Assembly (NCBI GenBank): GCA_965242865.1
Contig: CBDETK010000013.1
Location: forward strand, 3,552,001 to 3,616,000
Source of the DNA: Candidatus Latescibacterota bacterium
GTDB lineage: Bacteria; Latescibacterota; UBA2968; UBA8231
Direction of reading: 5' to 3'
Length of the DNA: 64,000 bases
This document shows positions 1-64,000 of this stretch, piece by piece (position 1 is the first letter of the stretch; every line of letters begins with the position of its first letter). The notes below the pieces were generated by a model that was not told the origin of the DNA, did no database searches, and saw only the letters and a list, made by a program, of their open reading frames with translations. Both the position numbers and the translations under genes were made by a program.

Positions 1-2
1 AC

Positions 3-479
3 CGCGCCTTGCAGGAAAACGGAGATAAACGACTCAAGATGATAGATGACTGTGTACGCACTGTTCTACGACGCTTGGGAGGCTTACCAGAGGCTAGGGG
101 TAACCGAACTGTGTATGTTGATTGTCCGTTCGGACGTGCTTGGTGGCGGGAACACTTAGTGAAACAGATCGCACAGGGAGAGACGGAACGCGAAACACAG
201 GTTCGCAGCGTTATCCGGATCCATCAGACCTACTGGGAGAAAATTATCCAGCTCATCGTTTCCAGAAACTCGACGTTTGGCTCACTTGAAGTCCGCAATG
301 CGTTCGTTCTAGCTCTAGCCCAATTCATCGCAGCCAATCCCAAAACTGAACTACGAGAAACGAAAGGACTTCAGCGCGCTTGTCGACGGGTCGCCGCGCA
401 CCAAGGCACTCGGGAACTCAGCATCCTTGATGATGCCGAACTCGGAGAAGTTATGGATGGAGTCCTCCGTTCTGTATAG
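3..479 (+). CDS. Hypothetical protein, 5'-truncated by window edge (accessory/defence-island associated)
   Basis: Frame open to the window start; lower GC than the core; directly upstream of the DUF262 gene. Confidence 0.6.
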   Translation, partial: RALQENGDKRLKMIDDCVRTVLRRLGGLPEARGNRTVYVDCPFGRAWWREHLVKQIAQGETERETQVRSVIRIHQTYWEKIIQLIVSRNSTFGSLEVRNAFVLALAQFIAANPKTELRETKGLQRACRRVAAHQGTRELSILDDAELGEVMDGVLRSV

Positions 480-565
480 AATGTGCCCTGATGTCGCAAT
501 TAAAAAATAGTGTCTCCGACGCATCTTGAGCAGTCACATAAACCCGAAAACCGAGGAACTCTCTC

Positions 566-2383
566 ATGCCCATTTCTAGGCCTGCACGATACGAACGCCG
601 GAAAATCAGAGACTGGCTCATAATGGCCGAAAACGGCGAAATCGCCCTCCCTACGTTCCAGAGAAGCTATGTCTGGGGAAATCAGCGAATCGCCGATTAC
701 CTAAAAGCTTTATTCGAGAATAGGCCAACTGGCATCTTTCTTATTCTCGAAACCAACGGTTCTCCCCAATTCGAGTCACGGACTCTGAAGGACCTTGATG
801 GTAGCGGAGCAAGTGTCCAAGAACTCGTCCTAGATGGCCAACAACGCCTCACATCTCTTCGGAAGGCACTCCATGGGACACCTAGCAGTCGATTCTATAT
901 AGAGGTTGAAGATCTCATCAGACTCAACATGAAAATCAAGAGGATTACTTGGTACTCGGATAAGTCTGGGGAAGGTCGATCATTGCTTAATCCAAGAACG
1001 GCTTATGAAAAAAATCACATGCCGTTAGATATTCTATGGGACGACCCCGATAAAGAAGAAAATGCTTACAAACCTGGAAAGATATGGCAATGGTGTCATG
1101 ATGCCTGTGGCGGTAACGGTGCCAGTACCGCAAGATGTCTTGAAATTGCAATTGAAAAGAGTCTCTACAACCTGTTATTCCTAGAGCGAGAACTCTACTA
1201 CTGCGCTCTTCCGCACGAGACCGAACGTAACGTAGCAATTGAAGTCTTCGTCGAGACAAATAAGTCATCTGCTACGATCAAGCGGTTTGACATCGTTGTT
1301 GCCCTTGCACAAGGAGGCTATGGAGAGGATCTCCGAAATCGTATTGCCGACTTTCGCACACAGTACCCTGTAACCACACATTACTTTAGTAAAGATGAAG
1401 AAGAGGCGATTCCCGAAATCGGAGAGTGGATCCTAAAGGTGGCCTGCCTGAAAATCAGCAGTAAAAAATTTCCCAATGGAGCACCACCAAGGGAGAGTAA
1501 CTATGAAGCTGCTCTCGAGAGTCTATTTCAAGAGGGAGAGAAAAGTGGGCAAGAACGACTAGATACGTTGCAGGGCGACTTGGTGGCTGCTCTGGAAACC
1601 GTGGCACGGCATGGAGGAGCAACGCGCGAAGTGTTAGCAAGCTGGCCTCCAGTCCACGTCATCGCCGCGCTCCAAGATGACATTCGAATGATCAAAGATC
1701 CAAGAAGAGAAAGTACTACCAACGCACTAATTTCTGTTTACCTGTGGCGTACGATCCTGACAGACAGGTATGAGGCACAAGCGAACGACCGGCTGTTCGA
1801 GGATTTTAAGGCTCTACGAGACTGTTTGATAAAGCTTAGGAAAACGGGGAATTTTGGCAATCCACCGTTGATTTTCGATAATGAGGCGTATCCGGTTCAT
1901 ACATGCAAAGAACTTATAAAAATGCTGCCATGGATAGGGAGAAAGTCACGTCTCGGACGTGGCATTGCTGGAATCGTTATGAAACAGACGCCTCAAGATT
2001 GGGTGACCGGAAATCCGCTTGACGTAAATACCGTTCGTGACCTAGAAGGGAGAGGAGAACTGAATCGTCACCATGTTTTTCCAAAAGCATTTCTGAAAGA
2101 ATCGGTGCCAAAAGAAAAAGTTGATCACGGGCTAAACGGCGTTCTGCTGAGCGGAGGCTCAAACCGTGTTCTTTCAAGTATGGATCCGAAGGAGTACCTT
2201 CAGAAACTTCTCAAGGACACTCAGAGCCTAGATGAAAAGGAGCTTCGCAAAAGGGTAGAGTCGCACCTCGTCCCGTACGATGCCCTGATAGCCGAAGGCA
2301 CCCCGGAAAGCCGGTACGAGAGCTTCCTTGAGCAAAGGGCCAAACTCATCGTAAAAGAAATCAAAAATCTTACGAATTTATGA
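566..2383 (+). CDS. GmrSD-like (DUF262 + C-terminal HNH-like) putative modification-dependent restriction nuclease
   Basis: LPTFQRSYVW, LDGQQRLT, FVETN motifs (DUF262); C-terminal HHVFPK...N...N; GAGGA RBS. Confidence 0.85.
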   Translation: MPISRPARYERRKIRDWLIMAENGEIALPTFQRSYVWGNQRIADYLKALFENRPTGIFLILETNGSPQFESRTLKDLDGSGASVQELVLDGQQRLTSLRKALHGTPSSRFYIEVEDLIRLNMKIKRITWYSDKSGEGRSLLNPRTAYEKNHMPLDILWDDPDKEENAYKPGKIWQWCHDACGGNGASTARCLEIAIEKSLYNLLFLERELYYCALPHETERNVAIEVFVETNKSSATIKRFDIVVALAQGGYGEDLRNRIADFRTQYPVTTHYFSKDEEEAIPEIGEWILKVACLKISSKKFPNGAPPRESNYEAALESLFQEGEKSGQERLDTLQGDLVAALETVARHGGATREVLASWPPVHVIAALQDDIRMIKDPRRESTTNALISVYLWRTILTDRYEAQANDRLFEDFKALRDCLIKLRKTGNFGNPPLIFDNEAYPVHTCKELIKMLPWIGRKSRLGRGIAGIVMKQTPQDWVTGNPLDVNTVRDLEGRGELNRHHVFPKAFLKESVPKEKVDHGLNGVLLSGGSNRVLSSMDPKEYLQKLLKDTQSLDEKELRKRVESHLVPYDALIAEGTPESRYESFLEQRAKLIVKEIKNLTNL

Positions 2384-2416
2384 TCAGCACTGTGGCCCAC
2401 GAATATCCGGTGGTGT

Positions 2417-2456
2417 AACAGCCCCTTAGCTTACGTACACAAGCTGAGGGGCTGTT
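2417..2456. terminator. Hairpin between convergent genes
   Basis: aacagccccttagctt-N8-aagctgaggggctgtt inverted repeat. Confidence 0.7.
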
Positions 2457-2476
2457 TGCATTATCCCGGTCCGGGT

Positions 2477-3394
2477 TCATCGCATCTCGCCTTCCTCGGC
2501 CATGCGCTTGATTTGTCCCCAGCTTGCGGCCTCCACTGCCGTGGCGGGGAGTTCGCGCACAGCACAGCGAAACCCGACGATGACGTAGGTCGCCGAAGGC
2601 GGCAGCCCACTGCGGTCGGTAGTGTGCAGGCGATACGGGTTGCTGCTCATTGACCCACCCCTAAGCACCCGGCTGCTCCCGGCGTCCGGCCTCTGCGGGT
2701 CGCGCTCGGGGCTCTGTGCATAGTAATCCGCGCCGTACCAATCCACTACCCACTCCCAGACATTGCCCCCCATATCGTAAGCCCCATAGGGAGAGACCCC
2801 GCACGGGTAAGAGCCAACCGGGGCTGAACCGAAAAAGCCGTCGCGGTCGTCGCCGTGGCCGCCGCTTTCGCGGCCGTAGTTGGCCCGGCTGCGGTCAATG
2901 GAATTGCCCCAGGGATAGAGGCGGCCGTCAGTGCCGCGGGCCGCCTTCTCCCACATGGCCTCGGTCGGCAACTGCAGGCCAGCCCAAGTGCAATACGCAC
3001 GGGCACCGTACCACGAGACCTCGGCGACAGGCCGCTGTTCAGAGCCGGGAATCGGCGCGTATCGCTCTCGGCCGTAGCGGATTGGTGCGTCGGGGTCGCG
3101 CAGATCGAACAGTAGATGCCCTTCCCCATCCGCATTGCGGCCCCTGTCGTTTAAAAAAGCAGCGTACTGGTCGTTGTTTACTTCAAAACGGTCAATGTAG
3201 AAGTCGTCGAGATAGACTGAGTGGACCGGCTGCTCGTCCGCCCGTCCCTCGGCCGAGCCCATCGTAAAATAACCGGCCGCGACGCGGGCCAACTCGTGCA
3301 TGGTGCCGGCGGGCGTCTGCACTTGGACTGTCTCTTGGGCTAGGACATTTGGCACCCATACCAAAAAGCACCAGAACGCACTGCTGCACACCAT
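2477..3394 (-). CDS. Secreted FGE-sulfatase (SUMF1/EgtB-like) domain protein with C-terminal SWGQIK motif
   Basis: FTMGS, LPTEAMWEKAARG, YDMGGNVWEW, RVLRGGS, VGFRC motifs; signal peptide; GGAGG RBS. Confidence 0.9.
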   Translation of the reverse strand: MVCSSAFWCFLVWVPNVLAQETVQVQTPAGTMHELARVAAGYFTMGSAEGRADEQPVHSVYLDDFYIDRFEVNNDQYAAFLNDRGRNADGEGHLLFDLRDPDAPIRYGRERYAPIPGSEQRPVAEVSWYGARAYCTWAGLQLPTEAMWEKAARGTDGRLYPWGNSIDRSRANYGRESGGHGDDRDGFFGSAPVGSYPCGVSPYGAYDMGGNVWEWVVDWYGADYYAQSPERDPQRPDAGSSRVLRGGSMSSNPYRLHTTDRSGLPPSATYVIVGFRCAVRELPATAVEAASWGQIKRMAEEGEMR

Positions 3395-3484
3395 GCTGCC
3401 TCCGCTACGTGGTCTTTTTCGTCGCGATCCGTTGATTTACTTTCCTAATACATAACTGCCAGCCCTCATTCCAGCAAAAAGAAA

Positions 3485-4750
3485 TTGGTCTCCACGCACC
3501 GCGAGGCCCTGTCGCTTTTTAACCGCGACGTGCGCCTAGTGCTTTTCAGCCAAGCCCTGCTCGGGTTTACGATTTTCGGCGGCGTCTATACGGTCCTGCT
3601 CAATCTCTATCTCCTGCGCCTAGGCTACGGCCCCCAACTGATCGGCCAAGTCAATGCGGTTGGCGCGCTGTCGTTTGCCCTCTTGAGCATGCCCGCAGGC
3701 GTGTTGGCCAACCGCTGGGGAGCGCGGCCGAGCATGATCGTCGGCATGGTGATCGCGGCTTTCGGGTTTGGTGCGTTGCCCCTCGGGGAGTTCGTTCCGG
3801 CCTCCGCCCAGCTAGCGTGGATCATGGGCGCGTATGCCCTCGGCGTCCTCGGCAATACGCTCTTCCTCGTCTGCTCCATTCCCTTCCTGACCCTGATCTG
3901 TCCGCCGCGCCTGCGCAACCACGTGTTCTCAACCCAAGTGGCCCTGTGGCCGCTAGCGGGTTTTGCCGGCAGCCTGTGCGGTGGCCTGCTGCCCGGCCTC
4001 TTCGCCGCGCTCCTCGGCCTGCCCGCAGACCACCCGGCCCCCTACCGCTATCCGCTGCTGCTGGCCGCCGGCGTGCTATTCATCAGCGCCGGAGCTATCG
4101 CCGCAACTCGCTCCCCGGCGCACAAACCGCCGGCGCGGGAACGCAGCCAAGCAACGCCCGTCCCGTGGGCCATCATCCTCGCCTTGAGCTTGGTCACCTT
4201 CTTGCAGATGGCCGCGGAAAACAGCCTCCGCGTCTTCTTCAATGTGTACATGGATGACGGCCTCGGGGCCTCCACCGCGCTGATCGGCAGTCTGACGGCC
4301 GGGGGACAGCTCCTAGCCGCTTGTACTGCGTTGGCCGCCCCGGCACTCAGCCGGCGGTTTGGCCGGGTGCCGGTGATTACCGCGGGGGCCGGGACGATGG
4401 TGCTGTGCCTCGTCCCCTTGGCGCTGGTCGCCCATTGGGCGGTGGCCGGCGCCGCCGGTATGGCGCTGGTCGCGCTCAGCTCGATCCGCCGGTCGGTCTA
4501 TATCGTCTTTCAGCAGGAATTGGTCCCCGAGCGCTGGCGAGTTACCATGAGCTCGGCGCTGACGATGGCTTACGGCATCAGCATTGCCGGCATTTCGCTC
4601 GGCGGCGGCCGGCTGATCGACGCGCTGGGGTATCGGGCGTTGTTTTTGAGCTGCGCCCTAATTACGACGGTGGGCGTGCTGTGCTTTCAGGGGTACTTCC
4701 GCATCCCGCGGGGCGAGTACGCCAACCGCCCGACCGAGGAGCGGGTGTAG
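3485..4750 (+). CDS. MFS transporter
   Basis: About 12 hydrophobic segments; GVLANRWGAR motif A. Confidence 0.85.
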   Translation: MVSTHREALSLFNRDVRLVLFSQALLGFTIFGGVYTVLLNLYLLRLGYGPQLIGQVNAVGALSFALLSMPAGVLANRWGARPSMIVGMVIAAFGFGALPLGEFVPASAQLAWIMGAYALGVLGNTLFLVCSIPFLTLICPPRLRNHVFSTQVALWPLAGFAGSLCGGLLPGLFAALLGLPADHPAPYRYPLLLAAGVLFISAGAIAATRSPAHKPPARERSQATPVPWAIILALSLVTFLQMAAENSLRVFFNVYMDDGLGASTALIGSLTAGGQLLAACTALAAPALSRRFGRVPVITAGAGTMVLCLVPLALVAHWAVAGAAGMALVALSSIRRSVYIVFQQELVPERWRVTMSSALTMAYGISIAGISLGGGRLIDALGYRALFLSCALITTVGVLCFQGYFRIPRGEYANRPTEERV

Positions 4751-4831
4751 CGCGACCAGAACTAAAGGCGTCCCACTTGCATGCGGCGGATGCGAGTGGG
4801 ACGCCCGCGATGGCAGCGGGGGGATGAACGC

Positions 4832-6496
4832 CTACTCGGTGCGCATCACCAACACCTCGTAGGTGACCGGCTCGGCTACGCGCTCCATCTTCACCCCGAA
4901 CTGCGCACGCAAGTAATCGAGGGCCACGTCCCAGCCCTCGGAGAAATCGACGTCGATATCTACTGGGCGTTCAAAGGGATTGTCGGCCGCGCCATCCCAT
5001 TGCAGCTCAATTTCGTCGAGGTCGAAGTCGTAGCCTTCGACTAGGTCGTTGCGCGCGGCGTTTGTGAGCATACTCTCGATCGCCGGCCCGAGCCGCCGCC
5101 CGGTAGCGTAGTAGTTGTATCCATTGGTCCCAGAGCCTCCCCGGTGCGGGTTCGTCGGAAATTCGGAGCCATCTTGGGTAAAAATCCAGCGACGCTTCGT
5201 GCCCTGCCGCTCTTCCACCGCAGCGACAAAACCAAAGCGGCGGCCTAAACGCTGGACGCGCTCAACCGGGGTTAGACGATGGCTGTAGGCCACCCGCACG
5301 GAGTAGGGCTGGTCGGCGACCTTCTCCACGCGAGGTTCCACCGGCATTTCCCCAAGAGACCGCACAATTTCGGCCAGCGGAGTGCGGTGAAATTCGCAGC
5401 GCGTGATCCCGCCGCCGGTGGAAGAGGCCCGGCTTTGGCTGCCCTTGCTCCGGTCATCCGAGGGCGGGTGGACGATGATATCCATCCCGTCTAGGGGCAT
5501 GTAAAACGCCCTGTTCCACGGCACAAACGGCTCTAGCATCATACCGAACGGATTGGCCTCAGCCGCCGAAAGGGGCAACGGCTGGACCGCATCCTCGGCA
5601 ACCGCAAACAGCTCGTCCGCCAGCGGCGCGTCGTACTCCAGATAGCTCAATTCGCTGACCAGCTCCCAATCTTCTTGGCCCACATCGAGATACACGCGGG
5701 AGTGGTTGGGCAACCGCGCCTGAGCATCCACTTCGACTTCGTACCGAATATCGGCCGGGGTCTTGCGCCCCAGCGAGGAGCGTTGCCAGATCGAAAAAAG
5801 CACGGTCGCCCCTCGATCCTCGTGCTCAATCTGGTAGTTCCCACGTTCTAGTTCCTCGTTTTCGGGCAGCGCTAGTTGCTCGGCGAGTGCGCCTATCGAC
5901 CACGCCTTTTCCGCGTCGAGGTCTTTTCCATACCAGACGCCGTCCGCGTACGTCTGCATTTTGGCGTCGTTCACCACGACCGCCCACCGCGCCGCGCCCG
6001 TGCCGACTTCAGAGCGGAAAGAGTGCGGGGCCTTGAGCCACTGCTTCACGGGCACCTGTTCGCCCTGTTCGCCGCGAATCCAGCCCTCCACGCGCACGGA
6101 GTTGAGCTTGCGCACTTCGGCCACCACTTCGGCCCACGCAGAAGTAGTCCCCTGCCAGAGCACGCCCAACACCACCCCGGCTAGCCCGGCCGCGAGCCCG
6201 GCCAGGTACACCGGCCGCGGCAGCCGCTGCCAAAATCCGGTGCGCTGGGTTTTGGCCGCGCGCTCCTCCGCGTGAATCGCTTGCCGCGCGTTGGCGCGAG
6301 CCGCTGCAAAGAGCGCGGCCGGCGGCTCGGCCGCGCCAATGTCGGCGCTCAGCTCCAGCACGGTGCGCACCGCCTCTACGTCGTCGACCGCTTCCGGGTG
6401 GTCGGCCAAGTAGGCTTCGATCTGGAGCGCTTCTGCGGTCGATAGCTCGCCCCGCACGTAGTCGCTCAGCTTGCGTTCAAATTCTTCTCTCAACAT
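4832..6496 (-). CDS. Anti-sigma factor (N-terminal ASD, TM helix, large periplasmic region)
   Basis: LSDYVRGELS...IEAYLADHP N-terminus, one TM, 'AWAEVVAEV' post-TM motif; directly downstream of the ECF sigma; start revised to ATG 6496. Confidence 0.75.
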   Translation of the reverse strand: MLREEFERKLSDYVRGELSTAEALQIEAYLADHPEAVDDVEAVRTVLELSADIGAAEPPAALFAAARANARQAIHAEERAAKTQRTGFWQRLPRPVYLAGLAAGLAGVVLGVLWQGTTSAWAEVVAEVRKLNSVRVEGWIRGEQGEQVPVKQWLKAPHSFRSEVGTGAARWAVVVNDAKMQTYADGVWYGKDLDAEKAWSIGALAEQLALPENEELERGNYQIEHEDRGATVLFSIWQRSSLGRKTPADIRYEVEVDAQARLPNHSRVYLDVGQEDWELVSELSYLEYDAPLADELFAVAEDAVQPLPLSAAEANPFGMMLEPFVPWNRAFYMPLDGMDIIVHPPSDDRSKGSQSRASSTGGGITRCEFHRTPLAEIVRSLGEMPVEPRVEKVADQPYSVRVAYSHRLTPVERVQRLGRRFGFVAAVEERQGTKRRWIFTQDGSEFPTNPHRGGSGTNGYNYYATGRRLGPAIESMLTNAARNDLVEGYDFDLDEIELQWDGAADNPFERPVDIDVDFSEGWDVALDYLRAQFGVKMERVAEPVTYEVLVMRTE

Positions 6497-6501
6497 GGCG
6501 T

Positions 6502-7050
6502 TTAGTCCTTGCAGTCGGCACCCATCTGGGCGCGGATTTTCTTGAGTGCTTTGTACTCGCTGGCTCTGGCCGATTCCTCGCTGCATCCGAGTCGGGCGGC
6601 GATCTCGGCAAAGGGCCAGCCCTCGAAGTTGCGCAGGGCAAAGACCATGCGCTGGCGGTCGGGCAATTCAGCGGCCAAGTCGCGCACCCGCTCCATGAGC
6701 AAGCGGCGCTCGGCATCTTGGTCGGCGACGGCTTCCACCGCGCGGTCCTCTGCTTCGCAGAATAGCACCCGACGTTGATACCGCCGGATTTTGAAGGCCG
6801 CGTTGGTCGCCACTTGGCAAAGCCACGCTTTGGGGTGGGCGATGCGCTCGCCCCGCGCACAGGCCGTGTAGAAGCGCAGGAAGGTCTCTTGGAAAACCTC
6901 CTGCGCTTCCTCGGCATTGGCGACGATCTTGTAGGCTACCTTGAGCACCAAGCGTCCGTAGTGCTCTACCGCTGCGGTGCTTTCGTCGGCTGGTCGGCGC
7001 AAAACTTCCTCCCGGTATGAATGTCTGAGCGTCGTCGCGATAACAGTCAT
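6502..7050 (-). CDS. ECF RNA polymerase sigma factor
   Basis: AQEVFQETFLR, AWLCQVATN (region 2); LPDRQRMVFALRNFEG..AEIA (region 4). Confidence 0.9.
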   Translation of the reverse strand: MTVIATTLRHSYREEVLRRPADESTAAVEHYGRLVLKVAYKIVANAEEAQEVFQETFLRFYTACARGERIAHPKAWLCQVATNAAFKIRRYQRRVLFCEAEDRAVEAVADQDAERRLLMERVRDLAAELPDRQRMVFALRNFEGWPFAEIAARLGCSEESARASEYKALKKIRAQMGADCKD

Positions 7051-7063
7051 GTCTAAGGTCCGA

Positions 7064-7849
7064 TTATAGGGCCGAGAAGAGAAAGGGATTCGGCCGCTTG
7101 GAGGCGTAAAAGACTTCGACAAAGCGCCACATCGCCCGCTCTGAATCCCAGACCAACCGACAGAAGAAGGGGGTGCAAACCGGCCCTTCCGACCCGGCGA
7201 ACTCGGCCGGCTCTGCGGCGACAAACGCGATGTCCGTAAAGACCCGCTTCTCGCCGGCGCGCAGTGCCGCGGCCACCTCTTGCTGCAACTTGAACCTAGC
7301 CTTGACGACATTCCGCGGATGCGACCGATAGCGCTCGTAGCGGCCCTGCATCTCAAACACCTTGAAGGTGCTGTGGCGGAAGAAGGCGTGGCCAAAGCGG
7401 TATTCGCAGCCTTGGCTGTCGAGGACGGCGCGGTGCATGGCGCGGAACAGGTCAAAGGGCGTGTCGCCCTGGGAAATGCCCCAATGCGCTAGGGTCTCTT
7501 TTAGGTGCTTCAAGGCCGTGGGGTTGTTGACGCCCTCGCGGAGGTAAAACTGGGCGGCGAGGCTGTCGTTGCCAGAGACGGAAAAGGCGATCAGAAAGTC
7601 GTAGAGCCAGTCGCGCAAGTCGGCTTCCTGCTCGGCGGTGATGGGGACGCCCGGGGCGATGGGGATGGCCGCGATGGCCTGCCACAACGCGGGACCGGCT
7701 TTGACCTCGATCTTCTCTGCGGTGTGGATGTAGCCCAGCAAGCTCTGGAGTTTGTCGAGGCGGGGAGGCTTGGTCTCGACGGCCGCTGCGCTGGAAACGC
7801 CGCCATAGACGGCGATCAGGGCGATGCACAGGATGCGAATGCGTTGCAT
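7064..7849 (-). CDS. Hypothetical secreted protein
   Basis: Signal peptide ending SSAAA; AAGGAGG RBS; co-oriented with sigma/anti-sigma. Confidence 0.7.
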   Translation of the reverse strand: MQRIRILCIALIAVYGGVSSAAAVETKPPRLDKLQSLLGYIHTAEKIEVKAGPALWQAIAAIPIAPGVPITAEQEADLRDWLYDFLIAFSVSGNDSLAAQFYLREGVNNPTALKHLKETLAHWGISQGDTPFDLFRAMHRAVLDSQGCEYRFGHAFFRHSTFKVFEMQGRYERYRSHPRNVVKARFKLQQEVAAALRAGEKRVFTDIAFVAAEPAEFAGSEGPVCTPFFCRLVWDSERAMWRFVEVFYASKRPNPFLFSAL

Positions 7850-7980
7850 GATGCCCTCCTTTGCGGAAGAGTGCGGGTTCGGGTTGTCGTGCCGGCCGGC
7901 AGCGCATTTGCCCTATATGACCCACAAAGCGCGATCATGTGAACCGCTAAAATAAAAAAACCGCCCCAACCCCCCCCTTC

Positions 7981-10893
7981 TCACAGCACCTTGACCGGCG
8001 TCAGCCAATCGCCGCGTGCGGCCGAAGCCGCTGCAATTGCGTCGGCCGACCCCAACACCGCGACCCGGCCCGCTGCGCCGACTTGGTCCAGCACGGAGGC
8101 AAAATCCGCAAAGTGCTCGGCCTTGGTGGCCAAGACTTGGTCGCGCATTTGCTGGCGATAGGCGTCGTCAATGCCGGTCAGGTAGCGCACCAATGAGGCG
8201 TAGCCCTTGGCGTCGGGGAGCTGGTAGGCGTCGAGGTCGCCGATGGTGCCGATGATCGCCTTGGTCAGCTCGTCGCTGCTAATCGGAAAGTCGCGCAAGA
8301 AGGCCCCGCTCTGGTCGTACACGTGCAGGGTCTCCAGCAAATTGGGGTCGCGGTACGACGCGTACGAGAACACCCCGGTAAACGGGTCGAGGGAGCAAAA
8401 GGCCCCGTAGGCCCCCCCTTGGACCCGCACCCGGTCCCACAGCCAAGTCGTGGCCAAGTAGCGAGTGATCACGGCCGACGACCCGTCCCATTGGTAGCCG
8501 AGCGCGAACAGGTTGGCCGCCTTGCCCACGTAGTTGACTTGGGCCGGGACGGTTAGGCCCTCGTCGGCCGCCGTCAGGTGCGGCGTCCAAGTCGCGGGCG
8601 CGTGGGCCTTTTGCGGCAATGCGCGCAACAGCGCGGTCAAGCTCTGGTCGCACGCTGCGCGGTCGGCGCCGGCCACGGTCGCATTGCACAGCATGCCCGG
8701 CCGGTTGACCAACAGGGCGCGGATCTGCTCCAGCCGGGCCTGCACGGCCGGCCAGTCGCGGCGGATGTCCTCGATGAGCTGCCGCAAGAAGAACAAGTAG
8801 CTCAAGCCGCGCATCTGCTCTGCGAGCCAGCCGGTCTCGTCGAATTGCGCGCGCAGCCGGGTGGATACCACGCGGTGGCCGCCCGGCACCAGCCCGGCCT
8901 CGGCACTGGCTCGCTCTTCTAAGGCCATCTGCAAAAAACGCTCGCGGTCGTCGAGGCGGCCCTCTAGCAGCACCTCGCGCACAATCGCCGTCAGCTCGGC
9001 GACCCGCTCAACCATGGCCTTGCCGCGCAAAAACAGGTACGCCGCGGCCGGCCGGCTGTCGCGGCGCGTCCCCACCAGCGACTGGGCGTTCAAGCCGCCG
9101 GTCTGGCTGCCGATTCGCTGTTGCAACTCGACAAAGCTCAGGCGCTTGGTTCCCATCTCCAGCAGGGCGCGGCCAAAAAGCGGGATGTAGGGCAAAAGCT
9201 CTTGCGGCAACACCCGCAGATCGCAGCCCACATCGAGATAGGCGATGCCGTTGGTGAAGAGGTCGTGGTGGAGCACTGGCACGCCGGCGATTTGGTCCTC
9301 TTGCCGGGGCACGGTCTTGACCTCGGCGTCGAGGTCGCTCAGTTGCAGGCGGGGCAGCTTGGCCAAGTCTTCGGGCGCGTCGGGTTGCTCTTGCTGGCGC
9401 TTGAGCGTTTGCGTCTGGGCGACTAGGGCCTCTAAATCCGCCCGGCTCATGCTCGCCCGGGCCGCTGTCAGCCGCGCGGTCTCTTCCTCCTCCAGCCGCG
9501 TCCCCAGCTCGGCATCGGGCTGGAGGACCACGGTCGTGCGGTGGGCGTTGTCGAGGAGGTGGCGTTGGATCAACCCCTCTAGATAGCGGTCGTCGGCTGC
9601 TAGCTTGGCCTTGAGCGCGGCAAATGAGTCGGCAAAGCGCAAGGGCGTGAAGGGGTCGCGATCGTAGAGCCAGTCGGTCAACAGCCGCAGCATCAGCCCC
9701 AAGCCACGCGGATAGGACCCGGTGTTGTTTTCTCGGAACAGGAACTCCGCGGTGTGCAGGGCGGCCGCGACCATCCCGCGGTCGACCCCGTCGCGCGCCA
9801 AGTCGCCGAGGTGCTGCACGATCAGGGCTTCAACCGCATCCACCTCGCCCGGTTGCACGCCCTTGAGGCCCACGCTGAAAAACATCTGCGCCAACTCGGT
9901 CTCCAGCCCGCTGCCGGTCAAATCTTCGCCGAGCCCGGAGTCGATCAGGGCCTTGCGCAGCGGCGATCCCGGGGTGCCGAGCAGCGCGTGTTCGAGCACC
10001 TGTAGGGCGCGGCGCTCGTCCGCGTCTAGCTCGTCTTGCAACAGCCAAGTGAGCGCGACAAAGCACTTGGGTTTTTCGGCCGCATCGGGATCGACCGAGT
10101 AGGGAAATTGCTGCCGCTTGGGCGCGGCAAAGCGCGGCTGGGTCCCAATGGTGGAATCCACGGGCCGCGCCTCGTAATCGCTCAGGTAGGAGTGTAAGAG
10201 CGCGAGGCGTTGCTGGGGGTCGTCGTCGCCGTAGAAGTAGATACGAGCGTTGGACGGGTGATAAAACTCCTCGTGGAAGCGCTTGAACTGGGCAAAGCTG
10301 AGGCCCGGGATGTGGCGCGGGTCGCCACCGGAATCCACGCCGTAGGTCGTGTCCGGGAAAATGGATTGCTGGGTGCGCTCGGCGAGGATCCGCTCCGGGT
10401 CTGAGTACGCGCCCTTCATTTCGTTAAAGACTACGCCTTTGTAGCGCAGGGGGTCGCCGGCGTCTTCTAGCTCGTAGTGCCAGCCTTCTTGTTGCAACAC
10501 CTCCGGCGTGAGTCGCGGATAAAACACCGCGTCGAGGTACACGTCGATCAGGTTGTAGAAATCCTGCAAGTTGGTGCTGGCGACCGGGTAGCAGGTTTTG
10601 TCTGGATAGGTGAAGGCGTTGAGGAAGGTGTTGAGCGAGCCTTTGATCAGCTCGACAAACGGCTCCTTGACCGGGTACTTGCGCGAGCCGCACAGGACGG
10701 AGTGTTCGAGGATGTGGGCAATGCCGGTCGAGTCGGCCGGCGGCGTGCGGAAGTTGATGCCAAAGACCTTGTTTTCGTCGTCGTTTATCAGCGAGACAAT
10801 CTCGCAGCCGGTGCGGTGTCGGTAGAGTAAGGCTCGCGTGTTGAGTTCGGGAATCTCTTCGTCGCGCAGCAGGGCAAAATCGCGTCGCTCCAT
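7981..10893 (-). CDS. M16C (PreP/Cym1-like) zinc metallopeptidase
   Basis: HILEHSVLCGSRKYP inverted zinc motif; LNAFT; RVQGGAYG; SYRDP. Confidence 0.95.
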   Translation of the reverse strand: MERRDFALLRDEEIPELNTRALLYRHRTGCEIVSLINDDENKVFGINFRTPPADSTGIAHILEHSVLCGSRKYPVKEPFVELIKGSLNTFLNAFTYPDKTCYPVASTNLQDFYNLIDVYLDAVFYPRLTPEVLQQEGWHYELEDAGDPLRYKGVVFNEMKGAYSDPERILAERTQQSIFPDTTYGVDSGGDPRHIPGLSFAQFKRFHEEFYHPSNARIYFYGDDDPQQRLALLHSYLSDYEARPVDSTIGTQPRFAAPKRQQFPYSVDPDAAEKPKCFVALTWLLQDELDADERRALQVLEHALLGTPGSPLRKALIDSGLGEDLTGSGLETELAQMFFSVGLKGVQPGEVDAVEALIVQHLGDLARDGVDRGMVAAALHTAEFLFRENNTGSYPRGLGLMLRLLTDWLYDRDPFTPLRFADSFAALKAKLAADDRYLEGLIQRHLLDNAHRTTVVLQPDAELGTRLEEEETARLTAARASMSRADLEALVAQTQTLKRQQEQPDAPEDLAKLPRLQLSDLDAEVKTVPRQEDQIAGVPVLHHDLFTNGIAYLDVGCDLRVLPQELLPYIPLFGRALLEMGTKRLSFVELQQRIGSQTGGLNAQSLVGTRRDSRPAAAYLFLRGKAMVERVAELTAIVREVLLEGRLDDRERFLQMALEERASAEAGLVPGGHRVVSTRLRAQFDETGWLAEQMRGLSYLFFLRQLIEDIRRDWPAVQARLEQIRALLVNRPGMLCNATVAGADRAACDQSLTALLRALPQKAHAPATWTPHLTAADEGLTVPAQVNYVGKAANLFALGYQWDGSSAVITRYLATTWLWDRVRVQGGAYGAFCSLDPFTGVFSYASYRDPNLLETLHVYDQSGAFLRDFPISSDELTKAIIGTIGDLDAYQLPDAKGYASLVRYLTGIDDAYRQQMRDQVLATKAEHFADFASVLDQVGAAGRVAVLGSADAIAAASAARGDWLTPVKVL

Positions 10894-10976
10894 GGCATCT
10901 CCTTTGTGGTTTGGGTCGAAAAACTAGCGGGCAAACATAAGTGGCGCGGGGGATTCTCAGCAAGGAAAACCGCCCC

Positions 10977-12128
10977 TCACGGCAGGGCAATTTTGCCGAG
11001 GACGACCGGGCGTTGGGCGCGGGTGGCGGCTGGGATATTGCCCGTGCGGCCCAGCAGGGTTTCGTTGGCCAAGACCGCAAAGGCGAGGGCCTCGCGCGCG
11101 TCTGGATCGACGCCCAGCTCGGCCAGCGACCGCACCGCTAGGCGCGGCAGCGCGCGGCGCAACCCCGCCATAATGCGCGGATTGTGGACGCCGCCGCCCC
11201 CGACCCACAGCGCGGCAAACGCCCCCGGACAAAAGCGGTCAATGCCCTCGGCAATGGATTGCACGGTAAAGGCGGTCAGCGTGGCGATCAGGTCGTCGGC
11301 ACTGCCCGGGCCGCGCCGCAGCACCTCCGCGAGGAACCGCTCGCCAAACTCCTCGCGCCCGGTGGATTTGGGCGGCTCGCGCTGCAAGAAGGGGGTGCGC
11401 ATCAGCTCGGCCAACAGGCCCTCGTCAATGCGGCCGCGCGCCGCCCGCTGGCCTCCGCGGTCGAAGCGCTCGCGCCCGCCGGTGTAGTGGGCCACGGCCG
11501 CGTCGATGAGCATGTTGCCCGGCCCGAGGTCAAAGGCCCGGATCGCGCTGGCCGCGGCGTTGGCTGGCAACGCCGTGACGTTGGCGATCCCGCCGATATT
11601 GAGCAGCAGACGCCCCTCGTGCGGCTGGGCAAAGAGCAGGCGATCGGCGAGCGGGACCAGCGGCGCGCCTTCGCCGCCGACCGCCAGGTCGGCCGCGCGA
11701 AAGTCCGCAATCGTCACCGCGCCGGTGCGGGCGGCAATGACGGCTGGCTCGCCGATCTGCAAGGTAGATCCGCTGGCCGGCAGGTGGCGCACGGTCTGCC
11801 CGTGCGAGCCGATTAGGTCGAGGGCGTCCGGGCCGAGCGCGGCCTGCTCTAGCGCGGCTAGGGCCGCTGTGGCAAACGCCTCGCCGAGGGCAAAATTGAC
11901 TCGGCACAGCGCGTCGAGCGAAGCATCCTCGGCAAACAGGGCGAACACCTCGCGCCGCAACGCGCTGGGCAGCGGCGTGGTGGCAAAGGACAACACTTCG
12001 TAGCGGGTGGATTCGCCGCAGCCCCACAGCTCGACCAGCACGGCGTCAATCCCGTCGGCCGAGGTGCCGGACATCAAGCCCACGACCCGCCGCGGCTGCT
12101 TGGCGGCCAGTGCTGCCAGCCGATGCAT
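10977..12128 (-). CDS. anmK: Anhydro-N-acetylmuramic acid kinase
   Basis: GLMSGTSADGID, GSHGQT, GEGAPLVP, LNIGGIAN, DLGPGN, PPKSTGRE. Confidence 0.95.
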   Translation of the reverse strand: MHRLAALAAKQPRRVVGLMSGTSADGIDAVLVELWGCGESTRYEVLSFATTPLPSALRREVFALFAEDASLDALCRVNFALGEAFATAALAALEQAALGPDALDLIGSHGQTVRHLPASGSTLQIGEPAVIAARTGAVTIADFRAADLAVGGEGAPLVPLADRLLFAQPHEGRLLLNIGGIANVTALPANAAASAIRAFDLGPGNMLIDAAVAHYTGGRERFDRGGQRAARGRIDEGLLAELMRTPFLQREPPKSTGREEFGERFLAEVLRRGPGSADDLIATLTAFTVQSIAEGIDRFCPGAFAALWVGGGGVHNPRIMAGLRRALPRLAVRSLAELGVDPDAREALAFAVLANETLLGRTGNIPAATRAQRPVVLGKIALP

Positions 12129-12130
12129 GC

Positions 12131-13234
12131 TTAGGAGCGGTCGCGGGCCGAGTGCCGGTAGTACCCGACGACCTGCCCGTGCTCGTCGATGACGTGGGCG
12201 CCTGGGTAGCGAATCGTCGTCGGACACACGTGCCCGGGCACGGCGAGGAGATAGGTGCCGACTGCGGGTTGAGGTTCGGGCCAAGCGAAGACGCCGTGTT
12301 CCTCGTTTTGCCTGAGCAACTCGGCTTGGGGGTTCTGCAAGAGCTCGGCCCGGCGCGGCAGGGGGCCATCGTCGCTAATGGCCTTGGTGCCCAAGTCCGT
12401 GGTGACCGTCTGCTGCTCGGCATAGCGATCGATCACTTGCGTTAGGACGAGGGCCGCCCATTTGAAGGGCAGGTCGGCCATGGCGCGGCCGTACCCGGCA
12501 TCCCAGTACACGCAGGTGCCCGGAGAGCCGTGCATGCCCTCGGCGCGGGCGTAGTACAAAAAGGAAAAGGAGCCACCGCCGACGACCCGGGGCACGGCCA
12601 AGCCCTCGCCTTCGAGGGCTGCTTTTAGGCGCTGGACATCGCGGATGTGCCGCTCGGCCGCGGCTTGACGCGCCTTAGGCTCGGAGATGTGCTCGTGCCC
12701 GTCGTACAAGTGCAGCCCGCCCGGCAACAGGTGCGGGTGGTGGGCGATTTGGCGGTAGAGGTCCGCGGCCGCGGCCAAGGGAACGCCGGTGCGGAACATG
12801 CCTACGTTGAGGTCGATCATCACCCGCAGGGTTTGCTGCCGCTCTTGGGCCACCGCGCCCAAGACCTGTACGTGCGCCGGGGCGCTGGCAATCGCGCGGA
12901 CCGTGGCCGCTCGTTGGGCCAGCGCGGCCAAGCGCAGCACCTTGCTTTTTTGCACCAGCGGATAGGATAAAATGGCTTCTTGGGCGCCGGCGTCGAGGAC
13001 CATTTCCAGTTCCTTGAGCGTGGCGCATTTGAACCCGGCGACGCCGGATGCGAGCTGCTTGCGCGCCACGTCAATGGACTTGTGGGTCTTGACGTGGACG
13101 AACAAATGCTCGCTGCCGCCGACTAGTTCGCCGACTCGCTGGATGTTGTGGTCGAGTGGGTCGGCAAATACCAGCATGGCCGGCGTCTCAATGCCGTCCG
13201 GCTCCGCGACTTTGTACTCTCCTATTTCGATCAC
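12131..13234 (-). CDS. D-threonine aldolase/DSD1-family PLP-dependent enzyme
   Basis: HVKTHK PLP lysine, YDGH, QNEEH, PGHVCPT; GTG start inferred. Confidence 0.85.
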   Translation of the reverse strand: MIEIGEYKVAEPDGIETPAMLVFADPLDHNIQRVGELVGGSEHLFVHVKTHKSIDVARKQLASGVAGFKCATLKELEMVLDAGAQEAILSYPLVQKSKVLRLAALAQRAATVRAIASAPAHVQVLGAVAQERQQTLRVMIDLNVGMFRTGVPLAAAADLYRQIAHHPHLLPGGLHLYDGHEHISEPKARQAAAERHIRDVQRLKAALEGEGLAVPRVVGGGSFSFLYYARAEGMHGSPGTCVYWDAGYGRAMADLPFKWAALVLTQVIDRYAEQQTVTTDLGTKAISDDGPLPRRAELLQNPQAELLRQNEEHGVFAWPEPQPAVGTYLLAVPGHVCPTTIRYPGAHVIDEHGQVVGYYRHSARDRS

Positions 13235-13423
13235 AGCGTTGCTTCCCGATTGAGGTGGGCGCGGAAGATAGCACAAGCCCCGATTGTGGACAAATTGGCC
13301 GCCGCGGTTTGGTGCGTTAAATTGCGAGTAAACAGAGTACGCACCCCTACGAGGATACCGTTGTCCAAGCGCGATAGATCGCGGCACCGTACCGATAAGC
13401 GCGAGCAGGCACGGCCTTGGTCC

Positions 13424-15061
13424 GTGCGCCTGCGTTTGGTGCCCCACCACCTGCTGCATTTACAAACACCCGCCGAGCGGTCGTGGAAATTCTTGTGGCC
13501 GCTGCTCGCTCTGGCCTTTGTCGCACGGGCGGCTGTGGCCCTGTCCGGCGACTTTGTTTTGCACCCCGACGAAATCATGCAGTACCTAGAGCCGGCCCAT
13601 CGTCTAGTTTTCGGCAACGGCATAGCGTACTACGAGTACTTCTACGGTGCTCGGTTATGGTTGGTGCCCGGCTTGGTCGCGGGCGTCTTAACGCTGTTCC
13701 ACCTCGTCGGCCTGGGTCAGCCTGAGTGGTACGTCGGGGGCGTCAAGCTCTTGTTTTGTGCGATTTCCCTGCTCATCCCGGCGGGCATGTACTTTTTTGC
13801 CCGCTGGCACTTTGGCGAGACGGCGGCGCGGGTCGCGTTGCTGCTCGGTGCTTTCTGGTACGAGTTGGTTGGTTTTGCCCACAAGCCGATGACCGAGTTC
13901 GTCGCCACGGCCCTGCTGATGTCCTTGCTCGCGCTCTGCGTGCGGCCGGCACCGGACCGACGTAGGGTGGTTTTGACGGTGGCCGCGTTGGCGGTACTGG
14001 CCGCGGCGATCCGGGTGCAGTACGCCCCGTTGGCCTTGCTGCTCCTCGGCCTGTTCTTTTGGCGCACCGGCAAGAAGAGGCACCTTGTGCTGGCCGCGGC
14101 CACGGCGTTTGTCGCGGTCGGTGTGTTCGACGCGATCACTTGGGATGGCGGCTTGTTTCACTCGTACCTCGTCGCCATCCGCGTCAACCTCGCCTTGGGC
14201 GACTTGCGCCTCGGTGAAAGCCCGGCATGGCAATTCCTCTATTGGCTCTTGATCGCCAGTATGGGACTGATCGCCCTGTGCGCCTTAGCGGTCTTGCAAG
14301 ACCTCCGGCGCTACGGTCTCCTGCTGGCACTCATCGCCTTGACGCTCCTGCTTCACTCTGCCCAGTCGCACAAGGAGTATCGCTACATCTTCGTCGTCCT
14401 GCCGCTCTGGCTGCTGATGGGCGCAGACTTTGTGGTGTGGTTCGCGTCCCGCGCCAGCCAGCACAGGGCGCGCCCAGCACTGGGGCCGACCGCCCTCGCG
14501 CTGACGGCATCCTTTGCCGCGATTTCCCTCGCCGGCATCCTGAACGCGCTGCCGCACCAAGCTAGAGTGTACCAAGCCTATTCAAACGAGACCGGCTTCG
14601 TGGGCTTTCTGCGCCAGCAGGACCCGATTTTCGCCGCGTACCGCTACCTTGCCAGCACCCCCGGAGTCGCCGGCGTGTGGCAGGTGGACCGTCCCTATTT
14701 CAATCTCCCCGGTTATTACTACCTACACCAAGCAATACCGTTCTACGACGCCAATACAGGGCGTCTCATCTTCGCGAATCCCAAAGAGATGCAGGTGGAG
14801 GAAATTGCAGCCGCGGTCAGCCACATCGTGTCGGCGGACTCGGCTACTTACGTTCCCGGCTACTCAGTAGAAAAAACATTCGGCCCCATCCGAATCCTGC
14901 GTCGAGATGCCGCCGAGCCGGCTATCCGCTCGTGGCGGGAGTACGCTCCAACGATTGCCGGCGGCCCTTTCACCGAGTCCGTGCGCCAATTCTATCCCGG
15001 GGCACCCGCGCCGCCGCCCAATTCGGGTATCCGCTTTGCCGACAGCAAGCGCAGTGAGTAA
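13424..15061 (+). CDS. GT22 (PIG-B/Alg9-like) membrane mannosyltransferase
   Basis: HPDEIMQYLEPAHRLVFG and HKEYRYI motifs; polytopic; start uncertain (ORF open from 13148). Confidence 0.8.
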   Translation: MRLRLVPHHLLHLQTPAERSWKFLWPLLALAFVARAAVALSGDFVLHPDEIMQYLEPAHRLVFGNGIAYYEYFYGARLWLVPGLVAGVLTLFHLVGLGQPEWYVGGVKLLFCAISLLIPAGMYFFARWHFGETAARVALLLGAFWYELVGFAHKPMTEFVATALLMSLLALCVRPAPDRRRVVLTVAALAVLAAAIRVQYAPLALLLLGLFFWRTGKKRHLVLAAATAFVAVGVFDAITWDGGLFHSYLVAIRVNLALGDLRLGESPAWQFLYWLLIASMGLIALCALAVLQDLRRYGLLLALIALTLLLHSAQSHKEYRYIFVVLPLWLLMGADFVVWFASRASQHRARPALGPTALALTASFAAISLAGILNALPHQARVYQAYSNETGFVGFLRQQDPIFAAYRYLASTPGVAGVWQVDRPYFNLPGYYYLHQAIPFYDANTGRLIFANPKEMQVEEIAAAVSHIVSADSATYVPGYSVEKTFGPIRILRRDAAEPAIRSWREYAPTIAGGPFTESVRQFYPGAPAPPPNSGIRFADSKRSE

Positions 15062-17310
15062 TGGGCAAAAGAAGACCGACGAAAAAGACTCCGCGCTCAG
15101 CTCGCTCCAAGCCCTCGCGGTCGGACGCACTGGCCCTCCTCGCGCTCGGCTTGCTGGTGGGGGTCAGCTACCTGCCGGCCATGCTGTGGGGAGGCTTTGT
15201 CTGGGACGACCACTCGTGCGTCACAGTCGATCCGGTGCGAGAGGTCTCCGGTCTGTGGCAAATCTGGTTCTCGCCCAGCGATCTCAAAGGAGAGGGGCAC
15301 TACTGGCCGCTGGTCTATACGACCTTCTGGCTGGAGCACAAGCTGTGGGGCTTTGCCCCGGCCGGCTACCACATCGTCAATGTGCTGCTGCACGCGGCGA
15401 ATACGGTGCTGGTGTGGCACCTTTTGCGGCGGTGGGCAGTGCCCGGCGCGTGGGGGGTGGCCGCGGTGTTTGCCGTGCATCCGCTGCACGTGGAGTCCGT
15501 GGCTTGGGTCATTGAGCGCAAGGACGTGCTTTCGGGCTTGTTCTACCTCGCCGCGGCGCTGGCGTGGACGCGCTTTGTCGAGCAGCCGCGGCCACAGCGG
15601 TACGCGGGCGCACTCGCGCTGTATGCGGCGGGCCTGCTCAGCAAGTCCATCGCGATTACCCTGCCCGCGGCCCTTTTGCTCGGGCATTGGTGGAAACAGG
15701 GCCGCGTGACCTCGACCGACTGGTTGCGACTGGTGCCGTTTTGCGCGATCGGGCTGGCCATCGCGGTCGGCGACTTGTCGTTTTATCGGGCGGTTGATGC
15801 TAAGGCCCTCGGCGCGCTCGACTACTCATTAACCGAACGGACGCTCATCGCGGCCCGCGCCCTGTGGTTTTACGCGGGAAAGCTCCTGTGGCCGTCCGAC
15901 TTGGCCATCATCTACCCGCTTTGGACTATCCGCGTCGCCGATCCGCTCGCTTGGGGGTATCTCATCGCCGCGGTCGCGCTGGCGGCGGCCCTTTGGCACT
16001 TCCGGCGGCCGCTCGGGCGCGGCCCGCTGGCCGGGGCGTTATTTTTTGCGGTCACCCTGTCGCCGGTGCTCGGCTTCGTCAATTACGGCTATATGCAGTA
16101 CGCTTTCGTCGCCGACCGCTTTCAGTACCTCGCCGGCATCGGGGTCATGGCGGTCGTCATCGGCGCGGCCACCGCTGGGGTGCGTCGCCTGCCAAGCGGG
16201 TGGCAAAAGGGGGCGCTGGGCGGTGCGGCCGTGATCCTCGCTGTGCTGGGGCTGCTGACTTGGCGGCAGGCGAGCATCTATCGGGACGACGAAACCTTCT
16301 ATCGCCACATCATCGCGCTCAATCCGCAGGCGCGACCCGCCCACCTCAACTTAGGCAGCACCTTGTACAAGCAGGCACGCTACGAGGAGGCCCTCGACAT
16401 CGCCCGCATCGCCGTCGAACAAGACCCGGAACTCGCGAAGGCTCATGCCAACCTCGGCGCGATCCTCAATGGGCTGGGACGCGCCGCGGAAGCAGAGATA
16501 CACTTGCGCCGCGCTGTCGCCCTCGGCCCGAATTACGCGAAGGCCCATGCCAACCTCGGCGTGGTGCTCAGTGCGCTGGGACGCACTGAAGAAGCAGAAA
16601 CGCGCCTGCGCCGCGCTGTCGCCCTTGACCCGGATTACGCGAAAGCCCATGCCAACCTCGGCGTGGTGCTCAATGGGCTGGGACGCGCCGCGGAAGCAGA
16701 AACGCACCTGCGCCGCGCCATCGCCCTTGACCCGAATTACGCGAAGGCCCATGCCAACCTCAGCATAGTTCTCAATGCGCTAGGACGCACCGAAGAAGCA
16801 GAAACGCACCTGCGACAGGCCATCGCCCTCGCCCCGCAAGATGTCGATCTTTTCGCGCAGATCCTCATGCGGCAGGGACGCTACCAAGAAGCGATTGACG
16901 CCCTCGCGCAGGCCGCAGCATTGGCCCCGGCCTCGCCGCAAGCCGCCGAACTGCATTTTCTCATGGGTCATGCCGCGCAGCAAAACGGGGAACTCGAAGC
17001 CGCGGCCGAATGCTACATGCAGGTCCTCGAGATGGACCCGCGCCATGCGAAGGCTCTCCGTTGGCTCGGTCGGCTGCGGAACGAGCAGCAGCGCTACGAC
17101 GAGGCCCTGCAACTCTTTCAGCGCCTCATCGCCGTCGATCCCAGCGACGCCGTGGCCTTGGGCAACATGGGCATCGCCCTCTTCTACTTGAACCGAGGCG
17201 ACGAGGCCCTGCAACGCTTCGACCAAGCACTCTCCCTCGACCCGACCCTCAAAAGCGTGCGGGCCAACCGCGAGGCCGTGCTCAAGGCGATGGAAGGAGC
17301 GGGCCAATAG
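15061..17310 (+). CDS. TMTC-like membrane glycosyltransferase with C-terminal TPR array
   Basis: FVWDD, FAVHPLHVESVAWVIERKD, ADRFQY motifs; multiple TPRs. Confidence 0.85.
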   Translation: MGKRRPTKKTPRSARSKPSRSDALALLALGLLVGVSYLPAMLWGGFVWDDHSCVTVDPVREVSGLWQIWFSPSDLKGEGHYWPLVYTTFWLEHKLWGFAPAGYHIVNVLLHAANTVLVWHLLRRWAVPGAWGVAAVFAVHPLHVESVAWVIERKDVLSGLFYLAAALAWTRFVEQPRPQRYAGALALYAAGLLSKSIAITLPAALLLGHWWKQGRVTSTDWLRLVPFCAIGLAIAVGDLSFYRAVDAKALGALDYSLTERTLIAARALWFYAGKLLWPSDLAIIYPLWTIRVADPLAWGYLIAAVALAAALWHFRRPLGRGPLAGALFFAVTLSPVLGFVNYGYMQYAFVADRFQYLAGIGVMAVVIGAATAGVRRLPSGWQKGALGGAAVILAVLGLLTWRQASIYRDDETFYRHIIALNPQARPAHLNLGSTLYKQARYEEALDIARIAVEQDPELAKAHANLGAILNGLGRAAEAEIHLRRAVALGPNYAKAHANLGVVLSALGRTEEAETRLRRAVALDPDYAKAHANLGVVLNGLGRAAEAETHLRRAIALDPNYAKAHANLSIVLNALGRTEEAETHLRQAIALAPQDVDLFAQILMRQGRYQEAIDALAQAAALAPASPQAAELHFLMGHAAQQNGELEAAAECYMQVLEMDPRHAKALRWLGRLRNEQQRYDEALQLFQRLIAVDPSDAVALGNMGIALFYLNRGDEALQRFDQALSLDPTLKSVRANREAVLKAMEGAGQ
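16435..16830 (+). repeat. About 4 near-identical 102-bp tandem repeats encoding TPR units
   Basis: gcgaaggcccatgccaacctcggc... recurs every 102 bp; AKAHANL x4. Confidence 0.85.
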
Positions 17311-17391
17311 AATTCTTGGTCGCCGCGCCTTAGTTCGTTATTTTGTTCACGCAATGCGCCCAACATCACCCCAATCTAAAGGGAGCCTCTA

Positions 17392-18231
17392 ATGCTCAAG
17401 CTCGGCTGCATGTCCCTCAGCTACAAAGACGAATTTGCCGCGAACAAGCTCGACTTGGAGCAGTTCATTGAACGCGCCTATCAGCTCGGCCTCGACGGCA
17501 TCGACATTCACACCCGCGCCTTTGCCTCGCTCGACTCGGCGTATCTGCGCGGCATTCGCATGCGGGCCTTCCGGCGCGGGCTCGCGCTCTCGTACATCGG
17601 CGTCAGCTCCAACTACGGCAAGCCCCAAGCCGAGCTCGCCGCCGAAGTTGCCACCACCAAGGAGTGGATCGACGTGGCCGAGTTCATGGGCATTCCGCTG
17701 GTGCGGGTCTTTGCCGCGTGGATTCCCGAAGGCGAGCGCGAAGAGGACGTGTGGGCGCGGATGATGCCCTGCCTCGAGGAAGTGGCGGCCTACGGCGAGG
17801 AAAAGGGCGTGGTCGTCGGCTTGCACAACCACAATCACGGCTGCGTCACGCGCACGGGCCAAGATGTGCGCCGAATTATCGAGGGCGTCAACAACCCCTA
17901 TTTCTCGCACATCCTCGACACCGGTCAATACGTCGGCTCGCCCGGGGCCTCGGGCCAGCGCGGGCACGAGGATCCCGCCCTCAACTTTTACGGCAGCATT
18001 GAGGAAACCGCTCCGTTGGCCGTCCACGTCCGCTGCAAGATCTATCGCATCCAAAGCGGCGTTGAAGAGTGGCTCAACTATCCGCGCATCTTCGAGATTT
18101 TGCGGGGAGTCAACTACAATGGTTGGCTGTCGGTGGTGTACGAAGGGCAGGACGCGGAAGCAGAGGCAACCGCCGTGCCCAAGGCCGTGCGCTACTTGCG
18201 CGGCTTAATGGCCGAATACGACGCAGCGTAA
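17392..18231 (+). CDS. Sugar phosphate isomerase/epimerase (xylose-isomerase-like TIM barrel)
   Basis: VRVFA, LHNH, LDTG, YNGWLSVVYEG. Confidence 0.85.
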   Translation: MLKLGCMSLSYKDEFAANKLDLEQFIERAYQLGLDGIDIHTRAFASLDSAYLRGIRMRAFRRGLALSYIGVSSNYGKPQAELAAEVATTKEWIDVAEFMGIPLVRVFAAWIPEGEREEDVWARMMPCLEEVAAYGEEKGVVVGLHNHNHGCVTRTGQDVRRIIEGVNNPYFSHILDTGQYVGSPGASGQRGHEDPALNFYGSIEETAPLAVHVRCKIYRIQSGVEEWLNYPRIFEILRGVNYNGWLSVVYEGQDAEAEATAVPKAVRYLRGLMAEYDAA

Positions 18232-18250
18232 GCAACGAGGGCCGAGCGGA

Positions 18251-18661
18251 ATGATCGCTGCACTAGGCAGGCACCCCCGCACCTTGGCGAAGTTCTCGCT
18301 GACCGGCCTCAGCGGGGTGGCCGTCAATTTAGGCTCGTTCCATCTCCTGCTCGAACTCGGCGTCCATAAATATCTGGCCTCACCCGTTGCCATTGAAATC
18401 TCGGTCCTTTCAAACTTTTTCCTCAACAGCTATTGGACCTTTGCCGACCGCGCCTTGAGTGGCCGCAAGCGGCTCCGGGGGTTGCGGTTTCACCTCGCGG
18501 CCCTGCTAGCCCTTGGGGTGAGCTATTCGACGTTTCTTGTCCTGTCGGTGCTGTTGCCGCACATCGCCCCGGTGTGGCTGCAAGGATGCGCCATCGGGCC
18601 GGGCACGTTGGTCAACTACGTCCTCAATTTCTACTGGACGTTTCGGGCGGAAGCGCCTTGA
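18251..18661 (+). CDS. GtrA-family flippase-like protein
   Basis: KFSLTGLSGVAVN, SNFFLNSYWTF, VNYVLNFYWTF. Confidence 0.85.
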   Translation: MIAALGRHPRTLAKFSLTGLSGVAVNLGSFHLLLELGVHKYLASPVAIEISVLSNFFLNSYWTFADRALSGRKRLRGLRFHLAALLALGVSYSTFLVLSVLLPHIAPVWLQGCAIGPGTLVNYVLNFYWTFRAEAP

Positions 18662-18676
18662 GCGGCCGGCACTGGC

Positions 18677-19561
18677 TCAGGGAATGCCCAGCTCCCGCCG
18701 GTACACCTCGTCGGCATTGGCCTGCAACTGCCAGTAGGGAACCCGGATCGTCCGCAGCAAGTCGCCGCGCCCCCCAGCTCCGTCCTCCCAGCGCAGAATC
18801 CGATGCGGATAGGCTTTTTCCGTCCACAACGTCGGCTGCCGCGGGCCGATGTGCAGCTCCCACCGCACGCTGGCCAGCGGCCCGGCGGCTGTCTGAATCT
18901 GCTCCTCAGCGGCCTTGTGGAGCCGCCCGCTGGCCAGCGCGTGCGGCCGATGCGCCTGCCTGAGTTGCCAAAAGCTCGGCAGCACCGTTAGCTCCCGCAC
19001 CTCGCCCAAGGCCATGACCGGCCCTTGCAGCTCGCGGACGCGGATCAGCAGGTGATCCTCGCTCGCAAAGCGCTCGGGCTGCGCTAGCTGATACGCCCCC
19101 CGGCCTTCGCTGGCAAAATAGCTGCTGATGCGCCCGTTGATCTGCCCATCGCTAAACAGGGCCTCGTCAAACACTTGCCCGCACCACTCCTGCGCGCTGA
19201 ACGAAATGCGCCGCAGCTCAAAGGGATGCCGCTCGCCTTCCACTTGGCTGAACACCGACGTCATTACCGAGTAGTCGTACATCCCGGTCGTAAACTTGAG
19301 GAGGTGGTTGAGCTTGAGCGCGTAGAAGCGGTCGGCCTCCCGAACCGGTGACTCGACCTTGAGCAAGGTCTGCCGGTGGAGGTCCTCGGTGACAAAGATC
19401 ATCACCCCGTACCCCGAGCGCAGCTCGCCGTAGCGGGGCTGGGCCACCTCGTAGCTAGAGACCTCGGCCTTCCCGTCGGCCCAGTGCGCGTAAAAATCCG
19501 ACGCGCCCACCTGCACGGCCCCCGCCAAGAGGGTTATCGCCATTTGCAAGAATAGGGCCAT
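18677..19561 (-). CDS. Conserved hypothetical exported protein
   Basis: WADGKAEVSSY, IFVTE, QEWCG motifs; start uncertain. Confidence 0.7.
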   Translation of the reverse strand: MALFLQMAITLLAGAVQVGASDFYAHWADGKAEVSSYEVAQPRYGELRSGYGVMIFVTEDLHRQTLLKVESPVREADRFYALKLNHLLKFTTGMYDYSVMTSVFSQVEGERHPFELRRISFSAQEWCGQVFDEALFSDGQINGRISSYFASEGRGAYQLAQPERFASEDHLLIRVRELQGPVMALGEVRELTVLPSFWQLRQAHRPHALASGRLHKAAEEQIQTAAGPLASVRWELHIGPRQPTLWTEKAYPHRILRWEDGAGGRGDLLRTIRVPYWQLQANADEVYRRELGIP

Positions 19562-19572
19562 GGTCGCGGTGC

Positions 19573-21204
19573 TCAGCGCGATTCGCTGCGGAGCCCCATC
19601 CAGATGCAGGCGCACATCCCGAGGACCGCAAAGGAAAAAGGCAGGCCGGTTGCGAGGGTGGCAGCCTGCAATGACTTCAGCCCGCCGCCGAGGAGGAGGG
19701 CAATCGCGACTAGCCCCTCAACCGTACACCAGAAGACCCGTTGCGGCACGGGCGCGTCCGTCTTGCCGCCGGCGGCGATGGTGTCGATGATCAGCGAGCC
19801 CGAGTCCGACGAGGTGACAAAAAAGACAATGGTCAGGAGCATACCGATGCAGGACAGCAGACTCGCCAGCGGGAGTTGGTCGAACATTTTGAACAGCACG
19901 AGGGCCGGCTTATAGGCCTCCACCGTTTCGGTTACGCCGGTGTAGCCCGCGTCGAGGAATTGGTGGATGGCCGTGCCGCCAAACGCCCCGAACCACACCA
20001 TGCACAACAGCGTCGGCATGAGGAGTACGCAAGCCATGAACTCGCGCACCGTGCGCCCTTTGGAAATGCGGGCGATGAAGGTGCCGACAAACGGCGCCCA
20101 AGCAATCCACCACGCCCAGTAGAACGTCGTCCAGCCGTGCAAAAAGCCCGTATCCTCCCGCCCGATCCAGTTGCTGAGCGGCACAATTTTCGCGACGTAT
20201 TCGCCCAGCCCAGCGAACATGCTGCGAAAGATGTAGGACGTTGGGCCGAGTACGATAACGGTCAGCAGCAGCAACAACGCGAGCATGATGTTGAACTCGC
20301 TGAGCCGCCTGATGCCGACGTCAATACCGGTCAGCACAGAAACCAGCGCGATAGACGTAATCACCACAATGAGCAGCACCATGGTCGCGTTGGTCGCGGG
20401 AATGTCGAACAAATAGTTGAGGCCGGCCGACACTTGCTGGACGCCGAGGCCGAGCGAGGTCGCAAGCCCAAACAGCCCGGCGAAGATGGCAAACGTGTCG
20501 ATGACGTGCCCGGGCCAACCCCAGACGCGCTCGCCAAACAGCGGATAGAACGCCGAGCGGATGGCGAGGGGAAACCCCCTGTTGTAAGCGAAGAACGCGA
20601 GGGTCAGCCCGACGATGCCATAGACCGCCCAACCGTGCAGCCCCCAGTGAAAAGTCGTCACCGCGACCCCTAAGGCACCCGCCACTTGGGTGTTGGCGTC
20701 GTCCATGTCGGGCGTATTCTCGGCGTTGTACGCGATCTCTGTATCATAGACTTGGTCTAGGTTTGACAAGCCGAGGGGGGGACTCTGAAAGTAGGTCACA
20801 GGCTCTAGTACGCCAAAGAACAGGAGACCTATTCCCACGCCGGCCGCAAAGAGCATTGCAACCCAAGTTAAGTAGGAGTATTCAGGCTGTGCGTCTTTCC
20901 CGCCGAGGCGCACCTTGCCGAGGGGGGAGAGGGCCAGAAACAGGCAAAAGAGAACGACGAAATTGGTGGTGATCATGAACAACCAATCGAGGTTCGTCGT
21001 GAGCCACGTGCGGGTATTGCCGAAAACTAGGGTCGCGCCTTCGCGAAAGACGAGGGCGCCGACGATAAAGACTACAATGGCAATACTCGAAGTCACGAAC
21101 ACGGGCGTGAGGTAAATCTCTAAGCCGAATAGCTTTCTGTACTCTTCAGCGCCCGGATCGCCCGGCAGTTGGTGGTGGGGTCGTTTTTGCATTTCCTCTA
21201 TCAA
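19573..21204 (-). CDS. BCCT betaine/choline/carnitine transporter
   Basis: MLFAAGVGIG, HWGLHGW, WTTFYWAWWIAWAPFVGTFIARISKGRT, TSSDS. Confidence 0.95.
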   Translation of the reverse strand: MIEEMQKRPHHQLPGDPGAEEYRKLFGLEIYLTPVFVTSSIAIVVFIVGALVFREGATLVFGNTRTWLTTNLDWLFMITTNFVVLFCLFLALSPLGKVRLGGKDAQPEYSYLTWVAMLFAAGVGIGLLFFGVLEPVTYFQSPPLGLSNLDQVYDTEIAYNAENTPDMDDANTQVAGALGVAVTTFHWGLHGWAVYGIVGLTLAFFAYNRGFPLAIRSAFYPLFGERVWGWPGHVIDTFAIFAGLFGLATSLGLGVQQVSAGLNYLFDIPATNATMVLLIVVITSIALVSVLTGIDVGIRRLSEFNIMLALLLLLTVIVLGPTSYIFRSMFAGLGEYVAKIVPLSNWIGREDTGFLHGWTTFYWAWWIAWAPFVGTFIARISKGRTVREFMACVLLMPTLLCMVWFGAFGGTAIHQFLDAGYTGVTETVEAYKPALVLFKMFDQLPLASLLSCIGMLLTIVFFVTSSDSGSLIIDTIAAGGKTDAPVPQRVFWCTVEGLVAIALLLGGGLKSLQAATLATGLPFSFAVLGMCACIWMGLRSESR

Positions 21205-22982
21205 TTCCCCACCACGCGGATCTCAAGGGTTTGCAAGCCTTTGAGGGCTAGGTCAACGGCTTGCTGCGTAGAAACCGCGGGCTCGGGGGCCAACGCAGGA
21301 AACCCACCGGCCCCAGCCTCGGAAGTGGGAACGGCTCCGTCCTCCAAGGGCCGCACAAACGTCAACTGCGCCTTTAAGATCACGTGTTCGTCCGGTCCAT
21401 TCACGCGGGCAAAAAATTCTTCGAGCGTTTCATCCGACTCAGCACCCGAGGGCGCGGATGGTGGGCCGGGCGGGGCGGGCGGAGCTTCATCGCCAAAACC
21501 ACCCAATGCACCAAACGGCTCGTCTCCCGCCAAGGCGGCGGCCGAACCCACTTCGAGCCGATAGACGCCAACGGGCAGGTCGTCCGGGATGCTGAGTGCC
21601 AACTCAATCGCTTGGTCCCGGCGGCGGCCGACGCGCAACGATGTCGCAACAGGCAGGGTGCTCCCGGCACTGACGACGGTGTCGGCCGCAACCGCCACGA
21701 CTTTTGCAAAGCGAGATTCCGCGAGCAGTTCGATGTGAATCTCTGCCGCGCGCAGTTGCAACTCGTAATCGTCCCTAGTCAGGAGTTGCCGGATTATGCC
21801 GTTCAAGTCTTCAGTTGCACTCCCGATCTGAGAATAGAGGAACGATTCTGCACTGGCGTAGAGCCGGGAGTGGGCGAGTATTGAATCCGTGCCGACAAAA
21901 GAAATGTTCGTCTGAACCCGCATACTGCGGTTTAGCTCGTTTGGAACCTCGTTGTTCAACGGAGTAAAAAAAGCGAGCATGAGCAATCGGCTCGTTTTTT
22001 CCATTCTGTGCCTATATTCGATCTCCCGCCCCGAAGGCAACACGTACACGCTCCGAATAGGCACCAATTCTGGCCCTTCTCCTAGCTGGCCGCGCACCCC
22101 GGGCAAAAAGTCTTCGGTCACGGTGCCGCGCACCGTTGGATTGAGTGCTGCATACTTATACGGCGCCTGCACACTCGATATTTCGGCGAGCACCTGGGCC
22201 TCTATGATGGGCATTTCGACCAAACCAGCGTTGACCATTTGGTGCCCGAAACCATATACCCGGTCGCCCTCGACATAGGATATAGTCCCCAACGAGGCTT
22301 GCGTAAACTCCCCTAAAAGGGACCCCACTGCAAGCGGCCTGCCAGGCGCAAAACTTGTCTGATGCTGAGAGGTCTTCCCGGCTGGCGTCACCTCGCCGCG
22401 GACCGACAGCCCCTGTTGGTTGGGATGAAAGCCAGTCCTCAACACCGGAATCTCCAAGGGGGCGATGCGGTTGCCGGCCCAAGTCGCCGCGGGCTTGGCC
22501 AAGGGCATGGGACCCTCGCGGCCAATCACCCACTCTATGGGCGTGGCAAAGAAGTAGTACGGCGGGCTAGTTTGACCATTAGGCCCATAAGAAATGGCCC
22601 CCCAAGTGCCTTGCTCGGTGAAAATGGGCGAACCGCTCATCCCTTTGGCAATGCCCTTCAACTGGATCAAAATCGGATCCGATGCTTCAACCATGTAAAT
22701 CGGCATGGGCGGCAAAAAATCATCGACCACCTGTATGAACGTCATTTCGAGATCGGTGAGCTGGCCATTGGCAAATTCGGTGCGCAAGAACACGGGCGTA
22801 CCCGCAGGCATGGCGCGCACCGAGTCAACCGGGACAATAGGCGACAGATCCCAAGGTTTTAATTCCCCGGTCGGGCGCAGCACCGGATGCTGCGGCGCGA
22901 TGGGCGAAGGGGCCTCATCGTCGTCGTTGCTACAACTCCCTAGGCCGACGACGAGCGCGAGCAGGGCTAAATGGATCCACAT
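21201..22982 (-). CDS. SpoIVB-like (S55) peptidase lipoprotein
   Basis: Lipobox LGSC; GIAKGMSGSP; YGFGH. Confidence 0.8.
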   Translation of the reverse strand: MWIHLALLALVVGLGSCSNDDDEAPSPIAPQHPVLRPTGELKPWDLSPIVPVDSVRAMPAGTPVFLRTEFANGQLTDLEMTFIQVVDDFLPPMPIYMVEASDPILIQLKGIAKGMSGSPIFTEQGTWGAISYGPNGQTSPPYYFFATPIEWVIGREGPMPLAKPAATWAGNRIAPLEIPVLRTGFHPNQQGLSVRGEVTPAGKTSQHQTSFAPGRPLAVGSLLGEFTQASLGTISYVEGDRVYGFGHQMVNAGLVEMPIIEAQVLAEISSVQAPYKYAALNPTVRGTVTEDFLPGVRGQLGEGPELVPIRSVYVLPSGREIEYRHRMEKTSRLLMLAFFTPLNNEVPNELNRSMRVQTNISFVGTDSILAHSRLYASAESFLYSQIGSATEDLNGIIRQLLTRDDYELQLRAAEIHIELLAESRFAKVVAVAADTVVSAGSTLPVATSLRVGRRRDQAIELALSIPDDLPVGVYRLEVGSAAALAGDEPFGALGGFGDEAPPAPPGPPSAPSGAESDETLEEFFARVNGPDEHVILKAQLTFVRPLEDGAVPTSEAGAGGFPALAPEPAVSTQQAVDLALKGLQTLEIRVVGN

Positions 22983-23126
22983 GATGTATCCTCCTCGTTG
23001 TAGAAAATTCCCAAGTACGCGATACCCGCATACTCTATGGTACGTTATACGCTAAAACGGCCTCTGTGTCAAAGTCCGCCTACAATGTCGCGCCGGTCCG
23101 CACCGTCCGTTGCCCTTAATTGTACA

Positions 23127-23197
23127 TTGACTTAGGGCTTTGATTGGCTATATATTACAAGTATTTGGCATGTCAAACATATTTTTAGCAACCTAAA
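23127..23197 (+). promoter_or_regulatory. Sigma-70-like promoter plus two 14-bp imperfect palindromes (candidate metal-repressor operators) upstream of feoA
   Basis: TTGACT-N18-TATATT; tttggcatgtcaaa (23164-23177) and tttagcaacctaaa (23184-23197). Confidence 0.5.
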
Positions 23198-23218
23198 CAA
23201 TTCCCACCGGAATATCGC

Positions 23219-23470
23219 GTGAAACGCCGCAAAACACCCCGCCCACCCGGCGCCCCGCTCGACTTGTCGCAACTGCCTCGGCACGTCGAGGCCGTCATCG
23301 CCGAGATCGCCGGGCCAGCGCACTTGGCCGCCCGCCTGCGCGAATTGGGCTTTTTGCCCGGCGAGCACTTGTGCGTGTTGCGCTCGGGTGCCGCGCTCAT
23401 CGTCCAGATAGGCCAGACCCGCTTGGCACTGCGGCGTCGAGATGCGGCCGCCATCCGCCTCGTCCCCTAG
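23219..23470 (+). CDS. feoA: Ferrous iron transport protein A
   Basis: RLRELGFLPG...RLALRR; upstream of feoB. Confidence 0.85.
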   Translation: MKRRKTPRPPGAPLDLSQLPRHVEAVIAEIAGPAHLAARLRELGFLPGEHLCVLRSGAALIVQIGQTRLALRRRDAAAIRLVP

Positions 23471-25625
23471 TGTTCAGTTGAGCAGCCCCGCTTTGCGGAC
23501 CCTCGCACTTATCGGCAATCCCAACACCGGCAAGACCACGCTCTTTAACGCCCTGACCGGATTGTCCCAGCACGCCGGGAACTATCCGGGCGTCACGGTC
23601 GAGCACAAAGTGGGCACGGTGGCACTCGCTGGCGGGGAACCGCTCAAGCTGATCGACCTGCCCGGCACGTACAGCCTCGCGGCGCACTCGCCCGACGAGA
23701 TGCTGGCCATTGACGTGCTCTTGGGCCAACAGCAAGACGCGCCGCCCATCGATGGCATTTTGGCGGTCGTCGATGCCAGCAACCTGCGGCGCAATTTTTA
23801 CTTGGTTTCCCAACTCGCGGAAATAGGGTTGCCCTTGGTCGTGGCCCTCAATATGGAGGACATCGCCATTCGGCGCGGCATTCGCATCGACGCCCAGGCC
23901 TTGTCTGAAGCACTCGGCGCGCCCGTGGTGCCCATCTGCGCCCACCGCCGGCAGGGGCTCGCCGAGCTGGGGCGCGCCTTGGCGGCCTTGAGCGCAGACC
24001 CAGTGCCTGTGCGGGCGCGGCAGGTCGCTCTGCCCGACCCGCTCCAGCGCGCCACGGCCGAGCTGCAAGCCGCAGTCTCCGGGCCGCTCTCGCCCGTAGA
24101 GGCCCTGCGCGCGCTCGTGGACGAAGGCGGCTACGCCGAGCACCGCTTGTTGGCGTCCGCGGGCGCTGGGGCCGCCGACCGCTTGCACAGCCTGCGCGCG
24201 GCCGGCGCGACTTCCCTGTCCGCATTGGAAAGCAACGCCCGCTATGCTTGGATCGATGACCTGCTCGCACGGGCGATTTCCCAGCCCACGCGCCTACAGG
24301 GCCGCCGCTCGGACCGGGCCGACCGCATTCTCGCGCACCGCCTTTTCGGCACGGCGATTTTTGTGCTGATCAACGTCTTGGTCTTTGAAGCCATTTATAC
24401 GTGGTCGGGGCCGCTGATGGACGCCATTGACGCGCTCTTTGCCGCGGCTGGCGACCGCGTCGCCGCGCTCATCGCCCCTGGTGCCCTGCAAAGCCTCGTC
24501 GTCGATGGTCTGATTGCCGGCGTGGGCGGCGTCCTCATCTTCCTGCCTCAGATCGCCATCTTGTTCTTTTTTCTGGCCCTGCTAGAAGACAGCGGCTACA
24601 TGGCCCGCGCCGCGCTGTTGATGGACCGGCTGCTCACCCGCGTGGGGCTTTCTGGCACGGCCTTCATTCCCCTGCTGTCCAGCTTTGCCTGCGCCGTCCC
24701 GGGCATCATGGCCACCCGCACGATTGAAGACCGGCGCGACCGCTTCGCCACCATCTTGGTCGCGCCGCTGATGAGCTGCTCGGCGCGGCTGCCGGTGTAC
24801 GTGCTCTTCATCGGGACCTTTGTCCCCGAGCGCGCGCTGGGGGGTGGCATCATCGGCTTGCAGGCTCTGACCTTGTTCGCCTTCTACTGCCTCGGGGCAC
24901 TCGTCGCCATCCCGGTGGCTTGGTTGCTCAAGCGGACCTTGCTCCGCGGCGATCCCCCGCCCTTGCTGCTGGAGCTGCCTTCGTACAAGATGCCCGACCC
25001 GCGCACGGTCCTGCTTCGCGTGCATCACAGCAGTCGCGCCTTTGTCGTCCGCGCGGGCAGCCTCATCTTGGCGACGACGATTGTGATGTGGGCGCTGGCG
25101 TACTTCCCGCGCCCGGCCGAGGTGGTCGAGCGTCACCAAGTGGAGCGCCAAGCGGTCGCGCCCCAAGCCCTCGACGCCTTGGAAAAGCACCAAGCGGCCG
25201 AGTTGGTAGCAAACAGCTATCTCGGCCAAGCCGGGCACTGGGTCGCGCCGGCCGTGCGCCCCTTGGGCTGGGACTGGCGCATTGGCATGGCGGTCATCGC
25301 CTCTTTCCCGGCCCGCGAAGTCATCATCTCGGCCTTGGGCACCATCTACAGCCTCGGCGCCGGCGAGGACGAAGGCACTGAGAGCCTGCGGGCGACCTTG
25401 GCCGCGGCGACGTGGCCGGATGGCCGCCCGATTTACACCTTGGCGGTGGCGCTGTCGATCATGGTCTTCTTCGCCCTTTGCGCCCAGTGCCTATCGACCT
25501 TGGTGGTCATAAAAAAGGAGACCGGCTCCTATCGCTGGTCCCTGTTTAGCTTTGGCTATATGACGGCTCTCGCTTATGTCGGCGCGCTGGCGACCTACCA
25601 AGTCGGCACGGCATTGGGTTTTTGA
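23442..25625 (+). CDS. feoB: Ferrous iron transport protein B
   Basis: GNPNTGKT, GNYPGVTVE, DLPGTYSL, MSCSARLP; start may be TTG 23478. Confidence 0.95.
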   Translation: MRPPSASSPSVQLSSPALRTLALIGNPNTGKTTLFNALTGLSQHAGNYPGVTVEHKVGTVALAGGEPLKLIDLPGTYSLAAHSPDEMLAIDVLLGQQQDAPPIDGILAVVDASNLRRNFYLVSQLAEIGLPLVVALNMEDIAIRRGIRIDAQALSEALGAPVVPICAHRRQGLAELGRALAALSADPVPVRARQVALPDPLQRATAELQAAVSGPLSPVEALRALVDEGGYAEHRLLASAGAGAADRLHSLRAAGATSLSALESNARYAWIDDLLARAISQPTRLQGRRSDRADRILAHRLFGTAIFVLINVLVFEAIYTWSGPLMDAIDALFAAAGDRVAALIAPGALQSLVVDGLIAGVGGVLIFLPQIAILFFFLALLEDSGYMARAALLMDRLLTRVGLSGTAFIPLLSSFACAVPGIMATRTIEDRRDRFATILVAPLMSCSARLPVYVLFIGTFVPERALGGGIIGLQALTLFAFYCLGALVAIPVAWLLKRTLLRGDPPPLLLELPSYKMPDPRTVLLRVHHSSRAFVVRAGSLILATTIVMWALAYFPRPAEVVERHQVERQAVAPQALDALEKHQAAELVANSYLGQAGHWVAPAVRPLGWDWRIGMAVIASFPAREVIISALGTIYSLGAGEDEGTESLRATLAAATWPDGRPIYTLAVALSIMVFFALCAQCLSTLVVIKKETGSYRWSLFSFGYMTALAYVGALATYQVGTALGF

Positions 25626-25719
25626 ATCAGCGCGCTGGGCGCGGGCCATGGCGGCTTGCTCGGCGAGGGGCGGGCTGGGGATCCTCAAGGAACCGAACTT
25701 TTCCACTCCGGAATAAAAA

Positions 25720-26568
25720 ATGAACGCCGAAGTTTGGGGCCTCGTATTGACGGCCGCCATCGGCCACGCCCTGTGGAATTTCGCCGCCCGCAAGGCCGCG
25801 GGCGATGCGGCCGTAATCTGGCTCTCGGTCGTCGTGGGTGCGCTCGTCGCCGTCCTGCTTTGCGCCTACACGTGGTGGCAGGGCGCGCCGCCGCTCCTGT
25901 CGTGGCCAGGGGGCCTGTGCCTCCTGGCTACGGGCCTTACTCACGGGCTGTACTTTGCGCTGCTGGCCGAGGCGTACGAGCACGGCGAAATTTCCTTGGT
26001 CTATCCGGTCGCCCGCGGGTCGGGCGTGGGGCTGACGGCCCTCGTCGCGTGGCTGGCCTTGGGCGAAGACATTTCCCTGTTGGGCGCCAGCGGCATCGCC
26101 TTGGTCTTGGCGGGGATTTTCTGCTTGGGTGCCTCGGCCCTCAAGCACCAGACGCGCGGCTTGCGGCTGGCCTTGGGCGTGGGGCTGACGATTGTCTGCT
26201 ACTCGCTGGTCGATAAAATAGGCGTCGGGTACGTGCAGCCGCTCTACTACATCGCCGGCATGTGGCTGATCGGCACCCTCGTGCGCGCCCCTTGGGTCGT
26301 GCGCCGGTACGGGGCGGGGTTGCTGACGACGGCTCGCGTCCATTGGCAGGCCATCGCCCTGATCGGCGGGGCCTCGCTGGGCACGTATCTCCTGATTCTC
26401 CACGCCTATACCCAAGGGCCGGTCGGGTACATCGTCGCCGCACGCGAGTCGTCGGTCGTAATCGGCGCGCTGCTGGGCTGGATATTCCTCGAGGAGCGGC
26501 TCACCCCGCTCAAGGCAACCGGCCTCCTCGCCATCGTCGGGGGTTTGATGCTTATTAAGGCCAGCTAA
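25720..26568 (+). CDS. EamA/DMT transporter
   Basis: AYEHGEISLVYPVARG, AARESSVV; about 10 TMs. Confidence 0.9.
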   Translation: MNAEVWGLVLTAAIGHALWNFAARKAAGDAAVIWLSVVVGALVAVLLCAYTWWQGAPPLLSWPGGLCLLATGLTHGLYFALLAEAYEHGEISLVYPVARGSGVGLTALVAWLALGEDISLLGASGIALVLAGIFCLGASALKHQTRGLRLALGVGLTIVCYSLVDKIGVGYVQPLYYIAGMWLIGTLVRAPWVVRRYGAGLLTTARVHWQAIALIGGASLGTYLLILHAYTQGPVGYIVAARESSVVIGALLGWIFLEERLTPLKATGLLAIVGGLMLIKAS

Positions 26569-26569
26569 C

Positions 26570-27157
26570 ATGGACCCGCGCATCTTCCCCATCCACCCAC
26601 CGTCCGCGGCCCTGTTCGGCAAAGTGCTGGCCGCGTCTTTTGCCGCGACCACCGCCTTTTTTGCCGTGCTGACCTTCGCGCTCTACGCGGTCATTGACCC
26701 GGCTGGCCCGGTAGCCCAACTCGCCGCGCCCGTGGCCTTGGGCACGTCGTACGCGCTGATGCTGATCATATTCTTTTCGGTCCTCACTTGGTTTTACTTG
26801 AGCGCCCGCCGCACGGATTTCGCCTTGCTGGCCGAGCACCTCCTCATCCGCAACAGCGCCCACGGCAAGCACTTTGCCTATCACGAGCTAACGGTGGAGG
26901 AGGCCCGCGTCGTCGATTTGCCGGCCGCGCCCCAATATCGGCCCGGGCGCAAAATTTTTGCCATCAGCGCGTTCTTTTTTTACGGAGGGTCGTTTCATCT
27001 GCGCAGCAAGGAGAAGGCCCACGTTTTCTACACCGGGGCGTCGCACGCCGTGTATATTCCAACGCACGGCCCTTACGCTCTCTTGCTCGGCCCGGCCGAT
27101 CCTGCCGCGTTTTTGCACGCCTTGCGAGAAGCGGCGCACTGCCCATCGCACACCTAA
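26570..27157 (+). CDS. Membrane protein with putative bacterial PH domain
   Basis: Two TMs then soluble domain ending LLGPADPAAFL. Confidence 0.6.
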   Translation: MDPRIFPIHPPSAALFGKVLAASFAATTAFFAVLTFALYAVIDPAGPVAQLAAPVALGTSYALMLIIFFSVLTWFYLSARRTDFALLAEHLLIRNSAHGKHFAYHELTVEEARVVDLPAAPQYRPGRKIFAISAFFFYGGSFHLRSKEKAHVFYTGASHAVYIPTHGPYALLLGPADPAAFLHALREAAHCPSHT

Positions 27158-27178
27158 CCTTTTTCCGCGGAGCTCGTC

Positions 27179-28192
27179 ATGGCCTATCACGTCTATGTTT
27201 CAAACTCGGGCAACAACTTTTTCTCTCATTTCCTCATGGACGAAGACAGCGGCGCGTTAGAGCCGCAGCCCAATATCGAGCTGGAGGACGCCCCCGGAGC
27301 GGTGGCCATGCACCCAGACGGGGGCGTGATGTTTGTGGCCCTGCGCGCCGCCAAACTACTGGTCAACTATGTGGTAGATCGGGAGAAGGGGACGCTCGTC
27401 AGGCTCTCGGAGACGGCCCTAGCCGAAGGCCCGCCTTATTTGTTTTTGGACAACACCTGCGCCTTTTTGTTGTCGTCGTACTACGGGTCGGGCCACGTCG
27501 GCGTTCACCGCGTGAGCGGCGGCGGCGTGCTCTCGGCCCAGCCGCTGCAAATGCTCCCCACCGCCGGGCATGCCCACAGCATCCAAACCGACCGCTCAAA
27601 CCGCTTTGCCTTTGTGCCGCACACCAACCCGGCCAACGCCATCTTTCAGTTTCGCTTTGACGAGCAAACCGGGCGGCTGACGCCCAACGACCCGCCCAAG
27701 GTACAACCGGCCACGCCCGAAGGCCCGCGCCACTTCGCCTTCCACCCGACCCGCGATCTCCTCTATTCGATCAACGAAAACGGCAGCACGATTTCGGCCC
27801 ACCGCTTTGACCCGGCGGCTGGGACCTTGTCGTCGTTTCAGGTCATTTCGACCTTGCCGGAGGGAGTTGCGGGCGAGGACAACACGACGGCCGAAATAAA
27901 GATCACACCCGACGGCCGGTTTCTCTACGGGTCCAATCGCGGCCACGATTCCTTGGCCCTGTTTGCCATTGGCAACGATGGGCGGCTGACGGCCAAAGGC
28001 CACTATCCCACCGAGGCCACGCCGCGCTTTTTTGAGTTGGATCCGAGCGGCCGCTTCGCCTACGCGGTCGGCCAAGGATCCGGGCGGCTCGCTTCGTATC
28101 GCCTTGACGCGGCTACCGGGGTGCTGACGCCCTTGGAGCAATGGGACGTAGGCGAAAGCCCGCTGTGGATCACCTTCGTCAAGCAGGCCTAG
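27179..28192 (+). CDS. 6-phosphogluconolactonase-like 7-bladed lactonase
   Basis: HAHSI, GPRHFAFHP, LYGSNRGHDSL, PRFF. Confidence 0.9.
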   Translation: MAYHVYVSNSGNNFFSHFLMDEDSGALEPQPNIELEDAPGAVAMHPDGGVMFVALRAAKLLVNYVVDREKGTLVRLSETALAEGPPYLFLDNTCAFLLSSYYGSGHVGVHRVSGGGVLSAQPLQMLPTAGHAHSIQTDRSNRFAFVPHTNPANAIFQFRFDEQTGRLTPNDPPKVQPATPEGPRHFAFHPTRDLLYSINENGSTISAHRFDPAAGTLSSFQVISTLPEGVAGEDNTTAEIKITPDGRFLYGSNRGHDSLALFAIGNDGRLTAKGHYPTEATPRFFELDPSGRFAYAVGQGSGRLASYRLDAATGVLTPLEQWDVGESPLWITFVKQA

Positions 28193-28215
28193 GGCGTTCA
28201 AGTACTAGCCAATTC

Positions 28216-28250
28216 TAGCGCACTGCGACACTTCTGACGCACTTGTTCTA
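28216..28250 (+). promoter_or_regulatory. Orphan copy of the peptide-locus enhancer (UAS) sequence
   Basis: tagcgcactgcgacacttctgacgcacttgttcta matches the reverse complement of 52732-52766 at 31 of 35 positions (manual alignment). Confidence 0.55.
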
Positions 28251-28289
28251 GTCTAAGGTTAATGGCGGCAAGGGAAGGAGTGCAGCCCC

Positions 28290-29423
28290 CTACCAATTTG
28301 TATAGGAGCCATCATCGCGCCGATAGCCGGTGGGGGGGCCGTAGTCTTGGGTTGACGCGCTGGTGAGCGCGGCTTCGTTGAATTCAATGCCAAGGCCGGG
28401 GGCCTGAGGCGGCAAGAGGTAGCCCGCTTCAAACGGCACTTGCACCGGAAACTCATCCACTAGGGAAGACATGGGCGCCTGTGGAAGTTCCTGCACGCCG
28501 ACGAGGGAGGACGCCAAACACAGGTGCAGACAGGCGGCGGTGGAAACGGGACCGAGCGGGTTGTGGGGGGCCAGATGGATGTAATGGGTTTCGCACCACC
28601 CGGCAATTTTGCGGGCCTCAGTCAACCCACCGGCAATGCACAGATCAACGCGACAGTAGTCCATCAGGTCCTCCTCAATGACTTCGCGGAAGGTCCACTT
28701 GCTGTCAAATTGTTCGCCAACGGCCAGCGGGACGGAGGTCTGTTGGCGGAGCCGCCGGAGACTCGCCGGGTTTTCGCTCCGCAGCGGATCTTCAATGAAA
28801 AACGGATTGTAGGCGGCGACCCGGTTGCAGAAATCGAGGCTGTCCGCCGGATCGAGCCGGGTGTGTACATCCACTAGTATTTCGACGCGGTCGCCCAAGG
28901 CGTCGCGCACGGCCCGCACCTGCTCAACGCCGTGCTGAAGGGCGCGTCTGGGTTCAAACGTCCCGGTGTCGGCGTCATCGGCCAAGCCCCAGCGGACGAA
29001 TTTCCAACCGGCTGCCTGGGTTTTTCTACAGCTCTCGACGAGCGCGTCAATCCCGCCCCCGCCGTTGTGCGGATAGCAGACGACTTTGTCGCGCGTCCGT
29101 CCGCCCAACAGTTCGTACACCGGGACGTCGAGTGCTTTTCCCTTGATGTCCCAAAGTGCAATATCAACGGCACTCACGGCCGCGGCTTGGACGACGCCCC
29201 CGGGAAAGAAGGCCCCGCGGAACATCACTTGCCACAGGTGTTCCGTTTGGAACGGGTCTGCGCCGATGAGAAACGGCTCAAAAGAACGCACCACTTCGGC
29301 TAGGGCGAGGCCGCGCCGCCGCAAGCCCCCTTCGCCGAGGCCGTAGAGCCCAGCATCGGTTTCCACCTTGACAAAAAAATGGCCGCTCGCTGAGACAAAG
29401 GATTTGATCTGGGTGATTTTCAT
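28290..29423 (-). CDS. Mandelate racemase/galactonate dehydratase-like enolase-superfamily enzyme
   Basis: SAVDIALWDIKGK, DVH, IEDP, AVGE, APHNPLGP. Confidence 0.9.
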   Translation of the reverse strand: MKITQIKSFVSASGHFFVKVETDAGLYGLGEGGLRRRGLALAEVVRSFEPFLIGADPFQTEHLWQVMFRGAFFPGGVVQAAAVSAVDIALWDIKGKALDVPVYELLGGRTRDKVVCYPHNGGGGIDALVESCRKTQAAGWKFVRWGLADDADTGTFEPRRALQHGVEQVRAVRDALGDRVEILVDVHTRLDPADSLDFCNRVAAYNPFFIEDPLRSENPASLRRLRQQTSVPLAVGEQFDSKWTFREVIEEDLMDYCRVDLCIAGGLTEARKIAGWCETHYIHLAPHNPLGPVSTAACLHLCLASSLVGVQELPQAPMSSLVDEFPVQVPFEAGYLLPPQAPGLGIEFNEAALTSASTQDYGPPTGYRRDDGSYTNW

Positions 29424-29457
29424 AAGTCCTCCATTCGCGTTTTGGGGTTGCAACGGC

Positions 29458-30351
29458 TCACTCTACCGGCCCGTAGTGCGACCCCCATTGGCGGGCCAGC
29501 GCTCGTCCTTCGGCTAGCAGTGCCTGCTGTTGGCCAGCATCCAACGGCGCGTAACGCCGCACCCATTCGATGTTCTGCACCAGCTCCTCCTCGTTATAGA
29601 CGCCAATGACCGCTATCTGTACTCCCGGCAAGCCCAAGGCGTAGCGCAGTGCGCGCTCGTGATCGTCAAAGCCGCTGTCGGCCAGCTGGGAGGCGCACGG
29701 CGTTTTGTACTGCATGTCAATGGCCCCGCCGTACACCTTCATCGCAGCGACGCCGGCATGCTGGGCTTGGGCCAAGGGCAAGACCAGCTCCTCAAAGTTG
29801 TAAATGTGGCAGTCGGCGAAACTGAGGGCGAACATGCAGGCGTCGATCTCGACCTCGCGCAGGACCTTGGCGGATTTCCACGGTGCGTGATGGGCGGTAA
29901 TGCCGACATAGCGGGTCCAACCGCGACGCTGCGCCTCGCGCAAGCCGGCGAGCGCGCCGTCTTTGGCCAGCACTTGTTCTACGTCCAAGTGGCCCAGCGA
30001 GTGGACGTACATCAGGTCCAAGTGGTCGGTGCCCAAGGCGTCCAAGTTCTTGGCGACGATGTCGAGGGCCTCCTCGTAGTGAGCCGTGTGAGCCTTGCTG
30101 ACCAAGAACAACTCGCGTCGGCAATGGGGGACGATCTGGGCGAGTTGGTGCTGGGCGCGCTCGTAGCCCGGGGCCGTGTCGATGTACGTGACACCCAACT
30201 CAATGGCCCGTTCAAAAAGCGCGATGGCGTCCGCGTCGGCTAGGCCCATGCCGCCGGGGGCCGTGCCCAAGCCGAGCAAGGGAACGCGCTCGCCGGTCTT
30301 GCCAAAAGTGGCTTGCGGCAGGGGGGCGATGTCGATAGATGTGGTCGTCAT
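29458..30351 (-). CDS. Aldo/keto reductase
   Basis: LGLGT, IDTAPGY, LVSK, GITAH, AMKVYGG. Confidence 0.9.
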   Translation of the reverse strand: MTTTSIDIAPLPQATFGKTGERVPLLGLGTAPGGMGLADADAIALFERAIELGVTYIDTAPGYERAQHQLAQIVPHCRRELFLVSKAHTAHYEEALDIVAKNLDALGTDHLDLMYVHSLGHLDVEQVLAKDGALAGLREAQRRGWTRYVGITAHHAPWKSAKVLREVEIDACMFALSFADCHIYNFEELVLPLAQAQHAGVAAMKVYGGAIDMQYKTPCASQLADSGFDDHERALRYALGLPGVQIAVIGVYNEEELVQNIEWVRRYAPLDAGQQQALLAEGRALARQWGSHYGPVE

Positions 30352-30503
30352 GATGGCTACTCCCTCGCTTGGGTAGATGAGTACTTAAAAGCGAATCTAA
30401 CCAAACGACGCCCGAGGAACAGGGCGCGCTTTGCCCGCCAGCCGCCGTTTGGTAGGTTAGACCGACGAATTGCACCAATAAAATCAAACGCGAGGAGGAC
30501 GTT

Positions 30504-30866
30504 TTGGTCATTCGCAACTGGCGCGATGTAACGCCCGTCGTCGGGCACCACTCCAAACTGATCTGGTCCATTTTTCGCGCTCAGAGTGCCGAAGGGCTCG
30601 ACGAGCGCGAGGCCGTACTCGAGGGATTTTCCGGCCTGACGCTCCATCGTCTGCAAGGGGGGCTGGAGGGCGATTACCACGAGCACGAGGCCACTGAGCA
30701 GGTGTACTACTTCCTCAGCGGCCAAGGGCGGATGAGAATCGACGGGGAGCTGTACGAGGTGCGCGAAGGCGACGCGGTACACATTCCGCCGAAGGTCAAG
30801 CACCAGCTTTGCAACACAGGGGACGATTGGATCGAGCACTTGATCATCAGTGCCGAGGTCGCTTAG
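30504..30866 (+). CDS. Cupin-domain protein
   Basis: HEHEATEQVYYFLSGQG...GDAVHIPPKVKH; GAGGAGG RBS before TTG. Confidence 0.85.
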   Translation: MVIRNWRDVTPVVGHHSKLIWSIFRAQSAEGLDEREAVLEGFSGLTLHRLQGGLEGDYHEHEATEQVYYFLSGQGRMRIDGELYEVREGDAVHIPPKVKHQLCNTGDDWIEHLIISAEVA

Positions 30867-30888
30867 CCGTTGACGCGGAGGTTAGGCA

Positions 30889-31824
30889 TTGCTGGCAACT
30901 CCCCTGATTTTAGACGTCGATACGGGCGTTGACGACGCCCTCGCCCTGCTTTTGGCCCTGTCCTCGCCCGAGGTCGAGTTGGTCGGCGTCTCTACGGTCG
31001 CCGGCAATGTGCCGCTACAGCAGACGACCGACAACACCCTGCGCCTGTTGCAGTGGGCCGGGCGGGACGACGTGCGCGTGTACCCCGGGTCCGAGCACCC
31101 CTTAGAGCGGAGCGCGGTCACCGCGACTCACGTCCACGGCGTCACCGGGCTGGGCGCGGCCCAGCTCCCCGAGGCGCGTACCTCGCCAGCGGGCGACGGC
31201 GTGGAATTTCTGCTGAACACCTTGCAAGCACACCCCGGGGAAGTGTCCCTCGTCGCGACCGGGCCGTTGACCAACTTGGCGCGGGCCGAGGCGCGGGTGC
31301 CGGGCGCGCTACGGCAGGCACGTCAAGTGGTGATCATGGGCGGGGCCGGGCGCGGCCCGGGCAATGCCACGCCCACGGCCGAGTTCAATTTCTACGCCGA
31401 CCCGCATGCCGCACGCCAAGTCCTCGCGTCCGGGGCCGAGCTGGTGTTGGTGGGGCTGGACGTCACCGGGCAGGTCGAGCTCGCGCTGGCCGATTTGCAA
31501 GCTCGCCCCGGGGAGTGGGCGGCGTTTTGCCGGGCAGCGTGTGAGCCGGTGATGACCTTTGAGGCCGAGCGCTGCGGGTTTGCTGGCATGCGCTTGCACG
31601 ATCCCGTGGCCTTGGGCGCGGCCCTGTGGCCACAGCTTTTTCGCACGCAGCCATTGTGGGTAGATGTGGAGACCAGCGGAGAACTAACCGCCGGGCAGTT
31701 GGTGGTTGACCAGCGCACCTTGGCGAGCGACCAACAGCGGCAGGGGCGGCCCGTAGCGTGTGCAATGGATGTGGATCGAGCGCGCTTTCTCGAGCTATTC
31801 ACCGCACGGGTATTGACGCCCTAG
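30889..31824 (+). CDS. Inosine/uridine-preferring nucleoside hydrolase
   Basis: DVDTGVDDA, TGPLTN, AEFNFYADP, LHDP. Confidence 0.93.
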   Translation: MLATPLILDVDTGVDDALALLLALSSPEVELVGVSTVAGNVPLQQTTDNTLRLLQWAGRDDVRVYPGSEHPLERSAVTATHVHGVTGLGAAQLPEARTSPAGDGVEFLLNTLQAHPGEVSLVATGPLTNLARAEARVPGALRQARQVVIMGGAGRGPGNATPTAEFNFYADPHAARQVLASGAELVLVGLDVTGQVELALADLQARPGEWAAFCRAACEPVMTFEAERCGFAGMRLHDPVALGAALWPQLFRTQPLWVDVETSGELTAGQLVVDQRTLASDQQRQGRPVACAMDVDRARFLELFTARVLTP

Positions 31825-31943
31825 GTTGGGACGAACTAGGCGATTTAGACTGCAAGCAAAAAGTAGATTTTTCATTGACGCGGCTCTATCTCGTCCTGTA
31901 TGTTCACAGTACCTTCCGACCCCAAACGAAAGGAGAACGACGT

Positions 31944-32240
31944 ATGGCTACCATACCTCTAACTATTGAAGAGCGTCTAGCAAGGCTCGAAGGCGTGTAC
32001 GATCACCTCGCTTCCAAAGCAGACCTTGCTGAGTTGAGAGCGATCCTAAAGGACGATATTGCGCGAATTGAGAGCGAGTTCAAAGATGACATTGCGCGTG
32101 TCGAGAGCAATGTCAAGAATGATATTGCGCGATTACAGGCCGAGATTGCCGAACTCAAGGGCAGTATCAAGGTGCTGCTCGTAGTGATGACTTCCGGTTT
32201 AGCTCTACTCAATATCGTTTTGCGGTTCTGGCCCACCTAA
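31944..32240 (+). CDS. Small coiled-coil, C-terminally anchored protein (DUF1640/CCDC90-like)
   Basis: LASKADL followed by KDDIARxESxx 11-mer repeats and a C-terminal TM; AAGGAG RBS. Confidence 0.7.
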   Translation: MATIPLTIEERLARLEGVYDHLASKADLAELRAILKDDIARIESEFKDDIARVESNVKNDIARLQAEIAELKGSIKVLLVVMTSGLALLNIVLRFWPT

Positions 32241-32264
32241 CGGAAGCGGGACGCTAGGCATGAG

Positions 32265-32302
32265 AAGGCCCCACCGAGCGCAGCTTATCGGTGGGGCTTT
32301 TT
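32265..32302 (+). terminator. Intrinsic terminator
   Basis: aaggccccaccga-loop-tcggtggggc followed by ttttt. Confidence 0.75.
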
Positions 32303-32364
32303 ATGACGCGGCCGCCGGTTGAGCAGTTCGCGCTGACGGCATCCACACTCCTGCCGCTCACCTG

Positions 32365-33516
32365 TTAGACCGCGTCTTGACGCCCCCAAAAAAGGGGCAG
32401 CGGACACCACTGTTCGAGGGGAGCCGCGGCCGCAGGCAAGGGCATCACGAGCGTCGGTGGCAGGGAGCCGCAGAGCAGGCGCATGGCGGTGAAGGCGTCG
32501 AGCTGCAGCGCGGGCGCGGCGTCGGTGCGCACGCACTGGGCGGCACCGCCTCGCACCGCCAGCTCGACCCGGCCGTATCCCGCAATCTCTACGACGACTG
32601 CGCCGTCCAGCAGGGGCGCCAGCGCGGCGCGCGTCTTGAGCAAGGCGTTGAGCGTCGTCTCCCAATCAAAAATCTGCCAGTTGCCCGAACACGATGCGCT
32701 CGCGCCTTCGCAGAGCTGGGCCAGCTTGGGCAAGAGGCGACTCCAAGGCGGCAGCTCAAAGCAGGTACTCCCGTGCTGCTGCACCCAAGCAGCGGCCAGA
32801 GCCAATTCGGGCTCGCCCTCGTGGACCGCCAACAGTTCGGTGACGCACGTCCGGTCGGCTTGGGCCACGAGATAGCCGATCATGCGGCCGTCGCGCGACT
32901 GGGCCACGTAGGGCCGGTGCCCCCAACTCAGGAGCAGGTCGTAGAAGCGGGGCGGGGCGCGCACTCCGCGAAACGGCTGGCCGTCGTGGAGGCCAATCGC
33001 CCCTTGCAGGTGCGTGCGGTCCGCGCGCCTGAGTGGGCGAAAGTCAATGCCGCGGTCGGCCGCCCCCAAGGCGTGGCGCACATTCGCCGGGTCCAGCGTG
33101 AGCCGATAATAAACGCCGCATCTTTCGTAGCCGAAGTAGCCGTAGCGCTGGCGCTGGCCCCCCAGCCAAGACAGGTGAAAACCCTCGGCGCGGGCCGCTT
33201 GGACGCAATGGACCATGAGCTTTTGCATGTAGCCGCGGCCGCGCGCATGCGGATGGCAGGAAACGCCGCCAATGCCAGCCACGCGCAACGTGACGCCGCC
33301 CCAGCGGCAGGCGAGGGGGAACAGCCCGACGATGGTGCGGATGCGACCGCCTTCGCACAAGGCAAAGTTCCAGCGCATCTCCTCTTCCCCGCGTCGGTAC
33401 AGGGCCGGCAAAATGGTCTCAAAGTCCCGGGGCGGTGCTTTGCCAAAGGCGAGGTTGAGGACGTCGAGGGCTTCCTCAAAGTCTGCGGCGCCCAGCTGGC
33501 GGATGGCGATCGTCAC
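32365..33516 (-). CDS. Eis-like GNAT acetyltransferase
   Basis: GIGGVSCHPHARGRGYM, RYGYFGYE; GTG start overlaps the msrA stop (GTGA). Confidence 0.85.
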   Translation of the reverse strand: MTIAIRQLGAADFEEALDVLNLAFGKAPPRDFETILPALYRRGEEEMRWNFALCEGGRIRTIVGLFPLACRWGGVTLRVAGIGGVSCHPHARGRGYMQKLMVHCVQAARAEGFHLSWLGGQRQRYGYFGYERCGVYYRLTLDPANVRHALGAADRGIDFRPLRRADRTHLQGAIGLHDGQPFRGVRAPPRFYDLLLSWGHRPYVAQSRDGRMIGYLVAQADRTCVTELLAVHEGEPELALAAAWVQQHGSTCFELPPWSRLLPKLAQLCEGASASCSGNWQIFDWETTLNALLKTRAALAPLLDGAVVVEIAGYGRVELAVRGGAAQCVRTDAAPALQLDAFTAMRLLCGSLPPTLVMPLPAAAAPLEQWCPLPLFWGRQDAV

Positions 33517-34052
33517 GTCGGCTGGAGTTGCTCGGCAAACTGCCGGCGGAACGCCCGCATCTTGGGATCGATAACCACCGCGCAATAGGGCTGGTTGGGG
33601 TTGCGCCGATAGTAGTTTTGATGGTACGACTCGGCCGGCCAAAAGGGGCGGGCGGGCGCGATCTCGGTCACAATCGGATCGGCCCAAAGGTCGCTCTCGT
33701 CCGCAGCGGCTTTGGAGGCTGTAGCCTGCGCGTGTTGCTCGGGGCTGTGATAGAAAATCACCGAGCGGTACTGGGTGCCGCAGTCCGCGCCTTGGCGGTT
33801 GAGCGTGGTGGGGTCGTGGGTGCGCCAGAATACGTAAAGCAAGTCGGCAAAGCGAATGACCTCCGGGTCGAATTGCAGTTGGACGACCTCGGCGTGGTCG
33901 GTCTGGCCGCTGCAAACGGCTTCGTAGGTGGGATGCTCCAACGCGCCGCCCATATAGCCGGAGACCGCGCTTTCGACTCCTCGCAGGTCTTGGTATATGG
34001 CTTCGACGCACCAGAAACAACCCGCGCCCAAGGTGGCAGTTTCCCAATTCAT
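33513..34052 (-). CDS. msrA: Peptide-methionine (S)-S-oxide reductase
   Basis: GCFWC, HDPTTLNRQG, QYRS, AESYHQNYY. Confidence 0.95.
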   Translation of the reverse strand: MNWETATLGAGCFWCVEAIYQDLRGVESAVSGYMGGALEHPTYEAVCSGQTDHAEVVQLQFDPEVIRFADLLYVFWRTHDPTTLNRQGADCGTQYRSVIFYHSPEQHAQATASKAAADESDLWADPIVTEIAPARPFWPAESYHQNYYRRNPNQPYCAVVIDPKMRAFRRQFAEQLQPT

Positions 34053-34163
34053 CTGGCGTCCTCCATCCACCCTGTAAGGTAGGAATCCCGGCGGCCTCCG
34101 GCAACGCGCCCGCTTGACCGGCGCGGGCAGTCGCTTACCTTGAAGCGCAGAAAGGAGACTAAC

Positions 34164-35087
34164 ATGTTGTGCAGAGCATTTGGCCGGACGGGCTGGCAGG
34201 TCTCGGCCATCGGTTTGGGAACTTGGAACATCGGCAACCAATGGGGCGCCGTTGACGAAGCCACCGCTTGGAGCACCGTGCGCACGGCCTTTGACTGCGG
34301 CGTCAATCTCTTCGACGCGGCCGAGTCCTACGGCACGCCCAACGGGCTGTCTGAGGAGCGGTTGGGGCGCGCCTTGGCCGGCATCCGGCACCAAGTTCTC
34401 GTAGTCAGCAAAATCGGCAATTGGGGCGCTCGCACCGGGCAGGGCGTACCCAAAACCACGGTCGACATGATCCGCCTGTGTGCCCACGCCTCCCTGCACC
34501 GGCTGCGCACGGACTGGCACGACGTGCTGTTGTGTCACGAAGGCCACATCGCCGACCCGTCGATCTACTTGGACGCCTTTGCCGCGCTGGTCGAGGAAGG
34601 GCGGTTGCGGGCCTTCGGCATCTCGACCGACAGCCTAGCCGTGCTCCAGCGCTTCAACGCGCACGGCGACTGCTCGGTGGTGGAGGTGGATTACTCGTTG
34701 ATCAACCGCCAGCCCGAAGCCGAGTTTTTGCCCTATTGCCAAGAGCAGGGCATTGCCGTGCTGGTGAGGGGGCCGCTGGCCAAGGGGCTTTTGTCTGGGC
34801 ACTACACCAAGGAGTCGGTTTTTACCGACGAAGTGCGGCAACCCTTCAACGCGGGCGCGGCGCAACGCCCCGAATTCGAGGCCAATTTGGCGCAAGTCGA
34901 GCGTCTGGCCGAGGTCGTCGCGCCCGGAGCGGCCATGGTCGAGAAGGCCCTCCAGTACGTCATTTCCCATCCGGCCGCGCCCGTGGCCATCCCCGGCGCC
35001 AAGTCGGCCGCCCAAGCCCGCGCCAACGCCGCGGCTGGCACCCAGCTGTTGCCCGCCGACGAGTTGGAGCGGCTGCGAGGCGATTGA
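34164..35087 (+). CDS. Aldo/keto reductase
   Basis: IGLGTW, FDAAESYG, VSK, PLAKGLLSG, IPGAKS. Confidence 0.9.
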   Translation: MLCRAFGRTGWQVSAIGLGTWNIGNQWGAVDEATAWSTVRTAFDCGVNLFDAAESYGTPNGLSEERLGRALAGIRHQVLVVSKIGNWGARTGQGVPKTTVDMIRLCAHASLHRLRTDWHDVLLCHEGHIADPSIYLDAFAALVEEGRLRAFGISTDSLAVLQRFNAHGDCSVVEVDYSLINRQPEAEFLPYCQEQGIAVLVRGPLAKGLLSGHYTKESVFTDEVRQPFNAGAAQRPEFEANLAQVERLAEVVAPGAAMVEKALQYVISHPAAPVAIPGAKSAAQARANAAAGTQLLPADELERLRGD

Positions 35088-35112
35088 TCCCTAAATGAAA
35101 GAGGAGAGTCCC

Positions 35113-35973
35113 ATGACCTTAGTAGGCAGCGGAGCATTCACTTATGCAGTGCAGCAGGATTGGTTTGAGTTGCCGGAGGGCTGGTGCTTTGGCTGGGTTC
35201 CGGCCGTGGCCTGCGACTCCGAGGATCGGGTCTATGTGTACAGCCGCAGCGAGCATCCCATGGTCGTCTTCGACCGCGACGGGCACTTTGTCGCCTCCTG
35301 GGGCGACGAGGTGCTAAAGGACGCCCACGGCATCTTTATCGACGACCGCGACCAAGTCTGGTGCGTCGAGCGCGAAACCCACTGCGTGCGCCAGTTCACC
35401 CGCGATGGCGAGCTGCTGATGACCTTGGGGACGCCCGGCCAAGAAGGCGCCGACGGCCAGCCCTTCCGGCTGCCGACCGACTTGGCGCTCGATGCCGACG
35501 GCTGCATCTACGTATCCGACGGCTACGGCAACGCCTGCATCCACAAGTATTCACCCGCCGGCGACTGGATCAAGACCTGGGGCCGCCCGGGCACCGGCCC
35601 GGGGGAGTTCGATTTGCCCCACTGCGTGCGCGTAGATAGGCGCGGGCGGCTGATGGTGGCCGACCGCGCCAACAATCGCATCCAGTTCTTCGACCTCGAC
35701 GGCAACTACCTAGCCGAGTGGGGCGGTTTTCACCACCCCGATACGATCTTCCTCAACGGGGACACAGTCTATGTCGCCGAGCTCGACCAACGGGTGAGCA
35801 TCCTCAATCTCGACGGCGACTGGCTCGCCCAGTGGGGCTCGGGCGAGCGCAACGACCGCCCTGGGGAATTCCTCGGCTGCCCCCACGGGATATGGATGGA
35901 CTCCCGCGGCGACCTCTACGTCGGCGAAGTGCAGGCCGACCACCGCATCCAGAAGTTCGTGCGGCAGCCCTAG
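35113..35973 (+). CDS. NHL-repeat protein (peptidyl-alpha-hydroxyglycine lyase-like)
   Basis: PTD, VSDGYGN, FDLPH, VADRANNRIQ, PHGI. Confidence 0.85.
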   Translation: MTLVGSGAFTYAVQQDWFELPEGWCFGWVPAVACDSEDRVYVYSRSEHPMVVFDRDGHFVASWGDEVLKDAHGIFIDDRDQVWCVERETHCVRQFTRDGELLMTLGTPGQEGADGQPFRLPTDLALDADGCIYVSDGYGNACIHKYSPAGDWIKTWGRPGTGPGEFDLPHCVRVDRRGRLMVADRANNRIQFFDLDGNYLAEWGGFHHPDTIFLNGDTVYVAELDQRVSILNLDGDWLAQWGSGERNDRPGEFLGCPHGIWMDSRGDLYVGEVQADHRIQKFVRQP

Positions 35974-36042
35974 CAGCGGTTGAGCCGCCGAGCTTCCACA
36001 CTTTACTTTGATTGCTTTCTGATATTCCCGACGCGTCTAGTG

Positions 36043-36063
36043 TCGAGGACGGGACGCCCTCGA
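36043..36063. repeat. REP-like palindrome, family B (GAGGGCGGGACGCCCTCGA)
   Basis: tcgaggacgggacgccctcga; same family at 60421-60476 and 63316-63350. Confidence 0.55.
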
Positions 36064-36115
36064 TACTTGGAAGGCGGGTCGCCGGGGTCGTATAGAAGGG
36101 GGAACAGACTAATCA

Positions 36116-37516
36116 CTATCCTCGATCTACGAACTGTTTACCGTCTATCTCGTATTGCTTGAGCTTCCGCTGTAGATTTCTGCGGGTCAATTGTATCGCC
36201 GTCGCGGTCTGGCTTACGTTGCCGTTGCCCCTTTCTAAGGCGCGGCGGATAAAGATCCGCTCAAACTGCTCGCGCGCCTCGTGGAAGTGCTGCTGCGGAA
36301 TATCGTAGTGCGAATCCTCGTCGCCATAGAGCTGTGCCGCGTCACCGGCCAAGGATGGGGGCAGATATTCGAGTTTGATCGCGTCGCCTTTGGCCACGGT
36401 CATCGCCCGCATGATCGCGTTTTCCAATTCGCGCACATTGCCGGGCCAGTTGTGTTCCTCCAAACGCTGCATGGCCTCGCTGGTAAACCCCTCAATGCGC
36501 TTGCCCAGCACTCCGTTGTAGCGGTTGACGAAGAAGGCGCACAAGAGCGGCAGGTCGCTCGTGCGATCCCGCAGCGGCGGGATTTCAATGGTCAGCGCGT
36601 TGATGCGGAAGTAGAGATCTTCGCGGAAAAGGCCCTCCGCAATGCGGGCTTCGAGGTTTTGGTGGGTGGCGGTGATCAGGCGCACATCCACTTGCCGGGT
36701 CTGTGTCGATCCCACCGGCTCAAACTCCCCTTCTTGGAGCACGCGCAAGAGCCGAATCTGCATATTGGTTTCGAGGTCGCCGATCTCGTCGAGGAGCAAG
36801 GTGCCGCCGTCGGCCTCGGCAAAACGACCGGCGCGGCCGCGGACCGCTCCGGTAAAGGCTCCCTTGACGTGGCCGAAAAGTTCGCTCTCCAGCACGCCCG
36901 GCGACAAGGCGGCGCAGTTGCAGCGCACAAAAGGCTTGTCCGCCCGGTCGCTGGTGCTGTGGATGGCGTTGGCAACCAGCTCCTTGCCGGTCCCGCTCTC
37001 GCCCCGGAGCAGGACAGTGACCGGCGTGGGTGCCACGTCCCGGATGAGCTGGTAGAGCTGTCTCATGCTCTCGCTCCGGCCCACTAAATTGCCGAACTCG
37101 CCCCGTTGCCCCTGCCGCAGGGCCTCGTTTTCGCGGCGCAGCACCTGCAACTCCAAGATGCGATCGAGATGCGCCAGCACTTCCCCGATGTCAAAGGGCT
37201 TGGACAGATAGCCGTAGGCCCCGAGCTTGACGGCTTTTACCGCGCTTTCCACGTCGGCATAGGCCGTCAAGATGACGACCTCTTCGCGGCGTTGCTGCTT
37301 TTTGAAGATCTCCAAGAAGCCGAGCCCATCCATGCCCGGCATCCTCAAATCGAGGAGGATGAGATCGAATTCCTCGTTGTTCAGTAGCGTTAGGGCCGCC
37401 TTTCCACTGACGCAGGTAGCAACCTCCAAGCCCTCGCGGCGCAACAGAATGGCCGATAAATCCAGCAAGTCCCGCTCGTCGTCTATCATGAGTATCCTGC
37501 CCTTGCGTTTGCCCAT
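36116..37516 (-). CDS. NtrC/AtoC-family sigma-54-dependent response regulator
   Basis: REC (DD, DLRMP, KP), GESGTGKE, ESELFGH, GAFTGA, WPGNVREL, Fis-type HTH. Confidence 0.95.
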   Translation of the reverse strand: MGKRKGRILMIDDERDLLDLSAILLRREGLEVATCVSGKAALTLLNNEEFDLILLDLRMPGMDGLGFLEIFKKQQRREEVVILTAYADVESAVKAVKLGAYGYLSKPFDIGEVLAHLDRILELQVLRRENEALRQGQRGEFGNLVGRSESMRQLYQLIRDVAPTPVTVLLRGESGTGKELVANAIHSTSDRADKPFVRCNCAALSPGVLESELFGHVKGAFTGAVRGRAGRFAEADGGTLLLDEIGDLETNMQIRLLRVLQEGEFEPVGSTQTRQVDVRLITATHQNLEARIAEGLFREDLYFRINALTIEIPPLRDRTSDLPLLCAFFVNRYNGVLGKRIEGFTSEAMQRLEEHNWPGNVRELENAIMRAMTVAKGDAIKLEYLPPSLAGDAAQLYGDEDSHYDIPQQHFHEAREQFERIFIRRALERGNGNVSQTATAIQLTRRNLQRKLKQYEIDGKQFVDRG

Positions 37517-37517
37517 G

Positions 37518-39662
37518 TCAATCGTTCCTCTCAGAGTTCGTGGTTAGTGGCCGCTGGCCGCTGCTTATTGTCGTAGGTAGATGGAGCGAAAAGTGCGTAC
37601 CTCGACCGGGGACGCTTTCGACCTCAATCCGACCGCCGATTTCCCGTATTTGCCGGTGGGCGATGGCCAACCCCAGTCCGGTGCCCTGCCCCGGCGGTTT
37701 GGTCGAGTAAAACGGCTCAAATATGTGCCGGATATGCGCTTGGGGAATGCCCGTACCGGTATCGTCGATCCCCACCACCACCCAATCATCCCGCTGCTCG
37801 GCCAAAATTAGCAGCTTGCCGCCCTCGGGCATGGCCGCAAAGGCATTGCTGATCAGGTTGAGAAACACATCCTTGAGCATGTCCCGATTCACCCACACTT
37901 GCGGCACCTCGTGCAGCCGGGCCTCAATGGCTATGCCGAGGTGATCGGCGTGTTTTTGTTCGAGGTCGATCAGTTGCCGTAGGATGCCCGCGGGGTCAAC
38001 CCACTCCTGCGTCTGCTGGGCGGGTCGGGCAAAGTCGAGCAGATTGACTACTCGTTCGTCGATCCGGCCGATAGCCGCGCCGAGGGGCCGGAGCGCTTGG
38101 TCCCGCCCCTCCACTTCCGCCGGGACAATCTGCGCCAACAACTCGTAGGCGTGCCGGATGATCGCCAGCGGGTTCTTGATCTCGTGCGCCACGCCCGCGG
38201 CCATCTCGCCGAGGGAGGCCAGCTTCTCGGACTGGACGTAGTGGAGCTCCAGCAGCTTGTGCTGGGTCTGGTCGTCGATCACCAGCAATAGATGCCCCGG
38301 CAAGGCCCCGGCCAAGTCCACGACCTTCAGGTTCCAAAACCGGGTGCCGCCTTGGGGGGACTTGATCTCCAAGTTGTCGATCGGCCGCGCCTTGGGGTTG
38401 CTTTTGATCCAGTCCCAAAGCTGCTGGCCCTCGGCCGTGTGTTCCCAAGAGCCAGCCTCGTCTTCGCCAAAGAGTTGGTGCCAAGCCTTGTTCACCCGCA
38501 CGGTTCGCCACGGCTGGGCCACCACCGCGAGGGCGAGGGGATTGTCCTCAATCAGCCGGTCGTTGAAGTTCAACTCGGCTTCCAGCGCGGCCTTGCGGGT
38601 TTCGAGGGCTTGGTTCATTTCGGTGAACGCCTGCCCCAGCTCCCACAGTTCGTCCTTTATGGCCGGCAGCTCCAGTGCAAACTCCTCGCCGGCCTGCGCG
38701 GCTCGCACCGCCTGCATCAGGCGATTGATGGGCCGAGTGATCGACCGCAGCAACAACAAGCCTAGCAAAATGGCCCCCGCGACCGAGGCGACCGTGATCC
38801 AGTTGGCACGGTGCTGCATCATCGCCACCAGCCCGAACGCCTCGCGTGCCTCCTGCTGTACCACCACGGTCCAGCCCCAGTCCGCAATGTACGCAAAGCC
38901 CGCTACCCACTCGCGTCCGTCTATGTCGCGCCATTGCCGGGTGCCATTGCCGCTTAGACGGGGCACGAATTGCGGATGGGTGGCGTCGAGATACACGTCT
39001 TGGCGCGCGGGAAAGGCGATATAGTGGCCCCGTGCGTCCAACAGCACCCCGCGGCCGGTATCGCCCAGCCGAATTTGGTCCACCTGCTGCCAGATTTCGT
39101 ACAGGGCAAACCGGGTGATCAAGGCACCGACCACTTGGTCGCCCTCTTTGACCGCCAAGCCAATAAACAGGCTCGGTTGCCCTTCGCGCTGGACCACTTC
39201 CGAAGCGTAGAATTTCTCTCGCTTCACCTGCGCCCACAGCACCCGGGCATGGGGCAGGTAATTGGGCGGCAGCCGATCGCCGCGCTGGAGTGGGGCTTGG
39301 ACATCGAGCACATTGGTGGCTTGGATTGTGCCGGCCGTATCCACGAAGCAGAGTTCGGCTACCGCGCCCAATTCCAACCCGACCTGACTCAACAGGCTCT
39401 GCCGACGCCAAGGGTCGCGGACCACATTCATGCTCTGGGCCAGCACCTTGAGGCTGGCGATGGGCTGGTCGAGAAAATGGTGGACCTCCTTGGCCGCCCG
39501 CTGGGCCACCTGCTGATGGGTGTTGAGCACGGCCTGCTCTAGCGCACTGCGCGCCGTGTACACGAGTACGCCGGCCACCAACAGCACGGGCACCAGCCCG
39601 ACGATCAGGTGATTGCCCAGCAGCCGCACCCACAGGCGATGTATGTTGGCGATGAATGTCAT
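37518..39662 (-). CDS. Sensor histidine kinase (Cache-HAMP-PAS-HisKA-HATPase)
   Basis: Two TMs around a periplasmic Cache-like domain; AHEIKNPL; NLISNA; DTGTGI; FEPFYSTK; GTGLGL. Confidence 0.93.
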   Translation of the reverse strand: MTFIANIHRLWVRLLGNHLIVGLVPVLLVAGVLVYTARSALEQAVLNTHQQVAQRAAKEVHHFLDQPIASLKVLAQSMNVVRDPWRRQSLLSQVGLELGAVAELCFVDTAGTIQATNVLDVQAPLQRGDRLPPNYLPHARVLWAQVKREKFYASEVVQREGQPSLFIGLAVKEGDQVVGALITRFALYEIWQQVDQIRLGDTGRGVLLDARGHYIAFPARQDVYLDATHPQFVPRLSGNGTRQWRDIDGREWVAGFAYIADWGWTVVVQQEAREAFGLVAMMQHRANWITVASVAGAILLGLLLLRSITRPINRLMQAVRAAQAGEEFALELPAIKDELWELGQAFTEMNQALETRKAALEAELNFNDRLIEDNPLALAVVAQPWRTVRVNKAWHQLFGEDEAGSWEHTAEGQQLWDWIKSNPKARPIDNLEIKSPQGGTRFWNLKVVDLAGALPGHLLLVIDDQTQHKLLELHYVQSEKLASLGEMAAGVAHEIKNPLAIIRHAYELLAQIVPAEVEGRDQALRPLGAAIGRIDERVVNLLDFARPAQQTQEWVDPAGILRQLIDLEQKHADHLGIAIEARLHEVPQVWVNRDMLKDVFLNLISNAFAAMPEGGKLLILAEQRDDWVVVGIDDTGTGIPQAHIRHIFEPFYSTKPPGQGTGLGLAIAHRQIREIGGRIEVESVPGRGTHFSLHLPTTISSGQRPLTTNSERND

Positions 39663-39670
39663 CCTTTTAT

Positions 39671-39729
39671 GATTTCAAAGGGCAACCACGTCATTGATTC
39701 CAAAGGGCAACCACGAGGGTTGCCCCTAC
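39671..39729 (-). repeat. REP-like element, family A (GTAGGGGCAACCCTCGTGGTTGCCC) with partial 25-bp duplication
   Basis: GTAG + GGGCAACC/GGTTGCCC hairpin overlapping the SBP stop codon; aaagggcaaccacg occurs twice. Confidence 0.7.
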
Positions 39730-41306
39730 GGTGCCCAGTACCATGCGGGCAAACTGCGGAAAATTCCCATTGGCACGACCGATTCCAGGCCCCGCAGCGG
39801 CTGCCGCACCGCGTACATGACCGGCTCTCGACAAATAAAAATGGTGGGATGATCCGTTAGCAGATGGCGATGGATACTCCGGTAGATCGCTATGGACGCG
39901 GCCTCGTCGTAGGCCACCCGACCGGCTTCGATCAGCCGATCCACTTCGGCATTGACATAACCCGACTCATTGCGGGCGTCCTGCGAATGCCATTCAGACG
40001 CGGCTACATCGGGATCGAGGACATTGTATCCTCTCTCCAATACCATGTCGAACCGCGACCTCACGGAAGAGAGCACCTGCAGCGGCGCGGTCTGCATGAG
40101 CAGGTGAATCCCTACTTCTTCCAAGTCTTTCCGCAACTGGGCCGCGATGTCGTGCCGATGCGGCATCTCCTTGGCCATGACCAAGGTCAATTCCAACGCA
40201 TCCCGCTCGCGCAACCCATCCCCGGCCCCATCCACCCAGCCGGCCGCTTGCAGGATGGCCCGGGCGCGCCGCTGGTCTTTGACCGGCGTGGGCACCTGCG
40301 GATCGCCATAGACCGAGCCGGGCGGAAAAGGCCCGGCCACAAAGACCGAGTCCGCCGTTGCTTCCCCGCCGAGTAGGTGCCATATCGCTCGGCGATCAAT
40401 CGCGTAATGGAGCACCGCTCGCACGCGCGGATCGCTCAACACCGATTCCGAGCGACAGTTTAATTTTAAGGCTGCATAGGCCGGACTCGCCCCTTTGAGC
40501 ACCTTGAAGGCCGAGTTGTCGGCGATGCTTTTCAGATCGTCGAGCGCGGCGGACGGGGCCACATCGCTTTCGCCGCGCATAAACGCGGCCCATGCGTAGC
40601 GCGTGTCTGGGTAATCGCCGCGCACCTCCACGGTGTCTAGGTACGGACGCCCCCCGTAATAGCCCTCAAAGGCTACCAACCGCACGTGATCCTCGCCGAC
40701 CCAATTGGCAAAGCGGAACGGCCCCGACCCGATGGGATGCCGATTGAAGGGCAACTCGTCTAGCCCATAGCCGGCCGCCAACTGCGGCTCGACGAGGTGC
40801 TTGGGCAGAATGTGCAACCGCAAGGGCACTAGTGCCGACCCTTGCGGTGGAGCGGCGTAGTGCAGCCGCACAATGTCGTGGCTGAGTGCCTCAATCCGAT
40901 CAAAGCGCAAATCCTCCCCGCGCCGCTGCTCCTTCATCAACTGGAGCGTAAAGACCACGTCCGCAGCCGTCACTGGCCGACCATCGTGGAACTGGGCATC
41001 AGATCGCAGCAAGATGTCCCAAAACTTTTTCCTAGGGCTGAATGGCCAAGCTACGGCCAGGGCCGGGGTAAGCTGACCGGTGGGCTCTTCCGTGAATAGG
41101 CGTTCAAAGAGCAGGTCCAATACCTCCGTGCTCACGGTGTGAGAGGCCGTGAGTGGATTGATCGGCTCCATGCCCCCGGTTGCCCCAATTCGCACCCGGC
41201 CCCCATAGAAAGGCCCATCGCGGTCAGGCGCGCTGCACCCGAGGACGAGCAAAAACGCCCATATCGCGGTTGTGCCTGTGCTTGGGGGCCGGGCTGGCCG
41301 GACCAT
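39726..41306 (-). CDS. Orphan family-5 (oligopeptide) ABC substrate-binding lipoprotein
   Basis: Lipobox VLGC; FHDGRPVTAADVVFT; PIGSGPF; no permease or ATPase genes adjacent. Confidence 0.9.
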   Translation of the reverse strand: MVRPARPPSTGTTAIWAFLLVLGCSAPDRDGPFYGGRVRIGATGGMEPINPLTASHTVSTEVLDLLFERLFTEEPTGQLTPALAVAWPFSPRKKFWDILLRSDAQFHDGRPVTAADVVFTLQLMKEQRRGEDLRFDRIEALSHDIVRLHYAAPPQGSALVPLRLHILPKHLVEPQLAAGYGLDELPFNRHPIGSGPFRFANWVGEDHVRLVAFEGYYGGRPYLDTVEVRGDYPDTRYAWAAFMRGESDVAPSAALDDLKSIADNSAFKVLKGASPAYAALKLNCRSESVLSDPRVRAVLHYAIDRRAIWHLLGGEATADSVFVAGPFPPGSVYGDPQVPTPVKDQRRARAILQAAGWVDGAGDGLRERDALELTLVMAKEMPHRHDIAAQLRKDLEEVGIHLLMQTAPLQVLSSVRSRFDMVLERGYNVLDPDVAASEWHSQDARNESGYVNAEVDRLIEAGRVAYDEAASIAIYRSIHRHLLTDHPTIFICREPVMYAVRQPLRGLESVVPMGIFRSLPAWYWAP

Positions 41307-41425
41307 TATGCCTCATTTCTGTGACGAGATATACTGAATACCGTCAGATAATAAGGCGCGTCGCTTTAGGACAAAAGCACCGTCTATAAGGCATGGCCCT
41401 TGCTACACGACACTACCCGGCCTTT

Positions 41426-43345
41426 TTAAGCATCTTCGGCCACCGGCCGGCTCTCCGCGGCAAAATGGTTGACAACGACATCAACCATTCGCTGCTGCCC
41501 CTCCACGGCAACAATCGCCACGGCCGGCAAGCCGAACGAAGCCTCCAAGCGCTCCAAGTGCGCCTTTATCTCATCCTCGCTCATTTGGCGAGAAGAAACC
41601 CAAGTTTTGCCATAGACCGAGCGAGCGTGTTTCTCCTTGTCGCTCATCGCCAGTAATATAACCGGGGCTTTGCCCAATATGCGGATGCCATCAAGGGTGT
41701 CTTGGATATACGCATCCGAATCCGTGCTGTTGACCACCAGAATGCAGGCGTCCGGTTTGGTCCCCAACAAGAAGTGGATCGACGGCTCGGTATGGGAGTT
41801 GTGGTTGGCGACATCGTAGGGTATGGTGCCCGACTGGCAGCCGACCATCATGATATCCGGTTTTTTCGCCGCGTTAATCTCGCGCATCTTGTGGTCTAGG
41901 TACGGGCCGTAGTATTGCAACGGCAGGTCTCTGGGCACGGCGTAGCCCATGGGAAAGGAAAAATCCATCCCGAACAGGGCCGAATGATGCTCCGTACCAA
42001 GCTGACCAACCTTGTATCCTTGCTCAATCAGCTTCTGCCGCAATGCGAGTTGCAAGGTGAACTTGCCCTGTTGAGAGCTCGTGCCAAACACCCCGACCAC
42101 CGGCACATCCACGGCGCGCTCGGAACCTTGGGCCGCAAGGCACCGTTGGACATCGGCAAAATCGAAATCCGGGAACTCCAAGTGCAACCCCTTGCTCCGC
42201 GCCAAGTCGTACAGGTCGGCGTAGGTCTCTAAATCAACCGCTAAGAAGCTGAACACGTTGAGCCCCCGTTCCAACGCCGTTTGTATCGCCTCGCGCAGCA
42301 AGTCCTTTTTGCCCAACCGGGATAGCTGATCTACGTACCCCAACACGAGGGTATCGGCCCCTTCGAGAGCGTCCCCGAGTTTGGGGACAATGCGCACACC
42401 TAACGGTTCGACGCCAATGGCCGCGCCAGCGTCCTTGCCCACCAAGCCTTTGCCGACCGGGTCGGCAATGCCAGCGATGGTGAAACGCAAATGCTTCGCG
42501 TGGCGCACCAGCGCATGCATTTCCTTGTTGTACGGATACAGGGCCGCCCGGCCAATCCACTCGTAGCTGGGAAAACCCGGCCGCTCGACCGTGACCGGCC
42601 CAGGATCCTCCGACTCTAAGGCGTTTGCCGCCAAAATCTCCCGCACTGGAGTCAGCCCTGCTTTGGGAAAGTGCTGGCGGATCAGGGCGACAATCGCCGA
42701 TACGTGGGGCGCGGCAAAACTGGTTCCGCCGGTGATCGTCTCCCCTCCGTTTAGCCAGCACAGACGCTGCGGATCGCCCCGGGCCACGCACTCAATGGCC
42801 TGCCCGGGTCGGTAGTAGTACCCGTAGCGGTCGTAGATTTTTCCCCAAGTGACGCCTATTACGTCGGCCAACTCGGCTGGGTAGCTCTCCAAGCCCTCGT
42901 TGTGCTGGGAACCGACCAAGATCAGATTGGCTGCAACGGCCTTGCGGCAGATCTCGGCCAAGGGCCTCTTAGACGCGGGGTCAATCGTCCCCAAGCTGAG
43001 ATTGACCACGTCCATGCCTTCTTCTATGGCCCAAGCGATGGCCGCGACCAGCGACTGTCCATCCGTAGTCAGCGACTCGTCGAAAATGCGGATCCCGTAG
43101 AGTTCGGCTTCCGGGGCTAGTTTGCGGATAATGCCGGCGCAGGCCGTACCGTGACCGGCCTGGTCGGAAAAGTCTCCCTCGCGTTGGATACCGCCGTCGG
43201 CAAGCGCACACAACCCAACTCCGCCGGCAATAGTGCCGATCTTGGGGTGATTGGGTTCAATACCGCTATCGACTACCGCGACCTTGACTCCGCGTCCGGT
43301 CAATCGGGTAAAGTCGAGCGTCTGCAACTGCTCATTGGTTCTCAT
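41426..43345 (-). CDS. S8 subtilase fused to DUF1611-like (Rossmann + P-loop) domain
   Basis: Catalytic triad motifs VVDSG, HGT, GTSFAAP; no signal peptide; C-terminal GVFGTSSQQGKFT. Confidence 0.85.
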   Translation of the reverse strand: MRTNEQLQTLDFTRLTGRGVKVAVVDSGIEPNHPKIGTIAGGVGLCALADGGIQREGDFSDQAGHGTACAGIIRKLAPEAELYGIRIFDESLTTDGQSLVAAIAWAIEEGMDVVNLSLGTIDPASKRPLAEICRKAVAANLILVGSQHNEGLESYPAELADVIGVTWGKIYDRYGYYYRPGQAIECVARGDPQRLCWLNGGETITGGTSFAAPHVSAIVALIRQHFPKAGLTPVREILAANALESEDPGPVTVERPGFPSYEWIGRAALYPYNKEMHALVRHAKHLRFTIAGIADPVGKGLVGKDAGAAIGVEPLGVRIVPKLGDALEGADTLVLGYVDQLSRLGKKDLLREAIQTALERGLNVFSFLAVDLETYADLYDLARSKGLHLEFPDFDFADVQRCLAAQGSERAVDVPVVGVFGTSSQQGKFTLQLALRQKLIEQGYKVGQLGTEHHSALFGMDFSFPMGYAVPRDLPLQYYGPYLDHKMREINAAKKPDIMMVGCQSGTIPYDVANHNSHTEPSIHFLLGTKPDACILVVNSTDSDAYIQDTLDGIRILGKAPVILLAMSDKEKHARSVYGKTWVSSRQMSEDEIKAHLERLEASFGLPAVAIVAVEGQQRMVDVVVNHFAAESRPVAEDA

Positions 43346-43360
43346 CTGGGTCGTCCTTTT

Positions 43361-45091
43361 TTAAGTATCCGCAAGCTGAGTTTTGAACAACTCCCAGTAG
43401 TGGCCTTTTTTCTCGATCAATTCGGCATGGGTGCCTTTCTCGACAATTTTTCCCTCGTCCATGCAGACGATCTCATCAACTTCTCGGATGGCACTGAGCC
43501 GGTGGCTAACGATGATGACCGTCTTGTCGTCGGCTTGGCCCTTGAGCCGGCGCAACAGCTTCTCCTCGCTCTCCGAGTCAAGGGCTGAGGTCGCCTCGTC
43601 CAGCACTACAATCTCAGGGTTTTTCAGCATCGCCCTCGCTAGTGCTATCCGCTGTTTCTGCCCACCCGACAGGTTGGCTTTAGAGTCGCATACCGTCGCC
43701 AAGGAGTCTTCGGGCGCGTGGATATCCGCGCCTTTGATCTCAAGTTCCGCCGCCGTGCGTTCAACCTCTTCTTTAGAACTATCCAACCGACCATAGCGTA
43801 TGTTTTCGAGCACCGAATCGCGAAAGAGCGGTGCTTCTTGCGACACCAAGCCGATGCGGTCCCGGTACTTGCCCAGACCAAAGGCCCTGCACGGCGCGTC
43901 GTCTATGGCGATCTCGCCTTTTTGCGGTTGGTAAAAACGACACAACAGATCGACGACCGTGCTTTTGCCGCAACCGCTCGCGCCGACGAGCGCGTACGTC
44001 TTGCCCTTTTCAATCTCTAAGTCAAAATGGCTGAGTACGGGGTGACCGTTGTAGGCAAACTCCACATCTTTGAACGCTATCTTCTCTTTGAACGAGAAGG
44101 GTTTGGCCTGCTTTGGCTCTACGTCAACCTCGGCTGGTACATCCATGAATTCCACAATCCGCCGCAGGGAAACCGACGCCCGTACGCAGTCTATGTACAG
44201 TTGGTTCAGGCTCTCTAAGGGGGCGAAGATGCGCATGAAGTACTGGAAAAAGGCGATGAGTGCCCCCAAACCGATCTCGCCCTGCATGACTTGATGCCCT
44301 CCCCAACCGAGGATGACGACAGGGGCCAAGGACATGATAAAGGACGCGATGGAACCAGCGGAAAGATTCAACGCGGTGCTGTGCATCTCCAGCTCGAACA
44401 ACTTCCCTTGTCGGCTGCCCAATTTGTCGCTCTCGTGCCTGTACGTGTTGTACGACTGGACGAGTTTGATGTTGTCGAATCGCTCAATAAAAAAACCTAG
44501 TATATCCGAAGTCGTGCGCTGGGTTGTCTCGGCCACCTTGCCTATTTTCGGCTGGAAGTACTTGAGATTCACGATGAAGCAGGGCACGAGCAGGCTCAGG
44601 CCGAGGAAGAGGGGAGCGTCCAGCCATATCAGCACCGCCCCCAAGCTGACCAGCGTCAGCACGCTGTTGACGAGCCTCAGTACGCTGGAGGTGAGCGTTT
44701 TCTGGACGACCTGCACATCGTTGTTGAGCCGATGGGCAATATCCCCGGTCTTGTTGCGTTTGAAGAAATTGAGCGGCAGGCGCAACAGGTGGCTGAACAA
44801 CTCGCTCCGCATCTCGAACACGACGCGATTGCCGACCCAGAGGTAGAGATAATTGGCGATGAAAGCACTGATGATGTTCAGGGCCATCATACCGAATAGG
44901 GTAGCCAGCAGGATGCCCAGCAGATAGTAATCTTCGTCGGGCAGCACTTCGTCAATGAGGATCATCAGGATATAGGGGAAGGCGAGTGAACTGGCTATCG
45001 CTAAAACCATGAAGACGAATACGATTGAACTTTGCCACCAGTACGGTTTGATGTACCGGGCGAAGCGCATTGCAAATTCTTTGAATACCAT
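43361..45091 (-). CDS. ABC exporter (TMD + NBD, no C39 domain)
   Basis: GASGCGKST, LSGGQKQR, LDEATSALD, SHRL. Confidence 0.95.
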   Translation of the reverse strand: MVFKEFAMRFARYIKPYWWQSSIVFVFMVLAIASSLAFPYILMILIDEVLPDEDYYLLGILLATLFGMMALNIISAFIANYLYLWVGNRVVFEMRSELFSHLLRLPLNFFKRNKTGDIAHRLNNDVQVVQKTLTSSVLRLVNSVLTLVSLGAVLIWLDAPLFLGLSLLVPCFIVNLKYFQPKIGKVAETTQRTTSDILGFFIERFDNIKLVQSYNTYRHESDKLGSRQGKLFELEMHSTALNLSAGSIASFIMSLAPVVILGWGGHQVMQGEIGLGALIAFFQYFMRIFAPLESLNQLYIDCVRASVSLRRIVEFMDVPAEVDVEPKQAKPFSFKEKIAFKDVEFAYNGHPVLSHFDLEIEKGKTYALVGASGCGKSTVVDLLCRFYQPQKGEIAIDDAPCRAFGLGKYRDRIGLVSQEAPLFRDSVLENIRYGRLDSSKEEVERTAAELEIKGADIHAPEDSLATVCDSKANLSGGQKQRIALARAMLKNPEIVVLDEATSALDSESEEKLLRRLKGQADDKTVIIVSHRLSAIREVDEIVCMDEGKIVEKGTHAELIEKKGHYWELFKTQLADT

Positions 45092-45118
45092 TTTGCCCTC
45101 CCTTGCGCTAGGGGCCGA

Positions 45119-45463
45119 TCAGTAGAGTAGGTGCTTGACCGAACTCAAATCGGCCTTGTTGGTGATGACATCGTAGTACTTCACGCCTTTGAAGTTGAAA
45201 GCGAGCGGCTCGACCAAGTCGAACCAAGGCTTCAACTCGTTGTAGAAGATGACCGAAAGATGCGGCTTCTCCTGCACGGGAATATGGACGTTGACGACCG
45301 TGTTGTTCTCATCAATTACAAACACGGCTGGGGTCGGTTCGCCAAAGGGCGTCTCGTTGAAGTATCCGGTCGTGTCCGACGCCACCGGAAACGCAATCTG
45401 AAAAGTCCGCACATAGTCCGAGAACTTCCGCTTGCTCATCCTCGCGATGCAGTAGATGGGCAT
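45119..45463 (-). CDS. C-terminal half of an AhpC/TSA thioredoxin-like fold (possibly truncated)
   Basis: FPVASD...TPAVFVIDEN; no CxxC; no clear RBS. Confidence 0.5.
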   Translation of the reverse strand: MPIYCIARMSKRKFSDYVRTFQIAFPVASDTTGYFNETPFGEPTPAVFVIDENNTVVNVHIPVQEKPHLSVIFYNELKPWFDLVEPLAFNFKGVKYYDVITNKADLSSVKHLLY

Positions 45464-45568
45464 CGGCTGATGACGGCAACCTGCGCGACGCGTACGATGC
45501 TGTGGGGTGCTGTCGATGGGAACGGTGGACGATGCGGGAAACTAATCTGCGAGTTGCGGAACCGCCGT

Positions 45569-46216
45569 TTACGAAGTGAAGTACCGATCCAGCCAGTCTC
45601 GGATACCCTGCTCCGTCGCCTCTTCGTCGTCTTGGTCGCTATAGTGCCAGTTGAGCACCTCAAAGGCGTCATCTACTACAAACCAGACCGGCACGGACGA
45701 CCGGGCGTCCGACTGGAACAGCAGGGCTTCGAGTTGCTGCTCGGCCACGAAGGTGAAGGCGAAGGGCACGATACCCACCTTGTTCTTGATGGCGATCTGC
45801 TGCTTGATGTGTTCGTTGGCGTCGCCTACGACCAACAGCAATTTGCCGTGAGAGACGCCCTGCTGCGCCATGGCCTGCTTCCACTGGTCGAGTTGGGCAA
45901 ACAGGCAGGCTCCACAGGTCCGGCTCGTCGATACAACTACGACAAAAGGCTGGCCGTCCTCGGCGGCCGACTCGTCGAACTGGGCGAAGCGGCCCAAGTC
46001 CACCGATTCGAGCAGCTTGCGGTGTAGTTTGTTCTTGAGGGCGGCGTTGACCTCGTAGTTCCACTGGACGGTTTCCAAGTGTTTTAGCCGCTCGTTGAGG
46101 GTCTCCAACTCGTCGAGTCTGTCGGTATTGTCTCGGTGCAGGGCCAAGGCGACTGAGCCGAGGCCGAGAGACAACAGTAGCAGGGCTTTGGTTAGCTGAG
46201 TGGCATTCATGGTCAT
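45569..46216 (-). CDS. Membrane-anchored thioredoxin-like (CxxC) protein
   Basis: N-terminal hydrophobic anchor, TCGAC, VPVWFVVD; AAGGAG RBS. Confidence 0.7.
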   Translation of the reverse strand: MTMNATQLTKALLLLSLGLGSVALALHRDNTDRLDELETLNERLKHLETVQWNYEVNAALKNKLHRKLLESVDLGRFAQFDESAAEDGQPFVVVVSTSRTCGACLFAQLDQWKQAMAQQGVSHGKLLLVVGDANEHIKQQIAIKNKVGIVPFAFTFVAEQQLEALLFQSDARSSVPVWFVVDDAFEVLNWHYSDQDDEEATEQGIRDWLDRYFTS

Positions 46217-46228
46217 GGTCTCCTTATT

Positions 46229-47404
46229 CTACTGGCCGCCCCGCGAGCGGCTGAACGCACTCTTGCCAGCTCCCGTGCGATCGTTGATTCGATAGATGGC
46301 TACGTATGGATCGCTCGTCTCGCCGGTCGCTTCGTCGAGGGCATCCTCAACCACAAAATACAGTTCCATACCGTCAACCGTCAGCAGTCTATGGCTGGCG
46401 GGTAATCTGATGCCGTCGGCAACCGAATGGCCGTCCTTGTAAAAGAGATTTAGATAGTATTCCGGCTTACCGTTAACCACACGCCGGTATTGTGTAAGCA
46501 CCAGCAGGTCGGGACCGAATTCATAGAGTCGGGAACGGACAATGTGCTCGGCAAACCATTCGTTGTGCCGAGCGGTCCAATTGACCGGATCCAAGTCGGC
46601 GGGAAAAGGCTTGATCCGGTCCCGGTGCTTAGACTGGTACTCGCTAAACCAAGTCCGTTCCAACTGGCCCTGCTCGCTGTATTGGTGGATCTCGTAGGTC
46701 GTCGGGTAGATGAAGTAGAAGCCGCCTCCCCGCTTGGGAGTGAGCACGGTGTTATGATAGCGATTCAACGCCCGTCCGGTTCGTTTGTCTTCGACCGGAT
46801 ACAGGCCGGCAACTTTATTGAGGTTGTCGTCGAAGCGGAACAGCGCGTATTGGCCTTCCGCTCGCACCCCGGCCGAGCCGGCGTCAATGACGTCCACTTG
46901 TGCGCCATAAATATGGCCACCCGTGGTGAGCACAATATGGTCAATGAACTCAGGGTTGGGATCTGGCACCTGCCGCTTGAATTTATATGAATCGCCAGAG
47001 AAGAAGAGATATTTCCTACTTTCTCCCAAGCTGTAGAAATAGAAGTCTCCGTTAGGGGCCAACCGTGGTCTTAATGGATTGAAGTATTCGTCCTCGGCTC
47101 CTCCACGCACTCCAATTTGCCGCAGGTAATGGCCCTCGGCATCGGTCTGAAAAATCATATTCTGGATACCATCTAAAACAATGAGGTTGCCCTTAGCATC
47201 AACGAAGACGTAGCTAATCTGGCCCACAATGACATGCTCAGGCATTTGCAAATGGATGTCCCGATCCTTGACGAATGCCTCGTCAAACGTAAGGTCGGCT
47301 GCCGGTGGGGTGATTTCTATCCGGCCAGCAGGCTGGTCATCACCGCATCCGACCAGAGGCACCATAGTACCGACGATTGCGATGAACTGTATCCGATTTT
47401 TCAT
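46229..47404 (-). CDS. 6-bladed beta-propeller lipoprotein
   Basis: Lipobox LVGC; IGVRGGAEDEYFNP NHL-like blade; YEIHQYS. Confidence 0.75.
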   Translation of the reverse strand: MKNRIQFIAIVGTMVPLVGCGDDQPAGRIEITPPAADLTFDEAFVKDRDIHLQMPEHVIVGQISYVFVDAKGNLIVLDGIQNMIFQTDAEGHYLRQIGVRGGAEDEYFNPLRPRLAPNGDFYFYSLGESRKYLFFSGDSYKFKRQVPDPNPEFIDHIVLTTGGHIYGAQVDVIDAGSAGVRAEGQYALFRFDDNLNKVAGLYPVEDKRTGRALNRYHNTVLTPKRGGGFYFIYPTTYEIHQYSEQGQLERTWFSEYQSKHRDRIKPFPADLDPVNWTARHNEWFAEHIVRSRLYEFGPDLLVLTQYRRVVNGKPEYYLNLFYKDGHSVADGIRLPASHRLLTVDGMELYFVVEDALDEATGETSDPYVAIYRINDRTGAGKSAFSRSRGGQ

Positions 47405-47476
47405 AACATTTTCCTTGTGGATGGTTGGTGTTGAGCCACTATGTATTCATAAGGCTCAGTACCCGAAGATTCAGAG

Positions 47477-47512
47477 GAGTGGACCGGGGATCACTTTGAC
47501 CCCGGTCCACTC
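47477..47512 (-). other. Strong stem-loop downstream of peptide ORFs, module 1 (no U-tract)
   Basis: gagtggaccgggg-atcactttga-ccccggtccactc; near-identical copy at 52215-52250. Confidence 0.75.
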
Positions 47513-47598
47513 GCTCGTCAACGGCTCGGTGGTTGTTTAGCTACCCCTCCAGTGGCGATTCTATCGAATCAAGCAGGGCGGAAGGGCCTGCTGACTGA

Positions 47599-47742
47599 CT
47601 AGCCGCAGCAGCAGCAGAGGCGGCCCTCTCCAGAGCAATCAGCTTTCGGAGGACTGCTTTCGCAGATGGAGAGGGCGAATTCCAGCTGCGCCTCGACGGC
47701 CTGGCCGTAGGTGGCGCGTTGGGGTTTGTGCAGAGCGATCAT
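47599..47742 (-). CDS. Putative RiPP precursor, 47 aa: MIALHKPQRATYGQAVEAQLEFALSICESSPPKADCSGEGRLCCCCG
   Basis: AAGGAG RBS before ATG 47742; leader-like N-terminus shared with paralogues; six Cys in the C-terminal part. Confidence 0.8.
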   Translation of the reverse strand: MIALHKPQRATYGQAVEAQLEFALSICESSPPKADCSGEGRLCCCCG

Positions 47743-47938
47743 GATTATGCTCCTTGAGTAAGTGAATGGTTCTATTGAACCAAAGGGGGACGCCAAGGGC
47801 GTCGCGAAAGGGCCTCCTTATGAGAACCCTTGATAGGGCTGATACAGGCAGCGTCATGTTACGAGAAGGAACGGCAGATGCCTGCGTGGCTTCAATGGCC
47901 GAGCCGTAGCTTGTATTTACGGATGGATGCAGGGACAT
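47639..47938 (-). CDS. Precursor paralogue MSLHPSVNTSYGSAIEATQ... (long tail probably read-through/degenerate)
   Basis: GAGGAGG RBS; LH-x6-YGxA[IV]EA motif shared with 47599-47742; 3' part overlaps that ORF out of frame. Confidence 0.5.
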   Translation of the reverse strand: MSLHPSVNTSYGSAIEATQASAVPSRNMTLPVSALSRVLIRRPFRDALGVPLWFNRTIHLLKEHNHDRSAQTPTRHLRPGRRGAAGIRPLHLRKQSSES

Positions 47939-47971
47939 GGCTTCAGACCTCCTCGACTGTGAACGCTAGCT

Positions 47972-48052
47972 TTACCAGCGCGCCCCGAAAAAGGGCCACT
48001 GCACAGACCGCCGAAAGCGGCGGCGGTAACGGCGGTTGATAACGCGGTTCAT
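47972..48052 (-). CDS. Arg/aromatic-rich 26-aa peptide MNRVINRRYRRRFRRSVQWPFFGARW
   Basis: AAGAGGAGG RBS; first ORF after the sigma-54 promoter; translated by hand. Confidence 0.6.
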   Translation of the reverse strand: MNRVINRRYRRRFRRSVQWPFFGARW

Positions 48053-48149
48053 TGTTCCCTCCTCTTATGGGGTGGATGGAAAGCCTGCCCGTCGGCCCCT
48101 ATTCCTTAGTGGCCAACAACAGCTTGCTTTCGTGTTCACTTACTATATA

Positions 48150-48166
48150 AGCATATTCCGTGCCAA
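48150..48166 (-). promoter_or_regulatory. Sigma-54 -24/-12 promoter (module 1)
   Basis: TTGGCACGGAATATGCT, GG-N10-GC. Confidence 0.85.
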
Positions 48167-48256
48167 ACTGATTCTTGATAAAAGATAAACTACTAATAAA
48201 CATATACTTATAAAAAATTAAGGCACTTCATGCCAAACGCTGAATCGCGCTTCAAT

Positions 48257-48355
48257 TGCACCCTTTCGACGCACCTAACCCCCCATTTGCTCTCTATTTC
48301 TATTTTTTACAACAGTTTAGAGCAAGTGCGTTAAAAAGGACGCAGTGCGTCAAGG
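48257..48355. promoter_or_regulatory. Candidate bEBP enhancer sites (module 1)
   Basis: tgcaccctttcgacgca (48257) and tgcgttaaaaaggacgca (48327), 70 bp apart; conserved in module 2. Confidence 0.7.
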
Positions 48356-48603
48356 TCGACTTGGTCCACGACGAGTAGCGGAGTTAGAAACCAATCCTTT
48401 TTTAATGCGCTAACACCCATTCTCGCCTACTGCGTTCTGGCCGAGGCGTCCCCCTTAGTGTGCGTCTAAGACGGGAGGAGAATGGGGAGTGGAGGAATTG
48501 AAATTGAAACCGGACAACTTTACAGGTGAATGGACCGGACTGCGGATCTGGGCCTTAGAGCCTCTTTTCGTCCTCGCAATTTACGAGGTGGAGTAGCACC
48601 CTT

Positions 48604-49644
48604 TTATCTTAGAGATGAGAGATGCGAAAGCACCTCACCCAAGAGCGCGAACTCATCCTTTCTCAGGCGGCATAGTTCATCTTGGGCAAACGTTCGACCT
48701 TCCTTGGCCTTTTTGCCTCTCATCTGGTTTCTCAACACAACCATGCGGATCTGATTTGCGCGGCTGGCGATATCCGAGTATCTCCGGGCAAAACCGACCT
48801 CTTCGGGCAGGATCCCTTGGCCCTCCATGTACTCCAGCCGAGCGACCATGCACTTTTTGTGCTCCCAGAAAATACGCAAGGAGATAAGCAGCTCGTCCTC
48901 GGTCGCCTCCGGCTCATCAAGCAGCCCTGCGAGGAACTGGTAAGTATCCATCCCCCACAGGTCGCCGCGGTTTCTCGGTTCGGCGAGTATCCGCAACCGC
49001 GTTGAGGTGTTGCGAGACAGGTAGAGGTCGGTCAATTCCTCCCGGGCCTGCACTAAGTCAAAAGCACACTCAGCAGACGACCGGTAGTAGTAGAGCACAA
49101 CTTGAGGATTCTCAACCTTGTCCTGTAGCCAATCAGGGCCACCCTCCGGCCTAAACGCCGTGGATAACGCCCGCTCAAACTCGGCGAACCCCACGGCGAA
49201 ACGGCCGTAGCTCCCATCGCGGCCGTAGCCCGACGCAGTAAAAGTGCCTTGTCGCCAGTCAAAGCCGCTCAAAAGCAGTTCGTGAAGAAAATGAACCCGT
49301 TGGTAATACACGCCCTGTGGAATGTAAAAGTAGTCCACATCCAACTGCACGTAGTAATCCCTTTCGAGGCACTCCAAGACGAATTTTGTGACTTCATCCG
49401 GCTTGTCCCCGGCCAGTCGCCGGTCAACCCTATTGGATTCGAGCAAAGGGCAGGTGGAGAACTCTCGATAAAACGGATGGAGGTAGAAATTCAGCCCCCG
49501 TCCCTCAAACTGTCGCAACTGGATATAGTGACAATAGAACCACGGCCGGTACGCTGTGTCGCGGGCGAGGATCGAAAGCGGGTATAGATGGTGCATATAC
49601 CCGGTGATGGGCGGTTTGCCGATGGGCAAACACTTTTTCGTCAC
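48604..49644 (-). CDS. BtrH-like (papain-fold) putative acyltransferase/peptide-modifying protein
   Basis: YYVQLDVDYFYIP...HFLHELLLSGFD pattern typical of BtrH_N/C39-like folds; GTGA overlap with the GT4 gene. Confidence 0.55.
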   Translation of the reverse strand: MTKKCLPIGKPPITGYMHHLYPLSILARDTAYRPWFYCHYIQLRQFEGRGLNFYLHPFYREFSTCPLLESNRVDRRLAGDKPDEVTKFVLECLERDYYVQLDVDYFYIPQGVYYQRVHFLHELLLSGFDWRQGTFTASGYGRDGSYGRFAVGFAEFERALSTAFRPEGGPDWLQDKVENPQVVLYYYRSSAECAFDLVQAREELTDLYLSRNTSTRLRILAEPRNRGDLWGMDTYQFLAGLLDEPEATEDELLISLRIFWEHKKCMVARLEYMEGQGILPEEVGFARRYSDIASRANQIRMVVLRNQMRGKKAKEGRTFAQDELCRLRKDEFALLGEVLSHLSSLR

Positions 49645-50900
49645 GACGCGATCCTCGCTTTCGCGTCCGTGGTTCCTTGGAGGAGACGCATTAGCCGCCG
49701 TGCGGAAGCAGACCAGCTAAATCGAGGTCGATCCGGGGGGATTTGGGGCGGAAAACCAACCGTATAGGCTTGAGCCAATAGCCTCACCAGCGAATCAGCA
49801 TCGTCGAGTCCGTAATACCGCCCCTGCTTGCCTACCACCTCGTTCATTATCGGAATGTCGGGAACAATGACTTCCGTCCCGCAGGCCAACGCCTCCACCG
49901 CTGGCAGGCAAAAGCCCTCATCTACCGACGAGATCACCAGTGCTGCGGCACTGTGGTATAGAGCAGCCAGTTCGTCGTCGTCAACCCGACCGAGGAACCG
50001 GACTTGCTCCCCCAAGGCATTGGCTGCGACGGACCGTTCCAATTCGCTTTGGTACGCCCCGTAATCCCCCACCATCACCAACGGAGGACACAGCCCCCGC
50101 TCGGCCTTGAGCTCGGCCAACACCGAAAAGAGCCAGTCCAACCTTTTGCGCTTGTGTGCTAGCCCTACAAAGAGGAAGAACGGGGATTTTAGGCCGTGCT
50201 GGACCAGTACTCGGGCGATGGTTTCGCCATCCCGCTGGCCGCTGAAAATGCGCTCGTCAGCCGCCCCCGACACCACATCAATCTTCTCGTTGGAGATGCC
50301 GAGTATCTGTACAATGTCTTGCTTGACCGTATTGGAAACAGTGATCACCCCTTCGCATTGGGTCGCTAAACGTCTGTTCATAGCCCAGAAATAGTGGTGG
50401 AACACTTCTTTGCCTTCGGGCACATCCCCAAATCCAACTGTGTTGTGTCCAAGACGCTCACACGCCATCCTCATTTGCTCAAACTCCGACCGGCCGAATT
50501 TGGCTTGGAACGCCGCATCCGTATAGGTCGATAGATCGGGGTGCTTGAGCCGGATTAGGTCGTGGATAGTGAATATGTAGGGAACGGGCAGCAACGGATC
50601 AACGATATAATGGATTGAGTAGTACAAATTGACCCCTTCCCGGATAAGCCAATTCCGCAACCACGACGAATCGCGCACAAATCCACCGTCGTCCGGCACT
50701 TCCACGAAGCGGAGCCGACGAGTCAAACGCGGATTTTTCAGATCGGCTGCGATTTCACCACTGCGTCCCGGCCAAGCGATCACGGTCAGGCGGTAATCTC
50801 CATCGATTTCGTCGGCATCCAGCGCGTGCAACAGGGAAGTGCCATAGCGATAGATGCCGCTATAGTGGGTCGTGCGTAGGTCAAAGGCTAAATGGGTCAT
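49641..50900 (-). CDS. GT4 (GT-B) glycosyltransferase
   Basis: TIHDLI, ITVS, FVG, EGFCLPAVEALACG. Confidence 0.92.
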   Translation of the reverse strand: MTHLAFDLRTTHYSGIYRYGTSLLHALDADEIDGDYRLTVIAWPGRSGEIAADLKNPRLTRRLRFVEVPDDGGFVRDSSWLRNWLIREGVNLYYSIHYIVDPLLPVPYIFTIHDLIRLKHPDLSTYTDAAFQAKFGRSEFEQMRMACERLGHNTVGFGDVPEGKEVFHHYFWAMNRRLATQCEGVITVSNTVKQDIVQILGISNEKIDVVSGAADERIFSGQRDGETIARVLVQHGLKSPFFLFVGLAHKRKRLDWLFSVLAELKAERGLCPPLVMVGDYGAYQSELERSVAANALGEQVRFLGRVDDDELAALYHSAAALVISSVDEGFCLPAVEALACGTEVIVPDIPIMNEVVGKQGRYYGLDDADSLVRLLAQAYTVGFPPQIPPDRPRFSWSASARRLMRLLQGTTDAKARIAS

Positions 50901-50954
50901 GGTATCTCACTCCTTAGCAACGGGAATAGGGAAGCCTAGCAAGTTCTCATGTTG

Positions 50955-51392
50955 TTAGCGGTCGGCTGGAATTTCCCGCTCCTTCTGCACCAACAGCGTT
51001 GCAGCACCCCCAGCCAACAACAAACCGCGCAACAGTGCCCAACCCAGCGAAGCACCCTCGTCGCCACCAAAACAACCGCACGTCACCTCGTTGCCGCGGT
51101 ACATATTGATGCCGAGCGCCGCACTAAAAACCACCAGTAGCCCCAAGATGACCAAGGCGTTACTGCGCGACCAGATGCCCAAGAGCAGAAGGCCGCCGGC
51201 AATCAGTTCAACCCAGACGACCGACAGCGCAAACGGCGCAGCCCAATCCACCGGGAGCATATCAAAGGCCGCGACCGTCTCGACGAAAGACGGTATTTGC
51301 ACGAGCTTTGCACTCCCCGCCCAAACAAAGACACCGCCCAACACCAGCCGGACCGTCAGAGCCAGATAGGGCCTGAGTGCAAGTCTGTCCAT
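50955..51392 (-). CDS. MauE/DoxX-family membrane protein
   Basis: RLVLGGVFVWAGSAK, VELIAG, CGCFG; TAATG coupling to the rhodanese gene. Confidence 0.88.
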   Translation of the reverse strand: MDRLALRPYLALTVRLVLGGVFVWAGSAKLVQIPSFVETVAAFDMLPVDWAAPFALSVVWVELIAGGLLLLGIWSRSNALVILGLLVVFSAALGINMYRGNEVTCGCFGGDEGASLGWALLRGLLLAGGAATLLVQKEREIPADR

Positions 51393-51868
51393 TAGAAAGG
51401 ACCCTCCGATTCCACGGGATAACCCGCTTCTTCCCATTGGGGAAATCCGCCCGCGAAGACGTAGATCTGCGTAAAATCCATCTCCGTTGCGAGCTTTTGC
51501 GCCAGTTTGGAGCCCAAGTTACACGTCGTCCCTGAACAGTAAACGACCAGCGCGGTATCCTTGGACAAGTCGGCCAATTCCGCGCCAAAAGCGGCGAGAA
51601 TCTCCGACGGTGGGACATTAAGAGCCCCGGGCACATGCCCCAACTGGTAGGGCCAAGAAGACCGAGCGTCCACGAACACAGCCGCCCTTTGGTCCAAGAG
51701 CCGTTTGGCCGTTGCTAAATCAATCAGATGCACACCATTTTCGGGCCGCTGGACCTCTTCTATTGCCAAGCTATGCAGTCCGCCGCTGGAGACGCCGATC
51801 GCCACTACCAGCAATGCCTTTCCAACAATTCGCTTCATCACAGCGAATCCCCTTTCTCCGGTAGTCAA
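51392..51868 (-). CDS. Exported rhodanese-like domain protein
   Basis: VDARS, GHVPGALNVP, VYCSGTTC, GGFPQW. Confidence 0.88.
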   Translation of the reverse strand: MTTGERGFAVMKRIVGKALLVVAIGVSSGGLHSLAIEEVQRPENGVHLIDLATAKRLLDQRAAVFVDARSSWPYQLGHVPGALNVPPSEILAAFGAELADLSKDTALVVYCSGTTCNLGSKLAQKLATEMDFTQIYVFAGGFPQWEEAGYPVESEGPF

Positions 51869-52137
51869 ACCCCTATTGGCGGTACTTTGCCGCGCACGAA
51901 TTCGGCGATGGAACGCACCGACACAAACCGTTCCGCCCGCAGTTCCTCGTCTTCCACATCAATGGCAAAGTGCGTTTCCAAGGCCATGACGAGCTGTAGC
52001 ATGACTATTGAATCAGCCCCCAGACCATCACCCAACAGCAACTCGTCGTCCGCGATAGCCTCCGGTTCGATCTCCAGTTCAAGAGCTTGGACGATAACCT
52101 GTTTGATCTGTGCTTCGAGTTTCATCTCGATGTCCAT
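51865..52137 (-). CDS. Stand-alone acyl carrier protein
   Basis: GLGADSIVML phosphopantetheine Ser motif; acidic, 90 aa. Confidence 0.9.
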   Translation of the reverse strand: MDIEMKLEAQIKQVIVQALELEIEPEAIADDELLLGDGLGADSIVMLQLVMALETHFAIDVEDEELRAERFVSVRSIAEFVRGKVPPIGV

Positions 52138-52214
52138 GATCGCCTATTCTTCCGTTTGCGGCGCACGAAACATGCTTCGTGAGGGCATGCTTTAGAAATA
52201 CCCGAAGATCAGCG

Positions 52215-52250
52215 GAGTGGACCGGGGATCACTTTGACCCCGGTCCACGC
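52215..52250 (-). other. Stem-loop downstream of peptide ORFs, module 2
   Basis: gagtggaccggggatcactttgaccccggtccacgc. Confidence 0.75.
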
Positions 52251-52269
52251 GCTCATCAACGGCTCCGTT

Positions 52270-52375
52270 CTACCGAACTAAGTCGTGCCAGCAAGACCGA
52301 CAAGGAACGATGGCGCCCTACGTGTCAACACAGGCCGGACCGTAGCTTGTATTTACGGATTGGATGCAGAATCAT
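52270..52375 (-). pseudogene. Degenerate precursor paralogue (as written: 16 aa MILHPIRKYKLRSGLC, 52325-52375)
   Basis: One extra base relative to the 47938 copy; corrected frame reads MILHPSVNTSYGPACVDT*GAIVPCRSCWHDLVR*; GAGGAGG RBS. Confidence 0.55.
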
Positions 52376-52409
52376 GGCTTCAGACCTCCTCTACCTTGGC
52401 TACCCAGGG

Positions 52410-52475
52410 CTAGGCCAGCGGGGACTGTTCGTCGAGCCGACGATACCTGATTTCGGCTAAGGGGTGCAGAGTCAT
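52410..52475 (-). CDS. 21-aa peptide MTLHPLAEIRYRRLDEQSPLA
   Basis: AAGAGGAGG RBS; LH-x6-Y motif; first ORF after the module-2 sigma-54 promoter. Confidence 0.6.
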   Translation of the reverse strand: MTLHPLAEIRYRRLDEQSPLA

Positions 52476-52565
52476 GGCGGACCTCCTCTTTATAGGGTGG
52501 ATGGAAAGCCGGCCCTTCAGCAGGTGCGGCCAAACGGCTTGCTTTCGCGCTCACCTATACACCAT

Positions 52566-52582
52566 AGCACATTCCGTGCCAA
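52566..52582 (-). promoter_or_regulatory. Sigma-54 -24/-12 promoter (module 2)
   Basis: TTGGCACGGAATGTGCT, GG-N10-GC. Confidence 0.85.
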
Positions 52583-52670
52583 ACGGAGCCGCAAAGCCGT
52601 AATTGATTGTTATACAAAGGGTTATAGAAAATGGGGGCCTTTCGTCCAAGTCGCCGAGTCGCGCTTCCAT

Positions 52671-52766
52671 TGCACCCTTTTGACGCACCTAACGACCTGT
52701 TTTATTTGTATCTCACGTCTTTACAATGGCTTAGAGCAAGTGCGTCAAAAGAGCCGCAGTGCGCTA
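52671..52766. promoter_or_regulatory. Candidate bEBP enhancer sites (module 2)
   Basis: tgcaccctttTgacgca (52671) and tgcgtcaaaagagccgca (52741), 70 bp apart. Confidence 0.7.
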
Positions 52767-52845
52767 AAAGTGACCGCGGGGGCCGTTGCGTGAGTTGCTC
52801 TCAATCGTTACGCTCAGGTTTATCCTTCGTTTGAGGAGTCGCGCC

Positions 52846-54582
52846 ATGCTTGGATCCTACCCCCGCATTCCCTACGGTTGGGCCGATTTCCGGGCCATCC
52901 GCTTGGAAAAGCGTCTCTACGTGGATAAGACGCGCTTTGTCCACGCCTTGGAAGAGGAGCGCTACGTCTTTTTCATTCGGCCGCGTCGCTTTGGCAAGTC
53001 CTGCTGGGTGTCCCTGCTGGCCAACTACTACGACCGCACCCGCGCCGACGACTTTGATGCCGTCTTCGGCGGCACGGACCTCGGCAATAATCCCACCGCC
53101 AACCGCCATCGCTACGTCGTCCTGCGCTTCAACTTTTCGACGTTCAAAAACGCCTTGGAAACCCTCGAACACTACTTTGGAGAGTATTGTCAACTGGTGG
53201 TTCGGCACGCGCTGGAGCGCAACCGAGATTTGTTTCCCGAGGCGGCACGGCGGCACATTCGCTCGTCGAGTTCGGTCAATGGCCAGCTCAACGAGCTATT
53301 CTTGTACGCCGGCGATCACGGCATTCGGCTGTACGTGCTCATTGACGAGTACGACAACTTTGCCAACACGGTGCTGGCGCACCACGGCGAGGCGGCCTAT
53401 CAGTCGTTCACGCACGGCGGCGGCTTCTACCGCAACTTTTTTGCCACGCTCAAGGGCGGCACGGAACAAAGTCGCGGCGGCTTGGAGCGGCTGTTCATCA
53501 CCGGGGTGTCGCCGATTACCATGGACGACGTCACCAGCGGCTTCAACATCGGCCGCAACATCAGCCTGCGGCCGGAGTTCAACGACCTGCTCGGCTTCAC
53601 CGAGGAGGAGGTGCGAAGCCTGCTGGAGCTGTACCTCGACCACGGCGTGTTCAATCAGGATGTCGAAGGCGCGCTGGCGGTGATGCGCGAGTGGTACAAC
53701 GGCTATCGGTTCGCCAAGAGTGCCCAAGGCGACCTCTACAACACCGACATGGTGCTCTATTTCCTCGCTGAATCCATTCCGAACAAACCCATGCCGGACG
53801 AATTGATCGACACCAATGTCCGCATCGACTACGGCAAGTTGCGCCACTTGCTGACGGTCAACCGCCAACTCAACGGCAACTTCGACCTGCTACGCCACAT
53901 CATCGGCGAGCAACAGGTAGATACCCCCCTCCAACTCAGCTTCCCCCTCGACCGACTCGACCGGCGCGAAAACTTCCTGTCCCTGCTGCATTACTTCGGT
54001 CTGCTCAGCATTCGGGGGGTGTCGCAGGGGGTGCCGCGGTTAGGCATTCCCAACCAAACGGTCAAGCGGCTGATGTACGGCTACCTGCGCGATGGATACG
54101 ATGATGTGGGGGTGTTTTCCGTCGATGGGTACACCTTCTCCCGCTTGGTGCGCGAGATGGCCTACGAAGGAGCTTGGCGACCGGTATTGGACTTTCTGCG
54201 CGACGCCCTCGCCGAACAAACCGGCATCCGCGACTACATGGACGGCGAAAAGGTCATCCACGGCTTTGTCGCCGCGCACTTGAGCATGGTCGCTCAGTTT
54301 CTGCTCCACTCCGAGTACGAACTGAACAAGGGCTATGCGGACCTGTACTTGGAGCCGTTCCTCGCCCGATACCCCGATATGCGGTTCGGCTATGTGCTCG
54401 AACTCAAGTATGTGAAACGAAGCGATCCCCTCGGCGAATCCGTCGCCGCGGCCAAGGTGCAGGAAGCCGTGCTTCAGTTGCGCGGCTACTTGGCGGACCC
54501 GTCCCTGCGCCGCGGCCACCCGGCGGTGCGGCACATTGGCTTGGCGGCGGTGTTTCACGGCTGGGAGTTGGTTGCCTACTAA
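52846..54582 (+). CDS. AAA-ATPase-like + PD-(D/E)XK nuclease domain protein
   Basis: YVDKT, RPRRFGKS, LIDEYD, FITGV, WYNGY, SEYELNKGYADL, LELKY; GAGGAG RBS. Confidence 0.9.
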   Translation: MLGSYPRIPYGWADFRAIRLEKRLYVDKTRFVHALEEERYVFFIRPRRFGKSCWVSLLANYYDRTRADDFDAVFGGTDLGNNPTANRHRYVVLRFNFSTFKNALETLEHYFGEYCQLVVRHALERNRDLFPEAARRHIRSSSSVNGQLNELFLYAGDHGIRLYVLIDEYDNFANTVLAHHGEAAYQSFTHGGGFYRNFFATLKGGTEQSRGGLERLFITGVSPITMDDVTSGFNIGRNISLRPEFNDLLGFTEEEVRSLLELYLDHGVFNQDVEGALAVMREWYNGYRFAKSAQGDLYNTDMVLYFLAESIPNKPMPDELIDTNVRIDYGKLRHLLTVNRQLNGNFDLLRHIIGEQQVDTPLQLSFPLDRLDRRENFLSLLHYFGLLSIRGVSQGVPRLGIPNQTVKRLMYGYLRDGYDDVGVFSVDGYTFSRLVREMAYEGAWRPVLDFLRDALAEQTGIRDYMDGEKVIHGFVAAHLSMVAQFLLHSEYELNKGYADLYLEPFLARYPDMRFGYVLELKYVKRSDPLGESVAAAKVQEAVLQLRGYLADPSLRRGHPAVRHIGLAAVFHGWELVAY

Positions 54583-54617
54583 GCCGTAGAAGAGGCCTAG
54601 CCGCACGGAGAATCCCA

Positions 54618-54941
54618 ATGGCCAAAAATAGCCAGCTCGTGTATTCCTCGGATACCGGCCGCGTACCCCAGCAAAAAAAGCAGGCCGCGGCCCCCACTGG
54701 CGACGGCATCGCCCGCGTGCGCCGCGAGAAAAAGGGCCGCCGCGGCAAGACCGCGACCACGATCTCGGGCCTGCGGCTATCCCCAACCGAGCTCAAGGCC
54801 CTCGCCTCCGCACTCAAGCGCCACTGCGGCAGCGGCGGGTCGGTCGTCGATCGCGTAATAGAAATTCAGGGGGATAAGGTAGAAGTCGTGCTCGCCGAAC
54901 TGGCCAAGCGCGGCTATCGGGCCAAGCGCGCTGGCGGCTGA
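54618..54941 (+). CDS. yciH: SUI1-family translation initiation factor YciH
   Basis: LVYSSDTG, KGRRGK, LKRHCGSGG, IEIQGD, AKRAGG. Confidence 0.92.
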   Translation: MAKNSQLVYSSDTGRVPQQKKQAAAPTGDGIARVRREKKGRRGKTATTISGLRLSPTELKALASALKRHCGSGGSVVDRVIEIQGDKVEVVLAELAKRGYRAKRAGG

Positions 54942-54950
54942 TGAGGCCCT

Positions 54951-56228
54951 TCAATTTGAGGGCGGGATTTGCTTGCCCTGCGGGTCTTGCTCGTCGCTGA
55001 TTTGCGCGCCCAACTCGGCGGCCAGCTCGCCGCCAATAAAGTGTTCAATCGCGTCGGCCGGGGCGTGGACGTGGTCTTTGGGGAGGCCCAACTGGCTCAT
55101 ATAGGTCTCCCAAAGCCGGTGATTGCGCAGCAGGCGCAGCGCGGCTTGTTGGCCCTTGGCAGACAAGCCGACGAGGCCATTGGCCTCGCTCAGCAGGTGC
55201 CGCCGCCGCAGGTTGCCAACCGCCAGCCGCGCCAGCAGGCCCCAAACAGCCGCGACCGCCACGAGCTCGGCCGGCCGCAGCCCCGCGCGCTCAGCCCCGC
55301 TTTCCTCGCGTCGCACCAAGGCGAGCAGTATGTGGTCTTGCGCCACTTGCAGGGATAGCCGCACGCGCTGGTAGATCCGCGCCAGCACGCCCTGATTGGG
55401 CGAAAAAAGCAGGGAAAAGACAAAGACCGCGCCGATGACCACCACCATGGCCCCGGCGATGGAGCTATTCCACAGGCTGGCCAAAAAGTAGCCCGCCACC
55501 GCCGAGACCACGCCAAAGAACGCGGCCAACCCCAGCACCGCGATGAGCCGGTCGCTCCACAGGTACGCGGCAGCCCCGGGCACGATCAGCATGGCCACGA
55601 CTAAGATCGCGCCGACCGCCTCAAACGACGCCACCGTCGTCAGGGCGACCAACCCCATCAAGAGATAGTGCATCAGGGTGGCGTTGATCCCCACCGACAT
55701 GGCCATGGCCGGATCAAACGCGGAAATTTTGAATTCCTTGTACAAAAGCGCGACCACCGTCAGATTGATCGCGAGCACCGCGCCCAATATCCACACCGGG
55801 CGCGGCCCCAGCGACGTATCGCCCCACAGCAGCAGGTCCCAAGGGGTATAGGCGATTTCGCCGTAGAGCACGCACTCCTGATCGAGATCGACTTGGCCGG
55901 CATACGCGGTAATGATCACCACGCCCAGCGCGAACAGCGCGGTAAACACAATGCCGATGGCCGCGTCCTCCTGCACGCGCCACCGCCGGTGAAACGCCTC
56001 GACCAACAGCGCGGTCACCAAGCCTAAGACGGCCGCGCCCAAAAACATCGGCAGCACCGCCCGGCTGCCCGACAGCAGGAAGGCCACGGCGATCCCGGGC
56101 AGCACCGAGTGGCTCAACGCGTCGCCCAACAGTGCCATCTTGCGCAGCACCAAGAAGGTGCCCAACAAGCCACAAGACGCGGTGACCAACGCGCCAGTGA
56201 GCACGATCCAGAAAGCCCCTTCGCTCAT
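54951..56228 (-). CDS. Mn/Zn/Fe ABC permease (TroD-like) with C-terminal DtxR-type domain
   Basis: DALSHSVLPG; C-terminal HRLWETY...ADAIEH. Confidence 0.9.
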   Translation of the reverse strand: MSEGAFWIVLTGALVTASCGLLGTFLVLRKMALLGDALSHSVLPGIAVAFLLSGSRAVLPMFLGAAVLGLVTALLVEAFHRRWRVQEDAAIGIVFTALFALGVVIITAYAGQVDLDQECVLYGEIAYTPWDLLLWGDTSLGPRPVWILGAVLAINLTVVALLYKEFKISAFDPAMAMSVGINATLMHYLLMGLVALTTVASFEAVGAILVVAMLIVPGAAAYLWSDRLIAVLGLAAFFGVVSAVAGYFLASLWNSSIAGAMVVVIGAVFVFSLLFSPNQGVLARIYQRVRLSLQVAQDHILLALVRREESGAERAGLRPAELVAVAAVWGLLARLAVGNLRRRHLLSEANGLVGLSAKGQQAALRLLRNHRLWETYMSQLGLPKDHVHAPADAIEHFIGGELAAELGAQISDEQDPQGKQIPPSN

Positions 56229-56417
56229 TCGCCCCCCCCCGGCGGCAGTGGCTCCATCCCCGTACCCGTGGGGGCGTCCCCCTGTGGACGCCCTCCCTTC
56301 CCTCGCTCATTCGCCCCCCCCCGGCAGTAATGGCTCCATCCCCGTACCCGTGGGGGCGTCCCCCTGTGGACGCCCTCCCTTCCCTCGCTCATTCGCGCCC
56401 TCCCCGGCGGTAGTGGC
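56221..56417. repeat. 82-bp tandem repeat (about 2.4 copies), each unit with a REP-like hairpin and a C9 tract
   Basis: tcgctcattc at 56221, 56303, 56385; gtgggggcgtccccctgtggacgccc hairpin. Confidence 0.9.
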
Positions 56418-57717
56418 TGCCGGTGCCGTGGATATTGACGATCCGGGCCGGGTCCAACCCTTGCTCGCGCTTGAGGATGTCCTCTAGCTCGGCAATGATT
56501 TCCGGCGTCAGCAAGTGCTCCACCTCGTCGGCCGGCCGATCCACGTGATCCGCGTCGAGTATATCCCGATAATACAAGTAGTGTTCCCACAAGCGGTGCG
56601 ATTTAACCACGAACAGCCCTTCCTCCGCGCCGGTGGCCGTTAGGACGAAACGCCCGTCTCGGGGCGCGACCAGCCCCTTTTCGGCGAGCTGCCGCCCGAG
56701 GCGTTTGACCCGGTCGGGCGACAGGCCCATCTCAATGGCCAGTTCCTCCACGGCCCAGGGGCGGCTCGTTCTTAGCTTCTCTTGCAGCTCGACGCAGGCG
56801 CGCAAAAAGTGCTGCTGGCTCTCGCGGCGGCTGTTGTGCCGCTGCCGCCGCCACCGCGCCAACACCCCGCGCCGGGGCGCGAAAAGAGCCGAAACCACAA
56901 AGCACCAAGTGGCGATGAGCACCATCACCGGGCCGGTGGGAACCCGCGGCACCAAGGAGCTGATGAAGGTGCCGACCACGCCAGCCAACCCCCCGAACGC
57001 AGCCGCGAGCAGGACCATCTCGTGCAACCGCTCGGTCCAAAAGCGCGCTGCCACGGCCGGCGTGATGAGCATGGCCGCAATCAGCACCACGCCGACGGCC
57101 TGCAAGCCGACGATCACCGTCAGGGCAATAAGCCCCATGAGCAGGGCGTCGATCCAGCGGGATGAGTACCCGAGTGTCTGCAAGAAGTCCGCGTCGAAAA
57201 TCAGGGCCTTGAACTCCTTAAAAAACAGGGCCACTGCGAGGAGGATGAGGACCGCCAGTGCGCTCATGACGCGCAGGTCGTCTTCTACCAGCGAGGCCGC
57301 TTGCCCAAAGAGGAATTTGTCCAAGCCGCTCTGATTGCCCGTGCCGACCCGCTGAACGTGGGTCAACAGCACGATGCCCACGCCAAAAAACACGGACAGG
57401 ACAATGCCGATGGCTGAATCGGCCTTGACGCGGGTAAAGTTGATGATGAACTGCATCACCAACACCCCGAGCACCCCGGAAATCGCCGCGCCCGCCAGCA
57501 GCACCGGCAGGGCCTTGCTCCCAGTCCACAAGTAGGCCAACGCCACGCCCGGCAGGGCCGCGTGCGCCAGCGCGTCGCCGACGAGGCTCCGCCGCCGCAA
57601 CACGGCAAACGACCCCAGCAACCCGCCAGTCGCGCCGATCAGCAGGGCGCCGAAGAGCACGAAGCGCACGTTGGCGTCGGCCAAGCTCAAAAAGCGCAGG
57701 GCGTTTTCGGCGATCAC
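56389..57717 (-). CDS. Mn/Zn/Fe ABC permease (TroC-like) with C-terminal HTH/DtxR-type domain
   Basis: DALAHAALPG; HRLWEHY...ADEVEH; GTG start inferred. Confidence 0.9.
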   Translation of the reverse strand: MIAENALRFLSLADANVRFVLFGALLIGATGGLLGSFAVLRRRSLVGDALAHAALPGVALAYLWTGSKALPVLLAGAAISGVLGVLVMQFIINFTRVKADSAIGIVLSVFFGVGIVLLTHVQRVGTGNQSGLDKFLFGQAASLVEDDLRVMSALAVLILLAVALFFKEFKALIFDADFLQTLGYSSRWIDALLMGLIALTVIVGLQAVGVVLIAAMLITPAVAARFWTERLHEMVLLAAAFGGLAGVVGTFISSLVPRVPTGPVMVLIATWCFVVSALFAPRRGVLARWRRQRHNSRRESQQHFLRACVELQEKLRTSRPWAVEELAIEMGLSPDRVKRLGRQLAEKGLVAPRDGRFVLTATGAEEGLFVVKSHRLWEHYLYYRDILDADHVDRPADEVEHLLTPEIIAELEDILKREQGLDPARIVNIHGTGSHYRRGGRE

Positions 57718-57719
57718 GG

Positions 57720-58490
57720 TCAACTCTCGCGCCGCTGCTCCGCCATGGCTTGGGCGGCCTGCGAGAGCACGGTCAGCCGACCGCCGTAGGTCTTTTGCAG
57801 GTTGTCGTCGGTAAAGACTTCGCGGGTTGGGCCGGATGCCACGACCCGCATGTTGAGCATGATGACCCAGTCGAAGTATTCGGTCACCGTCTGCAAGTCG
57901 TGGTGAACCACTAAGATGGTTTTGCCCTGCTGGCGCAGGGCCACCAAGCTGGCGATGATCGCGCGCTCGGTGGCCGCATCCACCCCGGCAAAAGGCTCGT
58001 CCATGATGTAAATGCGGGCCTCTTGGGCCAAGGCGCGGGCGAGAAAGACTCGCTGCTGCTGGCCGCCCGACAGCTGGCTGATCTGCCGCTCGGCAAACGG
58101 GGCCATATCGACCTCGTCGAGGGCCGCCCAAGCGAGGCGGCGATCTTCCTTGCGCGGCCGCCGCAGCCATCCCACATGGCCATAGCGGCCCATGAGCACC
58201 ACGTCGAGCGCGCTGACCGGGAAGTCCCAATCCACGGATTCGCGCTGCGGCACATAGCCGATGATCTTGCGCATCTGGCTGTAGTCCTCGCCGTAGATTT
58301 TGACCCAGCCCGACGCCTTGGGCACGAGATCCATAATGGCCTTGATCATGGTGCTCTTGCCCGAGCCGTTGGGACCGATGATGCCGACGAGCTGCCCTTC
58401 GGGCACATCGAGGTCCACGTCCCACAGCACCGGCTTCTTGTGGTAGGCAATGGTCATGTCGTGGATTTGGATGGGATGGAGCGCGCTCAC
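57720..58490 (-). CDS. Metal ABC transporter ATP-binding protein (TroB/MntB-like)
   Basis: [31 protein letters not shown]. Confidence 0.93.
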
Positions 58491-59389
58491 CGCAAGGCTC
58501 CCACCAGGGTATTGACGTTGCTTTCGACCATGCCCACGTACGTGTCGGCGCCGCTGCCGGCCACCCCCATTGCGTCCGAGTATAGGGTGCCGCCGATTTC
58601 CACTTGGAAGCCGCGCTCCAAGCACCCTTCGCGCACCGCCTCAATCGAGCGCGCCGGCACGCTGCTCTCGACGAATATGGCCTTGACCTCGCGCTCCACG
58701 ATCAGATCGACGAGCCGAGTGACGTCGTTGACCCCGTACTCGGCCACCGTGGAAATGCCTTGCAGGCCGACGACCTCCACGCCGTAAGCCCGACCAAAAT
58801 AGCCAAAGGCATCGTGGGCCGTAATCAGCACCCGGCGGGCCTCCGGCAGCAGCGCGACCTGCTCGACGACCCATTGGTGCAGCGAGTCGAGGCGCGCTCG
58901 GTAGCGGGCGCCGTTCTGGCGATAGACCGCGGCCCCGTCCGGGTCCAGCGCGCTCAGGCGGGCCACGACCGGCTCAATCGTCTGCGCCCACAGCGATACG
59001 TCGAACCAGATGTGGGGATCAAAGTGGCCCTCAAACTCCGGGGGACGCAGCAAGCGCTCTTTCGGTAGGTGCTCGGCCACGGCCAACACCTGCTTGCGGC
59101 GGGCCATTTTGGCGAACACATCTTCGAGCTTGCCTTCGAGGAAAAGGCCGTTGAAGAGAATCAAATTCGCGGCCGTTAGCTTGGCCAAATCGCCCTGCGA
59201 TGCCTTGTAGTAATGCGGATCAACGCCCGGGCCCATCATCCCGACAACCGCGATGCGATCGCCGCCGATGTTCCGAGCGAGGTCGGCCACCATTCCCGTG
59301 GTACACACCACCTCGATCTGTTGGTCGCCGCGCTCGGGTGCGCCGCACCCCAACGCGCACGACAAAATGAAAATGAAAATCCAGCGCAT
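58487..59389 (-). CDS. Metal-binding lipoprotein (TroA/MntA-like)
   Basis: Lipobox ALGC; GVDPHYY, DPHIWFD, TAHDAF, YSDAMG. Confidence 0.93.
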
Positions 59390-59425
59390 AGTTCCTTACT
59401 CGTTTAACCGCCGCTCCGCCTCGTC

Positions 59426-59465
59426 GCTTGAAGATGCAGCTTGAAGATGCAGCTTGAAGATGCAG
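59426..59465. repeat. Three 13-bp tandem repeats in the metal-ABC operon leader
   Basis: gcttgaagatgca x3. Confidence 0.85.
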
Positions 59466-59782
59466 AGCGCAGTATGCAGTTGATTGGTGATATAGCCGTC
59501 CTAAATGACTTGAAAGCATGAAATGTTCATCGGCCCTGTTTTTTGCGTAGAGAGGTCATTTGTATGTTGCAGTCGGGTTTCCGATTGGCCACTCTGAAAG
59601 GGCGGGGTGAGGGGCGCGTCGTGCGTCACTGGGTGCGCGGCCTGGTTTGGGCGGCGGCACCGTGCGGGAGTACGACCACCCCTCACCCACCTATCTCGTT
59701 GTCGCTCCGAACGGATACAGGGGCCCAAGGCCCGCATTACAAGTGTGGAGGACAGCATCATTATAACCAGGAGGCTATTCGT

Positions 59783-60410
59783 ATGAAAGTCATTGCCGGT
59801 ATGGACGTAGGCAAGACGAGTTTGGACGTGTCGGTGTCGGCGGGTCCGGTGCGTCGGTTTGAGAACACCCCGGCGGGCTTTGCGGTCTTGGGGGCGTGGT
59901 TGACCCGTCAGGGGGCAACCGAGGTCGTGTGCGAACCGACGGGGGGCTATGAGCGGGCGGCGGTGCGGTGGTTGCAGCGCACGGGGGTGTCGGTCCACGT
60001 AGCGCACCCCAACCGCGTGCGAAGCTTCGTGCGGGCAGCTAGGCACCAGGCCAAGACCGACGCTTTGGACGCCCAGATGCTGGCGCGGTATGGGGCGGTC
60101 TTCCCGATGCCGCGCTGGCTGGCCAAGGAAGCCGATCGGGAGGAACTACAGGACCTGCTGCGCCGGCGTAAGCCGTTGGTTCAACAGCGGGTGCAGGAAA
60201 GCCAGCGGCTGGACAAAGGGCTGACCGAAGGGGCTACACCTCCATTGAGCGCCATCTCCAGTGGCTCGACGAAGAGATTGCACAGGTGGAGGAAGCCCAC
60301 CGGGCGGCGGTGAAAAACAACGCCTCGCTGGAGTGTACCGGGCGTCGGGGAACGGACCGCCGCGACACTGGTGGGGTATCTGCCGGAGTTAGGGCAATGG
60401 GGTACTTTAC
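59783..60410 (+). pseudogene. IS110-family recombinase, frameshifted and truncated
   Basis: GMDVGK, CEPTGGYE, AKTDALDA (DEDD domain); continues in shifted frames (SIERHLQWLDEEI; SVPGVGERTAATLVGYLPELG) then stops. Confidence 0.88.
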
Positions 60411-60420
60411 TACACAAGGG

Positions 60421-60476
60421 TCGAGGGCATCTTGCCCTCGTCGAAGGCGGGACGCCCTCGATCCCGGCCGCAACGG
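60421..60476. repeat. REP-like palindrome pair, family B
   Basis: cgagggcatcttgccctcg + tcgaaggcgggacgccctcgatcccgg. Confidence 0.6.
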
Positions 60477-60610
60477 CAACGTTTCCAAGCTCTTGATCTG
60501 TATATCGCCTCCATGTCTAAGTATATTTGACGCACAACTCACTCATCTCCAGATCGAATACGGCCCGTCTATACTGGGCGGGCAATTCCACTCATTTTAA
60601 GGAGGTCGAA

Positions 60611-63184
60611 ATGACACTGCACACGCTCGCTATGCTACGGTGGCCGACAGCCCTCGCGCTCGGCATCGCCGTGGCCCTTTCCCTCGACGCCGTGGCCCAA
60701 GAGGATAAGACCGCAGCAGAGGAGAGCCCTGCCGACGCGGAAATGCTCGAAGGGGTCGTAGAGCTCGAAGAGCAGGTGGTGACCGGGGCGCGGCAACCGC
60801 GCTCGGTAACGGATTCGGCCGTGCCGGTCGACGTCGTCCGCGGCGAAGATTTCGTCAAGCAAGGGGGCACAGACCTGCCTGACCTGCTGAGAAACGTCGT
60901 CCCCTCGTACAACGTCTCGTTCCAGCCGATCAGCGATGCGGCCACAGTCGTCCGTCCTCCCAATCTGCGGGGGCTGGCACCGGACCATGCGCTCGTGCTG
61001 GTCAACGGCAAGCGTCGCCACCGCGCCTCGGTGATCTACTGGCTGGGCAATGGCTACTCTGATGCGGCGCAGGGGCCGGACATTTCCCCGATCCCGGCCA
61101 TCGCGCTCAAGCGGGTAGAAGTGCTGCGCGACGGGGCCTCGGCTCAGTACGGGTCCGACGCCATTGCCGGGGTGCTGAACTTTCAACTCAAGGACAGGTA
61201 CCAAGGCGGGTCTCTCGAGATCAAGCCCGGCATTTTCCAAGAAGGCGATGGGTTCACGTACAGTGCTGCGGGCAATATCGGCTTGGGCAGCGAGCGGGCT
61301 TGGGCCAACCTCAGCCTAGAGTACGGCAACGCCGATGAGACCGACCGATCGGTGCAACGAGCGGATGCTACGGCCCTGAGAGAGGTCGGCAATACCGATG
61401 TGGCCGACCCGGCCCAACCTTGGGGTCAACCCATCATCAGGAACGACCTAAAGTTCTTTGCCAACTACGGCGCGAATCTCAACGACAACCTCGGGCTGTA
61501 TGGTCACGCCAACTATGCCAGCAAGGAGGTCGAAGGCGGATTCTACTTCCGCAACCCCAATACGCGGCCGGCCGTATTTAGCATCGACGAAGGGGCGACC
61601 TTGCTCGTGGGCGATCTGGACGGTTTGGACGACGAGGGCAATAGCGATTGTCCCACGGTGCCCATAACCGACAACGTGCCAGAATCCGGTGCCCTGCAGC
61701 AGGTTTTTGACGACGACAATTGCTTCACCTTCCAAGAGGTTTATCCGGGTGGGTTCACGCCCCGCTTTGGCGGCAACACCACCGATCGCGCCGTTTTGCT
61801 GGGCATAAAAGGCACGGTTCCCAACCCGACGGTTACTTGGGATCTAAGTGCCTCCTATGGCCGCCATCACTCCGACTTCTTCATTTTCAACACCGTAAAC
61901 GCCTCGCTGGGGCCTGACTCGCCGACATCGTTTGAGCCGGGCGACTACATCCAGACCGATACCAACGTCAACTTTGACGTTACTCTTCCGGTCAACCAGC
62001 AGCTATTCCTCGCGGCGGGCCTTGAATACCGCACGGAAGCCTTTGAAATCGTGCAGGGACAAGAAGAATCTTTTGCCGTCGGCCCCTTAGCGTCTCAAGG
62101 CTTTAGCTCCGGTTCCAATGGTTTTCCGGGTTTCGGGGAGATTGCGGCCGGCCGCTGGGATCGGTCCAACGTTGCTGCATACCTAGAAGCGGAAGTTAGC
62201 CCGCTCGAAAACTGGTTGCTGGCCGGTGCGGTGCGCTACGAAAACTTCGACGACTTTGGCAGCACCACCAACTACAAGCTGGCGACCAACTACGGCTTTA
62301 CCGACCAGCTAAAAGTGCGCGGCAGCTACAGCACCGGGTTCAGAGCACCGACCCCCGGCCAGCAAAACGCCTTCAACGTGACGACCGAATTCGGCCAAGA
62401 CAGCGAAGGCAATTTCATCCTGATCAATAAGGGCACGATTCCTTCTACGCATTCAGCGGCCGAACTGGTCGGCGGCAAGGGACTCGAGCCTGAAAGGTCG
62501 AAGAATTTCACGATGGGTGCTGTTGTTGGTAATGATGCGCTGAGCCTGACGATCGACTACTTCAACATCGAAGTGGAGGATCGCATGACGGTCTCCAGCG
62601 ACAAGCAGCTTACGCCCGAGCAGATCGAGCAGTTGGAGGCTACGGGCATAAACGCACGCAACCTACAGGAGTTTCGCTTTTTTACCAATGACTTTGCAAC
62701 GAAAACCCAAGGCATCGACTTGGTCGTCACGGCGCCCGTGGCTGCGGGTGAACTGAGCTACACGTATAACTTCACGAGCACCGAAGTTACCCAGTACGAC
62801 ACGCTCCTGCTCGACGACCAACGCATCACCTTGTTGGAGAAGGGGCTTCCCAGACACCGCTGGAATTTGACCCTGACCCAAGCCCTGAGCGATAATTTGG
62901 CTGCCCTCGGGCGCGTCAGTTATTACGAGTCTTGGAATGAGTGGGCCTTTGGGCCTGCGGCCCAAGTCTTTGGTCACGCCTTCTTGCTCGACCTAGAGGC
63001 CAGTCTCTCGCTAGCTCCTCGCTCAACGGTCGCTGTTGGCGTCCACAACCTCCTCAACGTCGAGCCGGATAATCGCACCGCTGGGCCGGACTGGGGGCCG
63101 GCAGTCGGTCGGCCTTTCGGCGAGTACAGCCCTTATGGCTTTGGCGGCGCATTCTGGTACACAAAGTATAGCTACAACTTCTAG
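60611..63184 (+). CDS. TonB-dependent receptor
   Basis: AAGGAGG RBS; signal peptide; VVTGAR, LVLVNGKR, RVEVLRDGASAQYGSDAIAGVLN; C-terminal Phe. Confidence 0.95.
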   Translation: MTLHTLAMLRWPTALALGIAVALSLDAVAQEDKTAAEESPADAEMLEGVVELEEQVVTGARQPRSVTDSAVPVDVVRGEDFVKQGGTDLPDLLRNVVPSYNVSFQPISDAATVVRPPNLRGLAPDHALVLVNGKRRHRASVIYWLGNGYSDAAQGPDISPIPAIALKRVEVLRDGASAQYGSDAIAGVLNFQLKDRYQGGSLEIKPGIFQEGDGFTYSAAGNIGLGSERAWANLSLEYGNADETDRSVQRADATALREVGNTDVADPAQPWGQPIIRNDLKFFANYGANLNDNLGLYGHANYASKEVEGGFYFRNPNTRPAVFSIDEGATLLVGDLDGLDDEGNSDCPTVPITDNVPESGALQQVFDDDNCFTFQEVYPGGFTPRFGGNTTDRAVLLGIKGTVPNPTVTWDLSASYGRHHSDFFIFNTVNASLGPDSPTSFEPGDYIQTDTNVNFDVTLPVNQQLFLAAGLEYRTEAFEIVQGQEESFAVGPLASQGFSSGSNGFPGFGEIAAGRWDRSNVAAYLEAEVSPLENWLLAGAVRYENFDDFGSTTNYKLATNYGFTDQLKVRGSYSTGFRAPTPGQQNAFNVTTEFGQDSEGNFILINKGTIPSTHSAAELVGGKGLEPERSKNFTMGAVVGNDALSLTIDYFNIEVEDRMTVSSDKQLTPEQIEQLEATGINARNLQEFRFFTNDFATKTQGIDLVVTAPVAAGELSYTYNFTSTEVTQYDTLLLDDQRITLLEKGLPRHRWNLTLTQALSDNLAALGRVSYYESWNEWAFGPAAQVFGHAFLLDLEASLSLAPRSTVAVGVHNLLNVEPDNRTAGPDWGPAVGRPFGEYSPYGFGGAFWYTKYSYNF

Positions 63185-63207
63185 GAACGGCTGTCCGAGG
63201 AGTCCAT

Positions 63208-63246
63208 GCAAAAGGCTGAGTACCCAAGTGGTACTCAGCCTTTTGC
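63208..63246. terminator. Bidirectional intrinsic terminator
   Basis: gcaaaaggctgagtacc-caagt-ggtactcagccttttgc. Confidence 0.85.
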
Positions 63247-63315
63247 GGTTTCTGATTTAGACACTAACCTCTAAGTACGCGATACTTGCTTTGCGTCCGC
63301 CTTTTCTGGTGTTCC

Positions 63316-63350
63316 CGTTGCATCCGGGATCGAGGGCGTCCCGCCCTCAA
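63316..63350. repeat. REP-like palindrome, family B, inverted relative to 60441-60476
   Basis: Reverse complement ttgagggcgggacgccctcgatcccggatgcaacgg. Confidence 0.6.
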
Positions 63351-63372
63351 CGTTTGTTCAGTTTAAAAAATG

Positions 63373-63561
63373 CTATCGAGCACTATCAGCCACAACACGC
63401 AAGAAAGGATGATTGGCTTTATTATGTCCCGTCTCTTCTTCCCTCCTTTTGGATTTTCCAATACATATATTGATCGCTTCCATTTTGTCAAGAACTTCGG
63501 CAACCTTTTCGTATCCATCAGGTTGGTTCTTGATCTTGATATGAGATTTATTCGTTGTCAT
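63373..63561 (-). CDS. Small hypothetical protein (low GC)
   Basis: AAGGAG RBS; follows the protease-like gene. Confidence 0.45.
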   Translation of the reverse strand: MTTNKSHIKIKNQPDGYEKVAEVLDKMEAINICIGKSKRREEETGHNKANHPFLRVVADSAR

Positions 63562-63580
63562 AACTAGTCTCCTTTTTCAA

Positions 63581-64000
63581 TTAAATTAGATTCTTACTCT
63601 GAATAAAACTGCGAAACCCGTTACGATTACAATAGTCCATCAAAAACCAGAAATGATCCCGAATAAGCTGCCATTGCTTTGGGTCCTGTTCTAGGTCTTC
63701 TATCTTCAACTCCAGTTCATCCCTTAAAACTTTACTACTAATTCCTCTTCCATGAGACCCCCATCGCTGCTGGTCGTTTAAAGCCTCTGCAATCTTATTT
63801 GCCCGTTCTTCACGCATCTTATCACTCACTGCAATTTTTTGATCCTCTGTCTCTTTCCAATTCCGAAATTTATACTGAACAAGCCATTTCTTTAGTAGAT
63901 CTATAGTAAGATCCTTCGCTAAACGATACATATCTAGCTCTGCAAGATCCAATTTCTGAAGTAGTATCATCTCGGCTGGCGTTATTCCAGGACCTTTCTT
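63581..64000 (-). CDS. C-terminus of ClpP-class/SDH-like serine protease (partial)
   Basis: KIAEALNDQQRWGSHGRGIS motif; frame runs off the window edge; low GC. Confidence 0.6.
   Translation of the reverse strand, partial: KKGPGITPAEMILLQKLDLAELDMYRLAKDLTIDLLKKWLVQYKFRNWKETEDQKIAVSDKMREERANKIAEALNDQQRWGSHGRGISSKVLRDELELKIEDLEQDPKQWQLIRDHFWFLMDYCNRNGFRSFIQSKNLI

Follow-up and report, generated by a model that had tools for sequence, protein, structure and literature searches.

Do five short open reading frames with an LH-x6-Y motif, encoded in a 64,000-nt stretch of DNA (the window), form an array of diversifying RiPP precursor genes with a common leader, as the earlier note on this locus had proposed? 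The host is an uncultivated Latescibacterota bacterium. We found all five micro-ORFs on the minus strand with the starts and translations previously described, and confirmed that each is preceded by a strong ribosome site (GGAG, GAGG or AAGGAG, 6–10 nt before the start; Table 1). ORF1-A indeed lacks LH and has RYRR in common with uORF-B, and the ORF2-B relic is frameshifted, as the reading ...LHPSVNTSYGPA requires skipping one surplus base shortly after the ATG; this 1-nt indel relative to copy A was visible in the alignment of the two regions (A1, see below). The bare motif is not special, because a six-frame translation of the window contained it seven times, compared to 5.0 ± 2.0 times in 100 shuffles. 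Three of the seven occurrences, however, were located at an N-terminus preceded by a Shine-Dalgarno (SD) sequence, compared to a mean of 0.05 and a maximum of 1 in the shuffles.

Table 1 Features of the locus, in window coordinates.
Feature	Position	Strand	Description
Sigma-54-dependent response regulator	36116..37516	-	REC-AAA+-HTH_8
dCache-HAMP-PAS histidine kinase	37518..39662	-	
Family-5 solute-binding protein	39726..41306	-	Peptide/nickel type
S8 subtilase fused to DUF1611 P-loop domain	41426..43345	-	DSG, HGT, GTS triad motifs
ABC exporter	43361..45091	-	Permease and ATPase, without peptidase domain
Redoxin-like relic	45119..45463	-	C-terminal 114 aa; 238-aa gene whole in G007, G002, G020
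Membrane-anchored protein, 215 aa	45569..46216	-	CGAC (CxxC) motif
NHL-type six-bladed beta-propeller lipoprotein	46229..47404	-	Lipobox L-x-G-C
Stem-loop A	47477..47512	-	13 bp, after precursor gene, without T-run
ORF3, predicted precursor peptide gene	47599..47742	-	47 aa, MIALHKPQRATYGQAVEAQLEFALSICESSPPKADCSGEGRLCCCCG
ORF2-A	47639..47938	-	99-aa open frame, starts MSLHPSVNTSYGSAIEA
Conserved 5' leader	47743..48140	-	~400 nt, contains ORF1 and ORF2
ORF1-A	47972..48052	-	26 aa, MNRVINRRYRRRFRRSVQWPFFGARW, begins MNRVINRRYRRR; first upstream ORF, frame not conserved
Sigma-54-type promoter A	48150..48165	-	TGGCACGGAATATGCT, GG-N10-GC
Upstream activator region A	48166..48349	-	Blocks CGCACTGCG, TGACGCA, TGCGTCGAAAGGGTGCAAT and an A/T-rich block; direct repeat D1 with B
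BtrH_N / peptidase C39-like protein, 346 aa	48604..49644	-	Weak Pfam match, E = 0.075
GT4 glycosyltransferase	49641..50900	-	
MauE/DoxX membrane protein	50955..51437	-	
Rhodanese-domain protein	51392..51868	-	
Acyl carrier protein (ACP)	51865..52137	-	
Stem-loop B	52215..52250	-	Block 93% identical to that of A (D4)
ORF2-B relic	52325..52375	-	In-frame MILHPIRKYKLRSGLC; 1-nt insertion relative to ORF2-A
uORF-B	52410..52475	-	21 aa, MTLHPLAEIRYRRLDEQSPLA; conserved upstream ORF, positional counterpart of ORF1-A
Sigma-54-type promoter B	52566..52581	-	TGGCACGGAATGTGCT
Upstream activator region B	52582..52763	-	D1, 74%

Comparison with other genomes points to ORF3 as a genuine precursor gene, whose leader is fixed and whose cysteine-rich end varies greatly. 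It consists of a 19-aa leader (MIALHKPQRATYGQAVEAQ) and a 28-aa core with six cysteines and a C-terminal CCCCG. Twelve intact homologues of 43–48 aa from eight genomes define a family with the 19-aa leader MIALHKPxRATYGQAVEAQ, followed by a hypervariable core of 24–30 aa; residues M1, L4, H5, K6, R9, Y12, Q14, V16, E17, A18, E21, C36, G40, C44 and C45 are invariant. Precursors were present in 9 of the 31 genomes of one Latescibacterota genus, with up to four in a single genome (G007), and a set of 5.8 billion proteins contained 60 unnamed homologues (60 of 61 candidates matched at E ≤ 0.01). Column entropy was ~3 bits in the core compared to <1 bit in most leader columns, and the cysteine count of intact homologues was never odd (four in 43 of 55 cores, six in 12). 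Within the leader, 11 of 21 variable sites were third codon positions, with 21 extra codon types compared to 10 extra amino-acid types, and the contig of a near-identical strain showed four differences in ORF3, by codon reading three synonymous changes and G13D. Its product is probably a disulfide-rich peptide that loses its leader and is exported. A leader-plus-core family thus exists, and it adjoins the S8-DUF1611 and BtrH-like genes that had been named with it, but only ORF3 of the five micro-ORFs belongs to it: a profile of the 12 precursors gave one match in the bacterium's own genome, ORF3. The proposed array of diversifying precursors is found across genomes, and not within the window. 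Similarly, the combination of a conserved N-terminus and hypervariable C-termini, which had been attributed to the five, was seen only when comparing ORF3 with its homologues in other genomes; the C-termini of the five differ because their frames are non-homologous or broken.

The likeness among the five ORFs is instead a DNA-level paralogy of two cassettes, and not that of five independent genes. Each cassette combines a sigma-54 promoter with a 5' leader (A, 48349 to 47471; B, 52763 to 52209); the two are connected by direct repeats D1, D4, D5, D8, D15, D16 and D20, align at 71% identity with a gap of ~310 columns in B across ORF3, and are the only copies in the 6.0-Mb genome. Across the window and the loci compared, TGGCACG-N5-TGC was found at 31 sites, and 30 of 31 sigma-54-type promoters had a ~200-nt upstream block in common, a putative enhancer-binding-protein site; a sigma-54 activator gene lies within the cluster and rpoN is present in the genome. 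The DNA of the 5' leader appears to be under constraint, with a mean column identity of 80% over 11 cassettes and a mean pairwise identity of 0.79; over the same 36 pairs of 9 cassettes, the adjacent gene reached 0.74 overall and 0.57 at its four-fold sites. The earlier note would have been refuted by a motif conserved no better than the non-coding DNA around it. This applies to ORF1-A, ORF2-A and the ORF2-B relic, since identity is ~79–80% throughout the 5' leader, but not to ORF3. RNA structure in the 5' leader is putative: its fold reached a z-score of -2.25 (an equally good fold in 2 of 100 shuffles), the covariation term contributed just -0.84 of -92.8 kcal/mol, and no Rfam family matched. 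The hairpin after the precursor gene is supported by covariation, as both sides had changed in 6 of its 13 pairs, 94.2% of cells were paired and none of 500 shuffles did as well; a consensus scan did not list it as a terminator.

Among the neighbouring genes, the propeller lipoprotein follows the precursor gene in all 11 A-type cassettes (one copy, G007_a, is cut to 67 aa). It scored 22.4 bits against PF17170, slightly below the cut-off of 22.9, and its profile matched NHL repeats in the PDB at 4.3e-11. The 215-aa membrane-anchored protein had no Pfam or NCBIfam match and may be thioredoxin-like, judging by a CGAC motif seen by eye. No signal peptide was recognized in S8-DUF1611 on inspection; its in-cluster orthologues are 91–92% identical in four genomes (G007, G020, G002 and G042), while of two further genomes with precursors, one (G019) has no intact copy in the cluster, its best match being 35% identical and located elsewhere, and the other (G004) has a fragment only. 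The BtrH-like protein obtained an Atlas feature score of 0.98 to BtrH_N/C39_2 clusters. A radical SAM gene is absent from the cluster, as none of the 70 PF04055 matches in four genomes lay inside it. A disulfide-only model does not account for the ACP, glycosyltransferase and BtrH-like genes, which hint at additional modification.

The earlier reading, in which the five micro-ORFs all function as diversifying RiPP precursors with one common leader, is extremely improbable. The motif at three SD-preceded N-termini, the ribosome sites at all five and the adjoining maturation-type gene set would agree with it, but it is largely refuted because frames are lost. The frame of ORF1-A is altered by 1-nt indels in 6 of 11 cassettes and its stop is lost in a seventh; ORF2 homologues keep a YG.A.EA-like reading in 7 of 11 and are frameshifted within 17 codons in the other four, with varying stops; and the 1-nt insertion breaks the ORF2-B relic. 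Such frame-breaking indels, together with the missing codon-position signal (variable sites by codon position [2,0,1] and 5 extra codon types compared to 4 extra amino-acid types in ORF1-A; [5,5,3] and [4,3,1] in ORF2), indicate that ORF1-A and ORF2 are not maintained as proteins. Three strain differences fall inside the ORF2 frame, all non-synonymous by codon reading. ORF2-A overlaps ORF3 in another frame and resembles the leader only in its first ~17 codons; it appears to be a decayed tandem copy of the leader-coding 5' end of the precursor, and the ORF2-B relic a broken copy. Moreover, no cysteine-rich core was found in ORF1-A, uORF-B or the ORF2-B relic (uORF-B has no cysteine), and what follows the uORF-B-type ORF in other genomes is a pump or transporter operon and not a propeller gene. 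An alternative explanation is that the upstream micro-ORFs act by being translated, as regulatory uORFs or leader-only decoy peptides, which would also explain the conservation of the 5' leader. Within each subtype, the frame of uORF-B is intact, as the three indels all measure 6 or 12 nt, and its codons 1–11 vary mainly at third positions ([2,1,6]; 9 extra codon types compared to 3 extra amino-acid types, in a small sample of 6 sequences and 11 codons), while the strong ribosome sites of all upstream ORFs are kept in every cassette. uORF-B may be translated, and its coding-like pattern implies that not all four of the other ORFs are inert. Yet ORF1-A and ORF2 shift frame among cassettes without codon bias, and a 2-nt indel following codon 10 sets uORF-B subtypes B1 and B2 apart, so we regard this explanation as unlikely. 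Less likely still is that neither the conserved leader nor any of the four extra ORFs has a function, with the likeness stemming from recent duplication, gene conversion among cassettes and cluster transfer between species. The cassettes most alike are indeed those within one genome (G007, 0.87–0.89), and the patchy occurrence of the cluster in the genus suits mobility; against this, identity of the leader between species is 0.71–0.89, whereas the four-fold sites of the gene next to it reach 0.42–0.82 (mean 0.57), and the ORF3 core beside the leader is hypervariable.

A further alternative concerns the role of the peptide rather than the number of genes. Pheromone precursors such as AgrD and ComC typically have conserved leaders and hypervariable cores, a combination that ORF3 displays as well, and ORF3-type peptides could be secreted, strain-specific pheromone-like signals that the family-5 binding protein and the dCache kinase detect, and not toxins or bacteriocins with propeller immunity. 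The binding protein, the kinase and the sigma-54 activator are encoded at the end of the same gene string, and one activator-site block is common to all cluster promoters, as expected for auto-induction. However, a genome can carry up to four different precursors, each with its own propeller gene, and one kinase would probably not recognize them all. Core similarity also correlates with the similarity of the propellers next to them (r = 0.57, permutation p = 0.002), although simple co-inheritance of neighbours would explain this correlation too. On balance, a signalling role is doubtful.

The preferred reading, a single precursor gene in one of two related cassettes, can be compared to known systems. 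The CLI_3235-type maturation system of Firmicutes (NCBIfam models) comprises a TIGR04065 precursor, TIGR04066, a TIGR04068 radical SAM protein and a TIGR04069 ACP-like protein, with SacP23 of Paenibacillus polymyxa as an example (PMC10731318). In both systems a cysteine-rich core stands behind a short leader of 19 aa, and both gene sets include a subtilisin-like protease, an ABC transporter, a carrier-protein-like gene and a TIGR04066-like domain. In contrast to the CLI_3235 type, the cluster described here has no radical SAM gene, its TIGR04066-like domain (122.8 bits, cut-off 200) forms one protein with the S8 protease, its ACP scored 19.2 against the TIGR04069 cut-off of 70 and its precursor has no TIGR04065 match; in addition, it contains the NHL-propeller lipoprotein, MauE, rhodanese and CxxC membrane proteins and sigma-54 control. 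Similar to QhpC/QhpE/QhpF of quinohemoprotein amine dehydrogenase, it encodes a small polypeptide that is rich in cysteines and starts with a leader; in that system, the subtilisin-like protease QhpE cuts the leader in the cytoplasm before export by an efflux ABC transporter (PMC7876137). Of the NCBIfam models, QhpE scored best on the S8 domain (139.1 bits, below its cut-off of 165), but the QhpD radical SAM protein, QhpG and the dehydrogenase subunits are missing here, the core is hypervariable and not an enzyme subunit, and the protease is fused to DUF1611. Both analogies are loose because S8-DUF1611 scores below both curated cut-offs. MauE (Pfam PF07291) and MauD assist the maturation of the disulfide-rich small subunit of methylamine dehydrogenase. 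This subunit has six disulfides (PMC7876137). As in the mau system, a MauE-family membrane protein lies near CxxC proteins and the substrate has even cysteine numbers, although mau structural genes are absent; by analogy, the MauE-family protein may be tied to disulfide formation. In Bacteroidales, small ‘NVEALA’ proteins (PF14055) adjoin DUF5128 (PF17170) six-bladed propeller lipoproteins. The pairing of a small protein gene with a DUF5128-like propeller lipoprotein resembles this arrangement, and the leader end AVEAQ is loosely similar; however, PF14055 was absent from the 55 scanned precursors even at E ≤ 10 and the propeller falls just below the PF17170 cut-off. Our literature search found no paper on the NVEALA-propeller pairing. 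Lantibiotic operons have attenuator hairpins between precursor and biosynthetic genes; here too, a stable stem-loop lies directly 3' of the precursor gene and before the downstream genes, but it has no T-run and its read-through role is putative.

Overall, the earlier observation was partly confirmed and its interpretation partly supported, and we consider it likely that the locus consists of two paralogous regulatory cassettes, in each of which an activator-binding region and a sigma-54 promoter precede a long conserved 5' leader and a stem-loop. Cassette A would still hold the single functional precursor gene, ORF3, while cassette B would have lost the ~310 nt containing it, would now precede the ACP, rhodanese, MauE, glycosyltransferase and BtrH-like operon, and would keep the broken leader relic and the conserved upstream ORF, which is probably translated. 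Gene identities, conservation patterns, the hairpin and the promoter motif are observations, and all biochemical steps that follow are inferences. Activation of all cassette promoters would be due to the histidine kinase and sigma-54 response regulator encoded nearby, perhaps together with the family-5 binding protein, and the stem-loop after the precursor gene would set the ratio of precursor mRNA to read-through into downstream genes. Cytoplasmic S8-DUF1611 would then cut off the leader, as QhpE does on QhpC, the ABC exporter would secrete the core, and the CxxC membrane protein, MauE/DoxX and the rhodanese protein would oxidise its four or six cysteines to two or three disulfides. The NHL-propeller lipoprotein encoded after each precursor may act as its cognate binding or immunity partner. 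One of the five micro-ORFs thus probably encodes a real secreted-peptide precursor, and the other four are leftovers or small upstream ORFs in a duplicated regulatory cassette.

We confirmed the translations of all five micro-ORFs, which lie on the minus strand, and the presence of a GGAG-type ribosome site 6-10 nt 5' of the ATG in each of them. The earlier note had read these ORFs as five precursors of one diversifying family that share an LH-x6-Y motif, with a conserved N-terminus and variable C-termini. The bare motif is not rare (7 matches in the six frames of the window compared to 5.0 +/- 2.0 in 100 shuffles), and 3 of the 7 matches fall at SD-preceded N-termini, where the shuffles give an expectation of 0.05. 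The reading LHPSVNTSYGPA from the ORF at 52375 is obtained only when a 1-nt insertion, identified by the cassette alignment, is disregarded. Overall, the observation was confirmed in part and its interpretation was supported in part: the ORF at 47742 (ORF3) is, judging from its sequence, a real precursor within a diversifying family, and the column entropy of its homologues supports the conserved N-terminus and variable C-terminus, while frame loss and the codon positions of variable sites speak against both claims for the other four ORFs, which belong to a duplicated regulatory cassette as relics or upstream ORFs. Pfam and NCBIfam searches of the micro-ORFs returned nothing significant.

Coordinates of the cassettes, micro-ORFs and neighbouring features in the window
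Feature	Position	Strand	Sequence or remark
Cassette A	48349-47471	minus	
Cassette B	52763-52209	minus	
Sigma-54-type promoter A	48165-48150	minus	TGGCACGGAATATGCT, GG-N10-GC (-24/-12)
Sigma-54-type promoter B	52581-52566	minus	TGGCACGGAATGTGCT, GG-N10-GC (-24/-12)
ORF1-A	48052-47972	minus	MNRVINRRYRRRFRRSVQWPFFGARW
ORF2-A	47938-47639	minus	MSLHPSVNTSYGSAIEA...; 99-aa open frame, out-of-frame overlap with ORF3
ORF3	47742-47599	minus	MIALHKPQRATYGQAVEAQLEFALSICESSPPKADCSGEGRLCCCCG
uORF-B	52475-52410	minus	MTLHPLAEIRYRRLDEQSPLA
ORF2-B	52375-52325	minus	MILHPIRKYKLRSGLC
Stem-loop A	47512-47477	minus	3' end of cassette
Stem-loop B	52250-52215	minus	3' end of cassette
Palindrome	48339-48351		GACGCACTGCGTC, in upstream block
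Propeller lipoprotein gene	46229-47404	minus	NHL-type
Redoxin-like relic	45119-45568	minus	114-aa ORF
S8-DUF1611 gene	41426-43345	minus	protease fusion
dCache histidine kinase gene	37518-39662	minus	
Sigma-54 activator gene	36116-37516	minus	receiver domain; PF00158
AAA-ATPase + PD-(D/E)XK nuclease gene (predicted)	52786-54582	opposite to cassette B	PF09820 + PF08011
ABC-3 metal-transporter permease gene	54951-56228		C-terminal PF02742
Tandem repeat	56218-56404		82-nt unit, 2.3 copies, 95% identity; CCTTCGCTCATTCGCCCCCCCCC...
ABC-3 metal-transporter permease gene	56389-58644		C-terminal PF02742

An ORF of 43-48 aa that starts M[IT]ALHKP[EQ]RATYGQAVEAQ and has a variable C...C...CC end was found behind 11 cassette promoters, and a precursor profile was built from 12 such ORFs. 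Scanning the genome and its relatives with this profile, as had been suggested, gave exactly one match in the own genome and matches in 9 of 31 genus genomes, with one to four copies per genome. Against 5.8 billion proteins, 60 of 61 candidates were at E <= 0.01, all unnamed and none with a Pfam domain, while only 11 of 1.84 billion cluster representatives were matched at E <= 0.001, and the family is therefore narrow. Across 55 intact precursors, the leader columns are nearly invariant (mostly <1 bit of entropy) compared to about 2-3.8 bits in the core columns, and each core spans 24-30 aa and contains either four (43/55) or six (12/55) cysteines. Only 47742 combines such a conserved N-terminal leader with a variable core. 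Its leader DNA varies mainly at the third codon position (11 of 21 variable sites) and shows 21 extra codon types for 10 extra amino-acid types, compared to 15 and 17 extra amino-acid types in the shifted frames. A strain contig differs from ORF3 at four sites, of which three are synonymous and one is G13D (codons read by eye), a variant also found in other family members. The precursor gave no match to NCBIfam at E <= 1; NVEALA (PF14055) is absent from the families listed for the 55 precursors at E <= 10, and by profile they do not belong to it. The precursor family is covered by no Pfam or NCBIfam model and named by no source searched. The literature searched holds no description of it or of an S8-DUF1611 peptide system, and the cluster may appear in the supplementary tables of PMC12993501 and PMC9426513.

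Repeat finding and pairwise alignment identified cassettes A and B as copies with 71% identity, the only ones in the own 6.0-Mb assembly. Both run from a conserved upstream block of ~185 nt through a sigma-54-type promoter and a conserved 5' leader (the stretch between promoter and ORF3, distinct from the peptide leader) to a 13-bp stem-loop. The ORFs at 48052 and 52475 are positional counterparts, each being the first after the shared ribosome site, as are the second ORFs at 47938 and 52375; the third position (47742) exists in A only, and the ~310 nt holding ORF3 are absent from B. Cassette DNA was matched in 9 of 24 same-genus genomes and in none of 16 genomes from other genera of the class. 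All public contigs with cassette matches are titled Candidatus Latescibacterota or Latescibacteria MAGs, and a near-identical contig was found in a run labelled sponge metagenome; a search of sequencing runs listed no RNA run for this region. The predicted AAA-ATPase and nuclease gene abuts the upstream block of cassette B. Further on, the two ABC-3 permeases, each fused to an iron-dependent-repressor metal-binding domain (an unusual arrangement), flank the C-rich tandem repeat.

The stretch from promoter to ORF3 is well conserved, with 80% column identity over 11 A-type cassettes and a pairwise identity of 0.79, compared to 0.57 at four-fold sites and 0.74 overall in the adjacent propeller gene (36 pairs, 9 cassettes). 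The frames of ORF1 and ORF2 within it are both broken by indels of 1, 2, 8, 12 and 13 nt, and their variable sites are distributed over the codon positions as [5,5,3] and [4,3,1] for ORF2 and [2,0,1] for ORF1. A YG.A.EA-like reading of ORF2 is seen in 7 of 11 cassettes, while the other 4 carry a frameshift within 17 codons; its stop position moves, and some genomes carry in-frame fusions of ORF2 to ORF1 or ORF3, which gene callers reported as products of 109 and 147 aa. These patterns argue that neither ORF1 nor ORF2 is maintained as a protein, yet their DNA is kept. The alternative that the 99-aa ORF2 is a real gene overlapping ORF3 was rejected, its frame being lost in relatives. Instead, ORF2 may be an old tandem copy of the 5' end of the precursor gene because the DNA of its start resembles that of ORF3 (CTGCAC...TACGGCC..GCC.TCGA.GCC) and a TTGGTTC-RATAGAAC motif lies 3' of both units. 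The RNA of the 5' leader folds better than most shuffles (z = -2.25; 2/100 shuffles equally good); the RNAalifold fold is plausible with nearly no covariation, and we claim no structure. Rfam 15 covariance models over 46000-54000 gave a single chance-level match (E = 0.91).

The ORF at 52475 (uORF-B) has counterparts in the same-genus genomes G007, G019, G002, G009 and G020, and occurs in two subtypes, one ahead of an RND-type pump gene (MTLHPLAEIRYRR...) and one ahead of a redoxin-like and ABC operon (MTLHPLVQIRYIFG...). All three indels inside the subtypes are of 6 or 12 nt, while a 2-nt indel separates the subtypes after codon 10. In codons 1-11, the variable sites are distributed as [2,1,6], with 9 extra codon types for 3 extra amino-acid types, a pattern from a small sample (6 sequences) that suggests that uORF-B is probably translated.

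The 13-bp stem that closes the cassette is supported over 12 copies, with 94.2% of cells paired and 6 pairs altered on both sides, values attained by none of 500 shuffles and compared to 26-49% pairing in slid controls. It has no T-run and is absent from the consensus terminator scan, unlike an intrinsic terminator. The terminator scan did list the palindrome GACGCACTGCGTC of the upstream block, which we consider more likely to be an activator binding site because its half-site TGCGTC/GACGCA repeats within this block.

TGGCACG-N5-TGC promoters number 31 in the window and the fetched clusters, with up to seven in one cluster of ~40 kb (G007), and 30 of the 31 have in common an upstream block of ~200 nt containing CGCACTGCG, TGACGCA, TGCGTCGAAAGGGTGCAAT and an A/T-rich stretch. 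Their GG-N10-GC spacing is that of sigma-54-dependent promoters, and the own genome encodes sigma-54 (rpoN; PF04552 at 201 bits). Two promoters of G009 (locus L021, 11521 and 16165) and one of G019 (L019, 2310) lead directly into a propeller gene, without a precursor gene. In G009, cassettes and propellers are present, the precursor profile has no match, and a short ORF, MTRHKYPGPLCWDSRKPIY, after the promoter at 16165 may be a remnant.

Hairpin A is followed on the minus strand by genes for the propeller, a 215-aa CGAC membrane protein, the relic of a second redoxin-like protein, an ABC exporter, S8-DUF1611, a family-5 binding protein, and the kinase and activator that together close the string. 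Both a protease (S8-DUF1611) and an exporter thus share the gene string of ORF3. Cassette B is followed by genes for an ACP, a rhodanese protein, MauE/DoxX, a GT4 glycosyltransferase and a BtrH_N/C39-like protein. The relic is the C-terminal half only of a 238-aa redoxin-like gene that is whole in G007, G002 and G020, where a separate sigma-54 promoter and upstream ORF precede it; the window lacks both this promoter and the CxxC half. A gene for an NHL-type six-bladed propeller lipoprotein stands behind the precursor gene in all 11 A-type cassettes. One propeller gene of G007 (L016, around 17857) is cut to 67 aa and probably a pseudogene; the precursor there is intact. Co-folding of propeller residues 21-391 with the precursor, run with no controls, scored 0.02, and we draw nothing from it. 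A Mantel correlation between core and propeller identity was not taken as a sign of co-evolution, since neighbouring genes are inherited together.

By inspection, S8-DUF1611 has no signal peptide and carries the D, H and S triad motifs. The fusion is present in 20 of 31 genus genomes (three copies in the own genome), its in-cluster orthologues are 91-92% identical, and public data hold at least 541 homologues at E <= 1e-30, best named 'S8 family serine peptidase'. Its best models are QhpE (NF049966; 139.1 bits, below the equivalog cut-off of 165) and TIGR04066 (122.8 bits over residues 266-629, below the NCBI threshold of 200), so that it is related to TIGR04066 and not a member. Among described systems, the CLI_3235/TIGR04066 set of Firmicutes (PMC10731318) comes closest. 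Our cluster does not belong to this set because scores are under the cut-offs and a radical SAM is missing: the maturase TIGR04068 is not in the cluster, and none of 70 PF04055 matches lies inside the clusters of the own genome, G007, G002 and G019, the nearest being >100 kb off. The precursor also gives no match to TIGR04065, and the ACP scores 19.2 bits with TIGR04069 compared to its cut-off of 70, generic ACP models scoring better.

Two identical 58-aa ORFs (MKKLTKRNRAH...ETCVYSTDKCCDPD; L036 1046-1222 and 4173-4349, minus strand; G000:C13:3218000-3237999 of the own genome) lie behind identical sigma-54-like promoters on either side of an 828-aa permease and adjoin the third own-genome copy of S8-DUF1611 together with genes for a lipoprotein, an ABC exporter and a sigma-54 activator. 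The four cysteines at the end of these ORFs are arranged as C...C...CC, as in the ORF3 family. They may be a second precursor family of the same logic, unrelated to the ORF3 type. Since this type also adjoins an S8-DUF1611 copy, the enzyme, rather than the leader, is suggested as the unifying element across both precursor types.

In the route that we propose, sigma-54 would activate the cluster, the precursor would be synthesised, and the S8 domain would cut the leader in the cytoplasm, similar to QhpE, for which the accessible part of the precedent (PMC7876137) describes cytoplasmic leader removal. The ABC exporter would then send out the core, the even-numbered cysteines would be oxidised, and the propeller lipoprotein would act as the cognate partner of the peptide.

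An ambiguous list of micro-ORFs is thereby reduced to a single testable family, with 55 intact natural variants of a predicted disulfide-rich peptide of 24-30 aa. It also calls for caution in annotation, as perfect ribosome sites do not stop leader-like micro-ORFs from being relics. To our knowledge, Latescibacterota is a phylum without cultured producers. The phylum is flagged as biosynthetically rich in the available text of one survey (PMC9426513). The modular cassette of promoter and leader, which recurs up to seven times in one cluster, offers a clean system in which to study how a single regulator comes to control a gene cluster, and the S8-DUF1611 fusions are a large uncharacterised enzyme family that gives a handle for genome mining. 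As a broader and rather doubtful reading, S8-DUF1611 might define a new radical-SAM-independent route by which uncultivated marine bacteria mature hypervariable, leader-tagged peptides with an even number of cysteines. Each peptide would be paired with a cognate NHL-propeller lipoprotein, and a portable cassette of sigma-54 promoter and 5' leader would wire the cluster, with the leader-like upstream ORFs or the RNA of this cassette tuning expression.
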